Source: Candidatus Latescibacterota bacterium (GTDB lineage Bacteria > Latescibacterota > MWCZ01). Taken from it: a stretch of 64,000 nt of DNA. Below, one piece after another: positions 1 to 64,000 of this stretch. Position 1 is the first letter of the stretch. Each line of letters begins with the position of its first letter. The notes under the pieces were generated by a model. That model made no database searches, was not told where the DNA came from, and worked only from the letters and a program-made list of their open reading frames with translations. A program made the position numbers and the translations under genes. The DNA lies in contig JAKJDF010000007.1 of NCBI GenBank assembly GCA_022706085.1, forward strand, positions 10,474 through 74,473. Direction: 5' to 3'.

Positions 1-281
1 CACGGCTCAGAAGACCTGATCCACCGCCGCGGTACCGATTGAAATGGAGTACGTCAATGTCATGGGAGAGGCAGATTGCATAACGTCTGCGGGAGGGAAA
101 AGCGGGAAATGCGCCTCGTTCAAAAAGAAAACGCGAGACGACGGGATCAAACGGCGCCCGTTGTTGCGACGCGAAGAATCGGAATCTTCCCAGACCATCC
201 AGGAAGAGTGGTTCGTATTCCTCCCGGCGGGTGAACACATCCCACAGGTACCCGTTTGCTCGCAGAGCGGCAGATACAGCC

Positions 282-611
282 TCATCCATCACTGCTCTCG
301 GGCGCCGAAGGATTTACCTTTGCGACCCGCTCCCAGTATTCACGGGCCTGATCGAAACTGTCTTTCATGATCGTGGTTCTGCCGATCTCATCAATAAGAG
401 CGCGGGCTTCCTTTGCACGTTCTTCCGGCACCACGCCAATTGCAAGTAACATCAACGCGTGGTGCACCAGGCCCGTCTCGAACAGCGCCCTGTTTGCGTC
501 ACCAACGGCGGCGGAGCCGCGCGTCGCGTCCAGATAGATCTCGTACAGGCGCGCCGTCGCCCCGGCCAGCGTGAACTCCGCCTTTGTCGCGTGGTACATG
601 CGCCACCTCAC
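282..611 (-). CDS. hypothetical protein (109 aa)
   Basis: Only ORF in this region with balanced, non-Arg/Pro-rich composition; no family recognised. Lies downstream of guaA on the same strand. Confidence 0.3.
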   Translation of the reverse strand: MRWRMYHATKAEFTLAGATARLYEIYLDATRGSAAVGDANRALFETGLVHHALMLLAIGVVPEERAKEARALIDEIGRTTIMKDSFDQAREYWERVAKVNPSAPESSDG

Positions 612-698
612 CTTCCTGCTCTTCCGACGGGACCGTGTCGCCGGCCGGCATCGGTCGGGATTGCCGGGCAGTCCTCCATCGGACCCTTGTGTCGCGCG

Positions 699-2555
699 TT
701 ACTCCCACTCCATGGTGGCCGGCGGCTTGTGGGTGATGTCATAGAACACCGCATCCACCGCGGAAAGCGCCGCAAGCCGCGAAACCAGCCGCCGCAACGA
801 AGGCTCCGGAAGAATCGCGAAACTCGCCGTCATCACGTCGGTGGATTCCAGCGGACGCAGCACCACCGATTCGCCCTCTTCACGCTCACCGAGAGGAATA
901 AGGATGGTCGGAAACTGGAAAAAATCCCCCGCAAGCCCATCCTCAACAAGGACACTCATCGCGGCGTGGTCGGCCAACCGCAGCAGATCCAGCCGGGGCC
1001 GGTCCAGAAACCGCGCGCGCAACTTCAGCCGCGGCAACCAACGCGGGTACACCAGTAACATCACGCGGTTCACTTCGGGAACGGTGTTCGTGATGCGCGT
1101 GGAAAGGCGTTCCAGTTCCTCCCAGTTCACCGCGCCGCCGTCCGGGCGCCACAGCGCCACCGGGTGCCGGTACGTCCGCTCATCCCCTTGAACACCAACA
1201 CTCCTGACCGGCAGGATTTCGCTCTCATACCCGAGGCTCCCCGCCAGCGCCCGAACCTTTTCCTTCGCCGACGCCGCAATCGGTTCCTCCACGCCGTCCG
1301 AACAGAGACACCGGACAGAAAGCCCCGGGCCCGGAAACGGGTGGCGCTCCACCAGCGCGTCGGGCAGACCGAGCTGCCGTCCTACCTGTCGCACTTCATC
1401 CTTGTACAACTGGTCCAGCGGCTCGATGATTTTGCCTTCCTCCAGCATCTGGCGAATGATCGCCACACGGTTATGGTGCGTCTTGATCACGGACGCGTGC
1501 CGGGTTCCCCCGGATTCAATAATGTCCGGATACAGCGTGCCCTGGCCCAGCATCCAGTGATCGGGGTCGAGGCCGATCCGCTCAAGCTCCTCCTGTTGCA
1601 CGCTGATGAACGTGTCGCCTACGATCTGCCGCTTCTGCTGGGGATCTGTCACCCCCTTTACCGCCGCGAGGAATTTCTCGCTCGCGTCCACCACGTGCAG
1701 GTTGTGGAACCCTGCCCGTTCGAGGGATTCCTTGACCAGCTCCGATTCATTCAGCCGCATGAAGCCGTTATCAATATGGAGACCGATGACACGGTGCTCC
1801 CCCAGTGCCCTGCTCAACAGCACAAACGCCACGGACGAATCCACCCCGCCCGATACAAGCATGAACACGTTCCTGTCGCCGGCCTGCCTTCTGATGCGCT
1901 CCTCCGCCTGCGTGATGAACTGTTCCATCGTCCAGGCGCGCGAACACCCGCACAGAGTAAGGAAATTGTCCAGCATCTTCTGCCCGTGCGGTGAATGCGT
2001 CACCTCCGGATGAAACTGGAATCCGAACATGCGCCTCCCCACGTCACCCATCGCAGCGATGGGGCAATCCGCCGTTCCACCCAGAACCACAAACCCGTCA
2101 GGGACGCGGGTTACCGAATCTCCGTGGCTCATCCAGACGCGCTCCACGGGATCAAGACCCTCGAAAATCGCGTCGGGGTCAGCGATGTGAAGCTCCGCAA
2201 TCCCGTACTCCTGGCGGTCGCCCCGCCGCACTTCCCCGCCAAGCTCCTTCGCCAGAAGCTGATGGCCGTAACAGAGGCCGAGCACCGGCAGTCCGGTGTG
2301 AAGCCAGCGGTTATCAAACGGGGGCTGGTCCGGGCTGTGAACCGACGAGGGCCCTCCGGAAAGGATGAGACCGCGCACACCTTCAAGATTCGCCGGCGGC
2401 TCGGAAGGGAGCATTATTTCGGAAAACACGCGGAGCCGCCGCACCCGGTTGGCGATGAGGTGTGCGTACTGCCCGCCAAAATCGAGAACAACGATTCTCT
2501 CCTGCACAGGAACGTTCATCCGGTATCTCGTGTCTACGGGATTCACCCGCGGCAA
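699..2555 (-). CDS. guaA: GMP synthase (glutamine-hydrolysing)
   Basis: N-terminal class-I glutamine amidotransferase motifs (VVLDFGGQY, GLCYGHQ), ATP-pyrophosphatase P-loop SGGVDSS, canonical C-terminus ...KPPATMEWE. True start probably M13 (coordinate 2519). Confidence 0.9.
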   Translation of the reverse strand: MPRVNPVDTRYRMNVPVQERIVVLDFGGQYAHLIANRVRRLRVFSEIMLPSEPPANLEGVRGLILSGGPSSVHSPDQPPFDNRWLHTGLPVLGLCYGHQLLAKELGGEVRRGDRQEYGIAELHIADPDAIFEGLDPVERVWMSHGDSVTRVPDGFVVLGGTADCPIAAMGDVGRRMFGFQFHPEVTHSPHGQKMLDNFLTLCGCSRAWTMEQFITQAEERIRRQAGDRNVFMLVSGGVDSSVAFVLLSRALGEHRVIGLHIDNGFMRLNESELVKESLERAGFHNLHVVDASEKFLAAVKGVTDPQQKRQIVGDTFISVQQEELERIGLDPDHWMLGQGTLYPDIIESGGTRHASVIKTHHNRVAIIRQMLEEGKIIEPLDQLYKDEVRQVGRQLGLPDALVERHPFPGPGLSVRCLCSDGVEEPIAASAKEKVRALAGSLGYESEILPVRSVGVQGDERTYRHPVALWRPDGGAVNWEELERLSTRITNTVPEVNRVMLLVYPRWLPRLKLRARFLDRPRLDLLRLADHAAMSVLVEDGLAGDFFQFPTILIPLGEREEGESVVLRPLESTDVMTASFAILPEPSLRRLVSRLAALSAVDAVFYDITHKPPATMEWE

Positions 2556-2747
2556 TCGTTCGCGGGCGGAAAAGGTGGGTTACAGACGCATAAAAAACGC
2601 CGCGTATGCCTACGTACGCTATAAAAAACCTCCCGAGCGGTCAACATCCCGCCCCGCGCGCCGCCAGGGCGATTTTGTCCTGAACGCGTCTGCACCGTTA
2701 TTTGCATCAGAACGGACGTTTGAACTCCGGCAAAAAGGGGTGGTTTC

Positions 2748-3368
2748 GTGCGGATGGAGATGAAACTCTTCGCGGTTCTCACGGGCGCGTCAATTGCCCT
2801 CGCAGCGGGCGTTCTTGCGTGGTGGAGCGCGGCGATTCTGTCAATTCTGAGATGGGTTCCCCTCACGGACTCCGCGATCGCATGGGTGGCGTGTTCGGGC
2901 CTTGTGGCGGGGCTTTTTCTTGCAGGAGTGTGGTACCGGAGAAACGCAGGCAGAGTGTTCTCGATTCCGATGGGCCAACTTGCGGTTCTGTACGTCATCT
3001 GGTCGGTGTTTTCCTTTGCGTTTTTCATGGGTTTTCCTTTTGGTGCGTTTCTTCTCGGGTGCCTTGCGGCGGTCTACGTGGGGCGTCGCGCCGCGTACGA
3101 GCACCGTGACGCGGGGTGCGGAGTCCGAAGGCGGGTGCGTTTCATCGGCGTTGTACTGGGCGTGGAGTGCCTTGCTGCGGGCTTTTTCGGTGCGCTGGGG
3201 GATCCGCACACGTGGCGCTTCGTTCTTTCTCTTTTTGGCGCGCAGATGCTGGCTGAAAGTGCGATTCTGAGCCTTTTGACGGTTATCGGCATGTGTGCGG
3301 TTCTCGTCTTCGTGCAGGTTGTTGTGGCGGGATGGATCGCCGGACGGGCCAGCCGGTGGGGGGCGTGA
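2748..3368 (+). CDS. hypothetical integral membrane protein
   Basis: 206-aa ORF with about six hydrophobic helices (e.g. LFAVLTGASIALAAGVLAWW, FGAFLLGCLAAVYVG); no recognisable family. Confidence 0.5.
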   Translation: MRMEMKLFAVLTGASIALAAGVLAWWSAAILSILRWVPLTDSAIAWVACSGLVAGLFLAGVWYRRNAGRVFSIPMGQLAVLYVIWSVFSFAFFMGFPFGAFLLGCLAAVYVGRRAAYEHRDAGCGVRRRVRFIGVVLGVECLAAGFFGALGDPHTWRFVLSLFGAQMLAESAILSLLTVIGMCAVLVFVQVVVAGWIAGRASRWGA

Positions 3369-3427
3369 GGGGGAGAGGTCGGGCTGGAGCTTGACAGGCC
3401 GGGTCGTGTTTTCGTATGCTAACTAAC

Positions 3428-3446
3428 CAGTCGGTTTAACCGACTG
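3428..3446. promoter_or_regulatory. palindromic operator candidate upstream of the TetR-efflux operon
   Basis: CAGTCGGTT-T-AACCGACTG, 9-bp arms perfectly inverted around one central base, about 30 bp upstream of the TetR start codon; typical TetR-family operator geometry. Confidence 0.4.
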
Positions 3447-3476
3447 ATTGGTTGAGCTGCGACAGGAGAAACTCCC

Positions 3477-4160
3477 ATGAACAGGGACTCAGATGCCCGC
3501 CAGCGGATACTCGATGCCGCAACCGAAGTGTTCGTCGACAAAGGGCTATCCGGAGCGCGCATGCAGGAGATCGCTGACCGGGCACAAATCAACAAGGCGA
3601 TGCTGCATTACTACTTCACCAGCAAGGAAAAACTGTACGAAACCGTCGTATCTACCGCCGTTCAGGGGATCATGGAACGCATACAGGGCGTTCTGAAGGG
3701 CAAAGACGTGCCGACGGAGAAGCGCTTCCTGTTGCTGGTTGACACGTACCTCGATTCGCTTTCGAAAAGCCCACATCTGCCGCGACTGGTTGTGATGGAC
3801 CTTCTCGCCGGCGGCGAGACCGTGATGAAAGCGTTTCAACAGGCTCAGGACAAAACCGGCTTCGTGGGGGCAAGGCCGGCGATTGCGCTGCTGCAAGCGG
3901 GAATACACGAGGGGGTGATCCACGAGCTTGACCCGAAACACACGCTGATTTCGACCATCGGGATGGTTGCGTTTTCCTTCCTCGCAGAGCCACTTCTGAG
4001 TTCCGTACTTCAGATTGAAGACCGAAAGGCCGGTCAGTTCTTTGCGGACCGGAGGCGAAACGTCATGGAGATCCTGCAACACGGCGTGCTGAAGGAGCAG
4101 GTTTCGACACGGGTGTCCACGATTCCAAGGGAAGACAAATGGGAAAAATGGCTTGGGTAG
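3477..4160 (+). CDS. TetR/AcrR family transcriptional regulator
   Basis: N-terminal HTH RQRILDAATEVFVDKGLSGARMQEIADRAQINKAMLHYYFTSKEKLY; 227 aa; stop overlaps the start of the downstream adaptor gene. Confidence 0.9.
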   Translation: MNRDSDARQRILDAATEVFVDKGLSGARMQEIADRAQINKAMLHYYFTSKEKLYETVVSTAVQGIMERIQGVLKGKDVPTEKRFLLLVDTYLDSLSKSPHLPRLVVMDLLAGGETVMKAFQQAQDKTGFVGARPAIALLQAGIHEGVIHELDPKHTLISTIGMVAFSFLAEPLLSSVLQIEDRKAGQFFADRRRNVMEILQHGVLKEQVSTRVSTIPREDKWEKWLG

Positions 4161-5125
4161 CTCCGGTGCTGGCGATCGGCCTGGGCGCGTGCTCGCGGGG
4201 TGCGTCTGACGGGGACATCACGGCGAGCGGAGTTATTGAGTGCACGGAGATCAACATCGCCACGAAAGTTCCGGGCATCCTTCGGGAGGTTCTGCCGCTG
4301 GAAGGGGACCTGCTGGATTCGGGGCAGGTTGTGGCGGTGATTGATCACTCGGACCTGGACTGGCAGAAATCGCAGGCGGAGGCACAACTCCGTATGGCGC
4401 GGGCGAACTTGCAGCTTGCGCTGAACGGTCCGCAACGGGAGGACATCGCGCAGGCCGAGGCCGCGGAGCAACAGGCTTCGGTTGCGCTGGAGGCGGCGAG
4501 GCTCGACCTGGAACGGGTGAGCCAGCTTGCCGCGGCGGGAACGGCACCCCAGAAACAGCTGGATGACGCACGGACGCGCGTTCGATCGGCCGAAGCGGCG
4601 CAGGCGATGGCCCGGGCGACACTGGCGAAACTTCGGGCGGGAACGCGTTTTGAGCAGATCGCGGCGGCGCGGGCGCAGGTGGAGCAGGCGGAAGCGGCAT
4701 TGAGTGCCGTATCTCAACGGATTGCTGACTGCATGGTGAGGTCGCCGGGAAAGGGGTATGTGACGCAGCGGATCGCGGAGCCGGGGGAGATGGTTCCCTC
4801 GGGCGGGACCATTGTGACGCTGTCGGAACTGGACCCGGTCTGGCTGAAGGTGTATCTGACGGAAGTTGAGCTGGCAAAGGTGCGGCTGGGCGGCACCGCG
4901 GAGGTGACGCTGGACGGCGAGCCTGATCACCCGCGCCGCGGTACCGTATCGTGGATATCCCCGAAGGCGGAGTTCACTCCGAAGAACGTGCAGACGAAGG
5001 AAGACCGGGTGAAGCTTGTGTTCGCCGTGAAGATTTCGCTTCAGAATCCGGACGGGTTCTTCAAACCGGGACTGCCGGCGGACGCGGTATTCAGAGCCGG
5101 CGACGGCACCGGTGAGCCGCAATGA
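4139..5125 (+). CDS. HlyD-family membrane fusion protein (periplasmic efflux adaptor)
   Basis: Lipoprotein-type signal (LAIGLGAC), Ala/Gln-rich coiled coil, C-terminal beta-barrel typical of HlyD/YbhG adaptors; ATGA overlap with next gene. Confidence 0.85.
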   Translation: MGKMAWVAPVLAIGLGACSRGASDGDITASGVIECTEINIATKVPGILREVLPLEGDLLDSGQVVAVIDHSDLDWQKSQAEAQLRMARANLQLALNGPQREDIAQAEAAEQQASVALEAARLDLERVSQLAAAGTAPQKQLDDARTRVRSAEAAQAMARATLAKLRAGTRFEQIAAARAQVEQAEAALSAVSQRIADCMVRSPGKGYVTQRIAEPGEMVPSGGTIVTLSELDPVWLKVYLTEVELAKVRLGGTAEVTLDGEPDHPRRGTVSWISPKAEFTPKNVQTKEDRVKLVFAVKISLQNPDGFFKPGLPADAVFRAGDGTGEPQ

Positions 5126-6111
5126 CGGAAGATGTTGAGCGGGCCGAAGGAACCACGCCCGTACCGGCGCTTGAAACCCGCGAACTGACGCGATTTTTCG
5201 GCACCACGCACGCGGTGAACGGCGTGAGTTTTTCCGTTGGTCGGGGCGAGATGCTTGCGCTGGTGGGCCCTGACGGAGCCGGCAAGACGACGACGATCCG
5301 GATGCTGACGGGTGTTCTGAGACCGACCTCGGGAACGGCGACGGTTCTGGGGCATGATCTCGTTCGCGAACGGGACGCAGTGAAGCGGAGTATCGGGTAT
5401 CTCTCTCAGGTGTTCAGTCTTTACGGGGATCTGACGGTTGACGAAAACATCGAGTTTTTCGCGCAGATTCACGGGGTTCGGCGATTTCAGAAGCGGCGGG
5501 AGGAGCTTCTCGCGTTTACGCGGCTGGCGCCGTTCAGGCGGCGTCTTGCGGGAAATCTTTCCGGCGGAATGAAACAGAAACTGGCGCTGGCGTGCACGCT
5601 GATTCATGCGCCAGCCCTGATTTTTCTCGATGAGCCGACGACGGGGGTGGATCCGGTTTCCCGGAGGGATTTCTGGATCATTCTCTCGGACCTTCTGCGG
5701 GAGGGGATCACGATTGTGCTGGCGACGCCGTATCTGGACGAGGCGGAACGGTGCCATACGGTGGCGCTGATGCACGAGGGCAGGATTATCAGAAGGGACA
5801 CGCCGACGGCGATTGTGGAGGCGTTTGGCAAGCGGTTGCTGGAGGTTGTATGCGAGGACGCCCGGGCGGCGTACCGCGCGATAAAACAGGCGCCGGAATG
5901 GGAGGAAGCGCAGATGTTCGGTTCACGCATCCATGTTCCGGTGGAGGATGTGGCTGCGGGTACGCAACGGCTTCAGCAGGCGCTGGAAGATATGCATTTC
6001 CACGTGGCGTCCATCCGTGAAATTCCCCCGTCGCTTGAGGACGCATTCATATCGGAGATACGGCATTCGGAAGGGCTGGTTGTTGGCTCCGAAGGAGGCA
6101 CCGCGGCATGA
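5122..6111 (+). CDS. ABC transporter ATP-binding protein (ABC-2 type)
   Basis: Walker A GPDGAGKTT, signature LSGGMKQK, Walker B IFLDEPT. Confidence 0.9.
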   Translation: MTEDVERAEGTTPVPALETRELTRFFGTTHAVNGVSFSVGRGEMLALVGPDGAGKTTTIRMLTGVLRPTSGTATVLGHDLVRERDAVKRSIGYLSQVFSLYGDLTVDENIEFFAQIHGVRRFQKRREELLAFTRLAPFRRRLAGNLSGGMKQKLALACTLIHAPALIFLDEPTTGVDPVSRRDFWIILSDLLREGITIVLATPYLDEAERCHTVALMHEGRIIRRDTPTAIVEAFGKRLLEVVCEDARAAYRAIKQAPEWEEAQMFGSRIHVPVEDVAAGTQRLQQALEDMHFHVASIREIPPSLEDAFISEIRHSEGLVVGSEGGTAA

Positions 6112-7511
6112 GAAGGACAGGGTGGTACGGCGCAAACCTCGCGGTTATCGGGAGCGGGTTGTTGTTCTGGAGTTCGGGTTCTGCTCAACCGGGGACGGCG
6201 GGAAACGGGCTCAGCCTGACGGTTGCGCGGGCGCGTGAGCTTGCGATGACCCAGAACGCCGGCATCAGAGCGTCCGCCCAATCGGTTGTTTCGGCAACGG
6301 CGCAGAGGAACGAGGCGCGGGCCGCGCGGTTGCCGGGTGTGTTGTTCAGCGCGCGGTACGCGCGGCTCAGCGATGTGCCGGACCCGGTGATCACGACGCC
6401 TTCCATGACGATCCCGACGGGTCCGGGAACCAGCATCACCACGCCTTCGACGCAGGTTTCTCTCGGGCCTTCCATTTTGAACTCGTACAACCTGACGGCG
6501 ACGGCGCAGGTGCCGCTGTTCACTGGTTTTCGTCTGGAGAACCGGGAGAAGGCGGCTGAATATGCGGCGAGGGCAGCCGGAGAGGAATATGCGGCGAGCC
6601 AGCGTGAGGTGGGGAACCGGGTGGAGCAGGTGTACTGGCGGTTGTATTCGGCGCGGGCGGCGGAGCGGGTGATTTCGGAATCGGTGAAGCTTGCGGAGGC
6701 CCATCTTGAGGATGTGCGCCGTTTGCACGCAGCCGGGATGGCGACGGCGGACGACATACTGGCGGTTGAAGTGCGTCTGTCGGAGGCGAGACTCCGGCAG
6801 ATACAGGCGGAGAATGCGTCCGAGCTGGTGCGAGCCACGCTGTGTAATCTGCTTTCGGTTCCGGTGAGCACGGAAATTGCGCTGGTTGACTCGCCGTCGG
6901 TGGTTGTACCGTCTGTTCCGGACCAGGACGCTCTGGTATCGGCGGCGCTTGCGAATCGGCCCGAGCTTCGTGCTCTGGCGTTCCGGAAACAGGCGATGGA
7001 GCGCGGGACCGCCGCTGTTGAGGGGGGAAAACTCCCTTCCGTGATGTTTCAGACGAATTACGAAGTTTCAAACCCCAATCAGCGCTACTTTCCGACCCGG
7101 GATGCCTGGCACGCCACGTGGAGTGCCGGGATGGGCGTGACGTGGACGGCCTGGGACTGGGGGATAGTGGGGCAACAGGCGGCGCGGGCGCGCGCCGAAG
7201 AGCGGCAGGTGGACGAACGATTGAACCAGTTGCGGGACGCCATCACGTTACAGGTGGTGCAGGCGCGTCTTGCGGCCATTGAGTCGAACCGCCGGGTGGC
7301 AGTTGCCGAGGAAGGGGTGCGAAGCGCGGAGGCATATCACCGGAGCATGCGGGCACGGTATTCCGCCGGGACGGCGACGAACACAGAGGTACTGGATGCG
7401 CAGATTCTGCTGGAACGGGCGCGGCTTGATCTGGTACAGGCACGGACGGACCAGAGGACGGCGGCGGCCAACCTCGCGTACGTGGTCGGCGACGAGCGGA
7501 CACAGGACTGA
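6108..7511 (+). CDS. TolC-family outer membrane efflux protein
   Basis: 467 aa, N-terminal signal peptide, internally duplicated alpha-helical/beta architecture typical of outer membrane efflux proteins; embedded in the efflux operon. Confidence 0.8.
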   Translation: MRRTGWYGANLAVIGSGLLFWSSGSAQPGTAGNGLSLTVARARELAMTQNAGIRASAQSVVSATAQRNEARAARLPGVLFSARYARLSDVPDPVITTPSMTIPTGPGTSITTPSTQVSLGPSILNSYNLTATAQVPLFTGFRLENREKAAEYAARAAGEEYAASQREVGNRVEQVYWRLYSARAAERVISESVKLAEAHLEDVRRLHAAGMATADDILAVEVRLSEARLRQIQAENASELVRATLCNLLSVPVSTEIALVDSPSVVVPSVPDQDALVSAALANRPELRALAFRKQAMERGTAAVEGGKLPSVMFQTNYEVSNPNQRYFPTRDAWHATWSAGMGVTWTAWDWGIVGQQAARARAEERQVDERLNQLRDAITLQVVQARLAAIESNRRVAVAEEGVRSAEAYHRSMRARYSAGTATNTEVLDAQILLERARLDLVQARTDQRTAAANLAYVVGDERTQD

Positions 7512-7525
7512 ACGCGGGAGCCAGG

Positions 7526-8497
7526 ATGGCTGAAGGGTCCGCGCCGATCATTGAAACGCGCGATCTCACGCGGAAATTCGGGCAATTTGTTGCGGTTGAC
7601 CGGGTGACGCTGCGCGTGAACAGGGGCGAGATATTCGGATTTCTGGGTCCGAACGGGGCGGGAAAGTCCACGACGATCCGGATGCTCTGCGGGATTCTTG
7701 CGCCCACTTCGGGGACGGCGCTGGTGGGCGGGTTCGACGTTGCGCGCGAGCCTGACCGGGTGAAGGAGCACATCGGCTACATGTCGCAGCGGTTTTCGCT
7801 CTACCCTGACCTGACGGTCGCGGAGAACATCCGTTTTTATGGAGGGATTTACGGGCTTTCCTCGCAGCAGTTGCGGGAGCGGGGGGCGTGGGCGGTGGAA
7901 ATGGCCGGTCTGAGGGGCCGGGAGGACCACCTGACGCGAGAGCTTGCAGGGGGGTGGAAGCAGCGTCTTGCGCTGGGATGCGCGATACTGCACGAGCCGC
8001 CGATTCTGTTTCTGGACGAGCCGACGTCGGGGGTGGACCCGATTTCCCGCCGCCGGTTCTGGGACCTGATTTACGAGCTTGCGGGGCACGGAACGACGGT
8101 GTTCGTGACGACCCACTTTCTTGATGAAGCGGAACATTGCGACCGTCTGGTGCTGATTTACCGCGGCCGCGTTATCGCGCTGGGAACGCCGGATGAACTG
8201 AGACACACGGCGATCCGGGGAACGATTCTTTCCGTGCGGTGCAGGGATGCGAACAACGCGGTGGAGCTTCTGCGGGAGGTGGACGGCGTGCGGCGGGTGG
8301 CATTGTTCGGGGCTTCGGTGCACGTGATTACTGACACGCCGAAGGAAACCTCGGCGGCGATCATTTCGCGGCTGGGTGAGGCGGGAAGCGGGATTGACGG
8401 GATTTCGGAGGTGCCGCCCTCGCTGGAGGATGTGTTTATCGCGCTTATCGAGCAGGCGGACGCGGAAGCTCCGGCGGCGGAGGTGCGCGGAAGATGA
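7526..8497 (+). CDS. ABC transporter ATP-binding protein (ABC-2 type), second copy
   Basis: Walker A GPNGAGKST, signature LAGGWKQR, Walker B LFLDEPT. Confidence 0.9.
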   Translation: MAEGSAPIIETRDLTRKFGQFVAVDRVTLRVNRGEIFGFLGPNGAGKSTTIRMLCGILAPTSGTALVGGFDVAREPDRVKEHIGYMSQRFSLYPDLTVAENIRFYGGIYGLSSQQLRERGAWAVEMAGLRGREDHLTRELAGGWKQRLALGCAILHEPPILFLDEPTSGVDPISRRRFWDLIYELAGHGTTVFVTTHFLDEAEHCDRLVLIYRGRVIALGTPDELRHTAIRGTILSVRCRDANNAVELLREVDGVRRVALFGASVHVITDTPKETSAAIISRLGEAGSGIDGISEVPPSLEDVFIALIEQADAEAPAAEVRGR

Positions 8498-9639
8498 ACC
8501 GGGCGCGGCTGTGGCGGCTTTACGGCGTTATCGTGAAGGAATTCCGTCAGATGCGGCGGGACATGATCAGTCTTTCGGTGCTGCTTCTGGTTCCCGCACT
8601 TCTTCTGGCGCTGTACGGGTATGCCCTGACGTTTGACGTGAAGCACATACGCGTGGTTGTTCTGAACCACGACAAGGGCGCATTCAGCAGGCAATTCACG
8701 GAGGGGCTTTTCCAGTCGGAGTACTTCGATTTCGCCGGGACGATTGACCGGGAGGCAGAAGCCACCCGTTGGCTGGACAGGGGCGACGCACTGGCGGTGC
8801 TGGTTTTTCCGCCGGATTTCGGGAAGGCGCTGCGGGACGGGCGAACCGCGACTGCTCAGGTGCTGATTGACGGTTCGAACGCGAACACCGCAAGCATTGC
8901 GCTCGCGTATTTCACGGCCAAAGCGCGGGAATTTTCTGCCGCGCAGTTGCAGGAGTTCACCCTTGCGAGGGGGATTACGCAACCGGCGGTGCCGGTGGTG
9001 ATCGAGCCACGCGTGTGGTACAACGCGGAACTGAAGAGCTCGCAGCTGCTGGTGCCCGGATTGATTGGCTACCTCCTGATGCTTGCGGGGACGGTGGCGA
9101 CTTCCCTTTCGGTGGTTCGAGAGAAGGAAAGGGGGACGATAGAGCAGGTGGTGGTAAGTCCTCTCGGATCGGGGGAGTTCATTCTGGGGAAGACGATTCC
9201 CTATCTCGCCGTATCGCTTCTGACAAGCGGTCTCGTCGTCGCCGCGGGGATGGTGCTGTTCGAGATGCCGTTGCGGGGGAGCATCGCGTGGCTGTTCGTG
9301 ACGACGTTCGTGTTTTTGCTGGGCGCGCTGGGTCTGGGGCTCTGGGTTTCGACGCTTGTGGACACGCAACAGCTTGCGTTGCAGATCAGCCTGATCATCA
9401 CGCTCCTTCCGGCGTTGTTGCTTTCCGGAATGGTGTTTCCGATCGCGAGCATGCCCCGGGCGCTTCAGTGGGCTTCGGCGATTGTGCCGCCGCGGCATTT
9501 TCTGGTGATCATGCGAAGTATCCTGCTCAAGGGAACGGGGCCGCAGGCGTGGCTTGCCGAACTGGGGTATCTGATTGCGTTCGCCGTGTTCATTCTGGGA
9601 ATCGCGGTGGTTCGCACCCGGCACCGGAGCGAGGCATGA
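8494..9639 (+). CDS. ABC-2 family transporter permease
   Basis: 381 aa, N-terminal TM helix, large periplasmic loop, then 5 TM helices; ATGA overlap with the preceding ATPase gene. Confidence 0.85.
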   Translation: MNRARLWRLYGVIVKEFRQMRRDMISLSVLLLVPALLLALYGYALTFDVKHIRVVVLNHDKGAFSRQFTEGLFQSEYFDFAGTIDREAEATRWLDRGDALAVLVFPPDFGKALRDGRTATAQVLIDGSNANTASIALAYFTAKAREFSAAQLQEFTLARGITQPAVPVVIEPRVWYNAELKSSQLLVPGLIGYLLMLAGTVATSLSVVREKERGTIEQVVVSPLGSGEFILGKTIPYLAVSLLTSGLVVAAGMVLFEMPLRGSIAWLFVTTFVFLLGALGLGLWVSTLVDTQQLALQISLIITLLPALLLSGMVFPIASMPRALQWASAIVPPRHFLVIMRSILLKGTGPQAWLAELGYLIAFAVFILGIAVVRTRHRSEA

Positions 9640-10760
9640 GACGCATCCTGGAAATCGTCCGGAAGGAATTTGCGCAACTGAGGCGGGACCGGCGGCTGCT
9701 GGGGATCCTCCTTGTGGCGCCGGTATTCCAGCTTTTCATCCTCGGGTACGCTGCGACGACGGATCTGCGGGAGGTTCCGGTTGCGGTGTGCGACATGGAC
9801 AGGTCGGCCTCCAGCAGGAGCCTTCTGGAGGCGGTGAGCGCCAGCGGGGATTTCCGCCTGCGGTATTTCGTGGACGCGCCGCAGGAACTGGATGCGTATC
9901 TCGATCGCAACAGGGCGGATCTCGCGCTTGTCATCCCGCGGGACTACGGACGAAGGGTTATCCGGGGAGAGGCCGCGACGGTGCAGGTGCTGGTGGATGG
10001 AACGCGGACGAACGCGGGGCTTGCGCTGAGCCAGCTTTCGGGTGCGGTCGGCCAGCACGCGCAGTTCATACTGCTTGACCGCCTGACGAAGCGCGGCATT
10101 TCCGGCGAGCGCCCGGAGGTTCAACTGGCTACCCGGGTCTGGTACAATCCGGAGTTGAAGAGCCGGAATTTCATGCTCCCGGGGGTGCTGGCGCTTGTAC
10201 TTCTGATTATTGCGACGGCGGCGACATCCATGGCGATAGTTCGGGAGAAGGAGAACGGGACGATTGAACAGATCATCGTGACGCCTATCCGTTCGCTGGA
10301 GTTGATCGCGGGGAAATTGATCCCGTTCGCAATTGTCGGCATGGTGGAGGTTCTGCTGGTGCTGTCGGTAGCGACGCTGTGGTTCCGGGTGCCGTTAAAG
10401 GGGAGCGGGGTGCTTCTGCTGGCGCTGACGTTCCTTTTCGTCATCACGACTCAGGGGATGGGGCTGTTCGTATCCACCGTATCGCGGACGCAGCAACAGG
10501 CGATGATGATCATCATCTTTTTCATCGCGCTGCCGATGATTCTGCTCTCCGGCTTCGTGTTTCCGATTGAGAACATGCCGAAGCCGATCCAGCCGATCAC
10601 GTATCTGATGCCGCTGCGGTATTTCCTCGTCATTGTGCGGGGGATATTCCTGAAGGGTGTGGGGATGGAGGTGCTGTGGCCGCGGGTGGTGGCGCTGGCC
10701 GTGTTCGCGTTCGGGATACTGGGGCTTGCGGTGGCACGATTCCAGAAGCGGGTGGGGTAG
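9636..10760 (+). CDS. ABC-2 family transporter permease (paralogue)
   Basis: Starts MRRILEIVRKEF at an ATG overlapping the stop of the previous permease (ATGA); same architecture. The listed ORF 9015..10760 is an upstream in-frame extension. Confidence 0.85.
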   Translation: MRRILEIVRKEFAQLRRDRRLLGILLVAPVFQLFILGYAATTDLREVPVAVCDMDRSASSRSLLEAVSASGDFRLRYFVDAPQELDAYLDRNRADLALVIPRDYGRRVIRGEAATVQVLVDGTRTNAGLALSQLSGAVGQHAQFILLDRLTKRGISGERPEVQLATRVWYNPELKSRNFMLPGVLALVLLIIATAATSMAIVREKENGTIEQIIVTPIRSLELIAGKLIPFAIVGMVEVLLVLSVATLWFRVPLKGSGVLLLALTFLFVITTQGMGLFVSTVSRTQQQAMMIIIFFIALPMILLSGFVFPIENMPKPIQPITYLMPLRYFLVIVRGIFLKGVGMEVLWPRVVALAVFAFGILGLAVARFQKRVG

Positions 10761-10910
10761 GACGAACGGTGGGTGGTCGGCGAGTTGGGGCCGCGGAGGT
10801 GGTGGAACATGAACGAATCTTCATTGTCGGTATAGCGCCTCTTCATTGTTCCTTCTTACTTTTTCCTCTCGTGATTGAGCGACCGGACTGAAGCCTTTCC
10901 GGAGGCGGGG

Positions 10911-11327
10911 ATGACCTTTGGAGCGCGCATGCTGGTTGCCGTTGTGGCGGTGTTTGCGGCGTGCGGGGTTCCGCACGCGGAACCGAACGCGGATTCCAGC
11001 CGTACTCGTCCGTGCAGCGCGCGGACCGCGTTTGCGCTCGGTTTGGTGGTGCCGGGGGGAGGGCAGTTCTACCTCGGCGACCGGGCGGGGGGGATTCAGG
11101 CCGTGATTACGGATGTGATTTTGTTTGAGGCGCTTCGGAGGAACGACGCCACGATTTCCGGGGTTGTTTTCTTCATCGGCGCCGTACACGTTGTTGAGGC
11201 GTTGTTTGCCGCGCGCGAGTGCAGACTCAGAAACGCCGCTTTGCAGCCCCGGATAACGAGTGCCTTCCCGGATCGGCGCGAAGCTCCGGTGATCGGGCTG
11301 GCGGTGGCGGTCCCGATTTCCCACTGA
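10911..11327 (+). CDS. hypothetical secreted protein / possible lipoprotein
   Basis: Start MTFGARMLVAVVAVFAACG preceded by GGAGG; signal-peptide-like N-terminus; no recognisable family. Confidence 0.3.
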   Translation: MTFGARMLVAVVAVFAACGVPHAEPNADSSRTRPCSARTAFALGLVVPGGGQFYLGDRAGGIQAVITDVILFEALRRNDATISGVVFFIGAVHVVEALFAARECRLRNAALQPRITSAFPDRREAPVIGLAVAVPISH

Positions 11328-11372
11328 CCGGCCTTCCGGCGCGCAAGCGCCGCGCAGAAAGAACCCGTAAGA

Positions 11373-12851
11373 ATGCAACGCAGACGAACGATATTGATCA
11401 TCGCGGACGGGACGCGCCCGGACGTGCTCGGGGAGTTGATCGCGGCGGGGGAACTTCCGGCGATTGCGCAGGCGTTCCCCGAGCCGGCAATGCGCCGCCC
11501 GGCGGTGAGCGTGTTTCCTTCGACGACGGGGCCGGCGTTTCTTCCGTTTCTGACGGGAATGTACCCGGGGGATTTGAACATGCCGGGCATCCGCTGGTTT
11601 GACCGCGGAGCGTGGGCCGGGAGGAGCGGTGATCCGCCGTTCCGGAGCTACGTTGGCATCGAAAGCTACCGGATGAACGCGGATTTCCGGCGGGACGTGC
11701 CGACGCTTTTCGATATTCTGCCTGATTCGGCGAGCATCTTCAGTTCGGTGAACCGGGGTGTTCCGTTCCGGGGGAACATGACTGGCCTCTCGCGGGCGTG
11801 GTGGTGGTTGTTCGCGCACTGGACCGACCGCTGGGATGTGGTTGGCGTGCGGGCACGGGCTCGGTTGCTCGCGTCGCTGGAGATGGATCCGGAATTCGTG
11901 TTCTGCCTGATTCCGGATGTGGACAACTATTCGCACCTTTCGCACTGCCGGTCGGAGCCGGCGATTGCGGCGTACCGGCGGCTGGATCAGACGATCGGGG
12001 AGCTTTTCCGGGAGCTGGAACGGAGACGCTGGCGCGAGGATACGCTGGTGGTGATGGTGGCCGACCACGGGCACTCGGCGGTTCATACGCATCTGGGGTT
12101 GCCGGAGTGGATGGCGGAGCGGGGGTTCATGCCGTTCTACTACCCGCGCATCTGGAATCGTTCGTTTGATTCGGCGGTGATGGTGTCGGGCAACGGGATG
12201 GCGCATATCCACCTGCGGCGGGGGGGTACCTGGACGGCTGGACCTGTGCCGGACGAGGAAGTTGTGCGGGTTTTCGGGGCGCTGTTGGGGGCGCTGTTGG
12301 AGCGGCGTGAGATCGGGATCATCGCCACGAAGCGGAGCGACGGCGCGGTGGTGGTGCGTTCGCGGTCGGGCACGGGCGTGGTGACGCCGCTCGGGGAGGG
12401 GCATTTCCAGTACTCGACACAGGGCGGCGACCCGTTCGGGTATCGCGGCCTCGAGGGGGTGTGGAATTCGGATGATCTGCTCGAGGAGACGCTGGCGACG
12501 CGGTACCCGGACGGGCCAGTGCAGCTGGAGCAGCTTTTCCACTCGCCGCGGACAGGGGACATCGTCGTGAGCGCGGAAGTCGGGTTCGATCTGCGCGACA
12601 AGCACGAGAATCCGGAGCATTTTTCCGGTCACGGGGCGCTTCACGCCGATCACATGGTGGTGCCGTGGTTTTCGACGGCGCCTCTCCCGGATGTGCCGTT
12701 GCGGACGGTGGACGTGTTTCCTACGATCCTGCACTGGATGGGAAAGCCGATTCCGCCGGGGGTGACGGGGAAGGATCGCCTTGCGCCCGCCGTTGAGCCG
12801 GAACAGGCGGAAATGACAGGCGCGCGGACAGTTGGGGCGAGCGCCTTCTGA
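11373..12851 (+). CDS. alkaline-phosphatase-superfamily enzyme (type I phosphodiesterase / nucleotide pyrophosphatase-like)
   Basis: N-terminal TILIIADGTRPD metal-site motif and distal MVADHGHS motif characteristic of the AlkP/NPP superfamily; 492 aa. Confidence 0.7.
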   Translation: MQRRRTILIIADGTRPDVLGELIAAGELPAIAQAFPEPAMRRPAVSVFPSTTGPAFLPFLTGMYPGDLNMPGIRWFDRGAWAGRSGDPPFRSYVGIESYRMNADFRRDVPTLFDILPDSASIFSSVNRGVPFRGNMTGLSRAWWWLFAHWTDRWDVVGVRARARLLASLEMDPEFVFCLIPDVDNYSHLSHCRSEPAIAAYRRLDQTIGELFRELERRRWREDTLVVMVADHGHSAVHTHLGLPEWMAERGFMPFYYPRIWNRSFDSAVMVSGNGMAHIHLRRGGTWTAGPVPDEEVVRVFGALLGALLERREIGIIATKRSDGAVVVRSRSGTGVVTPLGEGHFQYSTQGGDPFGYRGLEGVWNSDDLLEETLATRYPDGPVQLEQLFHSPRTGDIVVSAEVGFDLRDKHENPEHFSGHGALHADHMVVPWFSTAPLPDVPLRTVDVFPTILHWMGKPIPPGVTGKDRLAPAVEPEQAEMTGARTVGASAF

Positions 12852-12887
12852 CGGGCGCCGGTGCCGACCGATATACACGAGGACTTT

Positions 12888-13862
12888 ATGCCGCTTCCGA
12901 GGAAATATACGCTGGCGAACAAGTTTTTCACTGCTTCCCGGTACCCGTTTCGGCGGCTTGCGGGGTATCCGACACTTGTCAATCTGGAAGTGACGAAGAA
13001 GTGCAACGCGCGGTGCGATTTCTGTGATTACTGGAAGACTGAGTCGGAGGAGCGGCTCGGGGACTACGCTCCGGTAATCGCCAAGTTGAAACCAACGGTG
13101 GTGATGCTTACCGGTGGCGAGCCGTTGCTCCGGCGGGACCTGCAGGCGGTGATCGCCGGGATAAAGAAGCAATCGCCGGCGGTGTACCTCGGCCTGATCA
13201 CCCACGCGGCGATGCTGACGCCGGAACGGGGGCTGGCGCTCTGGGACGCGGGGCTGGATCAGCTTTCGATCAGTCTCGATTTTCTCGATGAGCGGCACGA
13301 CAGGGCGCGGGGGATACCGGGGCTGGCGAAGAAGGTGAAGGAGACGATTCCGCTTCTTGTTCGGGCAGGAATTGATAACCTTGCGTTGAACACGGTAATC
13401 AAGTCGGACAATCTGGACCAGATCGTGGCGATGGTGCGTCAGTGCGAGGAGTGGGGGATCGGGATCGCGTTCAGCGCGTATGCCGACGTGAAGGTCGGCA
13501 ACAAGGAACACAACATCGGTGACGCGCAGATGAAGGAGCTGCAACGGGTTATCGGTGAGTTGCTGCGGCTCAAAAGAGAGGGTGCGCCGATACTGTCGTC
13601 GTCGTACTACCTTTCCCGCGTGCCGGAGTTTTTCGCCACGGGACGCATCGGCGGGTGCGTTGCCGGGGACCGGTTTGTCACCGTAACGCCGAGCGGCCAC
13701 GTGAAGAGGTGCAGTGAGTTTGACGCGGAGGTGCATTTTTCCGAGTGGACTCCGAAGTCCATCGGAGCGACGGATTGTGACGTCTGCTGGTTCAGTTGCC
13801 GGGGGGAATCTCAGGCGCCGGTGATATCGGCAGAGCGGCTGAAAGACACTCTTTTCAGATAG
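12888..13862 (+). CDS. radical SAM protein with C-terminal Cys cluster (SPASM/twitch-like)
   Basis: CNARCDFC (Cx3Cx2C) motif, LTGGEPLL glycine-rich SAM motif, C-terminal CSEF...CDVCWFSC cysteines; start set at the ATG (MPLPRKY) preceded by GAGGA. Confidence 0.8.
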   Translation: MPLPRKYTLANKFFTASRYPFRRLAGYPTLVNLEVTKKCNARCDFCDYWKTESEERLGDYAPVIAKLKPTVVMLTGGEPLLRRDLQAVIAGIKKQSPAVYLGLITHAAMLTPERGLALWDAGLDQLSISLDFLDERHDRARGIPGLAKKVKETIPLLVRAGIDNLALNTVIKSDNLDQIVAMVRQCEEWGIGIAFSAYADVKVGNKEHNIGDAQMKELQRVIGELLRLKREGAPILSSSYYLSRVPEFFATGRIGGCVAGDRFVTVTPSGHVKRCSEFDAEVHFSEWTPKSIGATDCDVCWFSCRGESQAPVISAERLKDTLFR

Positions 13863-13988
13863 AGCATCCGCGCCGAAGACTGACTGCGGTTTTTTGCGCC
13901 CTTGCCCGGCTGTTTGCCCGTCCCTCCCCTTTCTCCGTTTATTTCCTTACCGCAAACGGTTCGCCACCTCATATCGTGCGAGGATTCG

Positions 13989-15104
13989 ATGACCCAGTAC
14001 GAACGCGTACGCGCGGCCCTTCTCGGAGGACCTACAGACCGTCCTCCCGTAATTGGCGGCTGGGTGTGTCAGGAAGACTTTCTTGTCACCATGAGCCACG
14101 TGACGCGGGATGAGTTCTGGGAGAACCCTTATGCGCACGCCACGACCGCGTACAAAAACGCGGGCGCGGATGCGCTGGTGCAGTTTGTGCTGCCGAAACG
14201 GGAGACCGAGGCGACCCAGGGTGAGTACGGGCGGCCCACCAACTTCGGGAAACAGGAGGAACGGGCTGAAGACCGATTTCCCACCCTTGAATCGGTGATT
14301 GAGTGGGTTCGGAAGCAACCCACCATTGACGAGGTGCGGCGCACATTTGACGCGAAGAAGGCGTATGACGGGTACCTTTCGGTGGTTCACGAGCGGGAGG
14401 ACATTGCGCCGATGGTGTGGATTCCCGGGCATGTGTGCGGATGTCCGCCATTCATGTGGTATTCGTATCTGGGATATGAGAACTATTTTGCCGGGATGAT
14501 GGAAGCGCCCGAGGTGTTTGAGCGATTTTTCGCGATGGAAGGGGAGCAGCGGCGGCTGCAGAACGCGGAGGTGGCACGGGCGATACGGGAGAACGGGTTA
14601 CTGCCGCTCCTGTATTTCGGGGAGGACATCTGCTACAGCAGCGGCCCGATGTGCAGCCCCAGGCTTCTGCGGGAGATTTACTTCCCGCACCTTGCGCGCG
14701 CGATGGAACCGCTTGTGGAGGCGGGGATCATTTCGGTGTGGCACTCAGACGGCAACATCATGCCGATCATAGATGACCTTATCAGATGCGGAGTAGACGG
14801 TTTTCAGGGACTTGAAGAAGACCACGGAATGAGTCTTGAAACGTTAGCGGGGATGACGAACTGGAACGGTGTGCCACTGGTGCTCTGGGGAAGTGTCAGC
14901 GTGACCTCGACGCTGCCTCACGGAAGCGTCGAGGATGTAAGGAAGGATGTCAAACGGTGCATTGACATCGGAGCACGGCGTGGTGGCAGGTTGTTTCTGG
15001 CGCCTTCCAGTTCTGTCGGCCCTGAAGTTCCCACGGAGAACATCGTGGAGTTTTTCCGCTTCGGGAGGGAGTACGGTCTGGAGGCGTACGGAGGCGGAAG
15101 GTGA
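13989..15104 (+). CDS. uroporphyrinogen decarboxylase (URO-D) family protein
   Basis: About 370 aa with URO-D/MtaA-like fold features; start at MTQYERVRAALLG preceded by GAGGA. Paralogous to the ORFs at 20996..22129 and 35012..36142. Confidence 0.7.
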   Translation: MTQYERVRAALLGGPTDRPPVIGGWVCQEDFLVTMSHVTRDEFWENPYAHATTAYKNAGADALVQFVLPKRETEATQGEYGRPTNFGKQEERAEDRFPTLESVIEWVRKQPTIDEVRRTFDAKKAYDGYLSVVHEREDIAPMVWIPGHVCGCPPFMWYSYLGYENYFAGMMEAPEVFERFFAMEGEQRRLQNAEVARAIRENGLLPLLYFGEDICYSSGPMCSPRLLREIYFPHLARAMEPLVEAGIISVWHSDGNIMPIIDDLIRCGVDGFQGLEEDHGMSLETLAGMTNWNGVPLVLWGSVSVTSTLPHGSVEDVRKDVKRCIDIGARRGGRLFLAPSSSVGPEVPTENIVEFFRFGREYGLEAYGGGR

Positions 15105-15239
15105 GGAGGCTGTTTCGGGGGAGAACGGGTCGGACGGGCGAACAAGCCGCCCGGGGAGGACCGGAGCAGACGGACTAGAGGGGAGGGGAGAGGAAAAGTG
15201 GCACGGGCGCGTTGACGCGCCACGACTATGTGGTGGGGG

Positions 15240-16199
15240 TCAGCCCAACAGGAGGTACTTGCTCCACACGTATTTCGCCTTTGCCGCCAGACTGAGGAAA
15301 AGGTAGGTGTTGCACGCGTACTGGAACGATGGATCCATGTAGCAGTTGATCGTGCACCCCTGGCAGTACACGTGCCTGCCATCCTCGCGTTTGTACGCCT
15401 TCACGAGCGAACCTGCCCGCACCTTTTCCAACTGGCCGTTTATCGGTATGCGTTCTCTCTGCCGATGGAAGCACGGAAGGAGCAGGTGATCGTCCGGTGA
15501 GATGACGATGACGGCTTCCACCGCGTGACAGACGGGGTGCGCCCGCTGATTGCCGCCAGCCCGAATGAGACGGTGAAACGCCCGGTTGACGTAGACATTC
15601 CGCTCACGGGCGAACCGTTCAAGGTAGGCCAGTTCCCGTTCTCCGACACCTTTGTTCCCCGCCCACGGAAACTCCGGATTCACGATGAGCATGGTATTGT
15701 ACGCCTGCGCGATGGCGGCGAGCGGCGCGATCTGTTCGAACGTCTCCTCCGTTGCCGTAAAAAGGATGTCGGGATGCTCGCCGAGAGCACGCGCGACATC
15801 CAGGCTCTCCATCACCCGGTCGAAACACGGCAGGCCACGGATGCGGTCGTGAGTGTCCTTTTCCGCGGCGTCGAGCGAGAAGTGGAGCAGGTCTACCTGG
15901 CCGGCGAGATCCTTTGCACGGGCGGGGTAACGCAGGCAGTTGGTGGTGACGCTGGTTCGGAATCCGAGCACCTTCGCCAGGCGAAGCGCGCGGGGCAGGT
16001 CGTGATAGAGGAGGGGTTCGCCGCCGGTGAAATCCACGAATCGAGTGCCCAGTTTCCGGGCGGCGGTGAGGTTGGAGGTCATCTGGTCCCAGGAAGGGGT
16101 GGCGCGGTGGTCCCATTTTGCGGGGTCCCAGATGGTGCAGAATGAGCACCGGGCGTTGCAGCGGTAGGTCACGTAATAGTGGAGGAGGAGCGGTTTCAT
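15240..16199 (-). CDS. radical SAM protein with C-terminal Cys cluster (paralogue of 12888..13862)
   Basis: YVTYRCNARCSFC (Cx3Cx2C), FTGGEPLL, C-terminal CQGCTINC cysteines; 319 aa. Confidence 0.8.
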   Translation of the reverse strand: MKPLLLHYYVTYRCNARCSFCTIWDPAKWDHRATPSWDQMTSNLTAARKLGTRFVDFTGGEPLLYHDLPRALRLAKVLGFRTSVTTNCLRYPARAKDLAGQVDLLHFSLDAAEKDTHDRIRGLPCFDRVMESLDVARALGEHPDILFTATEETFEQIAPLAAIAQAYNTMLIVNPEFPWAGNKGVGERELAYLERFARERNVYVNRAFHRLIRAGGNQRAHPVCHAVEAVIVISPDDHLLLPCFHRQRERIPINGQLEKVRAGSLVKAYKREDGRHVYCQGCTINCYMDPSFQYACNTYLFLSLAAKAKYVWSKYLLLG

Positions 16200-16287
16200 T
16201 TTGTGATGCTGAAATCACGGGGGAGGGAGCGCGATGAAGTGAGCAGGGCACGACGAAGCGTGCCCCTCCAGGATCGGGGAGCGGCGG

Positions 16288-17697
16288 TCATTTTTTGAAG
16301 CTCCCACGGAAGCTTTTTTTCGCGGGGAGCGGGAAATCGCGGCGCTTTGTCCATCCGGAGAACGGGTAAGGCAGGGAAGATACCCATCCCTCGCTTGAGA
16401 GCGGCAACATTCCCCAGCGGAGGGCCTTGCCTCCGAACCGATAAAGGAGCGGGGAGCGCATGGCAAGCGCCCAGAGGCGCATGCCGAGCCGTTCGAGGAC
16501 GTGGTTTTCCCCGTGTTCTGCCTGTTCGGCACGCATGGCAGTCAACATGTGCGGGATATTGATCTTCATCGGGCATGCCTGGTAACAGGCGCCGCACAGG
16601 GATGACGCGTGGGGAAGGCTGTTGAAGCGGCTTCGTCCTTCGTACAGTGGTGAAAGCACCGACCCGATGGGTCCGGGATAGACACTCCCGTACGTATGGC
16701 CGCCCACGTTCCGGTAAACGGGGCAGGTATTCAGGCAGGCGCCACACCGGATGCACCTCAAGGTCTGCCGGTACCCGGAGCCGAGAACAGTGGTGCGACC
16801 GTTGTCGATCAGTATTACGTGGAGTTCTCGCGGGCCGTCACCTTCGCCTTCCCTTCGAGGGCCTGTGATGAGGTTGGTGTAGACGGTCATGGGCTGTCCG
16901 GTGGCGCTGCGAGCAAGGAGTTTGAGGAAGACGGGGAGGTCTTCCAGCCGGGGGATGATTTTCTCGATCCCCATGAATACGACCTGGACGGGCGGCCACG
17001 TGGCGCAGAGGCGGCCATTGCCCTCATTGGTAACCTGAATGACCGTTCCGGTGTCAGCGGCGGCGAAGTTGGCGCCGGTGATGCCCATGTCGGCGTTCGC
17101 GAATTCCTCCCTCAGGCGGGCGCGTGCGAACTTTGTGATTTCCGCCGGCTCCGGGGGCAGAGACACGCCGAAGGAGGAGTTGAAAAGATCCGCGATTTCT
17201 TCCTTCGTGCGATGCACGGCCGGGACGACAATGTGCGAGGGGCGATCCCCGGCGACCTGGAGGATGTATTCGCCGAGGTCGGTTTCCATCACACAGAAAC
17301 CTTCGCGCTCCAGCGCCTCGTTCAGGTGCGTCTCTTCGCTCACCATTGTTTTGGCTTTCACGATGCGCTTCACGTTGCGCTCGCGCGCGATAGAGGCGAC
17401 CAGGGCGTTGGCATCGCCCGCGGTTCTGGCCCAGTGGACGACTCCGCCGGCTTTCTCCACCGAGTCGGCGAACTCTGCGAGGTAGCGATCGAGGTGCTGG
17501 AGGACGTCGTCTTTGATCTGGCGGGCTTTTTCGCGGAGCAGGTCGCTTTCGGGCAATGCGGCCATCAAGGCCCTGCGGCCGTCGTCGAATTTCGCGGTTG
17601 CGCGGAAGAGCGCTTTCGCCAGCGATTCATTGCGAAGGGACTGGCGGGTTGCGGCGCCGAAATCCCACCGAGGCAGCGGTCTGGTTTCGTGGTTCAT
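16288..17697 (-). CDS. lutB: lactate utilisation protein B-like iron-sulfur protein
   Basis: LUD-type domain plus CIRCGACLNTCPVY and CGACYQACP 4Fe-4S motifs; start MNHETRPLPRW overlaps the lutA stop (ATGA). Confidence 0.8.
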   Translation of the reverse strand: MNHETRPLPRWDFGAATRQSLRNESLAKALFRATAKFDDGRRALMAALPESDLLREKARQIKDDVLQHLDRYLAEFADSVEKAGGVVHWARTAGDANALVASIARERNVKRIVKAKTMVSEETHLNEALEREGFCVMETDLGEYILQVAGDRPSHIVVPAVHRTKEEIADLFNSSFGVSLPPEPAEITKFARARLREEFANADMGITGANFAAADTGTVIQVTNEGNGRLCATWPPVQVVFMGIEKIIPRLEDLPVFLKLLARSATGQPMTVYTNLITGPRREGEGDGPRELHVILIDNGRTTVLGSGYRQTLRCIRCGACLNTCPVYRNVGGHTYGSVYPGPIGSVLSPLYEGRSRFNSLPHASSLCGACYQACPMKINIPHMLTAMRAEQAEHGENHVLERLGMRLWALAMRSPLLYRFGGKALRWGMLPLSSEGWVSSLPYPFSGWTKRRDFPLPAKKSFRGSFKK

Positions 17698-18422
17698 GGC
17701 GCGGTCACCTCCCCCGAAAGGATTCGGGCGAGGTGGATGACCTTTACCGGTACCCCGCGCCGCTTCAGCGCCCCGGAGATGTTCATGATGCACCCCGTGT
17801 CGTTCACGACGACGGCCTCTGCGCCGGTTTCAATGATTCGTTCCGCTTTGTCGTTTGCCAGGTGGCCTGAGAGGTCCGGCATTTTGATGGAGAACGCGCC
17901 TCCAAAGCCACAACAGCGTTCTTTGCCATCGAGGGGAATGTACGTCACGCCCTGCAAGGATTTCACCAGATCCTCCGCTTCGGTGGTCATGCCGAGAGCG
18001 CGCTGGTGGCAGGTGTAATGGTAGGTCAGCCTGCCGTCGAACCTCGCGTCCGTTGATTTGATGTTCAGTACTTTGCCGAGGAATTCGATGAACTCGTAAG
18101 AGCGGGAGGCAAGTGCTTCGGAACGGGCAAGGAGAGCTTCGTCATTGACGAACAGGCGGGGAAATGCCTCGCGGATCATCGCGGTGCAGGACGCAGAAGG
18201 GGATACCACGTATTCCGACCCTTCGAACACATCCAGCATGCGGGCCGCGACGGAGCGGGCCTCGGCCCAGTTGCCGGTGTTGAACGCGGGCTGGCCACAA
18301 CAGGTCTGCCCGCGGGGGAATACCAGTTCTACTCCGTGTTTCCGCAGGATGCTCACCATCGCAAGCCCTATTTCCGGGTGGAACAGGTCGGCGAGGCAGG
18401 TGATGAAGAGCGACACGCGCAT
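17694..18422 (-). CDS. lutA: lactate utilisation protein A-like Fe-S oxidoreductase (CCG domains)
   Basis: MRVSLFITCLADLFHPEIG...GQTCCGQPAFNTG and second CCG repeat ERCCGFGG; start at the internal ATG (M74 of the listed ORF). Confidence 0.8.
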   Translation of the reverse strand: MRVSLFITCLADLFHPEIGLAMVSILRKHGVELVFPRGQTCCGQPAFNTGNWAEARSVAARMLDVFEGSEYVVSPSASCTAMIREAFPRLFVNDEALLARSEALASRSYEFIEFLGKVLNIKSTDARFDGRLTYHYTCHQRALGMTTEAEDLVKSLQGVTYIPLDGKERCCGFGGAFSIKMPDLSGHLANDKAERIIETGAEAVVVNDTGCIMNISGALKRRGVPVKVIHLARILSGEVTAP

Positions 18423-18654
18423 GGAGATTGCCTTTACGCGGAATGAGGTTCGCCACAGAGTGAAGAAGGATACCAAAAAGCCGCATCCCGGCCAAGAAGA
18501 AACCGGGCGGGGATGCTCGTGCCGAAGCAATGCGGCCTCCACGGACGGGGGGCCGCGGGAACCGGGATTGGCGGCCCCGGATCGAGTCCGGGAAGCGGCA
18601 CGGGAAGGACCTGCCGGAGCGGCGCGGAACGGCCGCGCCACTCCGGTTGCGAGG

Positions 18655-19662
18655 TCAGTCAGTAACGGGGGTTACCGGGATTTTCCGTCCTTCGCGCGCG
18701 GACTTGTAGATCATTTCGAGCATGTGGACGGTGCGTCGGCCCTCGCGGCCGTCAATGACCGGTCGCGCTCCGTGGCGTATCACGCGTATGGCGTCTTCCG
18801 CCACGTTTTTGACGGGGCTGGTTATCTCCTGCATGCGTTCCTGCACGCCTTCCTTGAGGAAGTAGCGTCCCACGCCGCCGAGGGCGTCGTCGAGGAGCAC
18901 ACCGCCTTCGGTGCCGTGGACCTCAAAGCTGTAGTACGGGCTTGCATCGGGGAATGTGGTGGTGGTAGTCATTGCGCCCTTGGCGCCGTTGGGGAAATCG
19001 AAGATGACCAGAGAGAGGTCTTCCGTCTCGATTTTGTGGCTCATGACGACGCTCTCGGCGTATACGGCGGAGGGTGTTCCCATTACCCAGAGCAAAAGAT
19101 CCAGGCCGTGCACGCCCTGGTTGGCGACGGAGCCGCCCCCGTCGAATTTCCACGTGCCGCGCCAGCCGCCGCGTTCGTCGTAGTAGGCCTGGGAGCGCCA
19201 CCATTTGAAACGGAACTCGGCGAGAAGAGGCCGCCCCAGCCACCCGTGTTGTACGGCATGGGCCAGCCGGACGTTGTTGTCGACGTAGCGGCTCTGGAAA
19301 TCCACCATGAGGTGGACGCCTTTGCGCTCACACGTCTTTATGAGACGGTTGCAGGCTTCGACCGAGACGTCCATGGGCTTTGTGGTGATGACGTGCTTGC
19401 CGGCTTCGGCGGCCTGACAACCGACCTCGGCGTGAAGTCCGCTTGGAGTCATCACGACGACGCATTCGATTTCGGGGAACCTGTTCAGGGCTTCGTCGAG
19501 GGAAAGCGTCCACGGAACATTCAGCTCCGTGCCGACATTACGGGCGCGTTCCTCGTCGATATCCACGACGGTCACGAGTTTCGCGCCTTCGGTGCCCGCG
19601 ATCACCCGAGAGCGATTGTGCCCCATGCCCAGGCCAACCACTGCGAATTTTACCGGTTCCAT
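18655..19662 (-). CDS. Gfo/Idh/MocA family oxidoreductase
   Basis: N-terminal Rossmann KFAVVGLGMGHNR, about 335 aa; GGGAGG ribosome-binding site upstream of MEPVKFAVVG. Confidence 0.85.
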   Translation of the reverse strand: MEPVKFAVVGLGMGHNRSRVIAGTEGAKLVTVVDIDEERARNVGTELNVPWTLSLDEALNRFPEIECVVVMTPSGLHAEVGCQAAEAGKHVITTKPMDVSVEACNRLIKTCERKGVHLMVDFQSRYVDNNVRLAHAVQHGWLGRPLLAEFRFKWWRSQAYYDERGGWRGTWKFDGGGSVANQGVHGLDLLLWVMGTPSAVYAESVVMSHKIETEDLSLVIFDFPNGAKGAMTTTTTFPDASPYYSFEVHGTEGGVLLDDALGGVGRYFLKEGVQERMQEITSPVKNVAEDAIRVIRHGARPVIDGREGRRTVHMLEMIYKSAREGRKIPVTPVTD

Positions 19663-19734
19663 CCCTACCTCCCAAGGCTGATGAGATGCTGTTCTGGTTG
19701 AGTTGGCGGACACGCACCGGACATGCCGGCAACG

Positions 19735-20952
19735 TCAGCTCCGCACGAAATCCTCCACCCACTGGACCGTTGCTGCTTTGCATTCGTCGGTGTGAATGTG
19801 GCCGACGGAGATGTCGTGCCGGATGGTTACGCTCGAAGACCGCAGACGGTTCAGTGCGGCGTAGTTGCCGACCGGCGGGCAGAGGTCGTCGAGAAAGGCC
19901 ATGCTCCAGAACGTCGGGCATGAAATGCGTGCCGCGAAATTCACCGCGTCTATGTATCGTGCAGTCGCGAGGTGCGCGGGGTCAGGTATGCCGCTCTCCA
20001 CGTTGACGATTTTCGGCCAGCCGGCTACCCTTCCGACCGCAGGGCCGGTGTGATCGCAATGGGTGCAGCACGAGATGACCACGCCGTTCACCTTCCGGTT
20101 CAACGCTGCCGCGGCGATGGCCTGCCCTCCGCCCTGGCTGTGCCCCTCCGCGATGAGGTGGGTGCCGTCCCACTCTGGCCGGGAGGCGAGGAAATCCACC
20201 GCGCGGGCGGCGCGGAGGAACATGGTTCGGAAATAGACTTGTTCGGGGTTTTCGCGGCCGCGGGTGCGGTAGTCCGCAAGGCCACCGTTTCGGAGTTCAA
20301 CGTAGAATTCGCGGTCGCGGTCGTTCGGGATGGGATGCGGGTTGATACTGAACACCATGATGCCGCGTGCGGTCCAGTCGAGCCCGTTTTCCGGTGGGAT
20401 GGCGTAGACGCCGGCACCGTGGTAGCGCGCGATCGCCGGGAAAGGCCCGTTGCCGTGAGGAATGAGCAGCCATCCGTAGATGGCGGTCCCATCGGGCATG
20501 GGTACCCGAACGTTGTGGATCGCGCCATCGGGGTGCACGGTGTGTGGAGACACCGTTGCGTCGAGCGGCAGATCCTTCTGCGCGGCGAGTTGCCGGGCCC
20601 AGTATGCGTCGAAATCCTCCGGCTCCGGCATGGACGGGAGGATGCGTTCGGGCGAAACCGCGGCGGCGGCCTGAGGTGGCTCGGAGGATTCGTCCGACCC
20701 GCCCCAGCGCAGGCGACACCGGAGGAAGCCCGGTTGTTCCGCGCGCACCGTAATCGTCTGCGGCGACGCGCCGATTTTCACCTGTTCTGTATGAACGACG
20801 GCATCGCCATTCCACGTGACGGTTACGGTGACTTCGTCCGGGGGGTTTTCGCCGGCTTTTTCAGCAAGGAAGGAAACCGTCTCGCCGACGCGGTACATGG
20901 CGTCTGCGCGGTCGCACGACACGCGTACGGGGGACGGGGCAACGTCTGGCAT
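19735..20952 (-). CDS. acetyl xylan esterase / cephalosporin-C deacetylase family (CE7-like) with N-terminal beta-sandwich extension
   Basis: Catalytic nucleophile motif GHSQGG, alpha/beta-hydrolase core, 405 aa. Confidence 0.75.
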   Translation of the reverse strand: MPDVAPSPVRVSCDRADAMYRVGETVSFLAEKAGENPPDEVTVTVTWNGDAVVHTEQVKIGASPQTITVRAEQPGFLRCRLRWGGSDESSEPPQAAAAVSPERILPSMPEPEDFDAYWARQLAAQKDLPLDATVSPHTVHPDGAIHNVRVPMPDGTAIYGWLLIPHGNGPFPAIARYHGAGVYAIPPENGLDWTARGIMVFSINPHPIPNDRDREFYVELRNGGLADYRTRGRENPEQVYFRTMFLRAARAVDFLASRPEWDGTHLIAEGHSQGGGQAIAAAALNRKVNGVVISCCTHCDHTGPAVGRVAGWPKIVNVESGIPDPAHLATARYIDAVNFAARISCPTFWSMAFLDDLCPPVGNYAALNRLRSSSVTIRHDISVGHIHTDECKAATVQWVEDFVRS

Positions 20953-20995
20953 TTCCGTGAGCTTCCTTTCGTCGAGACGAACACGGAATCAGGAT

Positions 20996-22129
20996 TTAAA
21001 GCCAACCGGTCATCTGCGCGAGGAGGCGCGCGTACTCGATGAAATTCGGCCACGAGATGTCGTGTGGAACGCCGTGATCGCAGCCGGGGATGAAGCCGCC
21101 GGTTTTGAGCATGGGTGGGACCACCCGTTCGAGCTCGCCGCGCATTGTCTCGCCTCCGGCGGCGATGGCGCGTTTATCAATGCCGCCTTTGTACGCCATG
21201 CGGTTGCCGAAGCGGGCGCGGAATTCGTTGATGTCGTTGCCTGCGGCGACTTCGATGGGGTCGCAGACGTTAATTCCGGACTCTATCCAGATCGGGATGA
21301 GTTCTCCGATGAAGCCGTCTGAGTCCATGTCGATGATGGGGCATCCGCTTTTCCGGATTTCTGGAACCCATGCGTCGTATGCGGGTTTGAGGAAGCGGCG
21401 GACCATTGCGGGGGAGATCATGCTGAAGCTTTTGTAGGCCATGTCCTCTGACATGCCGACAGAGTCCAGCCGGACGCGTTGCAAGATGGGGCGCATGGTT
21501 TCGAGGACGAAGTTGGTCCAGAATTCGGCCATTTCTTCCACGAATTCCGGGTCGTCGACCATGAGGGTGCAGAGGCCTTCGAATCCGCACCATTCGCGCA
21601 GCTGCCAGAAAGGCGCGTTGAAGTGGATGGCGGCGATGGTGTCGCGGTCACGGTTTTTCTCGCATCGCTCCTCGAAATCCGGGGGGAAGCGTCCGGGAGC
21701 CTTCGGATCGTACCGCCATTTGATTTTTTCCTCGAAATCCTGGCGGTTCTGGACGGGAAAACGGTGCCATTTGCGGGTGACGAAATCGCGTGCGGCGCGG
21801 ATGTATGTATAGTCGTATTCGTCGGAGATTTCGGTGATGGCGCCCATCCAGTCCTGCACGATATAATGCCCGTTTTTGTGTTCGAGTACTTTTTCTTCGA
21901 ACTGGGGTATCATCCGGAAATCAACACCGAGGCCCGGCGCCGGTTTTTCGGCGGGTTCTGGATGGAAGCCGAGAATGTCGTAGAGGGCATCCATGTAGTT
22001 GACGTTTTCGGGAAGGCCTTCGGCGTGCCAGCGTTTGAGTGTTTTTTCGCGCGGGCCTCCGGGGCTGAAGGGGATTTTGTCCGGATTGCCGAAGGTGAGG
22101 GCCTGAACGTAGCGTTCACGATGCGTCAT
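20996..22129 (-). CDS. uroporphyrinogen decarboxylase (URO-D) family protein
   Basis: Start MTHRERYVQALTFGNPDKIPF typical of URO-D-like proteins; the Thr/Ser/Ala-rich 161-aa extension in the listed ORF 20996..22612 is discounted. Confidence 0.7.
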   Translation of the reverse strand: MTHRERYVQALTFGNPDKIPFSPGGPREKTLKRWHAEGLPENVNYMDALYDILGFHPEPAEKPAPGLGVDFRMIPQFEEKVLEHKNGHYIVQDWMGAITEISDEYDYTYIRAARDFVTRKWHRFPVQNRQDFEEKIKWRYDPKAPGRFPPDFEERCEKNRDRDTIAAIHFNAPFWQLREWCGFEGLCTLMVDDPEFVEEMAEFWTNFVLETMRPILQRVRLDSVGMSEDMAYKSFSMISPAMVRRFLKPAYDAWVPEIRKSGCPIIDMDSDGFIGELIPIWIESGINVCDPIEVAAGNDINEFRARFGNRMAYKGGIDKRAIAAGGETMRGELERVVPPMLKTGGFIPGCDHGVPHDISWPNFIEYARLLAQMTGWL

Positions 22130-22157
22130 GTGGTCAGCCTTTCGGTTTGCAGGTGTG

Positions 22158-22898
22158 TCAGAGATCCTGCCAGCGGGCGTATATTGCCTGCTCTTTGCCT
22201 TCGGTGTTTGCGGCGACGGCGATTGTGCCGTCGCGCCGGATGAATCGTGTTCCGCCCAGCTGGAAATGGTAGTAGGAGAAGCCGACGCGGTTGGTGCAGA
22301 CCATCGGGCGGTTGATTTCGCGGCAGAAATCCGGGTTGCGGGCTTCGTCGACGTTTCCGCGGTTGTTCTGATAAAAGACGATGTCCGGTGGTTCCTTCCG
22401 GAAGGGTTCCCACGCTTTGGGATTGTTTCCGTCGGCGCAGATGAGGGAGCCGATGAGAAGGTCCCCGACACGGATGTTGCGGGGCCCGTCTCCGTGGCCG
22501 AGGATGCCGAGTTCCTGCCGGTAGCCGTGGATGTAGCCGATGTAGTCGTCGCGGTCGGGAAGGGACCAGAGGTAGCTTTTGCGGTACACGTCAATGACGC
22601 CGTTGCCGTCAAGGTAGACGCATGAGATGTAAGGGGCGCCTTTGTAGACCTCGTTCAGCCCGAGCGCGACAAACCCGCCGTAGCGCTTCGCGAGCATGGC
22701 GAAGCCGAAGACTTCGACGCTTTCCAGCGCGCGACCGTACTTCACAGGGTCGGGAGCGTAATCGGCAGTCAGCCCCTCATGGAGAAACACGTATTTCGCG
22801 CCGTTTTCGAACGCGGTTTGTGTCCAGTGAAGGGCCTTGTGGACGTTCGCGTTGACCTCCATGGCAACGGTATCGAGCTGGATCGCAGCGAGTATCAT
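22158..22898 (-). CDS. carbon-nitrogen hydrolase (nitrilase superfamily)
   Basis: Catalytic E-K-C triad contexts FLHEG, YRKSYLW, GSLICADG; start MILAAIQLD. Confidence 0.8.
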   Translation of the reverse strand: MILAAIQLDTVAMEVNANVHKALHWTQTAFENGAKYVFLHEGLTADYAPDPVKYGRALESVEVFGFAMLAKRYGGFVALGLNEVYKGAPYISCVYLDGNGVIDVYRKSYLWSLPDRDDYIGYIHGYRQELGILGHGDGPRNIRVGDLLIGSLICADGNNPKAWEPFRKEPPDIVFYQNNRGNVDEARNPDFCREINRPMVCTNRVGFSYYHFQLGGTRFIRRDGTIAVAANTEGKEQAIYARWQDL

Positions 22899-23061
22899 GA
22901 TGCGTCTCCCGGATGTTTCCGCGCAGGCGTGTCTTGAGGAATATCCATTCGCGTAAACGGGGGGAACAAGGGCGGGGCGCGGTGTAAGGCGGCGCCCCGC
23001 CAGAGAAGGTGCCGGCGTTCGCGGTAGCCCGACGCAACGGGCAACGCAGGTGCCGGGAGCG

Positions 23062-25497
23062 TCAGCCGAGGACGGTTGACTCCACCAGCGTGGCCACGTC
23101 ATCCCACACGAGTGCGACCGCTTCAGGCGTTGCGTCGGTTTCCTCAAACAGAACGATCGTGTTTGAATCCGCCAGCCAGCACTCCGGCACGTAGTAATCG
23201 GTGTGGCCGTTGATGTTCCAGTAGCGGCCGATGTGGTGGCCGTTTACCCAGATGCACCCCTTGTTGAGGCCCGTGACCCTCACCCAGAGAGGCCGTTTGA
23301 CACGGGTATCCATGGTGAACGAGGCGCGGTACCAGGACACGGGCGAGGGTTGATGCTGCGACCCCCACGGTGCGCTGGCACCGGGGCGGTACCATTCTTC
23401 GTGTTCGCCCAGGAGCTTCGCGTGCATTTCCCATTCCAGCACTTCGTCCGCATCCACCCAGACGCGGCCAAGGATGCCCTTGAGGTCGTCGCGCATGGTG
23501 GGGCTGCCGCGTTTGCCCACCTCCCCAATCTGCCAGTCGCCCTTCACGTGCCCGAGATTGTCCACGAGAATTGCGATCACGTTCTCCCCTGCTTTCAGTT
23601 CCACCGGAACGGTAACGCTCGGTTGGAAACGCCGGTCTTCGACCGGTTCGATTGAGGTGCACACGTGTCCGCCGTTGACGAACACCAGGGCACGATCACT
23701 GACTGCTTCGACATGGAGGAGCGCGGTCCGCGCTTCCCGCGAATGAAAGGCCGCACGGTACCACCCGTAGCCTTCGTGGTCGCCGACAAGGTCTCGCGGA
23801 ACCGGCCGGAGACTGCCCACCCACCCGTTTGGTTCCGAACGCGGGTTCTTACACGGGAGATGGGCATTCTCTATGCAACTATCCCATGGACTGAGCGCCG
23901 GAGGGGCGGGGAGACGGGGAGCCCGGGACGGAACATGCGTCACCGCGTTTTCGGTGACCGTCCACGCGCCAGTGGAGACGGTTGTTGCAGTGTGCTGTAT
24001 TTCCACGCCGTCGGGCACGGCGCGGGCGTAGCTCGCGCCAATCACGAGTCTGTCACCCGCGCACCAGACACGTCCGCAGAAAGAAACAGGGATAACGACG
24101 ACGCGAACGCGTTCTCCGTCCGTCCACTCTCCCGCGATCGCCGGCTCTTCGCTGGAGATCGTGTGTTCAAAGGTCCGGCGCGAAGCCCCGCGGGAGAGGG
24201 TGCAGGAAATGGCGCGGCTTTTTTCGCCCATCAGGACTATGACACGGCAGTCGCCGATCCGGTAGATTCCGTGCAGATGCGAGGCAGTGAAGAGCCGCAG
24301 GTCGGAATCGGGCGCGATCGTTGCGCCCGCAACCACCGGTGCGACGCTTTCGGGAGGAAGGCTCAGCGGTTCGCCCGGGACGCCTTCTTCTGCATACGCC
24401 TGAATCGTTACCGTACGAGCCGCCGGGTTTTTGTAGAAAAGCAAGGTGCCACAGGTGTTTGCGCGTTTCCAGACCTCGATGCCGCCGGGGAGTTTCTGGC
24501 ACGAGGCGTCTGAATCGGCGAGAATGTGAGCGAACGCCTGAGCGAAATGCGCGACAGGAATGGTCAACCGGCCACGCCTGCCGATTCCTCCGGCCTCGCT
24601 GAGCGGAGCATCGTAGTCGTAACTGGTTGTCTGGAGGTACATGGTGGTATAGGCGAAGTTGGTGCCGCCATACCACATGTAGTAGTTGTACCCCGAACCT
24701 CCTTCGGCCAGCACCCGCCAGGTGTGGTAGGCCAGGTGTTCCGGAGAGCGGTTTACCCAGCGGCGGTCGCGATGCCAGGTGAGATACCATGCGGTCCAGA
24801 ATTCGGTGCAGTGGATGGGCATGTTCGGTTGCCGGGAACGGAATTCGGGGAACTGGTCGGCAGGTTCATGGCTGTTGACGGCTTCGATTGCCCCTTCCGC
24901 GGAGCCGGCACATGTTATGAGCGGGACTTCGATTCCGAGGTTGCGCACGAGATCGCGCAGGTGGGACATATAGGCATCGGCATCTTTCTTTTCGGGTACG
25001 ACGTTGCCCAGTTCGTTCTCGATCTGGACGAGGATGACACAGCCGCCGCGGGAGACCTGATGGCGCGCGATTACGGGTATCAGCTTTTCGAACCAGCGGT
25101 CGACGTACCGGAGGTAGACGGGGTCGTGGTGCCTCAGGGTGAGACCGCGTTTTGTCAGCAACCACGCAGGGAATCCGCCGAAATCCCATTCGGCGCAGAT
25201 GTACGGACCGGGCCGCGCGACCACAAAGAGGCCGAACTCCTCGCAGAGTTGAAGGAAGTGCTCGAAATCGTGATCACCGGCGAAATCGAACGCCCCTTCC
25301 TGCGGTTCGTGCCAGTTCCATGCGACGTAGGTCTGGATGGTGTTCAGACCCGCGGCCTTCGCCTTTTCCAGCCGATCCCGCCAGAGGGCGCGGGGAACGC
25401 GGAAATAGTGAATGGAACCTGAAGTGAGAAACTCACGTTTTCCGTTGATGATGAAACTGTGGGCGTCGTAGTGCACTGACGAATTCGGCGCTGGCAT
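23062..25497 (-). CDS. beta-galactosidase, glycoside hydrolase family 35
   Basis: GH35 N-terminal TIM barrel (FIINGKREFLTSGSIHYFR...IQTYVAWNWHEP...GPYICAEWDFGGFPAWL, IENELG) plus C-terminal beta-sandwich domains; GGAGGG ribosome-binding site before MPAPNSS. Confidence 0.85.
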   Translation of the reverse strand: MPAPNSSVHYDAHSFIINGKREFLTSGSIHYFRVPRALWRDRLEKAKAAGLNTIQTYVAWNWHEPQEGAFDFAGDHDFEHFLQLCEEFGLFVVARPGPYICAEWDFGGFPAWLLTKRGLTLRHHDPVYLRYVDRWFEKLIPVIARHQVSRGGCVILVQIENELGNVVPEKKDADAYMSHLRDLVRNLGIEVPLITCAGSAEGAIEAVNSHEPADQFPEFRSRQPNMPIHCTEFWTAWYLTWHRDRRWVNRSPEHLAYHTWRVLAEGGSGYNYYMWYGGTNFAYTTMYLQTTSYDYDAPLSEAGGIGRRGRLTIPVAHFAQAFAHILADSDASCQKLPGGIEVWKRANTCGTLLFYKNPAARTVTIQAYAEEGVPGEPLSLPPESVAPVVAGATIAPDSDLRLFTASHLHGIYRIGDCRVIVLMGEKSRAISCTLSRGASRRTFEHTISSEEPAIAGEWTDGERVRVVVIPVSFCGRVWCAGDRLVIGASYARAVPDGVEIQHTATTVSTGAWTVTENAVTHVPSRAPRLPAPPALSPWDSCIENAHLPCKNPRSEPNGWVGSLRPVPRDLVGDHEGYGWYRAAFHSREARTALLHVEAVSDRALVFVNGGHVCTSIEPVEDRRFQPSVTVPVELKAGENVIAILVDNLGHVKGDWQIGEVGKRGSPTMRDDLKGILGRVWVDADEVLEWEMHAKLLGEHEEWYRPGASAPWGSQHQPSPVSWYRASFTMDTRVKRPLWVRVTGLNKGCIWVNGHHIGRYWNINGHTDYYVPECWLADSNTIVLFEETDATPEAVALVWDDVATLVESTVLG

Positions 25498-25599
25498 GGA
25501 GTTCCCTCCGGGACGGCACGGGTTGGCGAACGTGGACAGGAGTCGCACTGTCGGTACCTACTGAAAAGTACGCGCTCCCGTCTGAAAGGAGAAACTGCG

Positions 25600-26346
25600 A
25601 TGTACGATGAGCTTTCCGCGCTGTACGACCTGTTTGTGGACTGGCCTTCGCGGCTCGGGAACGAAATGCCGCTTCTGGAGAAGCTTGGCGTGGGAGTACC
25701 GGGCCAGCGCATCGTTGACGTGGCGTGCGGTACGGGACACCACGCTCTGGCTTGGGCGGAGAAAGGGTGTACGGTGCGGGCATTTGATGCATCACGCGAG
25801 ATGGTGGAGCGGGCGCGCATGCGGGACCGGGCGGGCCTGGTGAACTGGGGGGTGGCCGGGTTCGAGGATATCCCGAAGGACGGGTGGGCGGACGCTCTGG
25901 TGTGCCTTGGAACCTCGCTGCCGCACGCGGAATCAGAGGCGGCTCATCGCGCCGCACTTGCCGCATTTGCGGGAGCGCTCAAACCGGGTGGAGTACTGGT
26001 CGTACACAGCCGCAACCTTCCGCGCACCGCCGGCGGAGGAGAAGCGGAGCGATTTCTTCCACCTCTGCCGAGGAAACGTGACGGGAGGAATGTTCTGTTC
26101 TGGCGGTTCTACGACGTTCTGTCACCTTCACTTCTGGATTTCCACCTCGTTATTCTGGAGGAAACGCCCGAAAAGTGGACGCACCGGGTGCTCACTTCCC
26201 GACTGTGGGTGGTTCGCGCGGAGCAACTGGTGGCGATGGCCGAGGAAGCTGAGTTTCGCGAACTCCGCGTGCTCGGAGGCCTGGATGGCAGACCGTATGA
26301 CCGCGTTAATTCCCCGGATCTCGTTCTGACCGCGAAACGCACGTGA
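25600..26346 (+). CDS. class I SAM-dependent methyltransferase
   Basis: Motif I VVDVACGTGHHA, Rossmann-like fold; AAGGAG ribosome-binding site. Confidence 0.75.
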   Translation: MYDELSALYDLFVDWPSRLGNEMPLLEKLGVGVPGQRIVDVACGTGHHALAWAEKGCTVRAFDASREMVERARMRDRAGLVNWGVAGFEDIPKDGWADALVCLGTSLPHAESEAAHRAALAAFAGALKPGGVLVVHSRNLPRTAGGGEAERFLPPLPRKRDGRNVLFWRFYDVLSPSLLDFHLVILEETPEKWTHRVLTSRLWVVRAEQLVAMAEEAEFRELRVLGGLDGRPYDRVNSPDLVLTAKRT

Positions 26347-26442
26347 CCCGAAAACCGGGGCTGTTCCGCCGGTGTCGGTTGGCCGTATTTTTCAGACGAT
26401 CTTGTCCCCCCGCCGACCGTTTTCACGCTGAAGGAGCAACAG

Positions 26443-27528
26443 ATGCCGAAGGGGCAGAGATGGAACGCTGAATGGTCAACAGAGGCTGACCGGACCACCG
26501 GTTTCGAGGTACGCCGACTGACGAACAACCCACCCTCTTCCAACCGCCATTTCTACTTTCATCAGATAAGCTGGACTCCTGACAGCTCTCACGTGATTTT
26601 CGTGTCAGACCGGGGGGGAGGTTCCCAGCTTTGCAGCATTGCCATGGCGAACGGGGAGATCACGCAGCTGACTCAAGACGGGATGGCACATGACGCCACG
26701 ATGAGCCTTCATGCGCCGGTTGCGTATTACTACACGGGCAACGAGTTCCGGGCAGTGAATGTTCTGACGCTGGAGGAGCATACGGTCGGCGTGTTGCCCG
26801 AGAGGATGAAGTGCTACTCCGGCCCGTCGGAAAACGCGGACGGCACGTTACTGGTGTTCGCGGCGCAAATCGGGGGCGAGAGGTGCATGGCGAAGACGGA
26901 GATCGGCCCGGGAGCGACATCGGTGATTCTCGAGACGAGCACCGTCCTGAGCCACGTCAACTGCTCGCTTACGGACCCGGAATGGATCATGCACTGCGAT
27001 TCCACACGGGGTGACGACAAGCCGAAGCAACGCGTGTGGGTGCTTTCCACTGACGGCCTCCGCCACTGGCACCCGTACACGCAGACGCCGCAGGAATGGC
27101 TTACGCACGAGTCGTGGCTGGGAATGACCGGGAAACTGCTCATCTGTTACTGGCCGACCGGGATCATGGAAATCAACGTGGACGGCAGCGGAGCACGCCT
27201 CATTGCGGCGGTGAATGCCTGGCATGCGGCCGCCAGCCGCGACGGGCGTTACTGCGTGGTGGACACCAACTGGCCTGACCGCGGCATCCACCTGATCGAG
27301 CGGGACACAGGCCGCATGTGCAAGGTGTGCGAATCGGATTCGGGCGCGGGTGACGCACGCGCGGGAAGTGAGGTACACCCCCACCCGTCGTTCAGCCCGG
27401 ACGGGAAGTACATCCTGTTTGGCTCGCAGAAGACCGGGAGACCGGAGGTGTACGTGGTGGAGACTGAGCAGGTGATCGCGCGGCAGGATTTGTGGTGGAA
27501 GCCGGAGTACCACTGGCACCGATGGTAG
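26443..27528 (+). CDS. oligogalacturonate lyase-like beta-propeller protein
   Basis: C-terminal HPHPSFSPDGKYILFGSQKTGRPEVYVVE resembles oligogalacturonide lyase / TolB-like propellers; AAGGAG ribosome-binding site. Family assignment is tentative. Confidence 0.5.
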   Translation: MPKGQRWNAEWSTEADRTTGFEVRRLTNNPPSSNRHFYFHQISWTPDSSHVIFVSDRGGGSQLCSIAMANGEITQLTQDGMAHDATMSLHAPVAYYYTGNEFRAVNVLTLEEHTVGVLPERMKCYSGPSENADGTLLVFAAQIGGERCMAKTEIGPGATSVILETSTVLSHVNCSLTDPEWIMHCDSTRGDDKPKQRVWVLSTDGLRHWHPYTQTPQEWLTHESWLGMTGKLLICYWPTGIMEINVDGSGARLIAAVNAWHAAASRDGRYCVVDTNWPDRGIHLIERDTGRMCKVCESDSGAGDARAGSEVHPHPSFSPDGKYILFGSQKTGRPEVYVVETEQVIARQDLWWKPEYHWHRW

Positions 27529-28484
27529 GAGAGCGGCGGGTGACGGTTGAGCCGCTCTCGGAGACGCATTCCCGCGCGGCGGGAGAGCTTATCCGAACGG
27601 TGCTTCAAGAGGAATTCGGCGCCGCGACCGGGGCGTGCGAAGATTCGGATCTCGAGGACCTTTTCACCGCGTACGCAGGTCCGGGGAGCGCCGCGTGGGT
27701 AGCGCACTGCGACGGCGGGGTGTGCGGCGTGGCTGCTGTGCGCGAGTCCGAGAACGGCGCACTGGAACTCAAACGATTCTACGTGCGTGCTGACTACCGC
27801 GGGAGGGGTATCGGCGGCGCACTCCTGCGAGAGGTGGAGCGCCGCGCGGCAGAGGAGGGGTACCAGCAGATCGTGCTGACGACGACACATCTCATGGCGC
27901 GGGCGCAGGAGGTGTACCGGGACTTCGGGTACCAACTGGACAGCACGGAACGCAAGGGCGCGGTGACGCTTCATACGTACCGGAAGCAGCTGGCGCGGGC
28001 GGCACTCGGGGCACGAAGAGCGGCCGGACCTTTGCCGAAAACGGGCGGGGGTGAGATTGCGGTGGTGGTGGAACGCCCCCGCGGGTCATGTGAAGGGTGG
28101 CACTGGGAACGTCAGACGCACACGCTGGTTCTTACGGAGTATTACGACAGACCGGTTCCCGTGAACTACGGGCTGGCCCCGGAGTGGGTGAACCCCGCGG
28201 ACCAGGATGCACTGGACGTGATTCTGCTGGACGACCGCCGGATGCATCCGGGGGAAACGCTTGTTGCAGTTCCGGCAGGAGTGCTTCTCCGCCCGGACGG
28301 CGACGACAAGCTGCTGGCGGTTCCGGCGGGGGGCGCAGTGCGTCCTGTTGGCCCTGATGAACGGTCGCGGGCACGTGTTTCCGCGTGGTGGGACGACGCC
28401 CATCAGCCTGTCGGATGGGAAGGTGAGGAAGGCGTCGAACGCCTTTTGGCGCGATGCCTGCGGCAAGGAGCAAAGGATGGGTAA
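27492..28484 (+). CDS. GNAT N-acetyltransferase fused to inorganic pyrophosphatase domain
   Basis: N-terminal GNAT motif (LELKRFYVRADYRGRGIGGALL); C-terminal family-I pyrophosphatase motifs (VVVERPRGS..., YPVNYGLAPEW, DQDALDVILLDD). Confidence 0.65.
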   Translation: MVEAGVPLAPMVGERRVTVEPLSETHSRAAGELIRTVLQEEFGAATGACEDSDLEDLFTAYAGPGSAAWVAHCDGGVCGVAAVRESENGALELKRFYVRADYRGRGIGGALLREVERRAAEEGYQQIVLTTTHLMARAQEVYRDFGYQLDSTERKGAVTLHTYRKQLARAALGARRAAGPLPKTGGGEIAVVVERPRGSCEGWHWERQTHTLVLTEYYDRPVPVNYGLAPEWVNPADQDALDVILLDDRRMHPGETLVAVPAGVLLRPDGDDKLLAVPAGGAVRPVGPDERSRARVSAWWDDAHQPVGWEGEEGVERLLARCLRQGAKDG

Positions 28485-28674
28485 GCGGACGCCGAAACCC
28501 GAATGGTTCGTGTGCGAAACCTGCGGGAAACAGACGCGGGCATTGCGTCGTGATGTGCTGGACGAGCACTACAATGCCCTCGGGAAGACTCCTCTCTGGA
28601 ACTGCGAAGAATGCTACCAACAGAAGAGGCGGGAGCGCCTCAGTCAGCCCGACTCACCCGACCCGTCGTCCTGA
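28477..28674 (+). CDS. small zinc-ribbon protein (65 aa), tentative
   Basis: AGGAGCAAAGG ribosome-binding site then ATG; two CxxC pairs (CETC...CEEC); overlaps the annotated aroK start by 64 bp, so one of the two start calls may be wrong. Confidence 0.3.
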   Translation: MGKRTPKPEWFVCETCGKQTRALRRDVLDEHYNALGKTPLWNCEECYQQKRRERLSQPDSPDPSS

Positions 28675-29210
28675 TCGGCTTCATGGGCGCCGGTAAGACG
28701 AAGGTGGGGAAAATCGCCGCGCAGTATATCGGGTGCGATTTCGTGGACACTGACCACATCGTGGAGCGCTCCGCCGGCAAGTCTATCTCCGAGTTGTTCG
28801 CGGAGGTCGGGGAGGAGCGGTTTCGCGAGCTTGAAACGGAGGCCATCGAGTGGGCGCTGAACACGCGCGGCGGCATTATCGCGCTGGGCGGCGGCGCCGC
28901 AACGCGTGAGGAGAACTGGCAGTTGCTGCGCAGGTCAGGAGCGATGACGATCTACCTGCAGGCGTCGCCGAGAACACTGCTCGCACGGGTTGCGGACAAG
29001 GGTACGCGGCCGCTTCTGGCCGGCCTCGACCGCCCGCAGATGCTGGAAAAGATCACGTCCCTTCTGGAACAGCGCGAACCGTGGTACCTCCGGGCAGACA
29101 TTACCCTTGCCACCGATAACTCGCTTGACAAGTATGGCATGGCGGATGCACTGGTCGCGCGCCTCAAAGAAGCCGGCATCAGCGCGGCTGAATTGCACCG
29201 GACGTCATGA
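28611..29210 (+). CDS. aroK: shikimate kinase
   Basis: P-loop VVLIGFMGAGKTKVGK, core length about 170 aa plus short N-terminal extension. Confidence 0.8.
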   Translation: MLPTEEAGAPQSARLTRPVVLIGFMGAGKTKVGKIAAQYIGCDFVDTDHIVERSAGKSISELFAEVGEERFRELETEAIEWALNTRGGIIALGGGAATREENWQLLRRSGAMTIYLQASPRTLLARVADKGTRPLLAGLDRPQMLEKITSLLEQREPWYLRADITLATDNSLDKYGMADALVARLKEAGISAAELHRTS

Positions 29211-30034
29211 ACGGGCGGCACAGAACCACACTGTGGCGGGAACATGTTGCGCTCTGGCGAGACGCCTGGCGGCGGGTGGTATCACACCGCCGGCAGGTCG
29301 TGCTGATCACTTTGTTGCTGTGGGTGCCGTGGCGGTTTGTGGTTCCTCTGGTTGATCGCCAGCTCGGTTTCGGGGCATTCGCCGGATTTCCGCTGGAATG
29401 GATTGCCGACGCACTATATGACCCGCTGTACGGGGCCACCATCCTTGCGGTGCTGGCAGAGATGTACCCGATTTCCGTTCGGAGCGCCCTCCTGAGGGGT
29501 TTCTGGCTCGTTCCCCGTCTGTGGCTGATCGAGATCAAAGTAGCGATCTGGGGGCTGGCCGTGCCCTACCTGATCCTCCATCTCGGGGCGGCGACCGTGT
29601 TGACTCTGTGGCCGAGCTACGGGGCCGCCCGCGCGCTCTTCGCGGTGACGATCGTCAGCATGGCATGGGTGCTGATTGTGGTGGTTCGGTACATGCTGGC
29701 AGCCGCGGTGATGGTTGCGGAAACGCAGGGGCACACCTGGAACGGGGAGCAGGCGCCTTCCACCGGGTGGGCGCTTTCGGCGGCGCGGCAGTTGATCCAG
29801 GGGAACGCAGGGCAAGCGGTTCTCGTGATGGCCGTGGGGCAGGGAGTTATCTCGCTCATCGTGTCGCTCCTTCCTTCGGGCGATACCGTGCCGGCGCAGG
29901 TTCTAAACGCGGCGGGCATGGTGGTTACGGCGCTCTGGTGGGCGCTTTTGTGGAGCTTTTGCCAGCTCTGTCTCAACAGGGCGCGCGGGGTGACCGCACA
30001 GGAGGCAACGCATGGACGTCAGAAAGCTCGTTGA
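29207..30034 (+). CDS. hypothetical integral membrane protein
   Basis: 275 aa, multiple hydrophobic helices (VVLITLLLWVPW, IWGLAVPYLILHLGAATVL, VTALWWALLWSF); ATGA overlap with aroK stop. Confidence 0.5.
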   Translation: MNGRHRTTLWREHVALWRDAWRRVVSHRRQVVLITLLLWVPWRFVVPLVDRQLGFGAFAGFPLEWIADALYDPLYGATILAVLAEMYPISVRSALLRGFWLVPRLWLIEIKVAIWGLAVPYLILHLGAATVLTLWPSYGAARALFAVTIVSMAWVLIVVVRYMLAAAVMVAETQGHTWNGEQAPSTGWALSAARQLIQGNAGQAVLVMAVGQGVISLIVSLLPSGDTVPAQVLNAAGMVVTALWWALLWSFCQLCLNRARGVTAQEATHGRQKAR

Positions 30035-30377
30035 TCATCTCGACCGCAGCCGCATGGTGCTGTGCCACAGTGGGACGATCTATTCGCAGGCGTTGTTCGG
30101 TGAGTTACGCCCGGATGAGGTGTGCCCGGGCGTGTTCGCCTATGCGCCGGGATGGGGCGTGCTGGACCCGGGGATGACCATGGAGGCGCACGAACATCCG
30201 GTCGCTGAGTTTTACGTGTTCGCGAGCGGAAAGGGACGGATGCGGCTGGGCGACACGTGGTTCGATGTCGAGCCGAATATGTCCGTGAATATCCCACCCG
30301 GGGTGGAACATGAGCTGGCGAATGATGCCGCGTCGCCTCTCCCACTCGTGTTTGTTTCGGTCGGCCTGAGGATCTGA
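30012..30377 (+). CDS. cupin domain protein
   Basis: 121 aa, metal-binding-like HEHPVAEFYVF...G...NIPPGVEHE two-motif cupin pattern. Confidence 0.6.
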   Translation: MDVRKLVDHLDRSRMVLCHSGTIYSQALFGELRPDEVCPGVFAYAPGWGVLDPGMTMEAHEHPVAEFYVFASGKGRMRLGDTWFDVEPNMSVNIPPGVEHELANDAASPLPLVFVSVGLRI

Positions 30378-30434
30378 CGCTCGCGCCGGCTCCTTCCGGA
30401 ATGAGTCTGCGTTCCTGATTCCGCCCTTCGTCTC

Positions 30435-30463
30435 TTGACAATTCAGCCTGCTTGGAGTATCCT
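30435..30463 (+). promoter_or_regulatory. sigma70-type promoter candidate for the DUF134 operon
   Basis: TTGACA (30435-30440), 17-bp spacer, TATCCT (30458-30463), about 40 bp upstream of the DUF134 start. Confidence 0.4.
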
Positions 30464-30465
30464 CA

Positions 30466-30485
30466 TTATGAACATATGCTCATAA
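30466..30485. promoter_or_regulatory. 20-bp palindromic operator candidate
   Basis: TTATGAACATATGCTCATAA, 18/20 positions self-complementary around CATATG, immediately downstream of the -10 element and upstream of the CAGGAG ribosome-binding site. Confidence 0.35.
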
Positions 30486-30503
30486 CTCAGGAGACCACAC
30501 TGT

Positions 30504-30932
30504 ATGCCAAGACCACGGAATCCCCGGCAGGTGCGATGTATGCCGTGCACGGATTACTTCAAACCGCGGGGCATCCCGCTGCGGGCGCTGGAAGAGGTGA
30601 CGCTGGCGGTGGAAGAACTGGAAGCGTTGCGGCTGGCTGATCTGGAAGGGATGGAGCAGATGGCGGGCGCGGAGCAGATGGAGGTATCGCGCCCCACGTT
30701 TGCACGGGTGCTCGCCTCCGCGCGGAAGAAGGTGGCGGATGCGCTGGTGAACGGGAAAGCGCTCCGGATTGAAGGCGGGGTGTTCCGGATGGCGGAGGGC
30801 GTCCCGTTCTGGGGACGGCACGGACACGGGTGGGGACGGGGCCGCGGCGGAGGATGCGGGCGGCGATTCCGGGGAGGACGTGAGTTTGGCCGGGGCGAGA
30901 CGCCCCCTGAACCGATGCCTGATTCCGAATAA
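30504..30932 (+). CDS. DUF134 (UPF0251) family predicted DNA-binding protein with Gly/Arg-rich C-terminal tail
   Basis: MPRPRNPRQVRCMPCTDYFKPRGIPLRALEEVTLAVEELEALRLADLEGMEQ...VSRPTFARVLASARKKVADALVNGKALRIEGG matches the DUF134 signature; tail GHGWGRGRGGGCGRRFRGGREFGRG. Confidence 0.8.
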   Translation: MPRPRNPRQVRCMPCTDYFKPRGIPLRALEEVTLAVEELEALRLADLEGMEQMAGAEQMEVSRPTFARVLASARKKVADALVNGKALRIEGGVFRMAEGVPFWGRHGHGWGRGRGGGCGRRFRGGREFGRGETPPEPMPDSE

Positions 30933-30945
30933 GAGGTAACAGCGA

Positions 30946-31302
30946 ATGTATACGATCAATTATGATCTTTGCACACGATGCTTTGCCTGCGTGAAAGCCT
31001 GCAAGAGACCGGGGGCACTGGAAATCCGAGAGGGAAAACCGAAGATCAATTTCGTGTTGTGCACCGAGTGCGGCCTGTGCGCGGAAGCGTGTCAGCACGG
31101 GGCGATAACGAAATGGGAGGCACGCGAGGAGGATGCCCAACCGCCGGAGGTCCCGGTTGCGAGTTCGCCGCCGCCTGTTTCCGCTCCCGCTGGGAATCCG
31201 CTTTCCCGGGGGTTTGCGCGATGCGGGGCATGGATCCGTTCGGCATGTGGGCGGCGGGGCGCACCTCGAGGTTACCGGAGGGGTGGACGCTGGAGGGTTT
31301 GA
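30946..31302 (+). CDS. 2x[4Fe-4S] ferredoxin
   Basis: Two Cx2Cx2Cx3C motifs (CTRCFACVKAC, CTECGLCAEAC) in the first 55 aa; low-complexity C-terminal extension. Confidence 0.75.
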   Translation: MYTINYDLCTRCFACVKACKRPGALEIREGKPKINFVLCTECGLCAEACQHGAITKWEAREEDAQPPEVPVASSPPPVSAPAGNPLSRGFARCGAWIRSACGRRGAPRGYRRGGRWRV

Positions 31303-31353
31303 TATCCGAGGAGTGTTCTGGTTGGAAACTATTCACAGAAAGGGAAGGACGCC

Positions 31354-31710
31354 ATGAAGATCGCGGTTCCAGTAGACACGAACGAGGGCCTCAGAAGTAT
31401 CGTTGCCGGCCATTTCGGGCATGCACCGCACTATGCGTTCGTCGATGGAAAGACGAAGCAATGCGCCGTTGTTCCAAACGCGAGTTCGCACAATGGCGGG
31501 GACAAGCTGCCCCCGGAATGGTTGTTTGATGAAGGCGTGAATGTCCTCATCTGCAACGGGCTGGGCGCGCGTGCCATCGGCCTGTGCACACAACTGGGAA
31601 TCGAGGTCTATATCACGGAGGAGCAAACAGTGGCGGAGTCCATTGGCGCGTTTGAAGCGGGAATGCTGCCCAGGGCGGGTTCCGATGATGCGTGCGCTCA
31701 CAAGCATTAG
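31354..31710 (+). CDS. NifX/NafY-like protein (dinitrogenase FeMo-cofactor biosynthesis domain family)
   Basis: MKIAVPVDTNEGLRSIVAGHFGHAPHYAFVD...VNVLICNGLGARAIGLCTQLGIEVY, typical of this domain; AAGGGAAGGA ribosome-binding site. Confidence 0.75.
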   Translation: MKIAVPVDTNEGLRSIVAGHFGHAPHYAFVDGKTKQCAVVPNASSHNGGDKLPPEWLFDEGVNVLICNGLGARAIGLCTQLGIEVYITEEQTVAESIGAFEAGMLPRAGSDDACAHKH

Positions 31711-31739
31711 ATTCCACAACACGACGAAAGGTGAGACCG

Positions 31740-32270
31740 ATGAAGATCGCAGTAAGCAGTTCCGGTCAGGAGCTCGACTCGCCGGTAGATCCGCGATTCG
31801 GACGATGCACTCATTTCGTAATCGTGGACTCCGACACTGACGACTACGACGCCATTGAAAATGCAGCAAGTGAAGCGGGAAGTGGCGCGGGAATCGCGGC
31901 GGCAAGCGCACTGGCGAAGGCGGGCGCGGAGGTTGTTTTGACGGGGAACCTCGGGCCCAATGCCGCGCGCACTCTCTCCACGCTCGGCATCAAGGCGTAC
32001 CGCGCAGAGGGCGACACGGTGGGAGAATCGGTGACCGCTTTCATTGATGGGCAACGGTTCGAAATCACGTCGCCGACTGTCACCGCGAAATCGGGCCTGA
32101 ATCCGCCTGCCGCGGTATTCCCCTCTCGTCCGTTGGGCGGCAGCACTGGCGGAGGAATGGGACGCGGTATGGGCGGCGGCGGAGGTATCGGCGGGGGTGG
32201 CGGCAGAGGCGCCGGTGGAGACCGTGGTGCTGGCGGCGGCAGAGGGGCCGGTGGCGGACGCGGAAGATGA
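31740..32270 (+). CDS. NifX/NafY-like protein with Gly/Arg-rich C-terminal tail
   Basis: MKIAVSSSGQELDSPVDPRFGRCTHFVIVD...AEVVLTGNLGPNAARTLSTLGIKAY, then tail GGGMGRGMGGGGGIGGGGGRGAGGDRGAGGGRGAGGGRGR; AAAGGTGAG ribosome-binding site. Confidence 0.7.
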   Translation: MKIAVSSSGQELDSPVDPRFGRCTHFVIVDSDTDDYDAIENAASEAGSGAGIAAASALAKAGAEVVLTGNLGPNAARTLSTLGIKAYRAEGDTVGESVTAFIDGQRFEITSPTVTAKSGLNPPAAVFPSRPLGGSTGGGMGRGMGGGGGIGGGGGRGAGGDRGAGGGRGAGGGRGR

Positions 32271-33121
32271 TAGTAAGCGTTGCAAGCGGGAAAGGCGGAA
32301 CCGGCAAGACCACGGTTGCGGTTGCGCTGGCGCAGGTAGCTCCGAACAGCGCCTACGTGGATTGCGACACCGAAGCGCCTAACGGGCACCTGTTTTTGCG
32401 CCCGAATATTTCACACCGCAAACCGGTCAATCGCAAAGTAGCCTCGATCAATGTGAACATGTGCACGTGGTGCGGTGAATGCATGGAAAAATGCGCCTAC
32501 CACGCGATCGTGATCGCACACGCGACGAAGAAGGCCGTCGTATTCGAGGACCTGTGCATGGGATGCGGCGTCTGTTCACTCGTGTGCCCGGCTCGCGCGA
32601 TTACAGAGGAAGACCGGCACGCGGGAATCGTTTCGAACGGCCACAGTGGCAGGATTCGCACGCGGGAGGGCCGAATGGCGGTTGAGGCTCCTCACGCGCA
32701 CCCTGTGCTGAATGAGACGTTGAAGGAGCTTCCCGATGCGCCTCACACGATTCTCGACGCGGAGCCGGGTGTCACGGGGCGTGTAGTAACAACGGTGAGG
32801 GCAAGCGATGTGTGTGTTCTAGTCACTGAGCCAACACCGTTCGGGCTGCACGATCTGGAGCTGGCCGTGACGATGACGCAGCATGTCGGGGTTCCGGTCG
32901 GCGTCATCATCAATCGTTCAACGATAGGCGACAACGCCGTGCGCGACTTTTGTCGGGTTCGGACCATACCCGTTCTGCTGGAGATTCCGTTTGACCGACG
33001 CATTGCAGCGGGGTACGCGGTGGGAAAGACGCTTGTTGAGATTCTGCCGGACATGAAAAGCCAATTTGCGGAGGTTCTCAGGCATATCGAGCGGATCGTC
33101 ACTGAGAGGGGGCGATCATGA
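32267..33121 (+). CDS. MinD/ParA-type P-loop ATPase with embedded 4Fe-4S ferredoxin domain
   Basis: Deviant Walker A SGKGGTGKTT; ferredoxin insert CTWCGECMEKC...CMGCGVCSLVCP; ATGA overlap with upstream gene. Confidence 0.8.
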   Translation: MIVSVASGKGGTGKTTVAVALAQVAPNSAYVDCDTEAPNGHLFLRPNISHRKPVNRKVASINVNMCTWCGECMEKCAYHAIVIAHATKKAVVFEDLCMGCGVCSLVCPARAITEEDRHAGIVSNGHSGRIRTREGRMAVEAPHAHPVLNETLKELPDAPHTILDAEPGVTGRVVTTVRASDVCVLVTEPTPFGLHDLELAVTMTQHVGVPVGVIINRSTIGDNAVRDFCRVRTIPVLLEIPFDRRIAAGYAVGKTLVEILPDMKSQFAEVLRHIERIVTERGRS

Positions 33122-34035
33122 CTCCGCAGATTACGGTGGTAAGCGGGAAAGGCGGTACCGGAAAGACAACGCTTACTGCTCTGTGGGGCAGCATGGCAGA
33201 CAGGCCGGTGCTTGTAGACGCGGATGTGGACGCGTCGAACCTTCCGCTGGCGTACCCCCACGAGACGCGGGAGCAGCATCCGTTCGTTGGACGGGATGTG
33301 GCCGTAGTGAACGAGCCGTTGTGCAAGAATTGCGGTGTGTGCGCGAGGGCGTGCAGGTTTGATGCGTTTGTGCAGGTTGAAGGCCAGTTCCGGGTGGACC
33401 CGCTTGCGTGCGAAGGATGCACGCTGTGCACGCTGGTGTGCCCGCTCGATGCGATCACCATGAAACCGCACGTCTCCGGAACGTGGTCTGTGAGCGAAAC
33501 CGGGTTCGGACCTCTCGTCCATGCTCAACTGGGAATTGCGGAGGGGAATTCCGGCAAACTGGTGACGCAGGTGCGCCGGGCGGGGGAGAAGCTGGCAGAG
33601 GAGCGGGTGGCGGCAGTGATTCTGGTTGACGGCCCTCCGGGGATCGGCTGCCAGACAACGGCGGCGATGGCGGGAGCCTCTCTGGTGGTGCTGGTAACTG
33701 AACCGTCGGCGTCAGGGCGGCACGACATGGAGCGGTTGCTTTCGGTAACGAATCGGCTGGGTGTTCCGGCGCTTGTTGTTCTCAACAAGGTTGACCTTGC
33801 ACCCGCTGAAGAGGCGTTGATTCGGAACGCGGTATCGCGCATGGGCGCGGAGTATGCGGAGTATATAGGGTCCGTCCCGTTCATTCAGGAGGTCCCCGGG
33901 CTGCTTGCTTCGGGAACCCTGCTCAGCGAGTGCCCGCGCCCGCTGAGGGAAGCGGCGGAAGGACTGTGGAAGGTAATTCTGGAACGCGCACTGGTGGCGG
34001 AGCGCGTCCAGCAGGGAGAACCTGCGCACGGATAA
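33118..34035 (+). CDS. MinD/ParA-type P-loop ATPase with embedded 4Fe-4S ferredoxin domain (paralogue)
   Basis: SGKGGTGKTT; CKNCGVCARAC...CEGCTLCTLVCP; ATGA overlap with upstream paralogue. Confidence 0.8.
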   Translation: MTPQITVVSGKGGTGKTTLTALWGSMADRPVLVDADVDASNLPLAYPHETREQHPFVGRDVAVVNEPLCKNCGVCARACRFDAFVQVEGQFRVDPLACEGCTLCTLVCPLDAITMKPHVSGTWSVSETGFGPLVHAQLGIAEGNSGKLVTQVRRAGEKLAEERVAAVILVDGPPGIGCQTTAAMAGASLVVLVTEPSASGRHDMERLLSVTNRLGVPALVVLNKVDLAPAEEALIRNAVSRMGAEYAEYIGSVPFIQEVPGLLASGTLLSECPRPLREAAEGLWKVILERALVAERVQQGEPAHG

Positions 34036-34061
34036 CGCACCGGAAAGGATGGGTAAGGAAA

Positions 34062-34247
34062 ATGCCTCTGGGTGACGGAAAGGGGCCCCCGGAAGGGACT
34101 GGCCCGATGACGGGGAGGAAGCGCCTCGCGGCAAGCTGCCCATCGAAGAAACCTGAAAAAGCAAGCGGGTGGTCTCTTCTAGGACTTATCGTTGTGGCGT
34201 TACTCGCGCTTGGGGTGTGGTTTGTCTCGCACAACACAGACGATTGA
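34062..34247 (+). CDS. small membrane-anchored protein with DUF5320-like N-terminus (61 aa), tentative
   Basis: AAGGAAA ribosome-binding site then ATG; MPLGDGKGPPEGTGPMTGRK shares the GxGPMTGR motif with the downstream DUF5320-like protein; C-terminal TM helix LLGLIVVALLALGVWFV. Confidence 0.4.
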   Translation: MPLGDGKGPPEGTGPMTGRKRLAASCPSKKPEKASGWSLLGLIVVALLALGVWFVSHNTDD

Positions 34248-34593
34248 GATTGCACCACGAGAAGGAGATCCACATGCCAGGAGTACGGGGAATGAGGCCG
34301 ATGGGAAGGCGGTGTACTGCGCTTGGTCCCGGTCGGGGCGGATACGCGGTGCGGCCGACCTCCTTTGCGGGGGGATATCGCCTCATTCGTTGCGGCCGAG
34401 GATGCCGTGGGCGGGGGTTCCGCGAGCGGTGGTCCCATCGAGCCTTTTTTGCGCCCGGATTTGCGTGGAGACAGCCCTTCGCAGCGCCTGTTGGCGCGCC
34501 GTGGAGGGTTTAGTTCATAATCGCGCCCAGGGTGATGGTCAGCATCATAAGGGCGCATGTATATCAACACACTTGCGATAAGGAGGCAGAACA

Positions 34594-34920
34594 ATGCCAG
34601 CAGGAGATGGCACTGGTCCCATGGGAATGGGACCGATGACGGGTCGGCGCGCGGGATTTTGCGCCGGATTCGGCGTTCCGGGATACATGAACCCGGGAGC
34701 GGGTTTCTGGTGCGGCGGTGGCCGCGGGCGGGGATTCCGCAATCGGTACTGGGCAACAGGAATACCCGGATGGGCGTGGTGGCAGGGCGTTCCGGGAACC
34801 GTCCCCGCGCCGATGACCGAAGAGGCCGAAGCGGAAGCACTGCGTCAGCAGGCGGCGGCTCTCCAGCGGTCGCTGGATGCGATCAACCAGAGGCTTGCGA
34901 GCCTGACCTCAGAGAAATAG
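34594..34920 (+). CDS. DUF5320-like small protein (108 aa)
   Basis: MPAGDGTGPMGMGPMTGRRAGFCAGFG..., Gly/Arg/Trp-rich middle, C-terminal coiled coil (EAEAEALRQQAAALQRSLDAINQRLASL); GGAGG ribosome-binding site. Confidence 0.55.
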   Translation: MPAGDGTGPMGMGPMTGRRAGFCAGFGVPGYMNPGAGFWCGGGRGRGFRNRYWATGIPGWAWWQGVPGTVPAPMTEEAEAEALRQQAAALQRSLDAINQRLASLTSEK

Positions 34921-35011
34921 GCTTCCGGAAAAGTCCGCCTGTGCGGAGCCGGGATGCTCCCAAGGGGCAGGACAGCGGGGGAGTCCGCAAGGACTCTCCC
35001 GCTGTGTGCGC

Positions 35012-36142
35012 TTACGCCGGCCAGTGATCCCAGAATCTTTTCCTGCCACGTTCGCTGACGTAACCGGCGAGAGCTCTTCGGGGGCATCCCTCATCGAGGA
35101 GACGCTTCACTTCTTTCGCCGCGCGAATGAACGCGTGGATTTTCGGGATGTTCTCCCCATTGCATGAATTTGCTTCCAGAATCGTGAATACTCTGGAGGC
35201 CCCGTCCGCAGCCGACTGAAAGACGAAATCCTCCACGTCCTGCGCGTCCAGCACCGTTAGATGGATTCCCCCGAGGCGCCAGCCAAAGGGTACGCGGCAC
35301 TCGTCCGCGATGATACGGGGGTTCAGGTGGTGGGAGATGGACGGGTCGTAGTAAGACAGCCCGATCTGTTCCAGGAAGGGCAGGTGAGCAGGTTTCAGGT
35401 CTTCCACGTGCGCATGAACATCACCCGTGGTGCGGCGGCGGAAGAGATCGCTCCAGAACGGGACGACGAATTCATTCCAGAGCCGTGGGGGAATCATTGC
35501 GGCGATGTCGTCGCACAGGCTTGCGCCGCTTTCGTTGAACACCGTTGCGCCGGTAACGCCGAGGCGGAACTGCTCGAACGCGAGGATACTGTCGTTGATC
35601 CGGCCCAGGAGCTCCTTTGTTTTCGCCGGTTCCTCCATCACGTCGACGAAAAAGGCATCGCCCCGCAATTCGTAGGCTGTGGTGCAGGGACCTTCCACTC
35701 CGAAGGAGAAGCCGACCGATTCGCCGGGAAACGCCCGCATCATCTGTTCGCGGAAGTCCAGATAGAACGGGGCCATCCCTCTGCTGGCGAAATCGACCGG
35801 CCGCGCGAGAGCTTCCATCGCTTCCGCCATCGAGTGCGCGAAGCAGTGCTCGACCGCGACCTCGCCTCCTTCGGGGAAAAACAATCTCGCGCCCAGGGCG
35901 CTGGCGTGGCCGTAACTTACTGGCGGCGTGGCGGGAGAGGGCAAGGAAACGTCGTGCGGGTCGAACAGCTGCCTTTGCTTTTCCCGTCCGACGCGATACG
36001 CCTCGATACAGGCTTCTGGTTTGAGAAAGAAATCGCGGAACGGTACCCCGGACAGCGCAAGGCAGGAGAGATAGCTACCTGACACGCTCCATGAGAACTC
36101 CTTCGGATTGCGCGCGGATGTGTAGTCGGGTTTGCGGTACAT
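35012..36142 (-). CDS. uroporphyrinogen decarboxylase (URO-D) family protein
   Basis: Start MYRKPDYTSARNPKEF preceded by AGGAGG; about 376 aa; third URO-D-like paralogue in the window. Confidence 0.7.
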   Translation of the reverse strand: MYRKPDYTSARNPKEFSWSVSGSYLSCLALSGVPFRDFFLKPEACIEAYRVGREKQRQLFDPHDVSLPSPATPPVSYGHASALGARLFFPEGGEVAVEHCFAHSMAEAMEALARPVDFASRGMAPFYLDFREQMMRAFPGESVGFSFGVEGPCTTAYELRGDAFFVDVMEEPAKTKELLGRINDSILAFEQFRLGVTGATVFNESGASLCDDIAAMIPPRLWNEFVVPFWSDLFRRRTTGDVHAHVEDLKPAHLPFLEQIGLSYYDPSISHHLNPRIIADECRVPFGWRLGGIHLTVLDAQDVEDFVFQSAADGASRVFTILEANSCNGENIPKIHAFIRAAKEVKRLLDEGCPRRALAGYVSERGRKRFWDHWPA

Positions 36143-36389
36143 GATGGCCTCCTGATACCAATGAATCGGGAAAAGTGCCCACGGGAGCAAGCTGGCGCCT
36201 GAACGGAGTGTCACGAGGGAACTTGGTGCCGGGGCCGCGTCGCGCTATTGTACTTGACGAATCCGGGAAACTGCTATCCCGGTGTCAGTGACTGTGTTCC
36301 CACAGGTTGCGTCCTCCTGAATGCCCTCATGCAGGGCGGCGAGCGTCTTCCTCAGGGTGTTTTTCGACTCCACGGAAAGGAATCCGAGC

Positions 36390-39300
36390 ATGAGTTGCCC
36401 GAAACTACGCGCACTGGCAAGAAACGTTCTGGTGGCTCTGGCAGCCGCCTTTTCTTTTTCACCGGCGGTTGCGGCCGGAATCGAGCAGATCTGGGTAGCC
36501 GACGCCCACATGGTGATGGAAGGGGCGCCGATGGTGGTTGATCTGGACGGAGATGGCGACGCGGAAATCCTGACCGCGGCGTACGAGCACATCATCGTGG
36601 TGGACGGTTCCGGCTCGGAACTCTGGAGGTACGACGGGCGGGGACGATACTCGACGTGTCCCGCGATTCTCGAACGCGTGGGAGACACCCCGCTCATCTT
36701 CGCCGGGGACAACACGGGGGAATTCACCTGCCTCGACGGGCGGGGCAACGTGGTGTGGAAGAGGGATCTGCCTTCGATCTTCTGCGCGTCGCCGGCGGTA
36801 GCCGATCTGGATGCAAACGGCACGTTCGAGGTGGTTCAGGGGGACAAAACCGGCAAAATTCACGTCATGGATGCTCTGTCGGGTGCTGTTGTGTGGACGG
36901 CACAACTTGACGGGGAGTGCGCCAGCCCGGCCGTCGGCGATTTGAATTCCGACGGGAAGCCGGAAATATGCATTGCCACCGGTGCCGGGAAGGTATACGC
37001 CCTCAGCGCCACGGGCGTGGTGCTCTGGAGCGTTGATCTCGGTTCGCCTTCGCCGGACTGGTCGACCAGTTCGCCGGTGATTTTCACGGGGTCCGATGGG
37101 AACGAGTACGTAGCGGCCGGTGCGCGTTCGGGGCGCTTTGTCTGCCTCAACGCGCGTGGTGAAGTGGGCTGGGAACGCAACCTGCGGGGCGCCATCGCCT
37201 CAACGATTTCGGTGAGCGACTTCGATTCCGACGGGATCGCCGACATCTTTGTCGTGACCCAGCTTGGCGTGCTGTACCGTTTTGACGAAACGGGCAACGT
37301 GATCTGGGATATTGACACGCAGGGGAGGAGCCTTGCATCGGGGGCAATTGTTGACGTGGACGGTGATTCTGCGCTCGAGTACGTGCTGTGCACCCAGAAC
37401 GGGAATCTGATGGTATTCAACCAGGCGGGAGAGATCACGTTCAACCATCAATTCCCGAACCGCACCATCAATGTGACGGCGGCGTTCGGTGACATCGTGA
37501 AGGCCCGGCCCGGTCTGGAGTTCGCCATCACGGGCGGCGAATCGGGGAAGGTGTACTGTTTTGGCACCGCGGCGCCTTTGAGTACTGCCGCCCCGTGGCG
37601 CACGTATCGGGGAGACAACCGGCTGACGGGTTGCTCGTCGGGTTCCAGTGCCGGAGCGGGTGCCCGAATGGCACCGGTGAATCTCGCGTGGGATCGTCTT
37701 CTCACGGGGGAGGCGGTTGTGTTCAGGGTTTCCCTTCCGGAGCCGGCGGGTCTGGCGAAGGCAGAGGCGACGTGCACGAGTCCGGACGGTTCGCGTCAGG
37801 CTTCGGTAGGCGCCGTGGCCGGTCAACGGGGTGTGCTTCAGATGCCCGTGGTGATCACGGCGCCGGGGGTGTACCGGTTCGAGTGGGCCGTCAGGGACGG
37901 CTCAGGGGAGAGGCTTGCGGGTGGTTCGCGCGAGTTGACACTGCGACCGTATCAGAACGATCGGGCGTTCGTGCAGAGAGCCTTGCGCGAGTTGCGTTCG
38001 GCACTGGGTCAGGCTCCGGTGGCGCGGACGGAACGTGGAATCCGCGGGGTGTTGCAGAGGGAGATGCGTGAGATCGAGCGCGAAGCGGTGGAACTGGCGG
38101 GGATTCAGGATGCAGTTCCCGGGGCGGCGCGTGAACTTGCTGAAGAAGCGAATGCCCGGACGATTGCGCTGAACGAGCGAACCAAACGCGCTCAGGCATT
38201 GACCCGGGTTGCGCGTGCGTTGCCGTCGGGCAGCGCCTCGCCGCGGGTGATTGCGTTCGAAGGGACGACGTGGGAAAACCGTGAAATCAATCGCCAGCTT
38301 CCCGCGGAGGTAGCGATCCCGCTGAGGATATCCCGGCGCGCGGTGACCGGGGAACATGAGCCGGTGTCTATCAAGTTGTGGAACGTGACGCTGGACACGG
38401 TGCGCGTGGAGGTTCGGGCAGAGCCCGGCAATGCGGGGATTCGGGTGACGCCGATGGAAGCGAAGGCGGTTCCCACGAACCTGAACACGATCGGATGGGA
38501 TGCGCTGCCGAGACTTGGAAACCGCCCGGTGGCGGTTCCGCCGCTGGAGACGAGCGAGGTGTGGCTCGACATTGATCTGGCCAACACGCCGCCGGGCAGG
38601 CACACGGTGACAGCGTTTTTCGGGGCAGGCAGCGCGGCCGCCCGCGCCATCGTCACGCTGGATGTGCTGCCGTTTGAAATGGCAGGGTATCGCGACCTGC
38701 GGTTGTGCAACTGGGCAGTGTATAACGGCGATGCCGTGCAGGACCTGCTTGCCCACGGGAACACGGTATTCATCACGGGAATGCCTCACGCCACCATCAG
38801 CCCCGAGAATCCGGGGCGAGTTTCCGTTGATTTCACCCGGCTCGATGCGTTCGTTGAGCCATTCCGTGGGCACGATGTGTTCCTGTTGCTGAGCGGTGTG
38901 CCGAGCCTCGGTGTTCCGGTGAGCAGCGACACGTTCGTCGTCCGGTTCGGCGATTACATCCGTCAGGTGCTCGGTCGCCTTGCACAGCGCGGGATACCGG
39001 AGACGAATGTGGCGCTGTATCCGTATGACGAACCGGGAGGCAGCGGCTGGAACACGGTGAATAGTTATATCGAGTTCGCGCGGCAGGCCTTGAAGGCGCA
39101 TCCCGGGCTCCTGTTCTACGTGAACGGCGGGGGCGATCTTCCCATGTTCCAGGCGTTCAACGAAGTGGCGGGGATCTGGTGCCCCGGCTACTACATGCTG
39201 CCGGACAGCTCCGCCGAGATGAACTTCATCCGAGCAAGCGGGAAGACGCTGTGGTCGTACGACTGCGGAATCGGGTATGCACGGCCGATTGGCTGGCACA

Positions 39301-39743
39301 CGAAGACGATCAACGTTGCCGGGCAGTACCGCATGTCGCCGGTATTCACGGTTGCCTTCGGCGCGACGGGGCTGGGGTACTGGTGTTACAACCACGGGCC
39401 ATCCATGTGGGGTGTCGTGGAGGCAGAGTTTCCGCTCGTGTACGTCAACCCTGACACCACTCACACTGCTTCGCGGAGGTGGGAGGCAGTCCGTGAAGGG
39501 ATCGAAGACGCCCGAATCATGCTGGCCTTGCGAGAGAAGCTTTCGGATGAGCGCCTGAATGAGGCGGCGAAGCAGAAAATCCGTCACCTGCTCGAAGTGA
39601 CGGCGCCTGATTTCGCCCGCCACTCGCTGGAAGAGGTTCGGCTGGGCGTGGCGCGCTACGCTCTCGATGCGACGAACAATGACGACACGGTGGGTGCATT
39701 CCGGCAGGAACTGCTGGACTGCGTTGCCGCAACGGTCGAGTAG
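36390..39743 (+). CDS. large secreted protein: N-terminal FG-GAP/PQQ-like beta-propeller repeats plus C-terminal glycoside-hydrolase-like domain
   Basis: Signal peptide (MSCPKLRALARNVLVALAAAFSFSPAVAAG); repeated DLDGDGDAEIL / DLDANGTFEVV / DLNSDGKPEI / DFDSDGIADIF / DVDGDSALEYV motifs; about 450-aa C-terminal domain of TIM-barrel-like composition; 1117 aa. Confidence 0.7.
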   Translation: MSCPKLRALARNVLVALAAAFSFSPAVAAGIEQIWVADAHMVMEGAPMVVDLDGDGDAEILTAAYEHIIVVDGSGSELWRYDGRGRYSTCPAILERVGDTPLIFAGDNTGEFTCLDGRGNVVWKRDLPSIFCASPAVADLDANGTFEVVQGDKTGKIHVMDALSGAVVWTAQLDGECASPAVGDLNSDGKPEICIATGAGKVYALSATGVVLWSVDLGSPSPDWSTSSPVIFTGSDGNEYVAAGARSGRFVCLNARGEVGWERNLRGAIASTISVSDFDSDGIADIFVVTQLGVLYRFDETGNVIWDIDTQGRSLASGAIVDVDGDSALEYVLCTQNGNLMVFNQAGEITFNHQFPNRTINVTAAFGDIVKARPGLEFAITGGESGKVYCFGTAAPLSTAAPWRTYRGDNRLTGCSSGSSAGAGARMAPVNLAWDRLLTGEAVVFRVSLPEPAGLAKAEATCTSPDGSRQASVGAVAGQRGVLQMPVVITAPGVYRFEWAVRDGSGERLAGGSRELTLRPYQNDRAFVQRALRELRSALGQAPVARTERGIRGVLQREMREIEREAVELAGIQDAVPGAARELAEEANARTIALNERTKRAQALTRVARALPSGSASPRVIAFEGTTWENREINRQLPAEVAIPLRISRRAVTGEHEPVSIKLWNVTLDTVRVEVRAEPGNAGIRVTPMEAKAVPTNLNTIGWDALPRLGNRPVAVPPLETSEVWLDIDLANTPPGRHTVTAFFGAGSAAARAIVTLDVLPFEMAGYRDLRLCNWAVYNGDAVQDLLAHGNTVFITGMPHATISPENPGRVSVDFTRLDAFVEPFRGHDVFLLLSGVPSLGVPVSSDTFVVRFGDYIRQVLGRLAQRGIPETNVALYPYDEPGGSGWNTVNSYIEFARQALKAHPGLLFYVNGGGDLPMFQAFNEVAGIWCPGYYMLPDSSAEMNFIRASGKTLWSYDCGIGYARPIGWHTKTINVAGQYRMSPVFTVAFGATGLGYWCYNHGPSMWGVVEAEFPLVYVNPDTTHTASRRWEAVREGIEDARIMLALREKLSDERLNEAAKQKIRHLLEVTAPDFARHSLEEVRLGVARYALDATNNDDTVGAFRQELLDCVAATVE

Positions 39744-39766
39744 CCTGCACCGATTCGGGGTGCAAG

Positions 39767-39805
39767 AGGCCGGCAGGGGTGTTGCGCCCCCTGCCGGCCT
39801 TTTTT
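39767..39805 (+). terminator. Rho-independent terminator
   Basis: Perfect 12-bp GC-rich stem GGCCGGCAGGGG / CCCCTGCCGGCC with 8-nt loop, followed by TTTTTTT. Confidence 0.75.
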
Positions 39806-39875
39806 TGTGCCGCGTGGAGTACGTTCGTCTTTCCGCCGTGTTGTTCTTCAGTGAGCTATTGCGAAAGGAACCGGA

Positions 39876-42326
39876 ATGACACAGGGATCCACTGCCCGGA
39901 CAACGTTACCGATTTCGGGCATGAGTTGCGCCGCGTGCGCGGCGCGCATTGAGCGGAAGCTGCGAGCGTTGGAAGGCGTTTCGGACGCGCAGGTGAATCT
40001 GGCGGCGCACACGGCATTGATTACCCATGACGCCGCCACGGCACCGGTACCGCGAATCGTTGACGCCGTCCGCGAGGCGGGATATGACGTGCCGTCGGAA
40101 ACGTTGCACATCCCGGTGGAGGGGATGAGCTGTGCGTCGTGCGTGTTCCGAGTGGAGCGCGCGGTGAAGGGCGTGGAAGGCGTGCTGGACGCCCAGGTGA
40201 ACCTTGCGACAGGGGAGGCAACCGTTCGTACGGTTTTGGCGGACGATTCCGTTACGCGCGCGATTGCCGCGGCGGTGGAGAAGGCCGGGTACGGCGTCAG
40301 GTCTGTGGAGCGTTCGGATCGGTCGACGGTAGATCCGGTGGCGCGTTCGGAAGAGGAATTCAGGAGTCTGAAGCGACGGTTTGCGATTGCCGCGGTGTTT
40401 GCGATCCCGGTGTTTCTGATCAGCATGGGCCTGGTGCCGGGTGTGGCGCGCCTGCCCTTCCAGACCACCGCAATTCTTCTGCTGGGGCTTACGCTCCCCG
40501 TTCAGTTCTGGGCGGGATGGCAGTTCCACCGGGGCGCGTGGCAGCAGTTGCGCCATGCGTCCGCCGACATGAACACGCTGATTTCGGTGGGAACAAACGC
40601 CGCGTTCCTCTTCAGTCTGGTTTTGACGTTCCATCCGGCCGCCTTCCGGAGTACCGGGGTACACCACGCGGTCTATTACGAAACGTCGGCGGTAATCATC
40701 ACGCTGGTTCTGTTCGGGCGGATGCTGGAGGCGCGGGCGAAAGCCAGGACCACGCAGGCGATGAGCGCCCTTCTCGCGCTTCGGCCGGTAGCCGCCCATG
40801 TGGAGCGGGACGGGCAGATTGCGGACGTTGACCCGGCGGATGTGGTGGCGGGCGATGTTCTTGTGGTGCGACCGGGCGAGCGGCTGCCGGTGGACGGAGT
40901 GGTACTGGATGGTTATTCGTCGGTGGATGAGAGCCTGCTGACGGGCGAGAGTCTGCCGGTGGACAAGAAACAGGATGACACGGTGACGGGTGGGACGCTG
41001 AACGTGTCGGGGAGTTTCCGTTACCGCGCGACGCGGGTGGGGAATGAGACGACGCTGGCCCAGATTATCCGGCTGGTGGAGCGCGCTCAGGGTTCCAAGG
41101 CACCCGTGCAGCGGCTGGTTGACTGGATTTCCGCGGTGTTCGTTCCGACGGTGATCGCGATTTCGGCGGTGACGTTTTTCGTGTGGTGGGCTTTCGGGCC
41201 GGACCCGGCGCTCCATTTTGCGGTGCTGAACGCCGTCGCGGTGCTGATCGTCACGTGTCCGTGCGCGCTTGGCCTTGCCACCCCGACGGCGATCATGGTG
41301 GGGACGGGGCGAGGGGCGGAGATGGGCATCTTCATCAGAAGTGGTGAAACGCTGGAACGAGTTGGCAGGCTGACGACGGTTGTGTTCGACAAGACGGGAA
41401 CGCTGACGCGAGGGGAACCTGTTGTGACGGGGGTACATGCAGTTGGTACCACGCCGGCGGAGGAGGTACTCGTTCTTGCGGCGTCGGCTGAGGCCCGGTC
41501 TGAGCACCCTCTGGGGGCTGCCATCGTCAGGAACGCAGCGGAGCGGTCGCTTCCGCTTCTTTCGTGCGACGAGTTCTCGGCTGAACCGGGCCACGGACTG
41601 CGGGCAACGATTGGCAACCGGGTGGTTCTGATTGGCAATGCCGCCCTGATGCATGAGCAGGGCGTGCGCCTGGATGCGGGGAAAAGCGTTGCGGAAGAGA
41701 TTCAGGCAAAGGGAGCCACCGCGGTGTTCGTGGCGCTCGATGGCCTGCTGGAGGCGGTGTTCGAGATCGCGGATACGCCGAAACCGCATGCCGCCGAGGT
41801 GATCGCGGCGCTGAAACGCGACGGTTTGAGGGTAATCATCCTGACAGGGGATTCGCGACGGACGGCCGAAGCAATTGCATCACAACTCGGCGCGGATGAG
41901 GTGATTGCGGAGGTGAGGCCGGGCGCGAAAGCGGATTATGTGGCGGCTCTGCAGAGGAACGGGGCGGTTGTCGCGATGGTGGGTGACGGCGTGAACGATG
42001 CGCCGGCTCTGGCCCAGGCGGATATCGGCATTGCGCTCGGGACGGGAAGCGACGCGGCGATGGAGACCGCCGGAATCACCCTTATCGGGGGCGACCTACG
42101 CAGCGTGCGGAAAGCGATTGCGCTTTCCCGCGCCACGTTGCGGACGATACGGCAGAACCTCTTCTGGGCATTCATCTACAACGTGGCGGGCATTCCGATC
42201 GCGGCGGGCGTTCTCTACCCGGTGAACGGCATGTTGCTCGACCCGATGCTGGCAAGCGCCGCGATGGCGATGAGCAGCGTCAGCGTGGTGACGAACAGCC
42301 TGCGGTTGCGGCGCTGGAACGCGTGA
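39876..42326 (+). CDS. copA: copper-translocating P1B-type ATPase
   Basis: Two N-terminal HMA domains ([24 protein letters not shown]), CPC motif VTCPCALG, phosphorylation motif FDKTGTLT, hinge GDGVNDAP. Confidence 0.9.
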
Positions 42327-42368
42327 TCGCGGGAGTGGAGCGAACGGGAACCCCTGCGCGTGCTCCGA

Positions 42369-43133
42369 TCATCCATCCCTCCTTACGGGTGCCGTGCGAT
42401 GCGCTACGGAAACGCGGATAAGCACTCGCGGGGCGTACGGGGTTTTGAGGCCGTCGGGCAGGCCGGCACGCGGCGCCACGAAGGTATGGCCGCTGATCCA
42501 CGCGGTGCTGCTTACGTCGAGGCCGACCTCCAGACCGGTGTACGTGCTTGAGATACCTTGGTCCAGCGCACTTTCGGGCGGGCCTCCCCACCCGACGAAG
42601 TACCCCGCAACCGCTCCCACGGGTACCCCGTGCGAGGAGACTGAAGTCCACGCCACGTGGTATTCGCGGCTTCCCGTGTGCTCCATTCGCATGTACCCGC
42701 CGTACCAACCGACGAACGGAGACAGGAGGTGTTTCGAGGTCTGCCGGAAACCGAGCCATCGCCGGCAGGGCTCATATCGCGCACCCAGCGTGATCGCGGT
42801 TACGGAGAAGCTGTTCTTGAAAGCCGTTGTTTCCGGGGGCGAGGTGTAGGTTTTGACGAGCGCCAATCCCGCCAGTTTTTCCGTTCGTTCGAACCGCGTG
42901 GAGAGCCGTTCGACGTTGAAATGAGTGGACCACCAGCCAAAGCTCCGCGATGGAGTCATCTGGTCCACACCGAACAGGAATCCCGCGACGCGCCCCCACT
43001 CGCCTGCGGTTCCGCCCGCGGCGGCACCTGCACGAACGGTGTACTGCGCGTGCGCCAAGGGGACCGACAGGAAGAGGACCGCGAAGGCCGCCGTGAGGCT
43101 CATGAGCGCACGAAGCTTCGAGGACGAATTCAT
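42369..43133 (-). CDS. hypothetical secreted protein (possible outer-membrane beta-rich protein)
   Basis: Signal peptide MNSSSKLRALMSLTAAFAVLFLSVPLAHAQ; Gly/Trp/Tyr-rich beta-like composition; start overlaps stop of upstream gene. Confidence 0.45.
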   Translation of the reverse strand: MNSSSKLRALMSLTAAFAVLFLSVPLAHAQYTVRAGAAAGGTAGEWGRVAGFLFGVDQMTPSRSFGWWSTHFNVERLSTRFERTEKLAGLALVKTYTSPPETTAFKNSFSVTAITLGARYEPCRRWLGFRQTSKHLLSPFVGWYGGYMRMEHTGSREYHVAWTSVSSHGVPVGAVAGYFVGWGGPPESALDQGISSTYTGLEVGLDVSSTAWISGHTFVAPRAGLPDGLKTPYAPRVLIRVSVAHRTAPVRRDG

Positions 43134-43762
43134 CACAGGTTGAAACCGATCAGGGTAATTGCACCGATTGCCAGACCGAGCCCGGCCTCGGCGGCGATCA
43201 CTTTCCACACCGCCAGCCGGTGCGCATCAGAGAGGCAGAGTATTTCGATCAGCAGAGACCAGACGGTGAGCCCGAACTGGACGGCGTAATCAACGGTGAG
43301 GACGAGGGCCCGGGGGTCGTCCGACCCGGATATACGCGACGGGGTAAGGGCTGAGTAGCCATAACCGGCCACCATGATTGCCCAGAGCACCAGACTCGGA
43401 ACACCCGGGGCCAGGGCCCACGCGACGGCCGTCCTTGTCGCCGTCCACGATCCCGAACCACCGATCCGCCGGAGCACCCAGTGCAAAACCCGGGCAATGA
43501 CAAAGACCATGAGCGCACCGGCCATGACGCCTGACACGAGAATCAGGAGCGTCAGTGCCGCGGGTTCGAGTTCAGTCAGGGACGGGAGGAGTGCAATCCG
43601 CTCCACGATCCGGCTTGCGCCGCCGGCGAGGATGAGGAGCCACAGCCACCGCCCCGGGGCGTAGAGAGTCATGGCGGCGACGGTCTGGCGCGGGTGCGTC
43701 CAGATGGTTCGCCACGGGCGCAGGTCCGCGGTTGCATCGTCCTGTGTTGACGGAAACGCCAT
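43133..43762 (-). CDS. hypothetical membrane protein (Yip1-like topology)
   Basis: 209 aa, five hydrophobic helices; GAGG ribosome-binding site; forms a two-gene unit with 42369..43133. Confidence 0.45.
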   Translation of the reverse strand: MAFPSTQDDATADLRPWRTIWTHPRQTVAAMTLYAPGRWLWLLILAGGASRIVERIALLPSLTELEPAALTLLILVSGVMAGALMVFVIARVLHWVLRRIGGSGSWTATRTAVAWALAPGVPSLVLWAIMVAGYGYSALTPSRISGSDDPRALVLTVDYAVQFGLTVWSLLIEILCLSDAHRLAVWKVIAAEAGLGLAIGAITLIGFNL

Positions 43763-44052
43763 CGTACCTCACATGATTTTTTCGGGGCGAATGAACCATC
43801 CATTCCGGCTGCTGATAAAGGTACCCACCGAGGCCGGGTTTCGCCGAGGGTCAACGCCTTGCCGGACCAATCTGCGAGGAAAGAGCGTGCTGACGAAATG
43901 GCGATGTATGCCACTATGGCATTGGCCATTGCGCCATTACGGCATAAATCAAAGAAAAACAGCCCTCCGCGAACCACACGGCACAGGTATTGCGTTTCTC
44001 CATGCCCCGAAGGTTTCGATCAATCGTCGGGCAGATGTTCGCCGGCTGAGAT

Positions 44053-44078
44053 TTGAAGTCAGGCAGTAACGTCCATTT
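44053..44078 (+). promoter_or_regulatory. sigma32-like heat-shock promoter candidate
   Basis: TTGAAG, 14-nt spacer, CCATTTCA, resembling TTGAAA-N13-15-CCCCATNT; located just upstream of grpE. Confidence 0.3.
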
Positions 44079-44097
44079 CATCGCTCAGGAGACGCGT

Positions 44098-44793
44098 GTG
44101 AAGGTTACAATTCGTGAAGAAAAGCCGAAGGACAAGAACGAGGAAAAGGGCACGGTAACCGAGAAAACTGTTGAGGCGCAATCTCCCGCCGACGGAGGCG
44201 CGGAAAGCGCCGGTCCGGAAGTGGAGACCCGGGAGGAACCGGCCCTGAAGGTTGAGGAAGAGGCTCAAAAAGAAGCACTGGAGCAGCAGCTTGCCGGGGC
44301 GCAGCGCGAAGCCGCGGAGAACAGGGACAAGTACCTGCGCGCGGTGGCGGAACTGGAGAATTTCCGCCGGCGCACCGCCCGGGAATTTGCTGACATGAGC
44401 CTGCGGGCCGGTGAGCGGATTCTCACCGCGCTTCTGGACCCGGCAGACAATCTGGCACGTGCTCTGGACGCGGCGAGGAAGATGGAGGCCGAACAAGCGG
44501 GAGACACGTTGACCAGCTTCATCGGCGGGGTGGAGATGATCTACCAGCAACTGGTCTCGATTCTTGAGAAGGAGCAGGTCAGGCCGATGGAGACCGTCGG
44601 CACCGTGTTTGATCCGAACCTTCATGACGCGCTTGTTGCGGTGGAACGGTCGGATGTTCCACCGAACACCGTTGTGGAAGAAGTGCAACGGGGATACCGG
44701 CTGGGCGACCGCGTGTTGAGGCACGCGAAGGTGGTGGTCAGCAGGGCACCGGTTGCAGAGGAAAAACCGAACGAGAACGAGAATACTCAATAA
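44098..44793 (+). CDS. grpE: nucleotide exchange factor GrpE
   Basis: Acidic N-terminus, long paired helix, conserved C-terminal beta-domain (VFDPNLHDALV...GYRLGDRVLRHAKVVV); GTG start after AGGAG. Confidence 0.85.
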   Translation: MKVTIREEKPKDKNEEKGTVTEKTVEAQSPADGGAESAGPEVETREEPALKVEEEAQKEALEQQLAGAQREAAENRDKYLRAVAELENFRRRTAREFADMSLRAGERILTALLDPADNLARALDAARKMEAEQAGDTLTSFIGGVEMIYQQLVSILEKEQVRPMETVGTVFDPNLHDALVAVERSDVPPNTVVEEVQRGYRLGDRVLRHAKVVVSRAPVAEEKPNENENTQ

Positions 44794-44831
44794 ATCTCTG
44801 AGCCGCCTGATTCGGCGGAAGAAAGGCTTGA

Positions 44832-46760
<1,929 letters not shown>

Positions 46761-46799
46761 GTCCCGGTCGGAGCAGCACATAGCGATTCCTTCGGCAGA

Positions 46800-46843
46800 G
46801 GGGCGGTTCTGTGATCACGTACTGACGTGCTCAGAACAGCCCC
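46800..46843 (+). terminator. intergenic stem-loop between dnaK and dnaJ (possible attenuator)
   Basis: GGGGCGGTTCTG ... CAGAACAGCCCC (11/12 pairs, 20-nt loop) followed by TTTGCC; no strong U-tract. Confidence 0.3.
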
Positions 46844-46964
46844 TTTGCCCGTTGCTTCGGAGCCTTTTCCGGAGGATACCGCAGGGAACCCGGGAGGAAA
46901 CGGCGGGTGGACGGAGTTATCTTTTTTGAGACACTGGAGACACGGAGACGACGAAGGACGATAG

Positions 46965-48137
46965 ATGGCACAGAAGCGTGATTACTACGAAGTACTCGGC
47001 ATCGAGCGAACCGCGAACGACGATGCCGTGAAGAAGGCGTATCGGAAGCTGGCTCTGAAGTACCATCCCGATCGTAACCCTGGCGACAAAGCGGCTGAAG
47101 AGAAATTCAAAGAGCTTGCGGAAGCGTACGAGGTGCTGAGCGACCCTGAGAAGCGACAGCGGTATGACAGATTCGGCCATCAGGGGGTTCAGGATCAGTT
47201 TGGTCAGGGCGGCTTCCAGTGGCAGAACTTTTCGCACGCGAGCGAATTCGAGGATATTTTCTCCTCGTTTTTCGGAAGCAGAGGATTTGAGGACCTTTTC
47301 GGCGGCGGAGGCACGCGCACGAGCCGGCGCCGGGGGGCGCAACAGGGTTCCGATGTGCGCGTATCGCTCAGTCTTCCGCTGGAAGAGATCGCCACAGGGG
47401 TGGAGAAGCGCATCAGGCTCAAGCGTGTGCAGGTGCGTTGTCCCACGTGCAACGGCACCGGCGGCAGGGAGGGATCGAAACCGACCACGTGCGTCGCGTG
47501 CGGCGGTTCCGGGCAGGTGCGCCGGATGCAGGGGGGATTCTTCAACCTTGTGACCGTGGTAACCTGTGACCGGTGCAACGGTTCAGGACAGGTGGTGACG
47601 GACCCGTGTCCCACGTGCCGGGGAACCGGGCTTACTGGCGACGAACGCACTGTTTCGGTGCGCATCCCCGCGGGGGTTGCGAACGGCAACACGATGCGCC
47701 TGCGGGGACAGGGGAACGCGGGGCCCCACGGGGGGCCTGCGGGCGACCTGCTTATCGACATTCACGAGGAAGAGCACCCGTTGTTCCAGCGGCAGGATGA
47801 CGATGTGGTGTATGAGCTTCCGATCAGCTTCAGCCAGGCGGCGCTGGGAGCGGATGTGGAGGTGCCGACGCTGGACGGGAAGGTGCGGATGAAGGTTCCG
47901 CCGGGGACGCAATCCGGCAAGGTGCTGCGGTTGCGGGGGAAGGGCATTCCGCACATGAACGGTTATGGCAACGGCGACATGCTCGTGCGTCTGCACGTCT
48001 GGACGCCGGTGAAGTTGAATTCGCAGGAACGGAAGGTGTTCGAGGAGCTCGCCCGCCTGGAGAAAAACTCCGAATCGGGGACTCCCGCCGGCGGGCGGAG
48101 TTTCTTCGACAAGGTGCGTGACGCGTTCAGGGAATGA
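46965..48137 (+). CDS. dnaJ: molecular chaperone DnaJ
   Basis: J-domain HPD motif ([10 protein letters not shown]), G/F-rich linker, four CxxCxGxG zinc-finger repeats ([32 protein letters not shown]). Confidence 0.95.
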
Positions 48138-48146
48138 GCCGAACGA

Positions 48147-49838
48147 TCAGTCCTCGGTTTCCGCGGTGAAGCGCACACGCTCAACGGGATAGCCGTCGCG
48201 GTCGGTGACGCGGAAGGCAAAACGCCAGGATTCCTTCCCGCAAATCACCGTTACCGCGAGGCGAGTTTTCCCGCGCGGAACAGTCACCCGAACCAACTCC
48301 TCGAACTGATACCGGTCCCGGAAAAAGCCCCGGTGGGGCACCGCGGGTAGTTCCGGTTTATCCAGTACCACTGCGTCACCCACGCGCACTATTACTCCGT
48401 CGTTGTGGCCCACGTTGAGAACCACTTCCCGCTCGCGGTCGCTGTGCAGCCACGCGACGATGTGCATGCTCATGTCGTCAGCGGCGAGGAAATCGAATAC
48501 GGAGCGCGTGTTTACGATGCCGCGGGGATCGTGCGAGAACCAGGTGAACCAGCGCACCGCGCCGTCGCGCCCGCAGAAGATGCGGTTTGCTTTGATGGGC
48601 TGGCCGAGGGCTTCGTCTGCGGTTCGCCGTGGGCTGGTGTGCGGGGTGCTCAACGGGCCGAGCACCAACCAGCGACCCGGAGTTCCGAAGGCGTCGCAGA
48701 GTTCTTCGGGGGTGGTTTCTCCCGAGCGGAAGGCGCGAACGGCCTCAAAAAGGCGCAGCATGCGCGGATCCGCCTCGGGCAGTTCATCGTAGCGGGTCTT
48801 GTCACGCAGAATCCCGTGCCAGAGGGGAATCGCGTGTTCGGCACCGTCGAAATCAGGGAAGCGCACACCGGGGATGCGGCGGGTTGCTTCGCTCGGCGTG
48901 AACCATGCCGCATACGACGAGTACGACCACATGTACCGCGGCGAGAGAGACCGCAGGATGCGCATCTGCTGGCGGCGTTCGGCCATTTCATCCGCCCATG
49001 GCCGGACGGGGTAGTCTGGTTCCTCGCTTTCGGCCATGTGAAATGCCCAGACGCCCGGAGCGACGGAACCGCGCCGCTTCCACCAGACGATGGTCGCCTC
49101 GGACACGAAGTTGCCCATGCGGCATTCGTCAAACACAGGAACTGACGCAGCGGTGACCGGATCATGCATGCGGTACGAGTATTCTGACGCAAGATGGCAG
49201 CCGCCGGGGGCGTCGCGTTCGGCCATTTCGTCCATGAAACCCAGAATCATTTGAACTTCGAGGGGACGCGTGCGGATGCCGCCGGGAAGAAGAAAGACGA
49301 CCGCTTCAGGGAACTCGTCGAGCAGGGCAGCCATGCAGGCGCGCCCCTGACGGTACGCGGCGGCCTTCAGATCGCCCGGTGTGTAAGTGTCGTACACGTA
49401 CTGCGGGTGATCGAGTTCGTAGCGGGGATAGGGGTATTCGAGGTCTATGGAAACGCCTCGGAAGCCGCATTCCCGGGCCGCTTTGCCGAGTGCCTGGAAG
49501 TGCCGGCCCATCTTCTCGGTGAACGCATCGGAGAGGAGGGTTTCCGGCGACGGCCACGGGTCGCCCGACCCGAATGCCACGGCGAGCAGGTTTTCGGTGA
49601 TGCCGTTGTGCGTCAGGGCGGCGACGTTCTGCCGGGCAAGTGCAAGCCATTCCGGATTGGTGGCGGGCTCACCCGGGAGGCCGATATTGGCGGCGACGCC
49701 CTGATCCCACGTGCCGCACTGGAAGTAGAAGCCGTCGTAAAGCCCTTGGATCTCAGCGGCGTGGGCGTTCAGATAATCGTTTGGGAGCACTGAATAGCAG
49801 AGCATTTTCGGAGGATCGGGACGCTGACGGTTCTCCAT
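48147..49838 (-). CDS. hypothetical protein, putative glycoside-hydrolase-like (family unassigned)
   Basis: 563 aa from MENRQRPDPP (GGGAG ribosome-binding site); TIM-barrel-like N-terminal region and C-terminal beta-sandwich; no signature recognised. Confidence 0.5.
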   Translation of the reverse strand: MENRQRPDPPKMLCYSVLPNDYLNAHAAEIQGLYDGFYFQCGTWDQGVAANIGLPGEPATNPEWLALARQNVAALTHNGITENLLAVAFGSGDPWPSPETLLSDAFTEKMGRHFQALGKAARECGFRGVSIDLEYPYPRYELDHPQYVYDTYTPGDLKAAAYRQGRACMAALLDEFPEAVVFLLPGGIRTRPLEVQMILGFMDEMAERDAPGGCHLASEYSYRMHDPVTAASVPVFDECRMGNFVSEATIVWWKRRGSVAPGVWAFHMAESEEPDYPVRPWADEMAERRQQMRILRSLSPRYMWSYSSYAAWFTPSEATRRIPGVRFPDFDGAEHAIPLWHGILRDKTRYDELPEADPRMLRLFEAVRAFRSGETTPEELCDAFGTPGRWLVLGPLSTPHTSPRRTADEALGQPIKANRIFCGRDGAVRWFTWFSHDPRGIVNTRSVFDFLAADDMSMHIVAWLHSDREREVVLNVGHNDGVIVRVGDAVVLDKPELPAVPHRGFFRDRYQFEELVRVTVPRGKTRLAVTVICGKESWRFAFRVTDRDGYPVERVRFTAETED

Positions 49839-49997
49839 CTGGCAACTCCCTGTCTGGTGGCAACGCAGTATCGGCTTCAGGAAAGAGCCATGAATGTAGG
49901 GAGCGAGCGAGGAGGTGACAACGGGAGGCGAACGCCATTTGCCCGGATGTAACGGGTTGGTATTCTTAGCGTATCGAACGATCCGGGGGGTCGTCTG

Positions 49998-50765
49998 GTG
50001 GACGCAATGTTCGATCACGGCACGAACGGCACCTCTTTGCCCGGCCTTCACGCGGCGCTTCAACCGCTCCTGAGCGCAAGGGCGGTCACGAAGGTGTATC
50101 CGACGGGCGCTGCGACGGAGGTCCGTGCGCTTAACGGGGTGAACATTGATCTGTACGAAAGGGAGCTTGTTGTCCTTCTGGGGCCGTCGGGAAGCGGCAA
50201 GTCAACCCTCCTCAACATCCTTGGAGGGCTCGATACTCCCACCAGCGGAACCGTCCGATTTCGCGACACGGACCTGACGGAAGCCGACGATCGGATGCTC
50301 ACCCGGTACAGGCGGGAAACCGTAGGGTTCATCTTCCAGTTTTTCAACCTGATCCCCAGTCTCACCGCCCGGGAAAACGTCGAGCTCATCACGGATATCG
50401 CAACCGATCCCATCGCACCCGAGGAGGCTCTGGGCCTTGTCGGTCTCGGGGACAGGATGGACCACTTCCCTTCCGAGCTTTCCGGTGGCGAACAGCAACG
50501 GGTGGCGATTGCACGGGCGATTGCAAAACGTCCTGAGGTACTCCTGTGCGACGAACCAACGGGTGCGCTGGACGTAAAGACCGGGATGTTGGTGCTGGAT
50601 GCGATTGGCCGCGTGAATCGCGAGCTGGGCGCGCTGGTGGTCGTCATCACCCACAATGCCGTCATTGCCGAGATCGCTGATCGCGTGGTCAGTCTTTCTG
50701 ACGGACGAATCGCCGGGGTTCGCACAAACACGATCCGCAGGCCGATCTCCGAGCTTTCGTGGTAG
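49998..50765 (+). CDS. ABC transporter ATP-binding protein (MacB/LolD-type)
   Basis: Walker [10 protein letters not shown], signature LSGGEQQR, Walker B LLCDEPT; listed start is GTG, ATG at 50007 is an alternative. Confidence 0.85.
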
Positions 50766-50770
50766 GAGCC

Positions 50771-53134
50771 ATGAGCCCTCTCGACAAGAAGCTGTTTCGG
50801 GACCTCGGGCGCATGAAGGGGCAGATGGCCGCGGTGGTCGTCGTGATGGCGTGCGGCCTGATGGTGATGGTGATGGAGCGCGGGCTGGTGTGCTCCCTTG
50901 AGCATTCCAAAAGCGAGTACTACGCGCGCCACAGGCTTGCCGATGTATTCTGTGAACTCCGGCGAGCGCCAAATTCCCTGCGAACCACGTTGAGCCACAT
51001 CTCAGGCACAGCGGCAGTTGAAACACGTGTTCTCGGGGTTGCGACCCTGGATATCCCGGGCATGGAGGAGCCTGCGCAGGCAACCCTTGTATCCATCCCC
51101 GATGATCGGCCTCCCCGGCTGAATCTGCTCTACCTTCGATCGGGGCGGCTTCCCTTGGCAGGAAGGCGGGGTGAAGCAGTCTTGAGTGACGCGTTTGCAC
51201 AGGAACACGGATTCCGCCCCGGCGACACAATTGACGCGACGATTCTGGGCGCGCGTGTGCGCCTTCAGATCGTGGCGACCGCTCTTTCGCCAGAGTTCGT
51301 GTATGAACTGCCGCCCGGCGGCATCATGCCGGACAACCGCCGCTTCGGGATTCTCTGGATGGGAGAGCGGGAGCTGGCCGCCGCTCTGGGTCTCAAAGGC
51401 GGGTTCAACAGCGTGGTGGTGGACGTTTCCCCGTATGGCGACATCCGCACCGTCAGATCGGAACTCGAGCGCATTCTTGCTCCGTATGGCGCGCGCATTG
51501 CGTACGGGCGTCGTGAACACCCCTCCGTGAACATGGTGGATGAGGAAATAAGAGGGCTGCGCGCGACCGCAGTGGCGTTCCCGCTGGTTTTTCTAAGCAT
51601 TGCAGCATTCATGACCAGCGCCGCCCTCACCAGACTCGTTCGCCTCCAACGCGAACAGATCGGACAACTGAAAGCGCTGGGGTATTCCTCGCGAGAGATC
51701 GGCTGGCACTACACCAAGTTCGCCTTGGTGGCTGTTGTGCTGGGGACCGGCATCGGCGGTGCTCTCGGGCTGTGGGCGGGAAGCAGACTGGTCTTGCTCT
51801 ATCATCCGTTTTTCCGGTTTCCCTCGCTGACATTCCACCCCGAGTGGCCATCACTGTTTTTCGGTCTGGTCGCGAGTACCGCAACTTCTCTCGCAGGAGT
51901 GGCCACGGGAGTGCGTCGTGCAGTGGCCCTTTCGCCCGCAACCGCCATGCGCCCCGAACCGCCCGGCGAGTTCCGGCGCCCGGCGGTAAGGTTTCCGCAA
52001 CTCCAGAACCTTGCCCCTCCTTCGTTCCGGATGGCGGTACGCAACCTGCGCCGCAAGCCATGGCAGGCTGCGTTCACCGGGCTGGGTCTCGCCTTTGCGA
52101 CGGCCATTCCCGTTGTATCAGTAGCGATGGATGACGGGATAAGATACATGATGGATTTCCAATGGCGGCTCGCGCAACGGCAGGACGTGACGGTATCTCT
52201 TGTCGAACCGGGATCGTACCGGGCAATGACAGAACTGGCGGCCCTGCCGGGCGTTCTGTACGCCGAGCCGTTTCGTGCGGTGCCGGCGCGGATTGTGGCG
52301 GGGCATCGTGAGCGCCAACTCGCCATCACAGGATTGACTCGGGCGGCGCGGTTGAGCCGTCTGCTGGACGAAGAAGCCAATCCGATCGGACTTCCCCGCG
52401 GGGGACTGGCGCTTTCTGAGCAACTGGCGAAGACGCTCCGTATCGGACCGGGGGACACGCTGCGCATCGAGGTTCAGGAGGGGAAACGACCGGTTTTCAC
52501 GGTTGTGGTGGCAGCGTTGCTGACGGACTTCGCCGGGGTGGGGGCTTACATGGATATTGAAGCTCTCCGCCGGAGGATGGGAGAGGGCAGCACCATCAGC
52601 GGGGCACATCTGGAAGTGGACGGCAACCGATGGAGCGGGTTTTTCGCGGCGGTGAAACGATCACCGCGTATCGCCGCGGTGGCAACCACGCGCTCCGTCC
52701 GCGAGACCTACGACAGGATGATGGGAGACATGATGGATATCACGAAAGTCATTATGTCCCTGTTTGCGGTTGTGCTCTCGTTCAGTGTGATTTACAACGG
52801 CGCACGGATCGCGCTTTCGGAACGGACGCGGGATCTTGCGGCCTTGCGGGTGCTCGGGTTCACGCGGAATGAAGTGGCCGCGGTTCTCGTTGGCGAACTT
52901 GCGATTCTGACGTTTGTCGCGTTGATACCGGGGCTGTTCCTCGGAAATCAGCTTACCCGCCTGATTCTGGCATCGACGGTGACAGAAACGATGCGTATTC
53001 CCGTTCTCGTAACGAGCCGGGCCTACGCCACGGCCGCGACGGTGGTGCTGGTTTCCTCGTTCGTGTCCTTCGGAGTGGTCAGTCGCCGAATTATCAGGCT
53101 GGATCTACTCGGAGTTCTCAAAGCGAGGGAGTGA
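50771..53134 (+). CDS. ABC transporter permease, FtsX/MacB-like (two 4-TM modules)
   Basis: About 788 aa with duplicated FtsX-type architecture (TM helix, large periplasmic domain, three C-terminal TM helices, repeated twice). Confidence 0.85.
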   Translation: MSPLDKKLFRDLGRMKGQMAAVVVVMACGLMVMVMERGLVCSLEHSKSEYYARHRLADVFCELRRAPNSLRTTLSHISGTAAVETRVLGVATLDIPGMEEPAQATLVSIPDDRPPRLNLLYLRSGRLPLAGRRGEAVLSDAFAQEHGFRPGDTIDATILGARVRLQIVATALSPEFVYELPPGGIMPDNRRFGILWMGERELAAALGLKGGFNSVVVDVSPYGDIRTVRSELERILAPYGARIAYGRREHPSVNMVDEEIRGLRATAVAFPLVFLSIAAFMTSAALTRLVRLQREQIGQLKALGYSSREIGWHYTKFALVAVVLGTGIGGALGLWAGSRLVLLYHPFFRFPSLTFHPEWPSLFFGLVASTATSLAGVATGVRRAVALSPATAMRPEPPGEFRRPAVRFPQLQNLAPPSFRMAVRNLRRKPWQAAFTGLGLAFATAIPVVSVAMDDGIRYMMDFQWRLAQRQDVTVSLVEPGSYRAMTELAALPGVLYAEPFRAVPARIVAGHRERQLAITGLTRAARLSRLLDEEANPIGLPRGGLALSEQLAKTLRIGPGDTLRIEVQEGKRPVFTVVVAALLTDFAGVGAYMDIEALRRRMGEGSTISGAHLEVDGNRWSGFFAAVKRSPRIAAVATTRSVRETYDRMMGDMMDITKVIMSLFAVVLSFSVIYNGARIALSERTRDLAALRVLGFTRNEVAAVLVGELAILTFVALIPGLFLGNQLTRLILASTVTETMRIPVLVTSRAYATAATVVLVSSFVSFGVVSRRIIRLDLLGVLKARE

Positions 53135-54408
53135 TGGACAACGCAGGCAACCCTGAAGCAGGGCGAATGCCTTCGCAGGCAAGGCGGAACGCGAAGGGTA
53201 CGGCCCGACGGCGAAGGTGGGTGATGTACGGGACCGGCGTTGCGGTACTGGCATCGTTGATTGCGGCGTTCTGGCCCAGACCCGTTCCCGTCGAAACTGC
53301 GCTCGTCACCCGGGGCCCCCTCGCCACGCACGTGGTGGAAGAGGGCAGGACCAGAATCAGAAATCGGTATGTGATAGCCGCTCCGGTCAGCGGATACCTG
53401 AACCGCGTGGAACTGTCAACCGGCGGGAAGGTGCACGCGGGAAAGACAACTCTCGCAACCATCCAGGCTCCTCCGTCGGGATTGCTGGATCCGCGGACGA
53501 GAGCCGAGGCGGAAGCCCGTGTCGAAGTAACCGAGGCCGTCAAGCGACAACGGGAGTCGGATCTGGGCAGGGCGAGAGCAACGCTCCAGTTCGCGCAGAG
53601 GGAGTTCGCCCGCATCGACGTGCTGGAGCGGCAAGGCGGAGTGCCACGGCGGGAATGGGAAGATGCGGAGACCCGCGTGCGCGTTCTGGAGAAAGAGGTA
53701 GTATCGGCGGAGCAGGCGTTGCGGGCATCCGAGTTTGAGGTCCGCCAGGCTCGCGCGACTCTTGCACAGGTTTCGAGCACGGAACCAACGGGTGCGACGG
53801 TTCTGCGTATCACGGCTCCGATTGACGGGGTCGTGTTGAATGTGTTTGAGGAGAGCGCGCGGGTAGTGACCGCGGGAACGCCGATTATGGAAATTGGTGA
53901 CACCCGGGACCTCGAGGTGGAGGTTGACCTTCTCTCCAGCGACGCTGCTGCGGTGGCTCCGGGCGCCGAGGTTTCCGTTGAGCACTGGGGGGGCACGGTG
54001 CCGCTCCGCGGTCGCGTGCGCCTCGTCGAACCCGGCGGATTTACCAAGGTGTCGGCGTTAGGGGTGGAGGAGCAGCGAGTCACGGTTCACATCGCGATCA
54101 TGGACTCCGTGCCGCCCGGTAACACTCTCGGGGACCGATTCCGCGTGGAAACCCGCATTGCGACGTGGCGCGGTGAGAACGTCCTTCAGGTGCCGGTCGG
54201 AGCTCTTTTCCGGCGTGGCGACGACTGGATGGTGTTCGCGGTGGACGGTGGAAGAGCGCGCCTGGCGAGGGTGGAAACAGGGCACGGAAACGGAGTTTTC
54301 GCAGAAGTGCTTTCGGGCCTCAAAGAACGCGACAGCGTCATCTTGTATCCACCCGATTCCGTCACGGATGGGATCAGGGTGTCACCGCGGCCGGGCGAGG
54401 TCCGTTGA
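53134..54408 (+). CDS. efflux periplasmic adaptor (HlyD/MacA family membrane fusion protein)
   Basis: Single N-terminal TM helix, coiled-coil hairpin, lipoyl/beta-barrel motifs (ITAPIDGVVLNV, GENVLQVPVGALF). Confidence 0.8.
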   Translation: MDNAGNPEAGRMPSQARRNAKGTARRRRWVMYGTGVAVLASLIAAFWPRPVPVETALVTRGPLATHVVEEGRTRIRNRYVIAAPVSGYLNRVELSTGGKVHAGKTTLATIQAPPSGLLDPRTRAEAEARVEVTEAVKRQRESDLGRARATLQFAQREFARIDVLERQGGVPRREWEDAETRVRVLEKEVVSAEQALRASEFEVRQARATLAQVSSTEPTGATVLRITAPIDGVVLNVFEESARVVTAGTPIMEIGDTRDLEVEVDLLSSDAAAVAPGAEVSVEHWGGTVPLRGRVRLVEPGGFTKVSALGVEEQRVTVHIAIMDSVPPGNTLGDRFRVETRIATWRGENVLQVPVGALFRRGDDWMVFAVDGGRARLARVETGHGNGVFAEVLSGLKERDSVILYPPDSVTDGIRVSPRPGEVR

Positions 54409-54477
54409 GGCTGTTCGACTGGAGTCCGGCGGCGTGCTCCAAGCCCCGAGCCGCTTGCAGCGCCTTGCCCGGAGGAA

Positions 54478-54506
54478 TTGACGGCACACCCGGAAGGAAG
54501 TATAAT
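54478..54506 (+). promoter_or_regulatory. near-consensus sigma70 promoter of tRNA-Asn
   Basis: TTGACG, 17-bp spacer, TATAAT; ends about 30 bp upstream of the tRNA 5' end. Confidence 0.55.
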
Positions 54507-54537
54507 TTAACATTCGACATTTGCTGTCAGTCTGTGA

Positions 54538-54613
54538 TCGGGCGTAGCTCAATCGGCAGAGCGGGTGGCTGTTAACCACTAGGTTACAGGTTCAAGTCCT
54601 GTCGCCCGAGCCA
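54538..54613 (+). tRNA. tRNA-Asn (anticodon GUU)
   Basis: Manual cloverleaf: 7-bp acceptor stem (U1-A72), D-arm GCUC/GAGC, anticodon stem GGUGG/CCACU with loop CUGUUAA (GUU), T-arm ACAGG-UUCAAGU-CCUGU, discriminator G, encoded CCA; 76 nt. Confidence 0.85.
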
Positions 54614-54663
54614 TCATCCACAACCGCGGACCCTGCAGGGCTCAGCGGTTTGAAACTGAGAGC

Positions 54664-54705
54664 AGGGGAAGCGGTCGGAAAACGGCTGCTTCCCCTTTCG
54701 TTTTT
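54664..54705 (+). terminator. Rho-independent terminator downstream of tRNA-Asn
   Basis: AGGGGAAGC ... GCTTCCCCT (9-bp stem) followed by TTCGTTTTT. Confidence 0.5.
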
Positions 54706-54732
54706 CGGGGCGAATATCTGCGGAGAGGCTGT

Positions 54733-54759
54733 CTCACGCGAAGACGCGAAGAACGCGAA
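54733..54759 (+). repeat. CGCGAAGA-repeat element, copy A
   Basis: CTCACGCGAAGACGCGAAGAACGCGAA; three imperfect tandem CGCGAAGA units; member of a five-copy family. Confidence 0.6.
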
Positions 54760-54794
54760 TGGAAGAGCGTGAGGCAAACCGCAGGAGGGATACC

Positions 54795-55001
54795 ATGGCG
54801 GTGTTTGACTGGGCACTTGCACGTGCGCGAACGTTCACCGTGTGGGACTGGGGCGCGCTAAAACTGTGCCTCTTCTCGGCGGGATTGCTTGTGGCAAAGC
54901 TGGTGCCGGGCGTACTGGGGCTTGCCTGGTACTGGTACGCGCTGGTGTTCGCGATCACGTACGTCTGGGTGATGGTGCGGATGTTCGGGAAAAACGCGTG
55001 A
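54795..55001 (+). CDS. hypothetical small membrane protein (68 aa)
   Basis: GGAGGG ribosome-binding site then ATG; two predicted TM helices; flanked on both sides by copies of the CGCGAAGA-repeat element. Confidence 0.35.
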   Translation: MAVFDWALARARTFTVWDWGALKLCLFSAGLLVAKLVPGVLGLAWYWYALVFAITYVWVMVRMFGKNA

Positions 55002-55012
55002 GCAGAGCCCGC

Positions 55013-55041
55013 ATCACACGAAGACGCGAAGAACGCGAAGG
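55013..55041 (+). repeat. CGCGAAGA-repeat element, copy B
   Basis: ATCACACGAAGACGCGAAGAACGCGAAGG. Confidence 0.6.
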
Positions 55042-55125
55042 AACCGGTGCCACGTGCATTGTTCGTTCGCTGATCCGACGCTTACGTCGCAATTCACTTC
55101 TTCCCACCCGGGCGAGGACATTTTG

Positions 55126-56748
55126 TCAAACGGCGTCTTCCCCGCGCACGTGGAGTTCAAGTTTTCTTTCCTCGCTTTCCCGGTAACCAATCCTTATCGA
55201 CTTGCATCGCAGAACGTGGTCTCCCGGCTCAATGCGCAAGGGTTCGGTGTAGAGCAACCAGCGGGGTGCGTTTCCCGTCTCGAACGTGTATGCGATTGAC
55301 GCGCCCTGTGTTGCGCAATGCAACTGGATCAGCGCGGGGGCGTTGAGCGTGCATTGCTCCCACGCCTGCTGCGTTCCCGGAATCTCCCGGCAGATGGGAA
55401 TGAACGTGGGCGGCGCGGTTACCGGTTGGACGCCGTCCGGGTACCACCGCCGCACCATCTCGCTTTCGGAAAGCTCCCCCAAATCACCGACTTCGTGCAG
55501 CCAGTCATCCAGTGCTGCCCTGAGCCGGCCGAGCTCCGCCTCGTGCGTCGCGTCACCGGCAAGGTTATGGATTTCATACGGGTCGGTTTCCGTGTCGTAC
55601 AACTCTTCTGTCGGGCGGGGATACCGAAACATCAGTGATTGGGCTTCGTTCAGTTCGCCGGCGAGATGGAGGCGCCACATCTCCTGCATGATCGGGTGGC
55701 GGTTCAGGTAAGGTATCCAGAGCTGGTACGGAAGCTCCGGACGGCAGTTGCGGATGTATTTGAAGCGGTGATCCCGCACGGCCCGCACCATGTCGTATGA
55801 TTCGTCGTACCTGTCGCGCGTGGCGAACACGTACTCGCGGGGTGGTTTTGCCCCGGGCCCCAGAAACGCCTGCCCCTGCAGGTGGTAAGGTACTTCCAAT
55901 CCCGCGAGCGAGAGCACGGTTGGGCCGAGGTCTACGGTGCTCACGAGGTCGCCACTCACCTTTCCCGGTTCGATGCCGGGTCCCCGGCAGATGAGCGGCA
56001 CGTGGATTCCGGAGTCATACGGCCAGCGTTTGCCGCGCGGCAGTGGCCCGTGGTCGCTCCAGTGGAAGACATACGTGTTTTCCGCCAGCCCGTCTTCTTC
56101 CAGTTGTGCGAGGAGCTGACCGAGTTCCGTATCGCTCTCCTCGATGTGCGTGTACATCCGCGCCATGGCCTCGCGCACCTTCGGCGTATCGGGGAAACAG
56201 GGCGGGAGTTGCATGTCGGCGGGGTCGAACCTGAGTTCGCGGCAGTTTTCGGGCCACATGCCGCTTTCGTGGGTGCGCGTAGGGTTGAACACGGCGAAGA
56301 ACGGCTGGTCGGGGTTGGGCCGGTTGCGCCAGTGGGCCTGCGTACCGCATTCATCCCAGGCGGTGACGGGCGGATCGAACTGGTAGTCGGTTTTGGCGTT
56401 GTTCGTGCAGAAATAGCCCGCGGCGCGCAGATATTCGGTGAAGCATTTCACGTAATGCGGCACTACGGCGGAATAGGGCGTGGGCAACTCAGGCGTTCCC
56501 GGGTTCGTGTGCGACGTGCGCATGTGGTGCGTGCCGATGGAGATCGGATACATGCCGGTGATAACGGCGGAGCGGGCGGGGGCGCAGACGGGCGCGGTGG
56601 AGAAGCAGTGCGTCCACCGGCAGCCCTGCGCGGCCAGCCGGTCGAGGTTCGGCGTGCGGGCTACCGGGTCACCGTAACAGCCGTAGAACGGGTTGGTGTC
56701 CTCGAAGGATATCCAGAGGAAGCTGGGTCTGCGTTTTGCACCGGGCAT
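55126..56748 (-). CDS. sulfatase (Cys-type arylsulfatase family)
   Basis: Formylglycine motif CAPARSAVITGMYP (C-x-P-x-R), sulfatase core, C-terminal extension; start MPGAKRRPSFLWISFED. Confidence 0.85.
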   Translation of the reverse strand: MPGAKRRPSFLWISFEDTNPFYGCYGDPVARTPNLDRLAAQGCRWTHCFSTAPVCAPARSAVITGMYPISIGTHHMRTSHTNPGTPELPTPYSAVVPHYVKCFTEYLRAAGYFCTNNAKTDYQFDPPVTAWDECGTQAHWRNRPNPDQPFFAVFNPTRTHESGMWPENCRELRFDPADMQLPPCFPDTPKVREAMARMYTHIEESDTELGQLLAQLEEDGLAENTYVFHWSDHGPLPRGKRWPYDSGIHVPLICRGPGIEPGKVSGDLVSTVDLGPTVLSLAGLEVPYHLQGQAFLGPGAKPPREYVFATRDRYDESYDMVRAVRDHRFKYIRNCRPELPYQLWIPYLNRHPIMQEMWRLHLAGELNEAQSLMFRYPRPTEELYDTETDPYEIHNLAGDATHEAELGRLRAALDDWLHEVGDLGELSESEMVRRWYPDGVQPVTAPPTFIPICREIPGTQQAWEQCTLNAPALIQLHCATQGASIAYTFETGNAPRWLLYTEPLRIEPGDHVLRCKSIRIGYRESEERKLELHVRGEDAV

Positions 56749-56785
56749 GTCAGTGCCTTTCCTGCTGACGCAACAATACAAGAGG

Positions 56786-56807
56786 CTCACGCGAAGACAC
56801 GAAGCAG
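56786..56807 (+). repeat. CGCGAAGA-repeat element, copy C (shorter)
   Basis: CTCACGCGAAGACACGAAGCAG, 40-60 bp upstream of the sulfatase start on the opposite strand. Confidence 0.5.
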
Positions 56808-56859
56808 TTCGTGGACGTTGTGGACTTGTTGGACAGGATCAGCGGTACTGCGCCTCCGT

Positions 56860-58566
56860 TCAGGAATCCGCCTCACGGCTCACCGGAAGAATGAGCGATG
56901 AAGGGTATTTCGGGCTATGGAAAACCTTCTGCTCGGCGATCACCGTCTCTGCATCGAGAAGGTCATCTCTCCCTGTACCGTGGTTGCGATCATGATTGGG
57001 AAAGTCGCTGCTGCATATATCGAGTCGAATGCGGTGCCCCTTGCGGAAGCAGCACGAGGTAATTCCCATGCGAACGTGAAATCGGGTCACTTCACCGGGA
57101 ATCAGGAGGTCTTCCGAATCGAGTCCGTTGCGGTGCCGTGCGCGGACCATCCCGTAACACACCTCCATCGCTGCTCCACCGGGATCATCGTCCACGAGCC
57201 GGACAAAGAAATCAGTATCAACCGCAGAAGACGACGCGTACAGCACGACTTCCGGGTTTCCCACCACCTCGACGTCCTCTTCGAGTGGCGCGGTGCGGTA
57301 GCGCAGGATATCGTTCCGATAATCGAGGCGGCGGCGGTCGGACACGTTGTAGAAGTACGCCGTGTCCCACGGCGTCGGGACAGGATCAAACGGGTCGTGC
57401 GTGAACGTGTCGGGAGGCTCGTTTGTCCGGGGTTCGGCCAGCAAAGCTCCGGAACCTTCCGGAAGATGGGCGTCTCCCTCGCCTGCGAGGTAAAAGGTCG
57501 TGAGGTGGACGTTCGGCGGCGGCCACGTCTCCGCCGATTTCCACGTTCCCGATCCCATGACAAAGTAACGCACTGCCGGCTCTCGCGCTGTGCCATTGTC
57601 AATGCCCTTCAGCCAGTAGTCGAACCAGCGAATCTGCATCAGCTGGATGTTCACTTCAGCATCCTAGCCAAAATCCAACTCGCCCTGTCTGCGTCGCCCG
57701 AGGCTTACGTGATTCCAGGGCCCGATGATGACTTTTGTCTGATTGCGCGCTTTCTCAGACCGTGCATTCCTCCGCATGCCGATGAAATGCTCGATGCTGC
57801 AGCAGTGATCAAACCAGCCGGTGAAGTCGAGGTTGGGCACGTCAATGTCCCTGTGGGCCTCGTCAAATCTCCAGGGGCGCCGGGCAGGATGACGCAACCA
57901 GTCGGCCACCTGCTCTGCGAGCGGGGAAGGTAGATACCGGGCGACGTGGACCCACGGCAACAGCCCGAGCATTCTGCCCTGTTCGAGTTCATCCCATATC
58001 TTCGCTGCCTCCGCGGGTGTGTGAGGCGGAGGAAGGCCCTTCCGGCGCCGGAGATCCGGAGCGATGGTAGTCACCCACCATTTGGCGCGACGCGCCGGCT
58101 TGAACGCGCCGGGCCAGTCTATATCCGTCAATTCCGTCGGGATTGAGACGGCGCTCATCGCCACCAGATGTGGCGGCCGGAGCCGGGCAAGCTGGTACTG
58201 CATCCAGGCGTTGTACGAAACGCCGAATGTGCCGACCTTCCCGTTGCACCAGGGCTGAAATGCAGCCCATTCCACAGTGTCGTAGCCGTCCTCGGCGTCA
58301 CCCGTGTTCTCCTCAGAGAACACCTTGAATTCGCCCTCAGACGCGTAGCGACCGCGGGTATCCTGGGTGACGACCACGTACCCCGCACGGACAAAGTCCT
58401 CGAACCCGCCCTGAGCCTTGCCGTACGGCGTCCTCTGCACAAGCGCGGGGAAACGGCCTGATGAATCCGGACGGAACACGTTGGCGCGCAACGTGATGCC
58501 GTCCCGCATTGGCACGGGGACGTCACGTTCGACGATGATGCCCAACGCACCGGTCTCTTGCTCCAT
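56860..58566 (-). pseudogene. CocE/NonD-family hydrolase (S15 peptidase / alpha-beta hydrolase) interrupted by one in-frame TAG
   Basis: ORFs 57664..58566 and 56860..57654 are in the same frame, separated only by TAG (plus-strand CTA at 57664-57666); together 568 aa, matching the N-terminal hydrolase domain (VPMRDGITLRANVFRP...) plus C-terminal beta-sandwich. Confidence 0.65.
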
Positions 58567-58683
58567 GGCGTGGTCTCCTCCATATGCTAATTCGGATGCA
58601 GGCGGCGTAAGGTGTTCCCGGCGGCGCTCCTCTGATGGCGTGTTCGTTGCAAGAAGGCCGAACGGGGCCGCGATTGCCCTCGG

Positions 58684-60141
58684 CTATTTCAACACGACGT
58701 TCTCCGCGAATTCCCCTATGTACACGTTCGCTTTCTCAAGCGTCTTCATCCGGACGCCGTTGCGGTACAGGCCTTCGATTGTCACGTTTTCCACCCGGTG
58801 GTGCGCGTCGTATCCGCGAAATGACGATGGCGGCATCCGGTCCGAACGCACGTGGATGTTCCGATACGTGATGTCGGAAATGCGACCCCGCTCCTTCCTG
58901 CCTTCGCTGTATTCCGGGTGTTCGGTGATGCTGCAGCCCATCAACGTAGGCAACCACGGGGAGTGCGGATCCACCGGGAAGGTCTCCGCGTCGTCTCTCT
59001 GGATGCGCGGCCGCTGGTACACCGGGTCCATTTCCACCCGAATATTCTCGAACAGCACGTCGTGAACGTGGCCGTAATCCACATTGCCGATGTTCAGGGC
59101 GATATCCAGACTCCGGATCACGTCCATGTTACGGAAAGTCAGGTTGCGCATATGGTCCGCGCAACACTCCGCGCCGATTTCGAGGCAGTGGTCCCAATCG
59201 CACCAGACGACGCAGTTCTCCACCAGTATGTCCTCGCACACCTGCTGGTAGCCGAGGTGCCCTTTGAAGCAGATGGAATCATCGAAGGTGCGGACGAAGC
59301 AATCGGTGACGTGGCATCGGCGGCAGTTGTGAAAATCGATGCCGTCCGTGTTGAAGCGCCAGCTCCCGATGATCTTCAGATTCCTGATTTCGACATCGTC
59401 GCACCCCCACAGGCCGACGTTGTAGACCAGTGAATCACGAATCGTGAACCCGTCCAGAACCACGTCCTGACAGCGGATCAGCTGGATGGTGTGCTCTCGT
59501 TTCGCGTTACGGACGTCGAACATGCCATCGCCGAGTTTTTCCATCGGGAACAGGATGGTCTCCACGTTTTTGCTGTTATCCAGCACTCCCCGGCCGAGGA
59601 TGCGGATGCCCCGGCAGTCGGTGGCGTGGATGCAACCGTAAACGACAGCGCCTTCGTCAATGAACACGGTCTGGCCGTCTTTGAGCTCAAGGATTCCGAC
59701 GTCGTGGCAGCCCGGACCGAAGTAGATGGTCGCGGGGCCGTGCGGATCGACCGCGTAGTTCGCGGGCGGATCCGCGAACAGGTGCAGGTTATGGTGGTAG
59801 CCATCCATCTCGAGCGAGTAACCGCCCGGCGACGGGAGAATGAAGGTGATGACGCCGTTCTCGACCTGCGGGTGCACGTTCTTCGACAGCGGCCGCACCA
59901 CGACGTCCTTGAAGGCGCGCCCAGGCCGCACCTGAACGGTTACCGGCTCGGTCATCTCCAACGAGGTGAAGTACGCGATCTCGGATTGCTCGATCTGCCG
60001 CTGATGCCCCGGCCATCGGCGATTGAACGGCACGGCGGATACGCGGCAGAGCTGCACCGGGGCTTTCTGGCCGTCAAGCAGGCAGAGGATGTCGTCGGCG
60101 ACCGGTATTTCCCCGGGTACGCGATATGTGCGAGCGGGCAT
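58684..60141 (-). CDS. glycoside hydrolase family 28 (polygalacturonase-like, right-handed beta-helix)
   Basis: GH28 motifs NTDGIDF, FDDSICFKG and RN...; start MPARTYRVPGE after AGGAG. Confidence 0.8.
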   Translation of the reverse strand: MPARTYRVPGEIPVADDILCLLDGQKAPVQLCRVSAVPFNRRWPGHQRQIEQSEIAYFTSLEMTEPVTVQVRPGRAFKDVVVRPLSKNVHPQVENGVITFILPSPGGYSLEMDGYHHNLHLFADPPANYAVDPHGPATIYFGPGCHDVGILELKDGQTVFIDEGAVVYGCIHATDCRGIRILGRGVLDNSKNVETILFPMEKLGDGMFDVRNAKREHTIQLIRCQDVVLDGFTIRDSLVYNVGLWGCDDVEIRNLKIIGSWRFNTDGIDFHNCRRCHVTDCFVRTFDDSICFKGHLGYQQVCEDILVENCVVWCDWDHCLEIGAECCADHMRNLTFRNMDVIRSLDIALNIGNVDYGHVHDVLFENIRVEMDPVYQRPRIQRDDAETFPVDPHSPWLPTLMGCSITEHPEYSEGRKERGRISDITYRNIHVRSDRMPPSSFRGYDAHHRVENVTIEGLYRNGVRMKTLEKANVYIGEFAENVVLK

Positions 60142-60192
60142 TCGGGGGCTCCTTTGAGTGGAGGCAATCCTGGTCTTCAAACCAAAAAAAAG

Positions 60193-60222
60193 CTCACGCG
60201 AAGACACGAAGACGCGAAGGGG
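60193..60222 (+). repeat. CGCGAAGA-repeat element, copy D
   Basis: CTCACGCGAAGACACGAAGACGCGAAGGGG, about 50-80 bp upstream of the GH28 start on the opposite strand. Confidence 0.6.
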
Positions 60223-60264
60223 TGTGGCGTTTTTCGGGCCTACCCCGGCGGATCGTCTTTCTCG

Positions 60265-60615
60265 CTACGGGACGTGCAGCGCGTGCGAAGCGACGAGTAT
60301 CACGAACGCGGAAACGCCCAGAACGCTGATGAGCAATTCCCGTTTGAACTTCGTGTACTCTCCGGCCTTCGCCGTCACGTAATGTACGAGAGCCTTCCAG
60401 TTCATGATGACATGTGCGACTGCGGCAACGAGAAACAGTAACGAGGCGGAGTTGTGAAGCGTCATGAACAGGTGGCTCCACCGGGTGTTGCCCTCATGCG
60501 AAGCGAGGTGGAGCGCGATGCCGGAGGGGACCAGCCACAGGCCGGCACAGAACAGGGCCACGGATGCAAGGGGGCGCACGCTGATGGCCGGTTTATCAGA
60601 CGATGCATCGTTCAT
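60265..60615 (-). CDS. hypothetical membrane protein
   Basis: About 116 aa from MNDASSDKP (GGAAAGG ribosome-binding site); 3-4 hydrophobic helices. Confidence 0.45.
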   Translation of the reverse strand: MNDASSDKPAISVRPLASVALFCAGLWLVPSGIALHLASHEGNTRWSHLFMTLHNSASLLFLVAAVAHVIMNWKALVHYVTAKAGEYTKFKRELLISVLGVSAFVILVASHALHVP

Positions 60616-60641
60616 GGCCAGAACCTTTCCGGCAAGAATAA

Positions 60642-60674
60642 CGCACGCGAAGACGCGAAGAGCGCGAAGGGGTG
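60642..60674 (+). repeat. CGCGAAGA-repeat element, copy E
   Basis: CGCACGCGAAGACGCGAAGAGCGCGAAGGGGTG, about 27 bp upstream of the membrane-protein start on the opposite strand, at the edge of the low-GC R-M island. Confidence 0.6.
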
Positions 60675-60736
60675 GATGGAGGGGGTGGAAAGGGCGCGTG
60701 GGAAGGCATTCAAACGGCATCCTTTTCGGTACCCGG

Positions 60737-61279
60737 TTACACCTCCTTCACGGGTAAACCGAACCAGGCAAGGGGGACTTCATTGAACTTGTAATGGCAA
60801 TTCACGCTTTGGATATAATCCAGCACATCCTTGTATTCTGGTTTCTTGAACCAATCGTTCAGGACGTAGACGTATTCGACCCGTAATCCCAAGGGACTGA
60901 CCAGTTTCAGATACTGTTTCCGTTTGAAATCGCAGGTTTGCAGTTTCTCGTCCACCGACCCTGCTACCTGTTGATATTTGACTTCGATGATGAACAAAGT
61001 TTCCCGCACAATGACCAAGAGCGCATCGTCCGGAAGCAGTTTCTTACTGATCTTGCTCTGCCAATCGATTCCGCGCTCGCGAAGAAACCGGTAAAAATCA
61101 TGCTTCCTGAAGCACCTGGCAACCAGCTTGCCTTCGAATAAAACATCCACGCCGGCCTTGCCATCGACTTGGACAATGTCATAACCAGGGATTTCCCGCA
61201 GAATCGTTGCCAGATCAACTCTGCTTTCGAAGCGCAACCCCGTGCGCGTGTTCGCTCCACCTGACCCACCGGATTTCAT
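60737..61279 (-). CDS. putative Type II restriction endonuclease (PD-(D/E)xK fold)
   Basis: 180 aa; candidate catalytic motif LLPDD...LFIIEVKYQ (PD...E-V-K); start ATG overlaps the methyltransferase stop (ATGA); local GC clearly below the window average. Confidence 0.55.
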   Translation of the reverse strand: MKSGGSGGANTRTGLRFESRVDLATILREIPGYDIVQVDGKAGVDVLFEGKLVARCFRKHDFYRFLRERGIDWQSKISKKLLPDDALLVIVRETLFIIEVKYQQVAGSVDEKLQTCDFKRKQYLKLVSPLGLRVEYVYVLNDWFKKPEYKDVLDYIQSVNCHYKFNEVPLAWFGLPVKEV

Positions 61280-62124
61280 GTTGATACCTGTGCGAAATTC
61301 AGCGAAGATAGTCTTTGATTGATGGCGTTCCCCAGTCGCTGCATCGACAATTTGACGAACTCGGCTTCCAGTTCGCAGCCAACGAATCTGCGGTTTAGGA
61401 GAACACACGCGACTCCGGTCGTCGAGCTACCGGAAAACGGGTCAAACACCACGTCACTTTCAACTGTGCTCGCCAGAATAATCCTCTCCAAAAGAGCCAC
61501 TGGTTTCTGGGTGGGATGTTTTCCGAACTCCTTTTCGGCGCCATTTGGGGCAGGAATGCTCCAAACAGACTTCATTTGCCTGCCGGCATTGAGTTCACGC
61601 ATTTTGTCGTAATTGAAACGATGTCGAGACTTACCACTCCTCGCAGCCCATATCACCGTTTCCGTCGAATGCGTGAAGTAACGACAAGACAAGTTGGGCG
61701 GAGGGTTTGGTTTTTCCCAAGTTATGTCGTTCAGGATTTTCATCCCCAGTTGCTGCATCGCATAACCGACAGAGTAAATCACGTGGTGAGTTCCCGAGAC
61801 CCAAATTGTGCCATCCGGCTTCAGCAGCTTTTGGCATCTTGAAAGCCATGTCCTGTTGAACTGATGATTCGTTTCCGCTCCATTGGACCTGTCCCACTGT
61901 CCCTTGTCAACTTTCACCATCCTTCCAGCGTGACAAGTAATACCGCCGTTAGAGAGGAAATAGGGCGGGTCCGCGAAGATCATGTCAAACCTGCCATCGG
62001 GGTATTTTCCGATGAGCATGTCCATGAACTCAATGCAGTCTGCTTGATAGAGCCACACACCGAACTCGTCATTGCGGAACACACATTGATTCGGCGCGAA
62101 TTCCGAGCTTTCCATCATTACCAT
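61276..62124 (-). CDS. DNA methyltransferase, beta-class amino-methyltransferase (probably N6-adenine)
   Basis: Motif IV DPPY (IFADPPYF) precedes motif I FDPFSGSSTTGVA, the order diagnostic of beta-class N6A/N4C methyltransferases; low-GC region. Confidence 0.85.
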   Translation of the reverse strand: MVMMESSEFAPNQCVFRNDEFGVWLYQADCIEFMDMLIGKYPDGRFDMIFADPPYFLSNGGITCHAGRMVKVDKGQWDRSNGAETNHQFNRTWLSRCQKLLKPDGTIWVSGTHHVIYSVGYAMQQLGMKILNDITWEKPNPPPNLSCRYFTHSTETVIWAARSGKSRHRFNYDKMRELNAGRQMKSVWSIPAPNGAEKEFGKHPTQKPVALLERIILASTVESDVVFDPFSGSSTTGVACVLLNRRFVGCELEAEFVKLSMQRLGNAINQRLSSLNFAQVST

Positions 62125-62363
62125 CGGGAAGTCTTCTTTCTCCCCGATCCCACCGTATCCTTCCAAAGCGGACTCCCGATATTTGTCATACCGTTCGTGC
62201 CCTGTGTTTGTTGCACACGCCCCTTATCGAGGAGGCAACTGGGCATTTGCAAAACGCGAGGCAACAACTGAAAAACCCTTGAAACCGGGCGGATGAGCGT
62301 CCTCAACCTGATTACAGGCGCGCTCTGTTCGTGGAGTTATGTAACGCAACAACCCTGGACAAG

Positions 62364-63215
62364 TCAACCCCAAAGCCGCGAGTGCTTTCTCGCGTTATCC
62401 CACCCCGGTGGCTTGAGAAGCCTCGCTGCGCGCTTCTTCGCCTCTGACAGGAAAACCGCGCGATCCGTGAAGCGTGAGTTGCCGATGTCGGTTTCCAACA
62501 GGAGGTTGCCACGGTAGTCGAATGAATGGAACAGCTGCCGGAAGCGTTCCCAGTCGGTGGTGCCCTCCCACGGGAGAACGTGGGCGTCCCTCGAGCCGTC
62601 ATTGTCGTGGATATGGACAGTGAAGAGGCGGTGCCCGAAGCGCTCGAGCGTGGCGAAACTGCCGTCTTTCACGTGCTCGTGCCCGGAATCGTAGCAGAGG
62701 CCGACGTGCGGATCGGTGAATTCGTTCAGGAACGCGGTCAGCACGTCGTCGTATTCCTGTTTCTGGCCGTTTTCCATCGCCAATCTGACGCCGGTTTTGC
62801 CCGCGTAGTCCGCGAGCGCGCCGACGCTGCGGCGCCCCCGTTCGATCATCCGGTTCCGGGTGTCGCCTTCCGGGATGCCGTACGGCTGGATGAGGTGGAT
62901 GACGACGGTGCGGCTTTCCAGTTCTGATGCGGCGTCCATGACGAGCTGGCAGAGCCGGACGGATTCCGCGCGCTCGGCGTCATCAAGCGAGAAGAGCCGG
63001 TCGCCTTCGGGGAACGGTGCGTGGACGGAATCAACCGTCAGGCCGTGTTCTTCCATCAGTCTGCGGATCCCGGCTCTCCCCTCGGTGGTGGCATACCCCG
63101 AGTGCCCCGGCCGGCCGCCCAGCGCGACGACCTCGAACCCTGCCGCGGCGATCAACGCGACAGCTTCCGGGAACGGCAGGTTGTAGTCAAATGACGTGCA
63201 GATAGCAGGTTTCAT
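62364..63215 (-). CDS. sugar phosphate isomerase/epimerase (xylose-isomerase-like TIM barrel)
   Basis: 283 aa with conserved acidic/His metal ligands in TIM-barrel pattern (VHAPF, HLIQP, ENGQ, HIHDND, ETD); ATGA overlap with upstream gene. Confidence 0.75.
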   Translation of the reverse strand: MKPAICTSFDYNLPFPEAVALIAAAGFEVVALGGRPGHSGYATTEGRAGIRRLMEEHGLTVDSVHAPFPEGDRLFSLDDAERAESVRLCQLVMDAASELESRTVVIHLIQPYGIPEGDTRNRMIERGRRSVGALADYAGKTGVRLAMENGQKQEYDDVLTAFLNEFTDPHVGLCYDSGHEHVKDGSFATLERFGHRLFTVHIHDNDGSRDAHVLPWEGTTDWERFRQLFHSFDYRGNLLLETDIGNSRFTDRAVFLSEAKKRAARLLKPPGWDNARKHSRLWG

Positions 63216-64000
63216 GCGGATGTCCGTGACCGGTGCACGCTGTCCGCGCCTATCCGTCGTTGCAGTACCACGGCGGCAAAGCCAAAAGGCGGCAACGTTG
63301 AGAGCTCCATCACCTTACCGCGCAACTGGCCGGAGCACCGGATGAATTGCGCGCTTTCGTACTCGTCGCAAAGACGGATCTCCGGGGCGAGTATCTCGTC
63401 AACACAGAAGTTCCATAGCCCGATGGAAAGCGAGTTCTCGTCCTTCTTGCACTGAATGTAGAGGTCGGGGTTGCCAAGACAGACCACGTCCATCGGCCTG
63501 CGCCTGACATACTCGATGCCGGCGGCAAGCTGACGCATGCGGCAATAGCAGCGGAACGCGCGGTCGTGGTGACGGGTTTCATAGGCATTAAACGGGTACA
63601 CCAGAAATCTCACACCTTCGCCGTTCTCATACTCGAACACTCCGCCCGCTGCGCCTTCCCCCTTCAGGTGCGTGACGAACCGCACGCGCGAATCTACTTC
63701 GAGGTTGAAGTAAGTCCCGCCTACAGGCACGGTTTCGCCGTCGGCAGGGTAATACTCGGCGCGGACGCTGGCTTGCCCGAGAACTTTCCGGAGTCCGACG
63801 TCGAACCCGCGCTGCGTCAAGATCTCCGCTGCCGGGGCATCCAGAATTGCCCCGTACTGCAGCGTTTCCGCGCTGGCGTACCGCGCGTTCTCGCCAAACA
63901 CGATGGTGACATCAGGGGTGTCGTACTGCATGGGCACGGAGTTATCACAGAGGAACTCAATCGACGCGGAGATGAACGTTTCCTGAACGTAACCGGCGCC
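63212..64000 (-). CDS. hypothetical protein, 5'-truncated by window edge
   Basis: Reading frame stays open from 63937 to the window end, so the true start lies beyond 64000; no family recognised. Confidence 0.45.
   Translation of the reverse strand, partial: GAGYVQETFISASIEFLCDNSVPMQYDTPDVTIVFGENARYASAETLQYGAILDAPAAEILTQRGFDVGLRKVLGQASVRAEYYPADGETVPVGGTYFNLEVDSRVRFVTHLKGEGAAGGVFEYENGEGVRFLVYPFNAYETRHHDRAFRCYCRMRQLAAGIEYVRRRPMDVVCLGNPDLYIQCKKDENSLSIGLWNFCVDEILAPEIRLCDEYESAQFIRCSGQLRGKVMELSTLPPFGFAAVVLQRRIGADSVHRSRTSA

What the first reader, a model, noticed from the sequence alone, without database searches (positions are those of the whole stretch)
30466..30485. 20-bp palindrome at the promoter of the DUF134 operon
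TTATGAACATATGCTCATAA is self-complementary at 18 of 20 positions, centred on CATATG. It sits directly between a TTGACA-N17-TATCCT promoter and the ribosome-binding site of the DUF134 gene. That position is typical of a repressor operator. The DUF134 protein, a predicted small HTH protein and first gene of the operon, is the obvious candidate autoregulator.
Basis: seen in the sequence. Interest (0 to 1): 0.55.

Follow-up and report, generated by a model that had tools for sequence, protein, structure and literature searches.

The report
Conserved operator of the DUF134 regulator
The 20-bp palindrome is very probably the binding site through which the small uncharacterised DUF134 protein shuts off its own iron-sulfur-protein operon, and the same protein/site pair recurs across many bacterial phyla and in archaea, which gives a 25-year-old "unknown function" family a testable role.

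Summary
TTATGAACATATGCTCATAA (30466-30485, 9 of 10 pairs) starts 2 nt after a TTGACA-17-TATCCT promoter and ends 18 nt before the DUF134 start codon. A palindrome of this quality is not rare in the window (5 seen, 3.4 expected), so the case rests on comparison.

- Four orthologs (62-97% identity, different upstream genes) keep the site while the flanks diverge.
- 54 of 80 DUF134 loci from many bacterial phyla and archaea carry the same 20-mer, against 7 hits in 356,259 background positions.
- Of 80 metagenome loci found by the DNA motif alone, 62 have DUF134 as the next gene.
- Operator bases co-vary with recognition-helix residues: R68/N68 with G5/T5, R63/Q63 with C8/T8, residue 67 with base 7. 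This was replicated in the second data set.
- The two arginines align with the base-contacting R34/R39 of B. subtilis DeoR, which reads a TGAAC half-site.

The site always overlaps the core promoter, so autorepression of an ORP-like Fe-S operon is the best reading. LexA, RNA-hairpin and chance explanations are rejected. Nothing has been tested experimentally, and the sensed signal is unknown. No paper found describes this. It is a new member of a known kind (autorepressor and operator), of moderately high interest.

The parts
30435..30440 (+). -35 hexamer TTGACA
   Evidence: Only sigma70-like promoter match (10 of 12) in 29800-35300. TTGACA-like -35 boxes lie at the equivalent place in most bacterial DUF134 loci.
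30458..30463 (+). -10 hexamer TATCCT (17-nt spacer)
   Evidence: The operator starts 2 nt after it, the same offset (2-3 nt) as in 29 loci.
30461..30466 (+). CCTCAT: possible third half-site (GyTCAT), same orientation as the right arm, overlapping the -10. Tentative.
   Evidence: Conserved as CCTCAT / GTTCAT / GCTCAT in the four orthologs of the window clade, although their promoter registers differ. Weak half-site PWM hit at 30449-30468. Not seen in other lineages.
30466..30485 (.). Operator: 20-bp palindrome TTATGAACAT|ATGCTCATAA. Arm cores are TGAACA (left) and TGAGCA (right, read on the other strand).
   Evidence: Conserved in orthologs and across phyla. PWM score 38 bits, unique in the window. 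A mixed A/G at arm position 7 is typical of proteins with Ala67.
30490..30493 (+). Ribosome-binding site GGAG
   Evidence: 10 nt before the ATG.
30504..30932 (+). DUF134/UPF0251 gene (142 aa): predicted HTH repressor. Recognition helix starts at R63 (S62-R63-P-T-F-A67-R68). Gly/Arg-rich C-terminal tail.
   Evidence: Pfam PF02001, 81 bits. AlphaFold model pLDDT above 90 for residues 30-90, with helices 52-58 and 63-83. Best structural match is the DeoR DNA-binding domain on DNA, 0.7 A, 41% identity. PDB sequence hit E 5.7e-6.
30946..31302 (+). 2x[4Fe-4S] ferredoxin-domain protein
   Evidence: Pfam Fer4 families. Same position in orthologs.
31354..31710 (+). NifX/Orp8-like (Nitro_FeMo-Co, 'Di-Nase') domain protein 1
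   Evidence: Pfam PF02579, 61.7 bits. NCBIfam hit to the Di-Nase part of MrpORP, E 1.2e-12, below that model's cut-off.
31740..32270 (+). NifX/Orp8-like domain protein 2, with a long cationic Gly/Arg tail (IssA/IssX-like character)
   Evidence: Pfam PF02579, 81 bits. Tail seen in the translation. Start taken from the ortholog gene call (176 aa). IssA context from PMC5524996.
32267..33121 (+). P-loop (MinD/CbiA-type) ATPase with two [4Fe-4S] motifs; Orp3/Orp4-like architecture
   Evidence: Pfam CbiA plus Fer4 families. Architecture as described for Orp3/Orp4 in PMC6345978.
33118..34035 (+). Second P-loop ATPase with two [4Fe-4S] motifs; overlaps the previous gene by 4 nt
   Evidence: Pfam.
34062..34247 (+). 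Small ORF (61 aa) with a DUF5320-type N-terminal motif and a predicted membrane helix. Tentative.
   Evidence: translation (MPLGDGKGPPEGTGPMTGR...). Pfam DUF5320 E 1.3e-3, below the cut-off.
34594..34920 (+). DUF5320 protein. Usual partner of DUF134, and in other genomes often the first gene after the operator.
   Evidence: Pfam PF17253, 101 bits. Operator-DUF5320 arrangements in L028, L084, L125, L134, L143, L153. The 346-nt gap before it leaves co-transcription uncertain.

Best explanation
The palindrome is the operator of the DUF134 protein encoded 18 nt downstream. A DUF134 dimer places its sigma70-region-4/DeoR-like helix-turn-helix in two successive major grooves of TTATGArCAT|ATGyTCATAA. 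Arg68 reads G5 and Arg63 reads the G paired with C8. Residue 67 (Ala in the window protein) sets the preference at position 7. The site spans roughly -5 to +15 of a near-consensus sigma70 promoter, so the bound dimer blocks RNA polymerase and the protein represses its own operon. That operon encodes a ferredoxin, two NifX/Orp8-like proteins, two Orp3/4-like Fe-S ATPases and DUF5320 proteins, i.e. an ORP-complex-like iron-sulfur module. Shown here by computation: the site exists, it is conserved, it tracks DUF134, it co-varies with the recognition helix, and it overlaps promoters. Inferred: physical binding, the direction of regulation (repression), and the release signal. The signal is unknown and may relate to Fe-S or redox status.
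For: 1. Phylogenetic footprint in the window clade. Orthologs at 97, 83, 74 and 62% protein identity, two of them with unrelated upstream genes, keep 17-20 of 20 site positions. The flanks align at only about 0.5-0.64 identity.
2. Family-wide survey. 54 of 80 DUF134 loci (GTDB species representatives) have the 20-mer within 200 nt upstream. These include Chloroflexota, Desulfobacterota, Planctomycetota, Chlamydiota, Zixibacteria, Ignavibacteria, Actinomycetota, Omnitrophota, Margulisbacteria, Elusimicrobia, Bathyarchaeia and Micrarchaeota. Background gave 7 hits in 356,259 positions. Five of those 7 are operon promoters further upstream, where DUF134 is not the first gene.
3. Reverse test. Of 80 metagenome loci retrieved by TTATGARCATATGYTCATAA alone, 62 have DUF134 as the next gene, 1 has DUF5320 then DUF134, and 4 start with DUF5320 or a NifX-like gene.
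4. Covariation. N68 goes with T5 in 12 of 12 half-sites, R68 with G5 in 110 of 122. Q63 goes with T8 in 10 of 10, R63 with C8 in 124 of 124. H67 goes with A7 in 24 of 26, Q/G67 with G7 in 88 of 90. Within Chloroflexota the H67/A7 table is 8/0/0/23.
5. Replication on the motif-seeded set. All 60 scorable proteins have R63 and R68. Q/G67 pairs with GG in 34 of 37, S/T67 with AA in 16 of 19, and A67 with mixed A/G as in the window (Fisher p = 5e-11).
6. Structural homology. The HTH matches the B. subtilis DeoR DNA-binding domain (E 5.7e-6; rmsd 0.7 A and 41% identity). DeoR reads TGAAC-N4-TTTCA, with base contacts R39-G4 and R34-T12 (PMC11229326). These are the residues and base pairs equivalent to R68-G5 and R63-C8.
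7. Geometry. In 29 loci (window included) the site starts 2-3 nt after the -10. In 12 loci it fills a 16-17-nt spacer, with its right arm serving as the -10. In archaea it follows a TATA box by 2-3 nt and abuts the start codon.
Against: - There is no binding, expression or TSS data.
- The covariation rests on few independent switches on a noisy NJ tree: N68 once, Q63 twice, H67 four times.
- 26 of 80 DUF134 loci lack a proximal site. Most of those genes are operon-internal (gap of 38 nt or less to an upstream gene). A Firmicutes group with Phe67 has no recognisable site.
- Site selection used 14 fixed core positions, which inflates the information content at those positions.
- The palindrome alone is not statistically unusual in the window.
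- No conserved sensor residues were found. The N-terminal cysteines vary across the family, so how repression is relieved is unknown.
Confidence: 0.8

Rival explanations
1. DUF134 binds the palindrome but does not simply repress. It could activate, act as a sigma-region-4-like promoter-recognition adaptor, or both repress and activate depending on a ligand.
For: The fold resembles sigma70 region 4. In 12 loci the site lies in the -35/-10 spacer, where MerR-type activators sit. The direction of regulation was not measured.
Against: The spacers are 16-17 nt with near-consensus hexamers, so no MerR-like distortion is needed (MerR promoters have 19-20 nt spacers; established knowledge). In most loci the site covers the start-site region downstream of the -10, and in archaea it lies just downstream of the TATA box. 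Those are positions where bound proteins block polymerase. The protein has no sigma region 2.
Confidence: 0.1
2. The palindrome is the operator of another regulator encoded elsewhere, for example a LexA-type SOS box (GAAC-N4-GTTC, 'Cheo box') or an ArsR/SmtB-type 12-2-12 site. DUF134 is then only a regulated gene.
For: The core TGAAC-N4-GCTCA is one mismatch from GAAC-N4-GTTC. Such motifs are used by LexA in Gram-positive bacteria and Chloroflexi (my own knowledge, not tested here).
Against: The motif follows DUF134 into archaea, which lack LexA, and across phyla whose LexA boxes differ. It co-varies with DUF134 helix residues. 62 of 80 motif-only hits are next to DUF134, and none was seen next to a recognised SOS gene among the flanks inspected. 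There is only one site in the 64-kb window.
Confidence: 0.04
3. The palindrome acts as a nucleic-acid hairpin (5'-UTR structure, terminator, or mobile-element end) rather than as a protein-binding site in duplex DNA.
For: Any palindrome can fold. In five metagenome loci the 20-mer is the apex of a longer perfect hairpin with variable complementary flanks and no DUF134 nearby (L095, L097, L114, L118, L120).
Against: With the predicted promoter, transcription would start inside the left arm, so the RNA could not contain both arms. In Desulfobacterota and Chlamydiota the site lies between -35 and -10 and is not transcribed. Conservation is of base identity rather than of pairing, with invariant T1, T4, T10 and A11. 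No Rfam family matches.
Confidence: 0.03
4. Chance palindrome with no function.
For: Five palindromes of this quality occur in the window against 3.4 expected.
Against: All the comparative evidence argues against it.
Confidence: 0.01

Closest known systems
Bacillus subtilis DeoR (SorC family) DNA-binding domain and its dra-nupC-pdp operator
   Same: The HTH is 41% identical and superposes at 0.7 A. The half-site core is TGAAC, with inverted cores 4 nt apart: DeoR TGAAC-AAAA-TTTCA, here TGAAC-ATAT-GCTCA. The two base-contacting arginines (R34, R39) align with the covarying R63 and R68. It is a repressor overlapping a promoter. The DeoR operator combines a palindrome with an extra direct-repeat half-site, reminiscent of the GyTCAT element in the window clade (PMC11229326).
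   Different: DeoR is 313 aa, with a sugar-phosphate effector domain, and works as a tetramer on a 39-bp operator. DUF134 is about 100-170 aa. It has no such domain, but has an N-terminal MPRPxxxRxV...YFKPxG arm, short beta strands and a variable Gly/Arg or Cys-rich tail. Its regulated genes are different.
OrpR (DVU2106), sigma54 and IHF control of the Desulfovibrio vulgaris orp (orange protein complex) operons
   Same: It is a dedicated local regulator of a cluster encoding Orp3/Orp4-type Fe-S ATPases and Orp8-type NifX-domain proteins, and it autoregulates through a site overlapping its own sigma70 promoter (PMC8359166, PMC3897727, PMC6345978).
   Different: OrpR is a PAS-AAA+ enhancer-binding activator of sigma54 promoters. 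It senses redox through a [4Fe-4S] cluster and is reported to be restricted to delta-Proteobacteria. Here the promoter is sigma70-type (TATA-type in archaea) and the regulator is a small HTH protein with an operator on the core promoter. The window operon's orthology to orp genes rests on domain architecture only.
LexA / Cheo box (CGAACN4GTTCG) of Gram-positive bacteria
   Same: A GAAC-N4-GTTC-like inverted repeat overlapping a promoter.
   Different: The flanking TTAT/ATAA and central CATATG are conserved here. The motif occurs in archaea, is tied to DUF134 genes rather than SOS genes, and co-varies with DUF134 residues.
Sigma70 region 4 / ECF sigma -35-binding domains
   Same: The three-helix HTH has the same fold. 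Precomputed Pfam cross-hits to Sigma70_r4_2 appear in many homologs.
   Different: There is no region 2 and no core-binding determinants. It recognises a two-fold symmetric site, which implies a dimer.

Membership tests
DUF134 / UPF0251 (PF02001, COG1342) proteins | Match to the Pfam model above the gathering score | tested here: met
   81 bits against a cut-off of 27, covering residues 3-95. 3,728 homologs at E<=1e-3.
Autoregulated HTH repressor with palindromic operator | Two-fold symmetric site overlapping the core promoter of the regulator's own operon | tested here: met
   The site starts 2 nt after the -10. The same or equivalent geometry is found in 41 further loci.
Autoregulated HTH repressor with palindromic operator | Site conserved upstream of orthologous operons while flanks diverge | tested here: met
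Autoregulated HTH repressor with palindromic operator | Correlated changes between recognition-helix residues and operator bases | tested here: met
   with few independent origins.
Autoregulated HTH repressor with palindromic operator | Specific binding in vitro and derepression on operator or regulator mutation | not testable with these tools
   Needs EMSA or footprinting and reporter assays.
SorC/DeoR family regulators | N-terminal DeoR-type HTH | tested here: met
SorC/DeoR family regulators | C-terminal sugar-phosphate (SorC-type) effector-binding domain of about 250 aa | tested here: not met
   The protein is 142 aa. Only PF02001 is detected, and residues 105-132 are disordered in the model. 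It is not a SorC member, although the HTH probably works like DeoR's.
LexA SOS box | Occurs only in organisms with LexA, upstream of SOS genes (recA, lexA, uvr) | tested here: not met
   Present in archaeal loci with TATA-type promoters. 62 of 80 motif-only hits lie at DUF134 genes.
MerR-type activator site | Operator inside an over-long (19-20 nt) -35/-10 spacer | tested here: not met
   Spacers are 16-18 nt. The window spacer is 17 nt and its site lies downstream of the -10.
Structured RNA family (Rfam) | Match to a curated covariance model | tested here: not met
   No hit at E<=1 in 30300-30700.
ORP (orange protein) complex gene cluster | Genes for two P-loop ATPases each with two [4Fe-4S] motifs (Orp3/Orp4), plus NifX-domain 'Di-Nase' protein(s) (Orp8) | tested here: inconclusive
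   The domain architecture matches. No direct sequence comparison with DVU2103, DVU2104 or DVU2108 was possible. MrpORP (Orp9) and Orp5 counterparts were not identified.

The most novel reading that the evidence does not exclude
DUF134 may be an ancient repressor shared by Bacteria and Archaea that keeps essentially one operator sequence under both sigma70 and TATA/TFB promoters, and it may be the ancestral regulator of ORP-type iron-sulfur modules. Its cationic Gly/Arg/aromatic tail is chemically like the thioferrate-binding tail of IssA and like the tails of the co-encoded NifX-like and DUF5320 proteins. That tail, or a partner protein, could sense anionic iron-sulfur species and so couple operon expression to Fe-S supply. 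In some Desulfobacterota the system may also feed into an OrpR-like sigma54 activator (L168).
Probability: 0.15. Interest if true: 0.8.

Novelty: new member of a known kind. Interest (0 to 1): 0.62.

Why it matters
DUF134/UPF0251 is an old, widespread family, with thousands of members in anaerobic bacteria and archaea. NCBI's curated model still names it 'hypothetical protein', and no paper in the searchable library gives it a function. This work assigns it a 20-bp operator, a three-position recognition code (residues 63, 67 and 68 against bases 8, 7 and 5) and a target operon, which makes it directly testable. It also offers the missing regulator for ORP-like Fe-S gene clusters outside delta-Proteobacteria, where OrpR is absent. 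Finally, it is an unusual case of one regulator-operator pair kept almost unchanged across the bacterial and archaeal transcription machineries. The predicted specificity swaps (R68N to T5, R63Q to T8, A67Q to G7) would also make orthogonal repressor/operator pairs for engineering in anaerobes.

Tried and rejected
- Chance. A count of equal-quality palindromes showed the palindrome alone is not significant, so the case was moved to comparative evidence.
- LexA/Cheo box and ArsR/SmtB operator ideas (from memory). Dropped after the motif was found in archaea, tied to DUF134, and co-varying with its helix.
- Second site in the window. A loose TGAAC-N4-GTTCA search and a PWM scan found none.
- Rfam. 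No family matched.
- PDB by sequence and by fold. No DUF134 structure exists, only the DeoR DBD and sigma region 4. Entry 8hno ('archaeal transcription factor') matched only the HTH and was not pursued.
- Literature searches for DUF134, UPF0251, COG1342, PF02001, DUF5320 and the motif strings. No functional study was found. The incidental mentions checked were table entries only.
- Papers not held. The founding ORP paper (PMC3133258) is not in the library, and a search for the high-resolution DeoR-DBD paper found nothing (one search was a syntax error).
- ORF 34274-34513, in the gap before DUF5320. No Pfam hit.
- A first regex parse of the replication set recovered only 33 proteins. It was redone with hmmalign.
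- Organism identity. The nearest GTDB representatives are only 62-68% identical. One member of the 90%-identity cluster is labelled Candidatus Latescibacteria bacterium ADurb.Bin168. The taxon remains uncertain.

Full report
OBSERVATION. The sequence at 30466-30485 is TTATGAACATATGCTCATAA. Its two 10-nt arms abut and are complementary at 9 of 10 pairs. It starts 2 nt after the -10 box of TTGACA(30435-30440)-17 nt-TATCCT(30458-30463), which is the only sigma70-like match in 29800-35300. It ends 4 nt before a GGAG ribosome-binding site and 18 nt before the ATG of a 142-aa DUF134 protein (PF02001, 81 bits).

Downstream on the same strand lie:
- a 2x[4Fe-4S] ferredoxin;
- two NifX-domain proteins;
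- two P-loop ATPases, each with two [4Fe-4S] motifs;
- a small DUF5320-like ORF;
- a DUF5320 gene.

The palindrome alone is not statistically remarkable: the window holds five 20-bp palindromes with at least 9 of 10 pairs, against 3.4 expected. Only this one is AT-rich.

CONSERVATION IN THE WINDOW'S OWN CLADE. The closest DUF134 homologs were located on contigs. All have the same operon architecture. At 97% identity the whole upstream region is identical. At 83% the promoter spacer and leader have diverged, but TATCCTCATTATGAACATATGCTCATAACT is unchanged. At 74% and 62% identity the upstream genes are unrelated, and the site reads TTTTGAACGTATGTTCATAA and TTGTGAACGTATGTTCATAA, i.e. 17 of 20 positions. 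Flank identity is about 0.5-0.64, close to what this alignment scoring gives for unrelated DNA.

FAMILY-WIDE SURVEY. An alignment of 31 homologs was used to fetch 80 DUF134 loci from species-representative genomes. In 54 of them a 20-mer with at least 8 palindromic pairs and at least 10 of the 14 core letters (TTATnnnCATATGnnnATAA) lies within 200 nt upstream of the start codon. It usually ends 9-35 nt before the start. The rest of these loci, 356,259 positions, contain 7 such 20-mers.

Five of those 7 lie in promoter context further upstream. They precede operons that begin with the Fe-S ATPases, with DUF5320, or with an ARMT1-like gene followed by DUF5320, and that contain DUF134 later on.

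The carriers span Chloroflexota, Desulfobacterota, Planctomycetota, Chlamydiota, Zixibacteria, Ignavibacteria, Actinomycetota, Omnitrophota, Margulisbacteria, Elusimicrobia and Patescibacteria. They also include archaeal MAGs (Bathyarchaeia, Micrarchaeota, Nanoarchaeota). In those, the site follows a TTTAAG or TTTATATA TATA-like box by 2-3 nt and abuts the start codon.

Information content is 0.84-2.0 bits (above 1.1 at 19 of the 20 positions) inside the 20-mer. Selection on the 14 core letters inflates the values at those positions. A PWM from these sites scores the window site at 38 bits and nothing else in the window above 3.8.

Loci without a site are mostly ones where DUF134 follows another gene by 38 nt or less, so the gene is operon-internal. 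A Firmicutes subgroup with Phe at residue 67 lacks a recognisable site.

REVERSE TEST. After correcting ORF-calling artefacts (the palindrome reads YEHMLII in frame) and contig-end truncations, the loci sort as follows:

| Arrangement at the palindrome | Loci |
|---|---|
| DUF134 is the gene directly downstream | 62 |
| DUF5320, then DUF134 | 1 |
| DUF5320 or a NifX-like gene first, no DUF134 seen | 4 |
| Promoter context before other or unknown genes | 5 |
| Not at a promoter, or unresolved | 8 |

The motif therefore predicts the gene about as well as the gene predicts the motif.

WHO BINDS: COVARIATION. I aligned 67 proteins with their own operators, numbering the arm T1 T2 A3 T4 G5 A6 G7 C8 A9 T10:

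| Residue (window numbering) | Arm base | Half-sites |
|---|---|---|
| Asn68 | T5 | 12 of 12 |
| Arg68 | G5 | 110 of 122 |
| Gln63 | T8 | 10 of 10 |
| Arg63 | C8 | 124 of 124 |
| His67 | A7 | 24 of 26 |
| Gln67 or Gly67 | G7 | 88 of 90 |

Inside Chloroflexota alone, the His67/A7 table is 8/0/0/23 (Fisher p = 1e-7). The changes are chemically sensible: Arg with G, and Asn or Gln with an A:T pair.

The motif-seeded metagenome set is independent of the first set, and it replicates the pattern:
- All 60 scorable proteins beside G5/C8 sites have Arg63 and Arg68.
- Gln/Gly67 goes with G7 in both arms in 34 of 37 loci.
- Ser/Thr67 goes with A7 in both arms in 16 of 19 loci.
- Ala67 proteins have one A arm and one G arm, exactly like the window (Fisher p = 5e-11).

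So the two 'mismatches' in the window palindrome are a property of its Ala67 subgroup, not decay. The single Gln67/A7 exception (L134) has a second, GGG-type operator next to it.

Caveat: on an NJ tree the switches have few independent origins, about 1 for Asn68, 2 for Gln63 and 4 for His67.

WHO BINDS: STRUCTURAL HOMOLOGY. No DUF134 structure is solved. The best PDB sequence match is the DNA-binding domain of B. subtilis DeoR (E 5.7e-6). Its ISRPTVSRLL aligns with VSRPTFARVL of the window protein. An AlphaFold model is confident over residues 10-100, with helices at 36-47, 52-58 and 63-83. It superposes best on DeoR-DBD bound to DNA (0.7 A, 41% identity), followed by sigma70 region 4 domains.

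According to PMC11229326, the DeoR left operator is ATTGAACAAAATTTCAAT, i.e. TGAAC-N4-TTTCA. R39 contacts G4 (and T14), and R34 contacts T12. These are the only two arginines of that helix and they lie five residues apart, so they align with DUF134 Arg63 and Arg68. The contacted base pairs are those equivalent to C8 and G5. This equivalence is my mapping; the DeoR full-length structure is at 3.7 A resolution. Two independent lines thus agree on which residues read which bases.

HOW IT MOST LIKELY WORKS. Where a bacterial promoter scoring at least 9 of 12 could be found, the geometry is fixed:
- In 29 loci, the window included, the site starts 2-3 nt after the -10 and so covers the start-site region.
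- In 12 loci (Desulfobacterota, Chlamydiota) it fills a 16-17-nt spacer, and its right arm (C/T)ATAAT is itself the -10.

In archaea the site sits just downstream of the TATA box. All three are positions where a bound dimer excludes polymerase, so negative autoregulation is the best inference. A MerR-like activator mode is unlikely because the spacers have optimal length. An RNA-hairpin role is unlikely because in one class the site is not transcribed, and in the other transcription would begin inside the left arm. Rfam has no match.

WHAT IS REGULATED. The ATPases have the Orp3/Orp4 architecture (P-loop plus two [4Fe-4S] motifs). [quoted passage not shown] One NifX-like protein, and DUF134 itself, carry cationic Gly/Arg tails like those proposed to bind thioferrate in IssA/IssX (PMC5524996).

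In D. vulgaris the orp operons are activated by sigma54, IHF and the redox-sensing OrpR. That regulator is stated to be restricted to delta-Proteobacteria, while the ORP system may be of archaeal origin (PMC8359166). DUF134 with its operator is thus a candidate for the widespread, perhaps older, control of ORP-like modules. Orthology to the orp genes rests on architecture only. The signal that relieves repression is unknown, and the N-terminal cysteines are not conserved.

COMPARISON AND NOVELTY. Functionally this is a classical autorepressor and operator. The HTH works like DeoR's, but the protein fails the SorC membership test because it has no effector domain. LexA, MerR and Rfam memberships fail. 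NCBI's curated model names the family 'hypothetical protein'. Searches for DUF134, UPF0251, COG1342, PF02001, DUF5320 and the motif strings found no functional description. Subscription-only literature could not be searched.

I rate it a new member of a known kind, with interest of about 0.6. The mechanism is unsurprising. However, an old DUF gains an operator, a recognition code and a target, and the pair is conserved across the two prokaryotic domains.

LIMITS. Everything here is computational. The TSS, binding, direction of regulation and ligand are all untested. The MAG taxonomy of the archaeal loci is taken from record titles, although their TATA-type promoters fit. The source organism of the window is uncertain; one member of the 90%-identity cluster is labelled Ca. 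Latescibacteria ADurb.Bin168.

Noticed in passing
L168:1364-1383 (metagenome contig Ga0316578_10031242): A perfect DUF134-type palindrome sits right after TTGACA-17-TATATT, about 100 nt upstream of a PAS-sigma54 activator. Its PAS domain has Cys57-x8-Cys66-x3-Cys70, the same spacing as the Fe-S-ligating C52/C61/C65 of OrpR. A NifU_N (IscU-like) gene lies on the opposite strand further upstream, beyond a same-strand response-regulator receiver ORF (831-1238). No DUF134 lies in the 3-kb contig. This suggests DUF134 may control an OrpR-like regulator in trans.
   Followed up: partly
L142:982-1014: The exact window variant TTATGAACATATGCTCATAA lies inside one 32-nt spacer of a CRISPR array (29-nt repeat GTGTTCCCCACAGGCGTGGGGATGAACCG, 61-nt period, at least 36 repeat copies). 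Some targeted mobile element or phage therefore carries this operator.
   Followed up: partly
L095:1285, L097:1956, L118:7216, L114:3036, L120:2577: In five metagenome contigs the 20-mer is the apex of a longer perfect hairpin. The outer arms differ in sequence between loci but stay complementary (for example GGTCAGT-20mer-ACTGACG and CCGTCCGCTA-20mer-TAGCGGAC). No DUF134 gene is nearby. The element is unknown.
   Followed up: no
L134:10440-10489: Two operators of different specificity types lie in tandem: TTATGGGCATATGCCCATTA, 6 nt, then TTATGAACATATGTTCATAA. They sit upstream of DUF5320-DUF134(Gln67). This hints at cross-regulation by two DUF134 paralogs. Paralog pairs with distinct operators also occur in single MAGs (L043/L054, L013/L045).
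   Followed up: no
L106:2308-2327; L150:1992-3358: Possible extra regulon members. In L106 the palindrome in promoter context precedes a HlyD/CusB-type RND efflux adaptor. In L150 DUF134 is followed by an ArsP-type permease instead of Fe-S genes.
   Followed up: partly
window 30461-30466: In the window clade only, GyTCAT (CCTCAT, GTTCAT or GCTCAT) is conserved immediately 5' of the palindrome, although the promoter register differs between orthologs. It looks like a third half-site, comparable to DeoR's palindrome plus direct repeat.
   Followed up: partly
window 34062-34247 and 34248-34593: A 61-aa ORF carries the DUF5320 N-terminal motif (MPLGDGKGPPEGTGPMTGR; Pfam E 1.3e-3, below the cut-off) followed by a hydrophobic helix. 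It is followed by a 346-nt stretch with no recognisable gene (ORF 34274-34513 has no Pfam hit) and two terminator-like hairpins. It is therefore unclear whether the DUF5320 gene at 34594 is co-transcribed.
   Followed up: partly
window 30804-30932, 32130-32270, 34700-34780: DUF134, the second NifX-like protein and DUF5320 all end in, or contain, cationic Gly/Arg-rich (plus Trp/Phe/His) low-complexity tails. These have the same chemical character as the thioferrate-binding tail described for IssA/IssX.
   Followed up: no
L020, L041, L042, L044, L057, L071: Firmicutes DUF134 proteins with Phe at residue 67 (SRPTFFRI) have intergenic upstream regions but no canonical palindrome. L057 has a degenerate TTATGAACAAGTGACCATAA. 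Their operator, if any, differs.
   Followed up: no

Follow-up and report, generated by a model that had tools for sequence, protein, structure and literature searches.

Several proteins encoded in one operon of a Latescibacterota genome carry segments dominated by glycine and arginine, raising the question of whether these segments are genuine protein features, whether GC content accounts for them, and what role they could play. The window, a 64,000-nucleotide stretch of DNA with 62% GC, carries this operon, which is an orange protein (ORP)-like cluster comprising a DUF134 protein, NifX/orange-protein-like proteins, a pair of MinD-type ATPases that carry ferredoxin inserts, and DUF5320 proteins. 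Its features are the following:

30504..30932, + strand: DUF134/UPF0251 protein, predicted HTH DNA-binding, 142 aa (Pfam PF02001, 81 bits vs cut-off 27)
30822..30896, + strand: DUF134 tail core, G/R(H,W,C,F)-rich, GHGWGRGRGGGCGRRFRGGREFGRG, residues 107-131 (19/25 G+R)
30946..31302, + strand: 2x[4Fe-4S] ferredoxin, 118 aa (Pfam Fer4 families, residues 3-55)
31207-31299, + strand: basic tail of the ferredoxin, residues 88-118, RGFARCGAWIRSACGRRGAPRGYRRGGRWRV (kept in relatives L083 and L081)
31354..31710, + strand: NifX-like protein 1 (Nitro_FeMo-Co domain), 118 aa (Pfam PF02579, 61.7 bits)
31740..32270, + strand: NifX-like protein 2 (NifX2), 176 aa, ORP homologue (Pfam PF02579, 81 bits)
32136..32267, + strand: Gly/Arg tract of NifX2, G133-R176 (21/25 G+R)
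32267..33121, + strand: MinD1, MinD/ParA-type P-loop ATPase with 2x[4Fe-4S] ferredoxin insert, Orp3/Orp4-like (Pfam CbiA and Fer4 families)
33118..34035, + strand: MinD2, second MinD/ParA-type ATPase with ferredoxin insert, Orp3/Orp4-like (Pfam CbiA and Fer4 families)
34062..34247, + strand: sTM, 61 aa, DUF5320 N-terminal motif MPLGDGKGPPEGTGPMTGRK, then a hydrophobic helix (sub-threshold PF17253)
34274..34513, + strand: s79, unannotated 79-aa ORF, pI 12, containing CGRGCRGRGFRERW (from the translated letters)
34594..34920, + strand: DUF5320 protein, 108 aa (Pfam PF17253, 101 bits)
34714-34752, + strand: GGGRGRGFRNRYW in the DUF5320 protein, residues 41-53 (inside the Pfam match)

The three sequences quoted in the first-pass annotation exist in frame, as confirmed from the translations. 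The second NifX-like protein does end in a Gly/Arg tract, estimated there at about 40 residues and measured here at 44, and the DUF5320-like protein contains the quoted motif, which is internal to the protein rather than a tail. The sequence given as the end of the DUF134 protein is also present, but the protein continues for 11 further residues (ETPPEPMPDSE). Likewise, the label "RGG-type" is apt only insofar as the tracts are Gly/Arg-rich and of the RG/GRG type, with tri-RG motifs in NifX2, the ferredoxin, and s79 and di-RG motifs in DUF134 and DUF5320; strictly defined RGG repeats do not occur in them. The tracts are extreme within the window: when the 585 stop-to-stop segments of 60 aa or more from all six frames are ranked by G+R per 25 aa, the NifX2 tail comes first and the DUF134 tail second, third place goes to the NifX2 tail read in an alternative frame, and all others reach at most 16/25. 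A Gly/Arg tract is absent from MinD1, and NifX-like protein 1 has no such tail (peak G+R per 25-aa window, 0.24). The ferredoxin tail and s79 are further G/R-rich items that the earlier reading omitted.

The view that the tails are in-frame extensions of well-formed domains is borne out by ATGA overlaps at the NifX2 stop/MinD1 start and MinD1 stop/MinD2 start junctions, the first of these placing the TGA that ends the NifX2 tract within the next gene's start. In relatives of ~92-94% and 77% identity, the tails are retained with whole-codon indels only, and they change faster than the domains. In the DUF134 protein, the domain occupies residues 3-95 and the C-terminal extension residues 96-142; public Latescibacterota MAGs hold an identical sequence, and the L083 and L081 relatives retain the tail. 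NifX2, which most likely starts at ATG 31740 (176 aa) rather than at GTG 31692, has a folded domain at residues 1-115 (AF2 pLDDT ~95) and a disordered tail at residues 120-176 (pLDDT 47-51). Its top PDB match is the D. gigas ORP (2WFB_A, E 8e-22). The DNA of the NifX2 tract contains a weak 18-nt tandem repeat (3.4 copies), its Gly codons are mixed, with all four in use, and its whole-codon indels among relatives range from 4 to 11 codons, the largest being 10-11.

The 108-aa protein belongs to Pfam DUF5320 (PF17253) as a full-length member, with a match spanning residues 1-104 (E 7e-29) and the G/R motif at nearly invariant family positions. In an alignment of 87 homologues, G43, G45, G47, and R49 are (nearly) invariant and Cys23 is invariant. 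The N-terminal 60 residues are conserved yet disordered (pLDDT <50 over residues 1-50) and precede a C-terminal coiled-coil helix (pLDDT ~90 over residues 76-107). Literature mentions of DUF5320 include none that is functional. In sTM, the PF17253 match covers only the motif (17.8 bits vs a cut-off of 27) and there is no G/R tract; four MAGs annotate this protein, and it is kept in L081 and L087. The basic, G/R-rich s79 (charge +15) has a degenerate DUF5320-like N-terminus. It was not found in the protein collection, nor between sTM and DUF5320 in L081 and L087, and its status as a genuine gene is uncertain. The ferredoxin domain is followed by a Pro-rich linker and a basic G/R-rich tail with a net charge of +10, which is kept in L083 and L081, including CGAW[IL]RSAC; among 80 distant loci, no counterpart of this tail was found.

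GC content does not account for the tails, in line with the first-pass annotation. Across GC bins, the composition of the segments is constant, with G at 35-38%, R at 17-19%, and K at 1-2% in each, along with aromatics (6-12%) and minor M (3-5%), H (0-3%), and C (1-5%). In genomes below 40% GC, Gly still makes up 35% of the segments, and R/(R+K) is 0.87 vs 0.28 in background proteins. Lower-GC orthologues, proposed as a check, carry equivalent tails rather than uniformly lacking them.

The statement that these families do not generally have such tails is wrong. The DUF5320 segment is conserved, ~40-48% of NifX2 relatives bear a G/R tail (60+12 of the 150 nearest relatives, domain-only query), and DUF134 tails occur in 24/80 species vs 18/877 background ORFs at a threshold of at least 12/20 G+R, or in 38/80 vs 45/877 at a threshold of at least 10/20, an enrichment of ~8- to 15-fold (30-48% vs 2-5%). 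RG motifs in the M. mazei DUF134 and DUF5320 proteins were already in print (PMC7565180). G/R tracts recur on the same families in archaea and many bacterial phyla. The tails are family-wide; their clustering, earlier considered striking for this operon, thus belongs to a widespread gene neighborhood and not to this genome. G/R tails are a normal hallmark of these families, from AT-rich archaea to GC-rich bacteria.

The segment, often placed after an N-terminal motif (MPxGDGTGPxGxGPMTGR), is repeatedly joined to DUF134, NifX, a four-cysteine ribbon, a membrane helix, or a coiled coil. DUF134 fusions are seen with the N-motif, a zinc ribbon, or NifX; many tail-bearing NifX2 relatives are annotated NifX+DUF5320 fusions; and fusions of NifX with DUF5320, and of the N-motif and GR segment with a four-Cys ribbon between NifX and MinD, occur repeatedly. 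It is very probable that the tracts are genuine, conserved in-frame features under selection for Arg, with predicted disorder and a part in domain shuffling. They are best regarded as translated, intrinsically disordered, Arg-specific G/R modules and as a family-wide hallmark of an anaerobe neighborhood.

Nucleic-acid binding, co-assembly, and condensate formation, the roles proposed in the first-pass annotation, are plausible. As to mechanism, rather than description, the favored though tentative reading is a multivalent cationic tether for complex assembly. The tails would act as flexible, multivalent cationic "stickers" tethering a metalloprotein complex, with Arg-aromatic and Arg-carboxylate contacts binding mildly acidic components together; the DUF5320 coiled coil could serve as an oligomerizing hub, and through its tail the DUF134 regulator could be linked to its NifX partner. 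Still greater reserve applies to the identity of the binding partner and to any higher-order assembly. In D. vulgaris, homologous ORP components physically associate in a complex (PMC6345978), and the aromatic content of the segments resembles that of sticker-spacer IDRs, both of which count for a tether. Against it, charge complementarity is weak (median charge -2 for NifX domains and -4 for MinD-Fer4 proteins), and the presence of DUF134 tails is independent of MinD/DUF5320 genes within 10 kb (19/39 vs 19/41). Gly/Arg-rich composition also has a classic association with RNA/DNA binding, which counts against a tether. Many DUF134 and NifX family members are tail-less and the crystallized D. 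gigas ORP chain (2WFB), at 120 aa, is too short for such a tail; the tails are therefore dispensable for core function.

A close rival, possible but on balance doubtful, is RG-type nucleic-acid binding, in which the tails would bind DNA or RNA, perhaps in the form of G-quadruplexes or of the G-rich mRNA that encodes them, raising the DNA affinity of DUF134 and anchoring the module of NifX, DUF5320, and MinD-type proteins to the nucleoid or transcripts. The HTH-type predicted DNA-binding domain of DUF134, whose tail is found regardless of its neighbors, and the excess of Arg over Lys together with aromatics, typical of RNA/DNA-binding RG regions, are consistent with this role, but strict RGG repeats are absent and NifX-like cofactor carriers or a four-Cys Fe-S protein have no evident need of it. 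The tail-coding DNA is G4-prone (G4Hunter up to 1.8, >99.9th percentile), but the window has 71 regions that are comparably so, and the operon yielded no canonical G3 quadruplex motif. Literature support consists of motif similarity, with M. mazei DUF134 and DUF5320 within the top four matches to a human G4-binding RG motif (PMC7565180); in addition, an RGG-rG4 coding link has been described (PMC11789052), and the ORP ATPases are MinD/ParA-like, a class that often uses the nucleoid as a matrix (a hypothesis raised in PMC4672049). Metal or cluster handling, in which Arg tracts with Met, His, and Cys would catch anionic clusters (thiomolybdate-type Mo-Cu-S or Fe-S) or hand them to NifX-like or ferredoxin-type domains, is quite unlikely. 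Neither Gly nor Arg is a good metal ligand, and although the tails hold Met (GMGRG repeats) and, in DUF134, His and Cys, these are minor and their positions not conserved. Tail-less ORP still binds its cluster, which also counts against this explanation. Pointing toward it are the invariant Cys23 of DUF5320, the Mrp/NBP35, NifU, MobB, and DUF364 "heavy-metal chelation" proteins encoded nearby in related loci, and the non-covalent anionic Mo-Cu-S cluster of the orange protein, most ORP proteins being metalloproteins (PMC6345978).

Mostly neutral low-complexity expansion, with slippage in G-rich codons making or resizing tolerated linkers or tails that have no specific partner, is also improbable. 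The tandem repeat in NifX2, the length differences of up to 10-11 codons among close relatives, the fast evolution of the tails and their absence from many family members, and a modest positive correlation with GC (Spearman 0.34) would fit such a process, but composition stays steady against mutational bias, the enrichment over background ORFs is large, and the same families carry tracts across archaea and many bacterial phyla. An artefact from a frameshift, a sequencing error, or a wrong frame in a GC-rich assembly is effectively refuted: GC-rich non-coding frames are indeed rich in Gly/Arg/Ala/Pro, many at 14-16/25, and gene callers do miscall small G-rich ORFs (e.g., L086), but identical or near-identical proteins come from independent assemblies of many samples, relatives keep the frame, stops overlap the next starts, and hundreds of genomes have homologous tails.

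Like eukaryotic RGG/RG (GAR) regions, such as those of FMRP, nucleolin, fibrillarin, and LAF-1, the tails in the window are dominated by Gly and Arg with scattered aromatics, have far more Arg than Lys, are predicted to be disordered, and are attached to folded domains as tails. Unlike them, they are prokaryotic, lack an RRM, KH, or helicase partner domain, show GRG/GMGRG periodicity rather than strict RGG repeats, and lie in a metal-cluster operon. In a motif scan of one proteome, that of M. mazei, the DUF134 and DUF5320 proteins stood out for an RG-rich motif resembling the human G4-binding RGRGRGRGGGSGGSGGRGRG; the scan gave no operon context, conservation analysis, or experiment (Brazda et al. 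2020, PMC7565180). The G/R/M-rich linker of archaeal and bacterial NifX-DUF5320 fusions resembles the NifX2 tail, although this tail lacks the coiled coil in which the fusions end and receives no DUF5320 call from Pfam. Partners of ParA/MinD-class ATPases (ParG, ParB N-termini, McdB) are small, basic, disordered proteins whose genes adjoin that of the ATPase. DUF5320 is built in a similar way, its conserved extreme N-terminal peptide being followed by a basic disordered region and a coiled coil, and it is encoded beside MinD-type genes, but it has no sequence similarity to these partners, and the ATPases in the window carry Fe-S ferredoxin inserts.

The ORP complex and orp operons of D. vulgaris Hildenborough, D. 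gigas, and D. alaskensis differ from the cluster in several respects. The cluster is led by a DUF134 HTH protein, and the sigma54 activator OrpR was not found in the operon, nor were an Mrp-NifX fusion (Orp9) and a four-Cys Orp5-like protein found in the window. It adds a basic-tailed ferredoxin, DUF5320, and a membrane protein with a DUF5320 motif, and its ORP homologue has a 57-residue disordered G/R tail that the crystallized D. gigas chain cannot have. Common to both are an ORP homologue (NifX2 in the window), further proteins with NifX domains, small accessory proteins, an anaerobe-restricted distribution, and a pair of paralogous MinD-like ATPases that both contain two [4Fe-4S] ferredoxin motifs, the architecture described for Orp3/Orp4 (PMC6345978); related loci of the cluster also adjoin Fe-S/Mo cofactor genes.

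The window, which belongs to a Candidatus Latescibacterota metagenome-assembled genome, has a GC content of about 62%, and positions 30504-34920 form a single plus-strand operon.

Genes of the operon
30504-30932, plus strand: DUF134, 142 aa, HTH-type domain with a Gly/Arg-rich (G/R) tail
30946-31302, plus strand: ferredoxin, 118 aa, 2x[4Fe-4S] with a basic tail
31354-31710, plus strand: NifX1, 118 aa, without a tail
31740-32270, plus strand: NifX2, 176 aa, G/R tail; the best start is ATG 31740
32267-33121, plus strand: MinD1, 284 aa, MinD/ParA ATPase with a 2x[4Fe-4S] insert
33118-34035, plus strand: MinD2, 305 aa, MinD/ParA ATPase with a 2x[4Fe-4S] insert
34062-34247, plus strand: sTM, 61 aa, DUF5320 N-terminal motif (N-motif) and hydrophobic helix
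34274-34513, plus strand: s79, 79 aa, unannotated and very basic
34594-34920, plus strand: DUF5320, 108 aa, full-length family member

Public Latescibacteria/Latescibacterota MAGs encode proteins identical in sequence to DUF134, the ferredoxin, NifX1, MinD1, MinD2, the 61-aa protein and DUF5320; the protein collection contains neither NifX2 from ATG 31740 nor the 79-aa ORF. The flanks (28611-30377, plus strand; 35012-36214, minus strand) keep their synteny at three comparison loci, L081, L083 and L087. They encode shikimate kinase, a 275-aa membrane protein, a cupin and, on the opposite strand, a URO-D-like protein, with no obvious connection to the operon.

The DUF134 protein belongs to the DUF134/UPF0251 family (PF02001; residues 3-95 score 81 bits, above the cut-off of 27), for which 3728 homologues were found. 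NifX1 and NifX2 are members of Nitro_FeMo-Co (PF02579; NifX/NafY-like), with 61.7 and 81.3 bits against a threshold of 26.3, and AlphaFold2 recovers the fold of NifX2 at a pLDDT of about 95 over residues 1-115, with PDB matches to 2WFB, 1EO1 and 1RDU. The 108-aa protein is a full-length DUF5320 (PF17253; 101 bits over profile positions 1-99, above the cut-off of 27), full length being defined by an N-terminal MPxGDGTGP...GPMTGR motif, a G/R segment and a C-terminal helix. The 61-aa protein lies under the PF17253 gathering threshold (17.8 bits, from the N-motif alone), and PF17253 gives no match to the 79-aa ORF or to the NifX2 tail. All three resemble parts of DUF5320 and are not members by Pfam criteria.

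The G/R tracts are genuine and predicted to be disordered; selection has kept their arginine, and they recur on several components of a single neighborhood. The first-pass annotation described them on DUF134, the second NifX-like protein and the DUF5320-like protein, and all three are found in the window and in frame. The DUF134 tract (residues 107-131) is present but not terminal, as 11 residues lie beyond it, and the DUF5320 tract (residues 41-53) is present but internal, within the Pfam match. When the 585 six-frame segments that reach 60 aa are ranked by G+R, first place goes to the NifX2 tail (21/25) and second to the DUF134 tail (19/25); third is the NifX2 tail read in an alternative frame. 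Further basic G/R-like elements, beyond those first described, are the ferredoxin tail (net charge +10) and the 79-aa ORF (pI 12). Thandapani et al. reportedly defined tri/di-RGG and tri/di-RG motifs in 2013. A motif scan with these criteria, RGG(X0-4)RGG repeats or RG(X0-4)RG(X0-4)RG, detects no di- or tri-RGG in any tract; NifX2, the ferredoxin and the 79-aa ORF have tri-RG, and DUF134 and DUF5320 have no more than di-RG. By these definitions, the tracts contain no RGG repeats and are RG/GRG-type.

The tails had also been read as in-frame extensions of their domains, which the stop/start overlaps and the close relatives support. The NifX2 stop and MinD1 start overlap in an ATGA, and the MinD1 stop also overlaps the MinD2 start. 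In two related loci, L083 (about 92-94% identical) and L081 (about 77%), every tail is retained in the same frame, with substitutions and whole-codon indels as the sole differences. A frameshift or assembly artefact is excluded by these overlaps, by matching MAG proteins and by the frame kept in relatives. Indels in the NifX2 tract reach 10-11 codons between relatives, a length variation attributable to a weak 18-nt tandem repeat within the tract; all four Gly codons are in use, and the tract is therefore no simple DNA homopolymer. In AlphaFold2 models built on family alignments, NifX2 residues 120-176 have a pLDDT of 47-51 without secondary structure, and DUF5320 falls below 50 over its conserved N-terminal 50 residues, with its C-terminal helix (76-107) at about 90.

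Such tails had been held not to be a general feature of these families, a view that the DUF134, NifX2 and DUF5320 surveys contradict. With a full-length DUF134 query, 83 of the best 120 matches (of 3728) carry a tail with at least 12/20 G+R; in most of the other proteins among those 120, a CxxC...CxxC ribbon precedes a short GRGRG end. Lists of the best 120 obtained with full-length queries favor tail-bearing proteins. The survey was redone with a domain-only alignment and a single genome per species, the full-length query being tail-biased. This covered 80 DUF134 loci from Chloroflexota, Planctomycetota, Bacillota, Desulfobacterota, DPANN and other archaea, with ORFs taken as the longest ORF and families detected with HMMs built for this analysis. 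In this domain-only scan, tail G+R is at least 12/20 at 24 of the 80 loci and at least 10/20 at 38, compared with 18 and 45, respectively, of 877 background long ORFs from the same loci. Apparent MinD proteins with G/R tracts at five loci proved to be short G/R/F-rich ORFs or spurious N-terminal extensions arising from crude ORF calling.

For NifX2, a full-length query returned tails in 119 of the best 120 matches, a frequency inflated by the query; searching 1.84 billion cluster representatives with just the domain lowers it to 40-48%. The best 150 matches of that search comprise 60 with at least 12/20 G+R, 12 with 10-11/20, 29 that are short and tail-less, and 49 with other architectures. 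About half of the 119 tail-bearing matches to the full-length query run on into a coiled coil with a Pfam DUF5320 annotation, and these proteins, found in archaea and bacteria, are thus natural NifX-DUF5320 fusions. Across an alignment of 87 DUF5320 homologues, G43, G45, G47 and R49 are invariant or nearly so, as are MPxGDGTGPMGMGPMTGR and Cys23.

Whether high GC alone could account for the tracts was addressed with G-rich basic segments picked by a rule that weighs Arg and Lys equally. In every GC bin (locus GC measured over 1.5-20 kb), the segments contain 35-38% G, 17-19% R and 1-2% K, and in genomes below 40% GC their R/(R+K) is 0.87, versus 0.28 for background proteins of the same loci. 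The DUF134 tail score correlates weakly with GC (Spearman 0.34). GC bias is rejected as an explanation, since segment composition and R/(R+K) are constant over GC bins. This constancy and the weak GC correlation show that selection acts on arginine itself and not on generic positive charge or mutational drift; neutral expansion of the tracts, in which the NifX2 tandem repeat might share, is less likely. The comparison with lower-GC orthologues proposed earlier found the tails there as well, in GRG-tract DUF5320-type proteins at 29-36% GC (loci L070, L077, L047, L030 and L022).

The G/R segment, often together with the N-motif, is joined to NifX, a four-Cys ribbon, a coiled coil, a membrane helix and DUF134. 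The DUF134 joins are direct, after a zinc ribbon or after an MPGRDGTGP motif, and the membrane-helix join in the window involves the N-motif only.

DUF134 and NifX are also naturally fused at L078, L032, L041 and L021, with a linker that is not G/R-rich in these four. These cases, anecdotal in number, hint that the DUF134 tail and the DUF134-NifX fusion are alternative regulator-NifX couplings. In the 61-aa protein (34062-34247, plus strand), the N-motif MPLGDGKGPPEGTGPMTGRK is joined to a hydrophobic helix that probably spans the membrane; the protein, whose only annotation is hypothetical, is kept in L081 and L087 and could be a membrane anchor for a putative N-motif binder. The 79-aa ORF (34274-34513, plus strand) has a good GGAG upstream, a degenerate MPG..G..PMG start and CGRGCRGRGFRERW, which is similar to the DUF5320 core. 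It is not found at the same position in L081 or L087 and may be a lineage-specific duplicate, a pseudogene or a chance ORF. A RiPP-precursor reading of the small N-motif proteins was rejected, with no maturase-type gene in the cluster or the annotated loci. Ferredoxin residues 88-118 (31207-31299, plus strand) contain a conserved CGAW[IL]RSAC followed by RRGGRW, retained in L083 and L081; among the 80 loci, no homologue of this tail occurs beyond the Latescibacterota lineage. Its two extra cysteines might form a further metal site or a disulfide. At L086 (about 144-350, plus strand), a small ORF, MPRGDGTGPQGKGPGTGRGLGPCGAGQRRG...GRGRGGRGRGLGRGG, lies immediately upstream of DUF5320, and public annotation places a gene at 158-367 in another frame. 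Small genes rich in G/R appear prone to miscalling in this neighborhood, and gene finders easily miss or misframe such G-rich small ORFs.

The G4Hunter maximum of the operon (1.8) falls at 30809-30862 on the plus strand, in DNA coding for the DUF134 tail, where four G3+ runs, one of them set apart by a 13-nt loop, make a non-canonical quadruplex candidate on the coding strand. No canonical G3 quadruplex motif occurs within the operon. Scores in the tail-coding DNA are high, but 71 similar regions exist in the window, so the signal is not distinctive; apparently, it is a by-product of the Gly/Arg codons.

As to function, we tentatively favor a model in which the tails would act as multivalent cationic tethers between the members of a complex, and the DUF5320 coiled coil would be its hub. 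We infer this because homologous proteins form a complex, because unrelated folds of one operon share the module and because aromatics are interspersed as in sticker-spacer regions. The model has evidence against it: the DUF134 tail shows no co-occurrence with DUF5320 or MinD inside 10 kb, being equally frequent with or without them; charge complementarity between the tails and the NifX/MinD domains is weak; and tails are absent from many family members. A close rival, only slightly less probable, is RG-type nucleic-acid binding, which suits the HTH protein DUF134 and finds its sole literature support in the motif similarity published for M. mazei (PMC7565180), but gains nothing distinctive from the G4 signal of the coding DNA. 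Metal or cluster handling by the tails, in a neighborhood of cofactor genes, is less likely.

An extension of the tether model is improbable but worth stating. The G/R segments and the DUF5320 N-motif/coiled coil would constitute a dedicated prokaryotic 'sticker' system that gathers orange protein (ORP)-type Fe-S/Mo metalloproteins, MinD-like ATPases and the DUF134 regulator into a higher-order body, which would be a condensate or else a scaffold tethered to the nucleoid or the membrane. If so, arginine-specific disordered modules would organize anaerobic metal-cofactor handling in both bacteria and archaea and would be functionally analogous to the RGG condensate scaffolds of eukaryotes.

Earlier work already covers the protein families, the ORP system and the presence of an RG motif in DUF134/DUF5320; the Latescibacterota member is new here. 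A literature search on DUF5320 function or on these tails found no paper, and 'DUF134' leads in encapsulin and Bacteroidetes iron papers, in the portions of those papers available, concern DUF1345/DUF1349 only, apparently as prefix matches. ORP-type clusters are widespread in anaerobes, with proposed roles in cell division or metal-cluster handling. An arginine-specific disordered module, conserved against mutational bias and shuffled among a regulator, a cofactor carrier and small accessory proteins, offers a concrete experimental handle on them.

In related genomes, a typical order is DUF134 - DUF364/DUF4213 - DUF5320 - NifX(tail) - small protein - MinD - MinD - zinc ribbon - NifX - Mrp/NBP35, the small protein consisting of N-motif, GR and four-Cys ribbon; NifU and MobB lie close by (Pfam). 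This gene content points to an Fe-S/Mo cofactor context. Between NifX and the MinD pair, a conserved protein (about 60-80 aa; L001 11933-12133, L004, L011, L013, L022, L065, L079 and others) combines the N-motif, GGRMGG and CVCPxCG...CPxCGxKMxR without a Pfam match, and it may be a counterpart of the Desulfovibrio [2Fe-2S] protein Orp5, DVU2105 in D. vulgaris. The four-Cys ribbon also terminates some DUF134 proteins, such as P0010 and P0059.

The closest solved relative of NifX2 is the D. gigas ORP (2WFB_A, E 8e-22, residues 2-106). The D. vulgaris ORP complex consists of five proteins, Orp3, Orp4, Orp5, Orp8 and Orp9, in which Orp5 is a small [2Fe-2S] protein, Orp9 an Mrp-NifX fusion and Orp8 the orange protein, whose homologues hold a non-covalent Mo-Cu-S cluster (PMC6345978, PMC8359166, PMC3897727, PMC4672049). 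Orp3 and Orp4 are MinD-like, with two [4Fe-4S] ferredoxin motifs apiece (PMC6345978). The system is anaerobe-specific, is expressed at low redox potential only, under the sigma54 activator OrpR, and is suspected of a role in cell division (PMC6345978, PMC8359166, PMC3897727, PMC4672049). The window operon resembles it in NifX2, the orange-protein homologue (Orp8), and in MinD1/MinD2, paralogous CbiA/ParA plus Fer4_21/Fer4 ATPases that match Orp3/Orp4 (PMC6345978). It differs in having no Orp9, Orp5 or OrpR: 30504-34920 contains no Mrp-type gene, four-Cys small protein or sigma54 enhancer-binding protein gene, and Mrp-type genes and four-Cys small proteins both occur at related loci. It differs, too, in being headed by DUF134, the family to which Orp7/DVU2107 presumably belongs, and in its additional DUF5320-type proteins.

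Follow-up and report, generated by a model that had tools for sequence, protein, structure and literature searches.

Positions 34062-34247 of the window, by which we mean the whole analysed stretch of 64,000 nt from a Candidatus Latescibacterota genome (contig JAKJDF010000007.1), almost certainly encode a real protein that is under selection. Judged from sequence comparison, this microprotein is clearly a paralogue of the 5' end of the nearby DUF5320 gene that arose by duplication, and its C-terminal segment is very probably a membrane helix. It is a rare variant within the known DUF5320 family and not a new kind of system, since the DUF5320 tag sits near the end of an orp-like operon. All features of the window located by coordinates below lie on the forward (+) strand.

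The reading frame extends from an ATG at 34062 to a TGA ending at 34247, and the 61-aa product obtained by direct reading and from the ORF list is MPLGDGKGPPEGTGPMTGRKRLAASCPSKKPEKASGWSLLGLIVVALLALGVWFVSHNTDD, in agreement with the 61-codon ORF that an earlier sequence-only reading of this DNA had proposed. The same reading had credited the gene with a good ribosome-binding site. Its purine-rich leader (34040-34061, 26 nt past the stop of the upstream ATPase gene, by direct reading) does contain the Shine-Dalgarno-like elements AAGGA and GGA, 2 and 12 nt upstream of the ATG, respectively, but the match is moderate and the spacing suboptimal; the corresponding genes of the related loci L003 and L001 carry GGAGG or GAGG at 6-9 nt from the start. 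Because 109 ORFs of at least 40 aa occur within 12 kb of this approximately 62% G+C DNA, ORF size alone is no evidence for a gene here. Contrary to the assumption that the ORF is too short for most annotation pipelines, at least six NCBI records already make the exact product public as "hypothetical protein" (OQB39042.1 (BWY06_01809), HOF60979.1, HOS64631.1, HPK73701.1, HOT36451.1 and HPU84740.1). An Rfam scan of 33800-35100 matched no RNA family and the region is therefore not an RNA element.

About 25 distinct homologues of 60-91 aa were identified in Latescibacterota, Elusimicrobia and unassigned metagenome contigs, the homologue searches returning identities of 47-98% at lengths of 60-75 aa. 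The motif MPLGDG.GPP.G.GP.TG is common to all of them and is followed by a Cys in nearly all; beyond it the homologues have a variable linker and then a C-terminal helix. An alignment of 10 homologues contained 19 invariant columns, C26 among them. Over codons 1-26, pS reached 0.6-0.9 versus a pN of 0.05-0.15, so that synonymous sites are near saturation with the peptide unchanged. The full-length dN/dS of 0.13-0.21 (versus L011, L013, L014, L002 and L001) is comparable to that of the neighbouring DUF5320 gene (0.10-0.24) and ATPase gene (0.09-0.17) and indicates purifying selection, and no frameshift was present in the microprotein gene across the approximately 25 sequences. The sequence-only reading had staked the gene on its conservation in related genomes, and conservation is what these homologues and their dN/dS values show. 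The subfamily is nevertheless rare: clustering at 50% identity leaves 8 representatives among 1.84 billion proteins. A viral origin was rejected, as a search of viral_contigs returned no relative and PHROG no match for the microprotein, DUF5320, P0017 or P0016 (protein P0013 had one marginal match, E 0.0018). The sole ORFs adjoining a weak tail-protein match were motif-only ones of 38 aa.

The canonical DUF5320 gene of the window is the last of the operon (34594-34920, 108 aa; PF17253, 101 bits over the full model); its product is annotated as "DUF5320 domain-containing protein" and the gene downstream is convergent. This protein consists of the N-terminal module, a Gly/Arg/aromatic middle region and a C-terminal coiled-coil helix, with weak coiled-coil Pfam matches at residues 76-107. 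The parallel between the two N-termini that had been noticed by eye proved sound: BLASTP aligned the microprotein and the DUF5320 protein with 14/20 identities (E 2e-6 for the pair). When the N-terminus was aligned with the family, as had been suggested, residues 1-21 of the microprotein matched positions 1-20 of Pfam DUF5320 (PF17253; E 0.0013), with a score of 20.3 bits that falls below the gathering score of 27 bits; no NCBIfam model matched the microprotein. Both proteins share the motif M-P-x-G-D-x-x-G-P-x(1,2)-G-x-G-P-x-T-G-R followed by a conserved Cys, and the microprotein also carries the MPxGDGTGPxGxGPMTGR-plus-Cys pattern, C26 being invariant among the aligned microproteins and C23 among the DUF5320 proteins.

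In contrast, the microprotein covers only about 20 of the 99 model positions. The Gly/Arg/aromatic middle region (GRGRGFRNRYW type) is found in all canonical members and in no microprotein, and the C-terminal helix of the microprotein is uniformly hydrophobic, not a coiled coil. Moreover, the microproteins have a signature of their own: residue 3 is Leu, a Pro-Pro pair is inserted, and [KR]-R-[LF] follows the motif. The proposed replacement of the coiled-coil C-terminus by a transmembrane helix is incomplete, since the Gly/Arg/aromatic middle is gone as well; the microprotein has lost this region together with the coiled coil and has gained the predicted membrane helix. DUF5320 itself is a large family, with more than 7,700 clusters in a database search. 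A search of solved structures gave nothing beyond chance for DUF5320 or for the motif profile, and a literature search on DUF5320 returned two mentions, both in passing, one of them of an RG-rich motif in DUF134 and DUF5320 proteins of Methanosarcina mazei. A Met-rich Cu(I) site, as could be read into the MGMGPM run of DUF5320, was rejected because the microprotein does not keep the Met residues.

Three segments can be distinguished within the microprotein. Codons 1-26 (34062-34139) encode the DUF5320-type N-terminal module MPLGDGKGPPEGTGPMTGRKR plus Cys26, as delimited by alignment, Pfam and pS/pN; codons 27-35 (34140-34166) a polar or basic linker whose length and sequence differ among homologues; and codons 36-59 (34167-34238) the predicted single transmembrane helix, after which an acidic tail of 2-5 residues follows. 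The single transmembrane helix claimed from the sequence is supported, as a hydrophobic helix, by hydropathy and by modelling. The best 19-mer, residues 38-56, has a mean Kyte-Doolittle value of 2.48, and AlphaFold2 predicted one helix at residues 36-59 (pLDDT 87 at residues 41-50) with residues 1-35 lacking secondary structure (pLDDT approximately 57 in the N-terminal module). Every homologue of the transmembrane type has a 19-mer with a Kyte-Doolittle value of 1.7-3.2 near the C-terminus and a tail of 4-15 residues. The N-terminus is polar and Gly/Pro-rich, with no N-terminal signal peptide. In these respects, namely one hydrophobic helix lying in the final 25 residues, a length below 70 aa, a very short C-terminal tail and the absence of an N-terminal signal sequence, the microprotein resembles the tail-anchored small bacterial membrane proteins, which are a structural class and not a homologous family, its insertion being predicted from sequence and model. 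The charges flanking the helix in the window protein (KKPEK before, HNTDD after) favour an N-in orientation; some homologues have short basic C-terminal tails, which makes their topology ambiguous.

Module architectures were catalogued from the relatives' loci by regular expression and Pfam. At L017, a hybrid protein joins a DUF5320-type N-terminus to a microprotein-type tail. L009 (8574-8987) encodes a fusion of DUF5320 (35.5 bits) with Fer4, a 2x[4Fe-4S] ferredoxin, and L034 (751-1059) a fusion of DUF5320 (31.6 bits) with Rubrerythrin (28.4 bits), while P0013 combines two module repeats with a membrane helix. Since it heads coiled-coil, membrane-helix, ferredoxin and rubrerythrin-like proteins, the N-terminal module is portable. 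Its Met-Pro at the N-terminus is invariant and only two members lack Asp5. The transmembrane, coiled-coil, ferredoxin-fused and rubrerythrin-fused forms retain the Cys that follows the motif; P0013, P0017 and the L029/L030/L034-467 proteins have the motif but not this Cys. As the module is of low complexity (Gly/Pro), its likeness to the Gly-rich tails found in the operon could be partly compositional. An encapsulin cargo tag, considered in view of the ferredoxin and rubrerythrin fusions, was rejected because the literature match concerned DUF1345, not DUF134, and no locus contains a shell gene.

In most loci the microprotein gene directly precedes a canonical DUF5320 gene. The gene order ATPase, microprotein, DUF5320 is shared by L001-L004, L010-L014, L016-L018 and L020; the sequences of L007 and L015 end before the DUF5320 gene is reached. 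In the Elusimicrobia loci L009 and L033 the order is NifX-like, microprotein, DUF5320, and in L006 a NifX-like gene is followed by the microprotein. Like DUF5320, the microprotein keeps the company of ferredoxin, NifX-like and MinD-ferredoxin ATPase genes, as observed in the window, L001, L002, L007, L010-L018, L020 and L009/L033. Canonical DUF5320 has the same gene setting in L041, where Fur adjoins the DUF5320-orp-like cluster. The solo homologues L005, L008, L023, L024 and L037 have no ATPase or DUF5320 gene within 3-6 kb. Because several homologues stand alone in this way, the function cannot strictly depend on an adjacent partner gene.

The host operon consists of genes for DUF134, a ferredoxin, two NifX-like proteins, two MinD-type ATPases with ferredoxin inserts, the microprotein and DUF5320. 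A sigma-70-like promoter match lies upstream (TTGACA-17-TATCCT, 10/12; 30435-30463); although it is the only such site in 30000-35300, shuffled sequences give approximately 0.8 sites, so that this promoter evidence is weak. The first gene encodes a DUF134 (UPF0251) HTH protein with a Gly/Arg/Cys tail (30504-30932; Pfam, 81 bits) and weak Pfam similarity to sigma-70 region 4 and ECF-like HTH domains. It is followed by a 2x[4Fe-4S] ferredoxin with an Arg/Gly-rich C-terminal tail (30946-31302; Pfam) and by the first NifX-like (Nitro_FeMo-Co) protein (31354-31710; Pfam; PDB 1T3V, 1O13, MTH1175). The second NifX-like protein (31740-32270; Nitro_FeMo-Co, 81 bits) is closest to the orange protein, its best PDB match being the ORP 2WFB (E 6.2e-22), and ends in a C-terminal Gly/Arg tail, GGGMGRGMGGGGGIGGGGGRGAGGDRGAGGGRGAGGGRGR, that is kept in L001, L002, L014 and L020. 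Both ATPases are MinD/CbiA-type and Orp3/Orp4-like, and they are mutually about 29-31% identical. One has a ferredoxin insert (32267-33121; Pfam CbiA/ParA, Fer4/Fer4_21); the other, a P-loop ATPase with a 2x[4Fe-4S] insert (33118-34035; Pfam CbiA, Fer4, Fer4_21), is encoded directly upstream of the microprotein and its PDB matches are MinD and ferredoxin domains. Terminator-like matches inside the genes were at chance level only.

Orp-type clusters of anaerobes have been proposed to act in cell division, in the handling of Fe-S or Mo/Cu clusters, or in thioferrate storage. The predicted products of the host operon match the core make-up of the Desulfovibrio orp cluster, in which the orange protein is accompanied by the MinD-like Orp3 and Orp4 with two [4Fe-4S] motifs each (PMC6345978, where Orp8 is also described). 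As in Desulfovibrio vulgaris Hildenborough, the window encodes an orange-protein homologue (2WFB, E 6e-22) together with a pair of paralogous ATPases of the MinD type, both of which contain two [4Fe-4S] ferredoxin motifs. Orp3 and Orp4 end in a C-terminal amphipathic helix that was likened by its authors to the membrane-binding helix of MinD (PMC6345978). Furthermore, a sigma-54 PAS activator is located directly upstream of the microprotein-DUF5320 pair in L025, and the orp regulator OrpR is of this type (PMC8359166). The window operon differs in that it begins with DUF134 and a sigma-70-like promoter match. A Mrp-NifX fusion (Mrp/NBP35-type Orp9/MrpORP) and a sigma-54 activator were both absent from 28000-40000. 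The Orp literature covered names no membrane-anchored microprotein as an Orp component and does not assign Orp5 or Orp7 to DUF5320, and no named Desulfovibrio member was among the best 120 matches of the DUF5320 search.

A second likeness is to IssA, the thioferrate storage protein of Pyrococcus furiosus, described in PMC5524996 as an IPR003731 domain with a cationic glycine-rich tail proposed to bind anionic thioferrate. By sequence alone, the second NifX-like protein has the architecture of IssA and the uncharacterised "IssX" clade, with the cationic, glycine-rich, unstructured tail GGGMGRGMGGGGG...GRGAGGGRGR after its IPR003731 domain. The middle region of DUF5320 has the same Gly/Arg/aromatic chemistry by which the IssA tail is proposed to bind thioferrate (PMC5524996), whereas the microprotein has no such tail. 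A term search of the IssA paper turned up neither operon partners nor a DUF5320-type module.

On this basis we give about an even chance to a reading in which the microprotein serves as a tail-anchored copy of the DUF5320 module that docks ORP-type machinery at the membrane. With its N-terminal module facing the cytoplasm, the microprotein would present a short linear element for docking, in which Cys26 may provide a ligand; the dimer of soluble DUF5320 and the iron proteins fused to the module would use this element as well. If the module is such an element, the microprotein would offer a membrane-fixed copy of the docking site, and might either keep some of the ORP-type Fe-S machinery at the membrane or rival soluble DUF5320 for access to it. 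The likeliest partners would be the MinD-type ATPases encoded alongside it or the NifX/ORP-like proteins. That the different forms share one docking-module mechanism is a tentative proposal that we place somewhat below even chances, and the MinD-type ATPases as the specific partner of the module are a rather doubtful choice.

MinE, ParB, McdB and FliM/FliY engage ParA/MinD-family ATPases through short N-terminal peptides, and these would be the closest mechanistic analogy. The likeness is one of principle only and consists of a short, disordered, conserved N-terminus with a conserved Arg. In addition, the module gene adjoins MinD-family ATPase genes and the module rides on different scaffolds, and the layout of DUF5320 recalls that of McdB, a disordered N-terminus plus a coiled coil. 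However, these peptides have no sequence similarity to the N-terminal module, and the ATPases of the window contain Fe-S domains and might have no positioning role at all.

Instead of docking a partner, the module might itself be a metal or Fe-S ligand site, which would make the microprotein a membrane-bound carrier or sensor. Two copies held in the membrane would contribute the free N-terminal Pro (after removal of Met1), Asp5 and the Cys as ligands for iron, an Fe-S cluster or a thiometallate, and the bound species would be handed to or from ORP/IssA-like proteins. The invariant Met-Pro, the near-invariant Asp5 and the retention of the Cys across fusion types are consistent with this, as are the fusion partners of the module, which are iron proteins. 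By homology, the proteins of the operon bind Fe-S clusters or thiometallates (PMC6345978; PMC5524996), and PMC6345978 cites a report (its reference 23) that a small Cys-containing protein of the ORP operon, which may or may not belong to DUF5320, binds [2Fe-2S]. With one Cys per chain, however, a cluster would need oligomerisation of the microprotein; neither a His nor a second Cys is conserved as a further classic ligand, and P0013, P0017 and the L029-type proteins do without the Cys. We therefore regard a ligand site as unlikely, if worth keeping in mind.

A regulatory decoy appears distinctly improbable. Here a soluble partner, for instance the DUF134 HTH protein or DUF5320, would be captured by the membrane-fixed module and kept from its site of action, in the manner of single-pass anti-sigma factors, and operon output or complex assembly would be tuned in this way. 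Such a role would suit the weak likeness of DUF134 to sigma-70 region 4 and ECF-like HTH domains, the encoding of a small single-pass protein in the operon of DUF134, and the one presumed binding epitope that the microprotein and soluble DUF5320 have in common. Yet the microprotein has no similarity to anti-sigma domains, it is present in loci without DUF134 (L009, L025 and L006), and DUF134 neither carries nor obviously recognises the motif.

A third DUF5320 paralogue lies between the two genes: a 79-codon ORF at 34274-34513 with an AAGGAG site of its own, which did not figure in the earlier account of the locus. At the DNA level it aligns to the DUF5320 gene over the ribosome-binding site and the first approximately 240 nt, and has lost 15 nt within the motif. 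With a dN/dS of 0.86-0.90, a 1-nt frameshift in L011, L012 and L015, and P2Q plus a deletion of the ribosome-binding site in L014 and L016, this middle ORF is, on the DNA alignment, a decaying relic in this clade; it had no Pfam match and its product is absent from a collection of 15 billion proteins. Intact middle paralogues occur in L017, L019 and L021, that of L017 with its own membrane helix. The view that the operon ends in a soluble and a membrane-tethered version of one module stands in its core, but the paralogues are three, not two.

The relic shows what a tandem copy of the DUF5320 5' end without any function would look like, and it could be supposed that the microprotein ORF too has stayed open by chance in G+C-rich DNA. 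Chance ORFs are indeed abundant here and the locus is prone to duplication, as L017 illustrates. This explanation is nevertheless very improbable for the microprotein, whose full-length dN/dS of 0.13-0.21 contrasts with approximately 0.9 for the relic, whose architecture is kept in Elusimicrobia and in solo loci, and whose frame is intact in all of the approximately 25 sequences; at identities of 45-65%, these homologues cannot be duplicate assemblies of a single genome. A secreted or processed peptide (a RiPP-like precursor or signal-anchored export) instead of a cytoplasm-facing tail anchor would fit the small size and the conserved, leader-like N-terminus with its variable remainder but is hardly credible, given that the hydrophobic segment is C-terminal and not N-terminal, that the conserved part is common to cytoplasmic coiled-coil, ferredoxin and rubrerythrin-like proteins, and that no modification enzyme, peptidase or exporter is conserved beside the microprotein in the loci compared.

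Returning to the microprotein as a membrane docking copy, the portability of the first approximately 20 residues, together with a membrane copy that is under selection, suggests a short linear motif that has a defined partner and is connected to the membrane. A broader and improbable extension is that this module is a general address tag of anaerobe-specific Fe-S/thiometallate handling by ORP/IssA-type machinery. DUF5320 scaffold, ferredoxins, rubrerythrin-like proteins and membrane anchor would then be recruited to one assembly, which the Gly/Arg-tailed ORP/IssA-like, ferredoxin and DUF134 proteins would join. If this were true, the microprotein would be what fixes to the cytoplasmic membrane a body that stores or traffics iron-sulfur species. 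Peptide 1-26, which includes R19 and C26, is a concrete target for studies of the ORP complex or of IssA-like proteins, and DUF5320, a large "domain of unknown function", gains a testable hypothesis through the portability of its module and the selected membrane copy.

The microprotein gene starts with ATG at 34062 on the plus strand and terminates with TGA at 34247, encoding the 61-aa product MPLGDGKGPPEGTGPMTGRKRLAASCPSKKPEKASGWSLLGLIVVALLALGVWFVSHNTDD, as proposed in the sequence-only reading. It begins 26 nt past the stop codon of the upstream ATPase gene, behind a purine-rich leader. Its Shine-Dalgarno sequence, previously described as good, is only moderate, with AAGGA 2 nt and GGA 12 nt 5' of the ATG; relatives carry GGAGG or GAGG 6-9 nt from the start. 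The suggested parallel between its N-terminus and that of the 108-aa DUF5320 protein encoded downstream (34594-34920, plus strand) was borne out by 14 identities in 20 residues (BLASTP E 2e-6). A single C-terminal membrane helix is likewise predicted: mean Kyte-Doolittle hydropathy reaches 2.48 at residues 38-56, and the AlphaFold2 model, computed from a 10-sequence alignment, contains one helix at 36-59 (pLDDT 87 at 41-50) and leaves residues 1-35 without secondary structure.

A 61-codon open frame is by itself no evidence in this DNA, 12 kb of which hold 109 ORFs of 40 aa or more. A word-indexed protein search returned the exact microprotein and nine homologues of 60-68 aa with 47-81% identity, and genome and metagenome scans added 29 further loci. 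A profile scan detected eight microprotein-type proteins in 1.84 billion representatives, making this membrane-helix subfamily rare; the DUF5320 family comprises at least 7,753 clusters. Nineteen alignment columns are invariant (M1-P10, G12, G14-R19, R21 and C26), the linker is variable, and the C-terminal segment is hydrophobic in all homologues. Over codons 1-26, the window differs from L001, L002, L005, L006 and L008 (loci in other genomes or metagenomes, as are all L numbers below) at 60-90% of synonymous and 5-15% of non-synonymous sites. Full-length dN/dS of the microprotein was 0.13-0.21, close to the values of DUF5320 (0.10-0.24) and of the upstream ATPase (0.09-0.17). The sequence-only reading had made its proposal depend on conservation in related genomes, and such conservation was found; together with the codon-level pattern, it argues that the gene is translated and under selection. 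A 305-codon ORF on the minus strand (33923-34840) covers the microprotein gene, the ORF following it and part of the DUF5320 gene. Its Pro/Arg/Ser-rich composition is typical of G+C-rich antisense frames, and because the plus-strand genes show codon-level selection it is almost certainly spurious.

The Pfam DUF5320 model (PF17253) matched the microprotein at model positions 1-20 (E 0.0013) with 20.3 bits, short of the 27-bit threshold; with 101 bits, the 108-aa protein qualifies as a full DUF5320. The microprotein fails three of five DUF5320 features, namely the score threshold, the Gly/Arg middle and the coiled coil. Rather than a family member, it is a derived variant with the ~20-residue N-terminal module alone. 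It has no NCBIfam model, name or paper of its own, and no solved structure matched DUF5320 or the motif profile beyond chance. Wrongly expected to be too short for most annotation pipelines, the ORF appears under the label "hypothetical protein" in the Candidatus Latescibacteria/Latescibacterota MAG records OQB39042.1 (BWY06_01809, ADurb.Bin168), HOF60979.1, HOS64631.1, HPK73701.1, HOT36451.1 and HPU84740.1.

Between the microprotein and DUF5320 genes lies a 79-codon ORF (34274-34513, plus strand) with its own strong AAGGAG site. Its DNA aligns to the DUF5320 ribosome site and first ~240 nt, with a 15-nt deletion within the motif. It evolves neutrally in the window clade (dN/dS 0.86-0.90), is frameshifted in L011, L012 and L015, and in L014 and L016 lacks Pro2 as well as some of the ribosome site. 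Its product has no Pfam match, is absent from the protein collection and was never called as a gene. The ORF is a decaying relic that arose as a partial tandem copy of the 5' end of DUF5320 and has since diverged. Intact middle paralogues occur in L019 (80 aa, DUF5320 54.8 bits), L021/L022 (69 aa) and L017 (87 aa, a DUF5320 half with its own predicted membrane helix). Moreover, L017 carries four tandem module genes in 1.4 kb (342-1722): microprotein, a hybrid with DUF5320-type N-terminus and microprotein-type membrane tail, the 87-aa half and a canonical DUF5320. The relic, the intact paralogues and the hybrid indicate that the locus evolves as its 5' module is recurrently duplicated in tandem and recombined. 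Between the window and L013 or L014, synonymous divergence of DUF5320 (pS 0.57) is far above that of its immediate neighbours (microprotein 0.24-0.26, relic 0.16, ATPase 0.32), which suggests recombination or replacement of the DUF5320 gene alone.

The host operon, entirely on the plus strand, starts with a DUF134 HTH protein (30504-30932), followed by a 2x[4Fe-4S] ferredoxin (30946-31302), a NifX-like protein (31354), a second NifX-like protein (31740-32270), two MinD/CbiA ATPases with inserted ferredoxin domains (32267 and 33118), the microprotein, the relic and DUF5320, after which a convergent gene follows. Among solved structures, the Desulfovibrio gigas orange protein (ORP) 2WFB comes closest to the second NifX-like protein (E 6e-22). 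The Desulfovibrio orp cluster encodes Orp3, Orp4, the orange protein Orp8, Orp5 and Mrp-type Orp9; Orp3 and Orp4 are paralogues that both contain two [4Fe-4S] ferredoxin motifs and, according to the authors, a MinD-like C-terminal amphipathic helix; OrpR, a sigma-54 activator, controls the cluster, for which a putative cell-division link is described (PMC6345978, PMC3897727, PMC8359166). The orange-protein homologue and MinD/ferredoxin ATPases match this description and give the window operon the orp core; it has no Orp9 or OrpR, however, and is headed by DUF134. Gly/Arg-rich tails, some with Cys, end the second NifX-like protein, the ferredoxin and DUF134 and are kept in L001, L002, L014 and L020. 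They resemble both the Gly/Arg/aromatic middle of DUF5320 and the cationic glycine-rich tail with which Pyrococcus IssA is proposed to bind thioferrate (PMC5524996); the second NifX-like protein, ending in such a tail, shares the IssA architecture. A G-quadruplex paper had reported RG motifs in M. mazei DUF134 and DUF5320 proteins (PMC7565180). Downstream of the operon, at a distance of about 5 kb, an 816-aa ORF (39876-42326, plus strand) seems by eye to carry two N-terminal heavy-metal-binding motifs (GMSCA.C) as well as CPC and DKTGT motifs and would then be a copper-type P1B ATPase.

ATPase, microprotein and DUF5320 genes are adjacent in L001-L004, L010-L014, L016-L018 and L020; L007 and L015 end beyond the microprotein and relic, ahead of the DUF5320 gene. 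In Elusimicrobia (L009, L033) a NifX-like gene precedes the microprotein gene, and DUF5320, two NifX-like genes, the module-ferredoxin fusion and the ATPase follow it in that order. In L006 (789-1481) a divergent NifX-like gene is inserted directly upstream of the microprotein; it is a homologue (E 1e-10) of the NifX-like gene that precedes the microprotein in Elusimicrobia. In L025 (231-1685 and 4675-6084) the microprotein-DUF5320 pair is downstream of a sigma-54 PAS activator of OrpR-like architecture; peptidase-like, rubrerythrin-like and Ni-superoxide-dismutase-like genes (the last read by eye from HCDGPCGVYDP) are found in the vicinity. The microprotein occurs solo in L005, L008, L023, L024 and L037, and SGL, creatininase, cupin and sulfatase genes neighbour it in the solo lineage. 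In L041, from a genome of 3.36 Mb, the gene for a Fur-family regulator lies directly 5' of DUF5320, ferredoxin, two NifX-like and two MinD-ferredoxin ATPase genes (6469-11290), which hints at iron-responsive control of DUF5320/orp-like clusters.

Furthermore, the module precedes a 2x[4Fe-4S] ferredoxin, to which a Gly/Arg linker joins it (L009 8574-8987, DUF5320 35.5 bits plus Fer4; L033 6531-6944), and a rubrerythrin-like domain (L034 751-1059, DUF5320 31.6 bits, Rubrerythrin 28.4 bits), both parts of each fusion passing Pfam thresholds. Two repeats of it are combined with a predicted membrane helix in the protein P0013, and it occurs in 90-aa proteins of unassigned fold (L029, L030, L034) and as 38-aa module-only peptides. 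These architectures indicate that the module is portable. The 38-aa peptides (MPLRDKKGPPEGTGPMTGRKKGKC...; L026 5001-5117, L027 1017-1133, L028 58-174, L031 710-826) lie beside a weak PHROG tail/virion-protein match, and P0017, a 91-aa module-plus-helix protein (L039 2556-2831), is encoded in a dense array of small genes without known function, all on one strand. Both may be phage contexts; a search of viral_contigs found no relatives.

The microprotein is thus a selected small protein that combines a disordered N-terminal module with a Cys and a single hydrophobic helix, and its gene lies with those of ORP-type Fe-S proteins. It would be tail-anchored, with the module probably facing the cytoplasm because the module also heads cytoplasmic proteins. 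The module may be a short linear docking or ligand element with several users and a common partner in the ORP-type machinery, of which the microprotein would provide a membrane-fixed copy. By analogy with the N-terminal peptides of MinE, ParB, McdB and FliM/FliY, the most economical candidate partner is the adjacent MinD-family ATPases. NifX/ORP-like proteins are an alternative, supported by adjacency in L006 and L009, and the solo loci show that the microprotein gene does not require a partner gene next to it. A rival reading takes Pro1 (Met removed), Asp5 and Cys26 as a putative metal or cluster site. The microprotein represents a new architectural variant in a known, uncharacterised family, within an operon type that has been partly studied.
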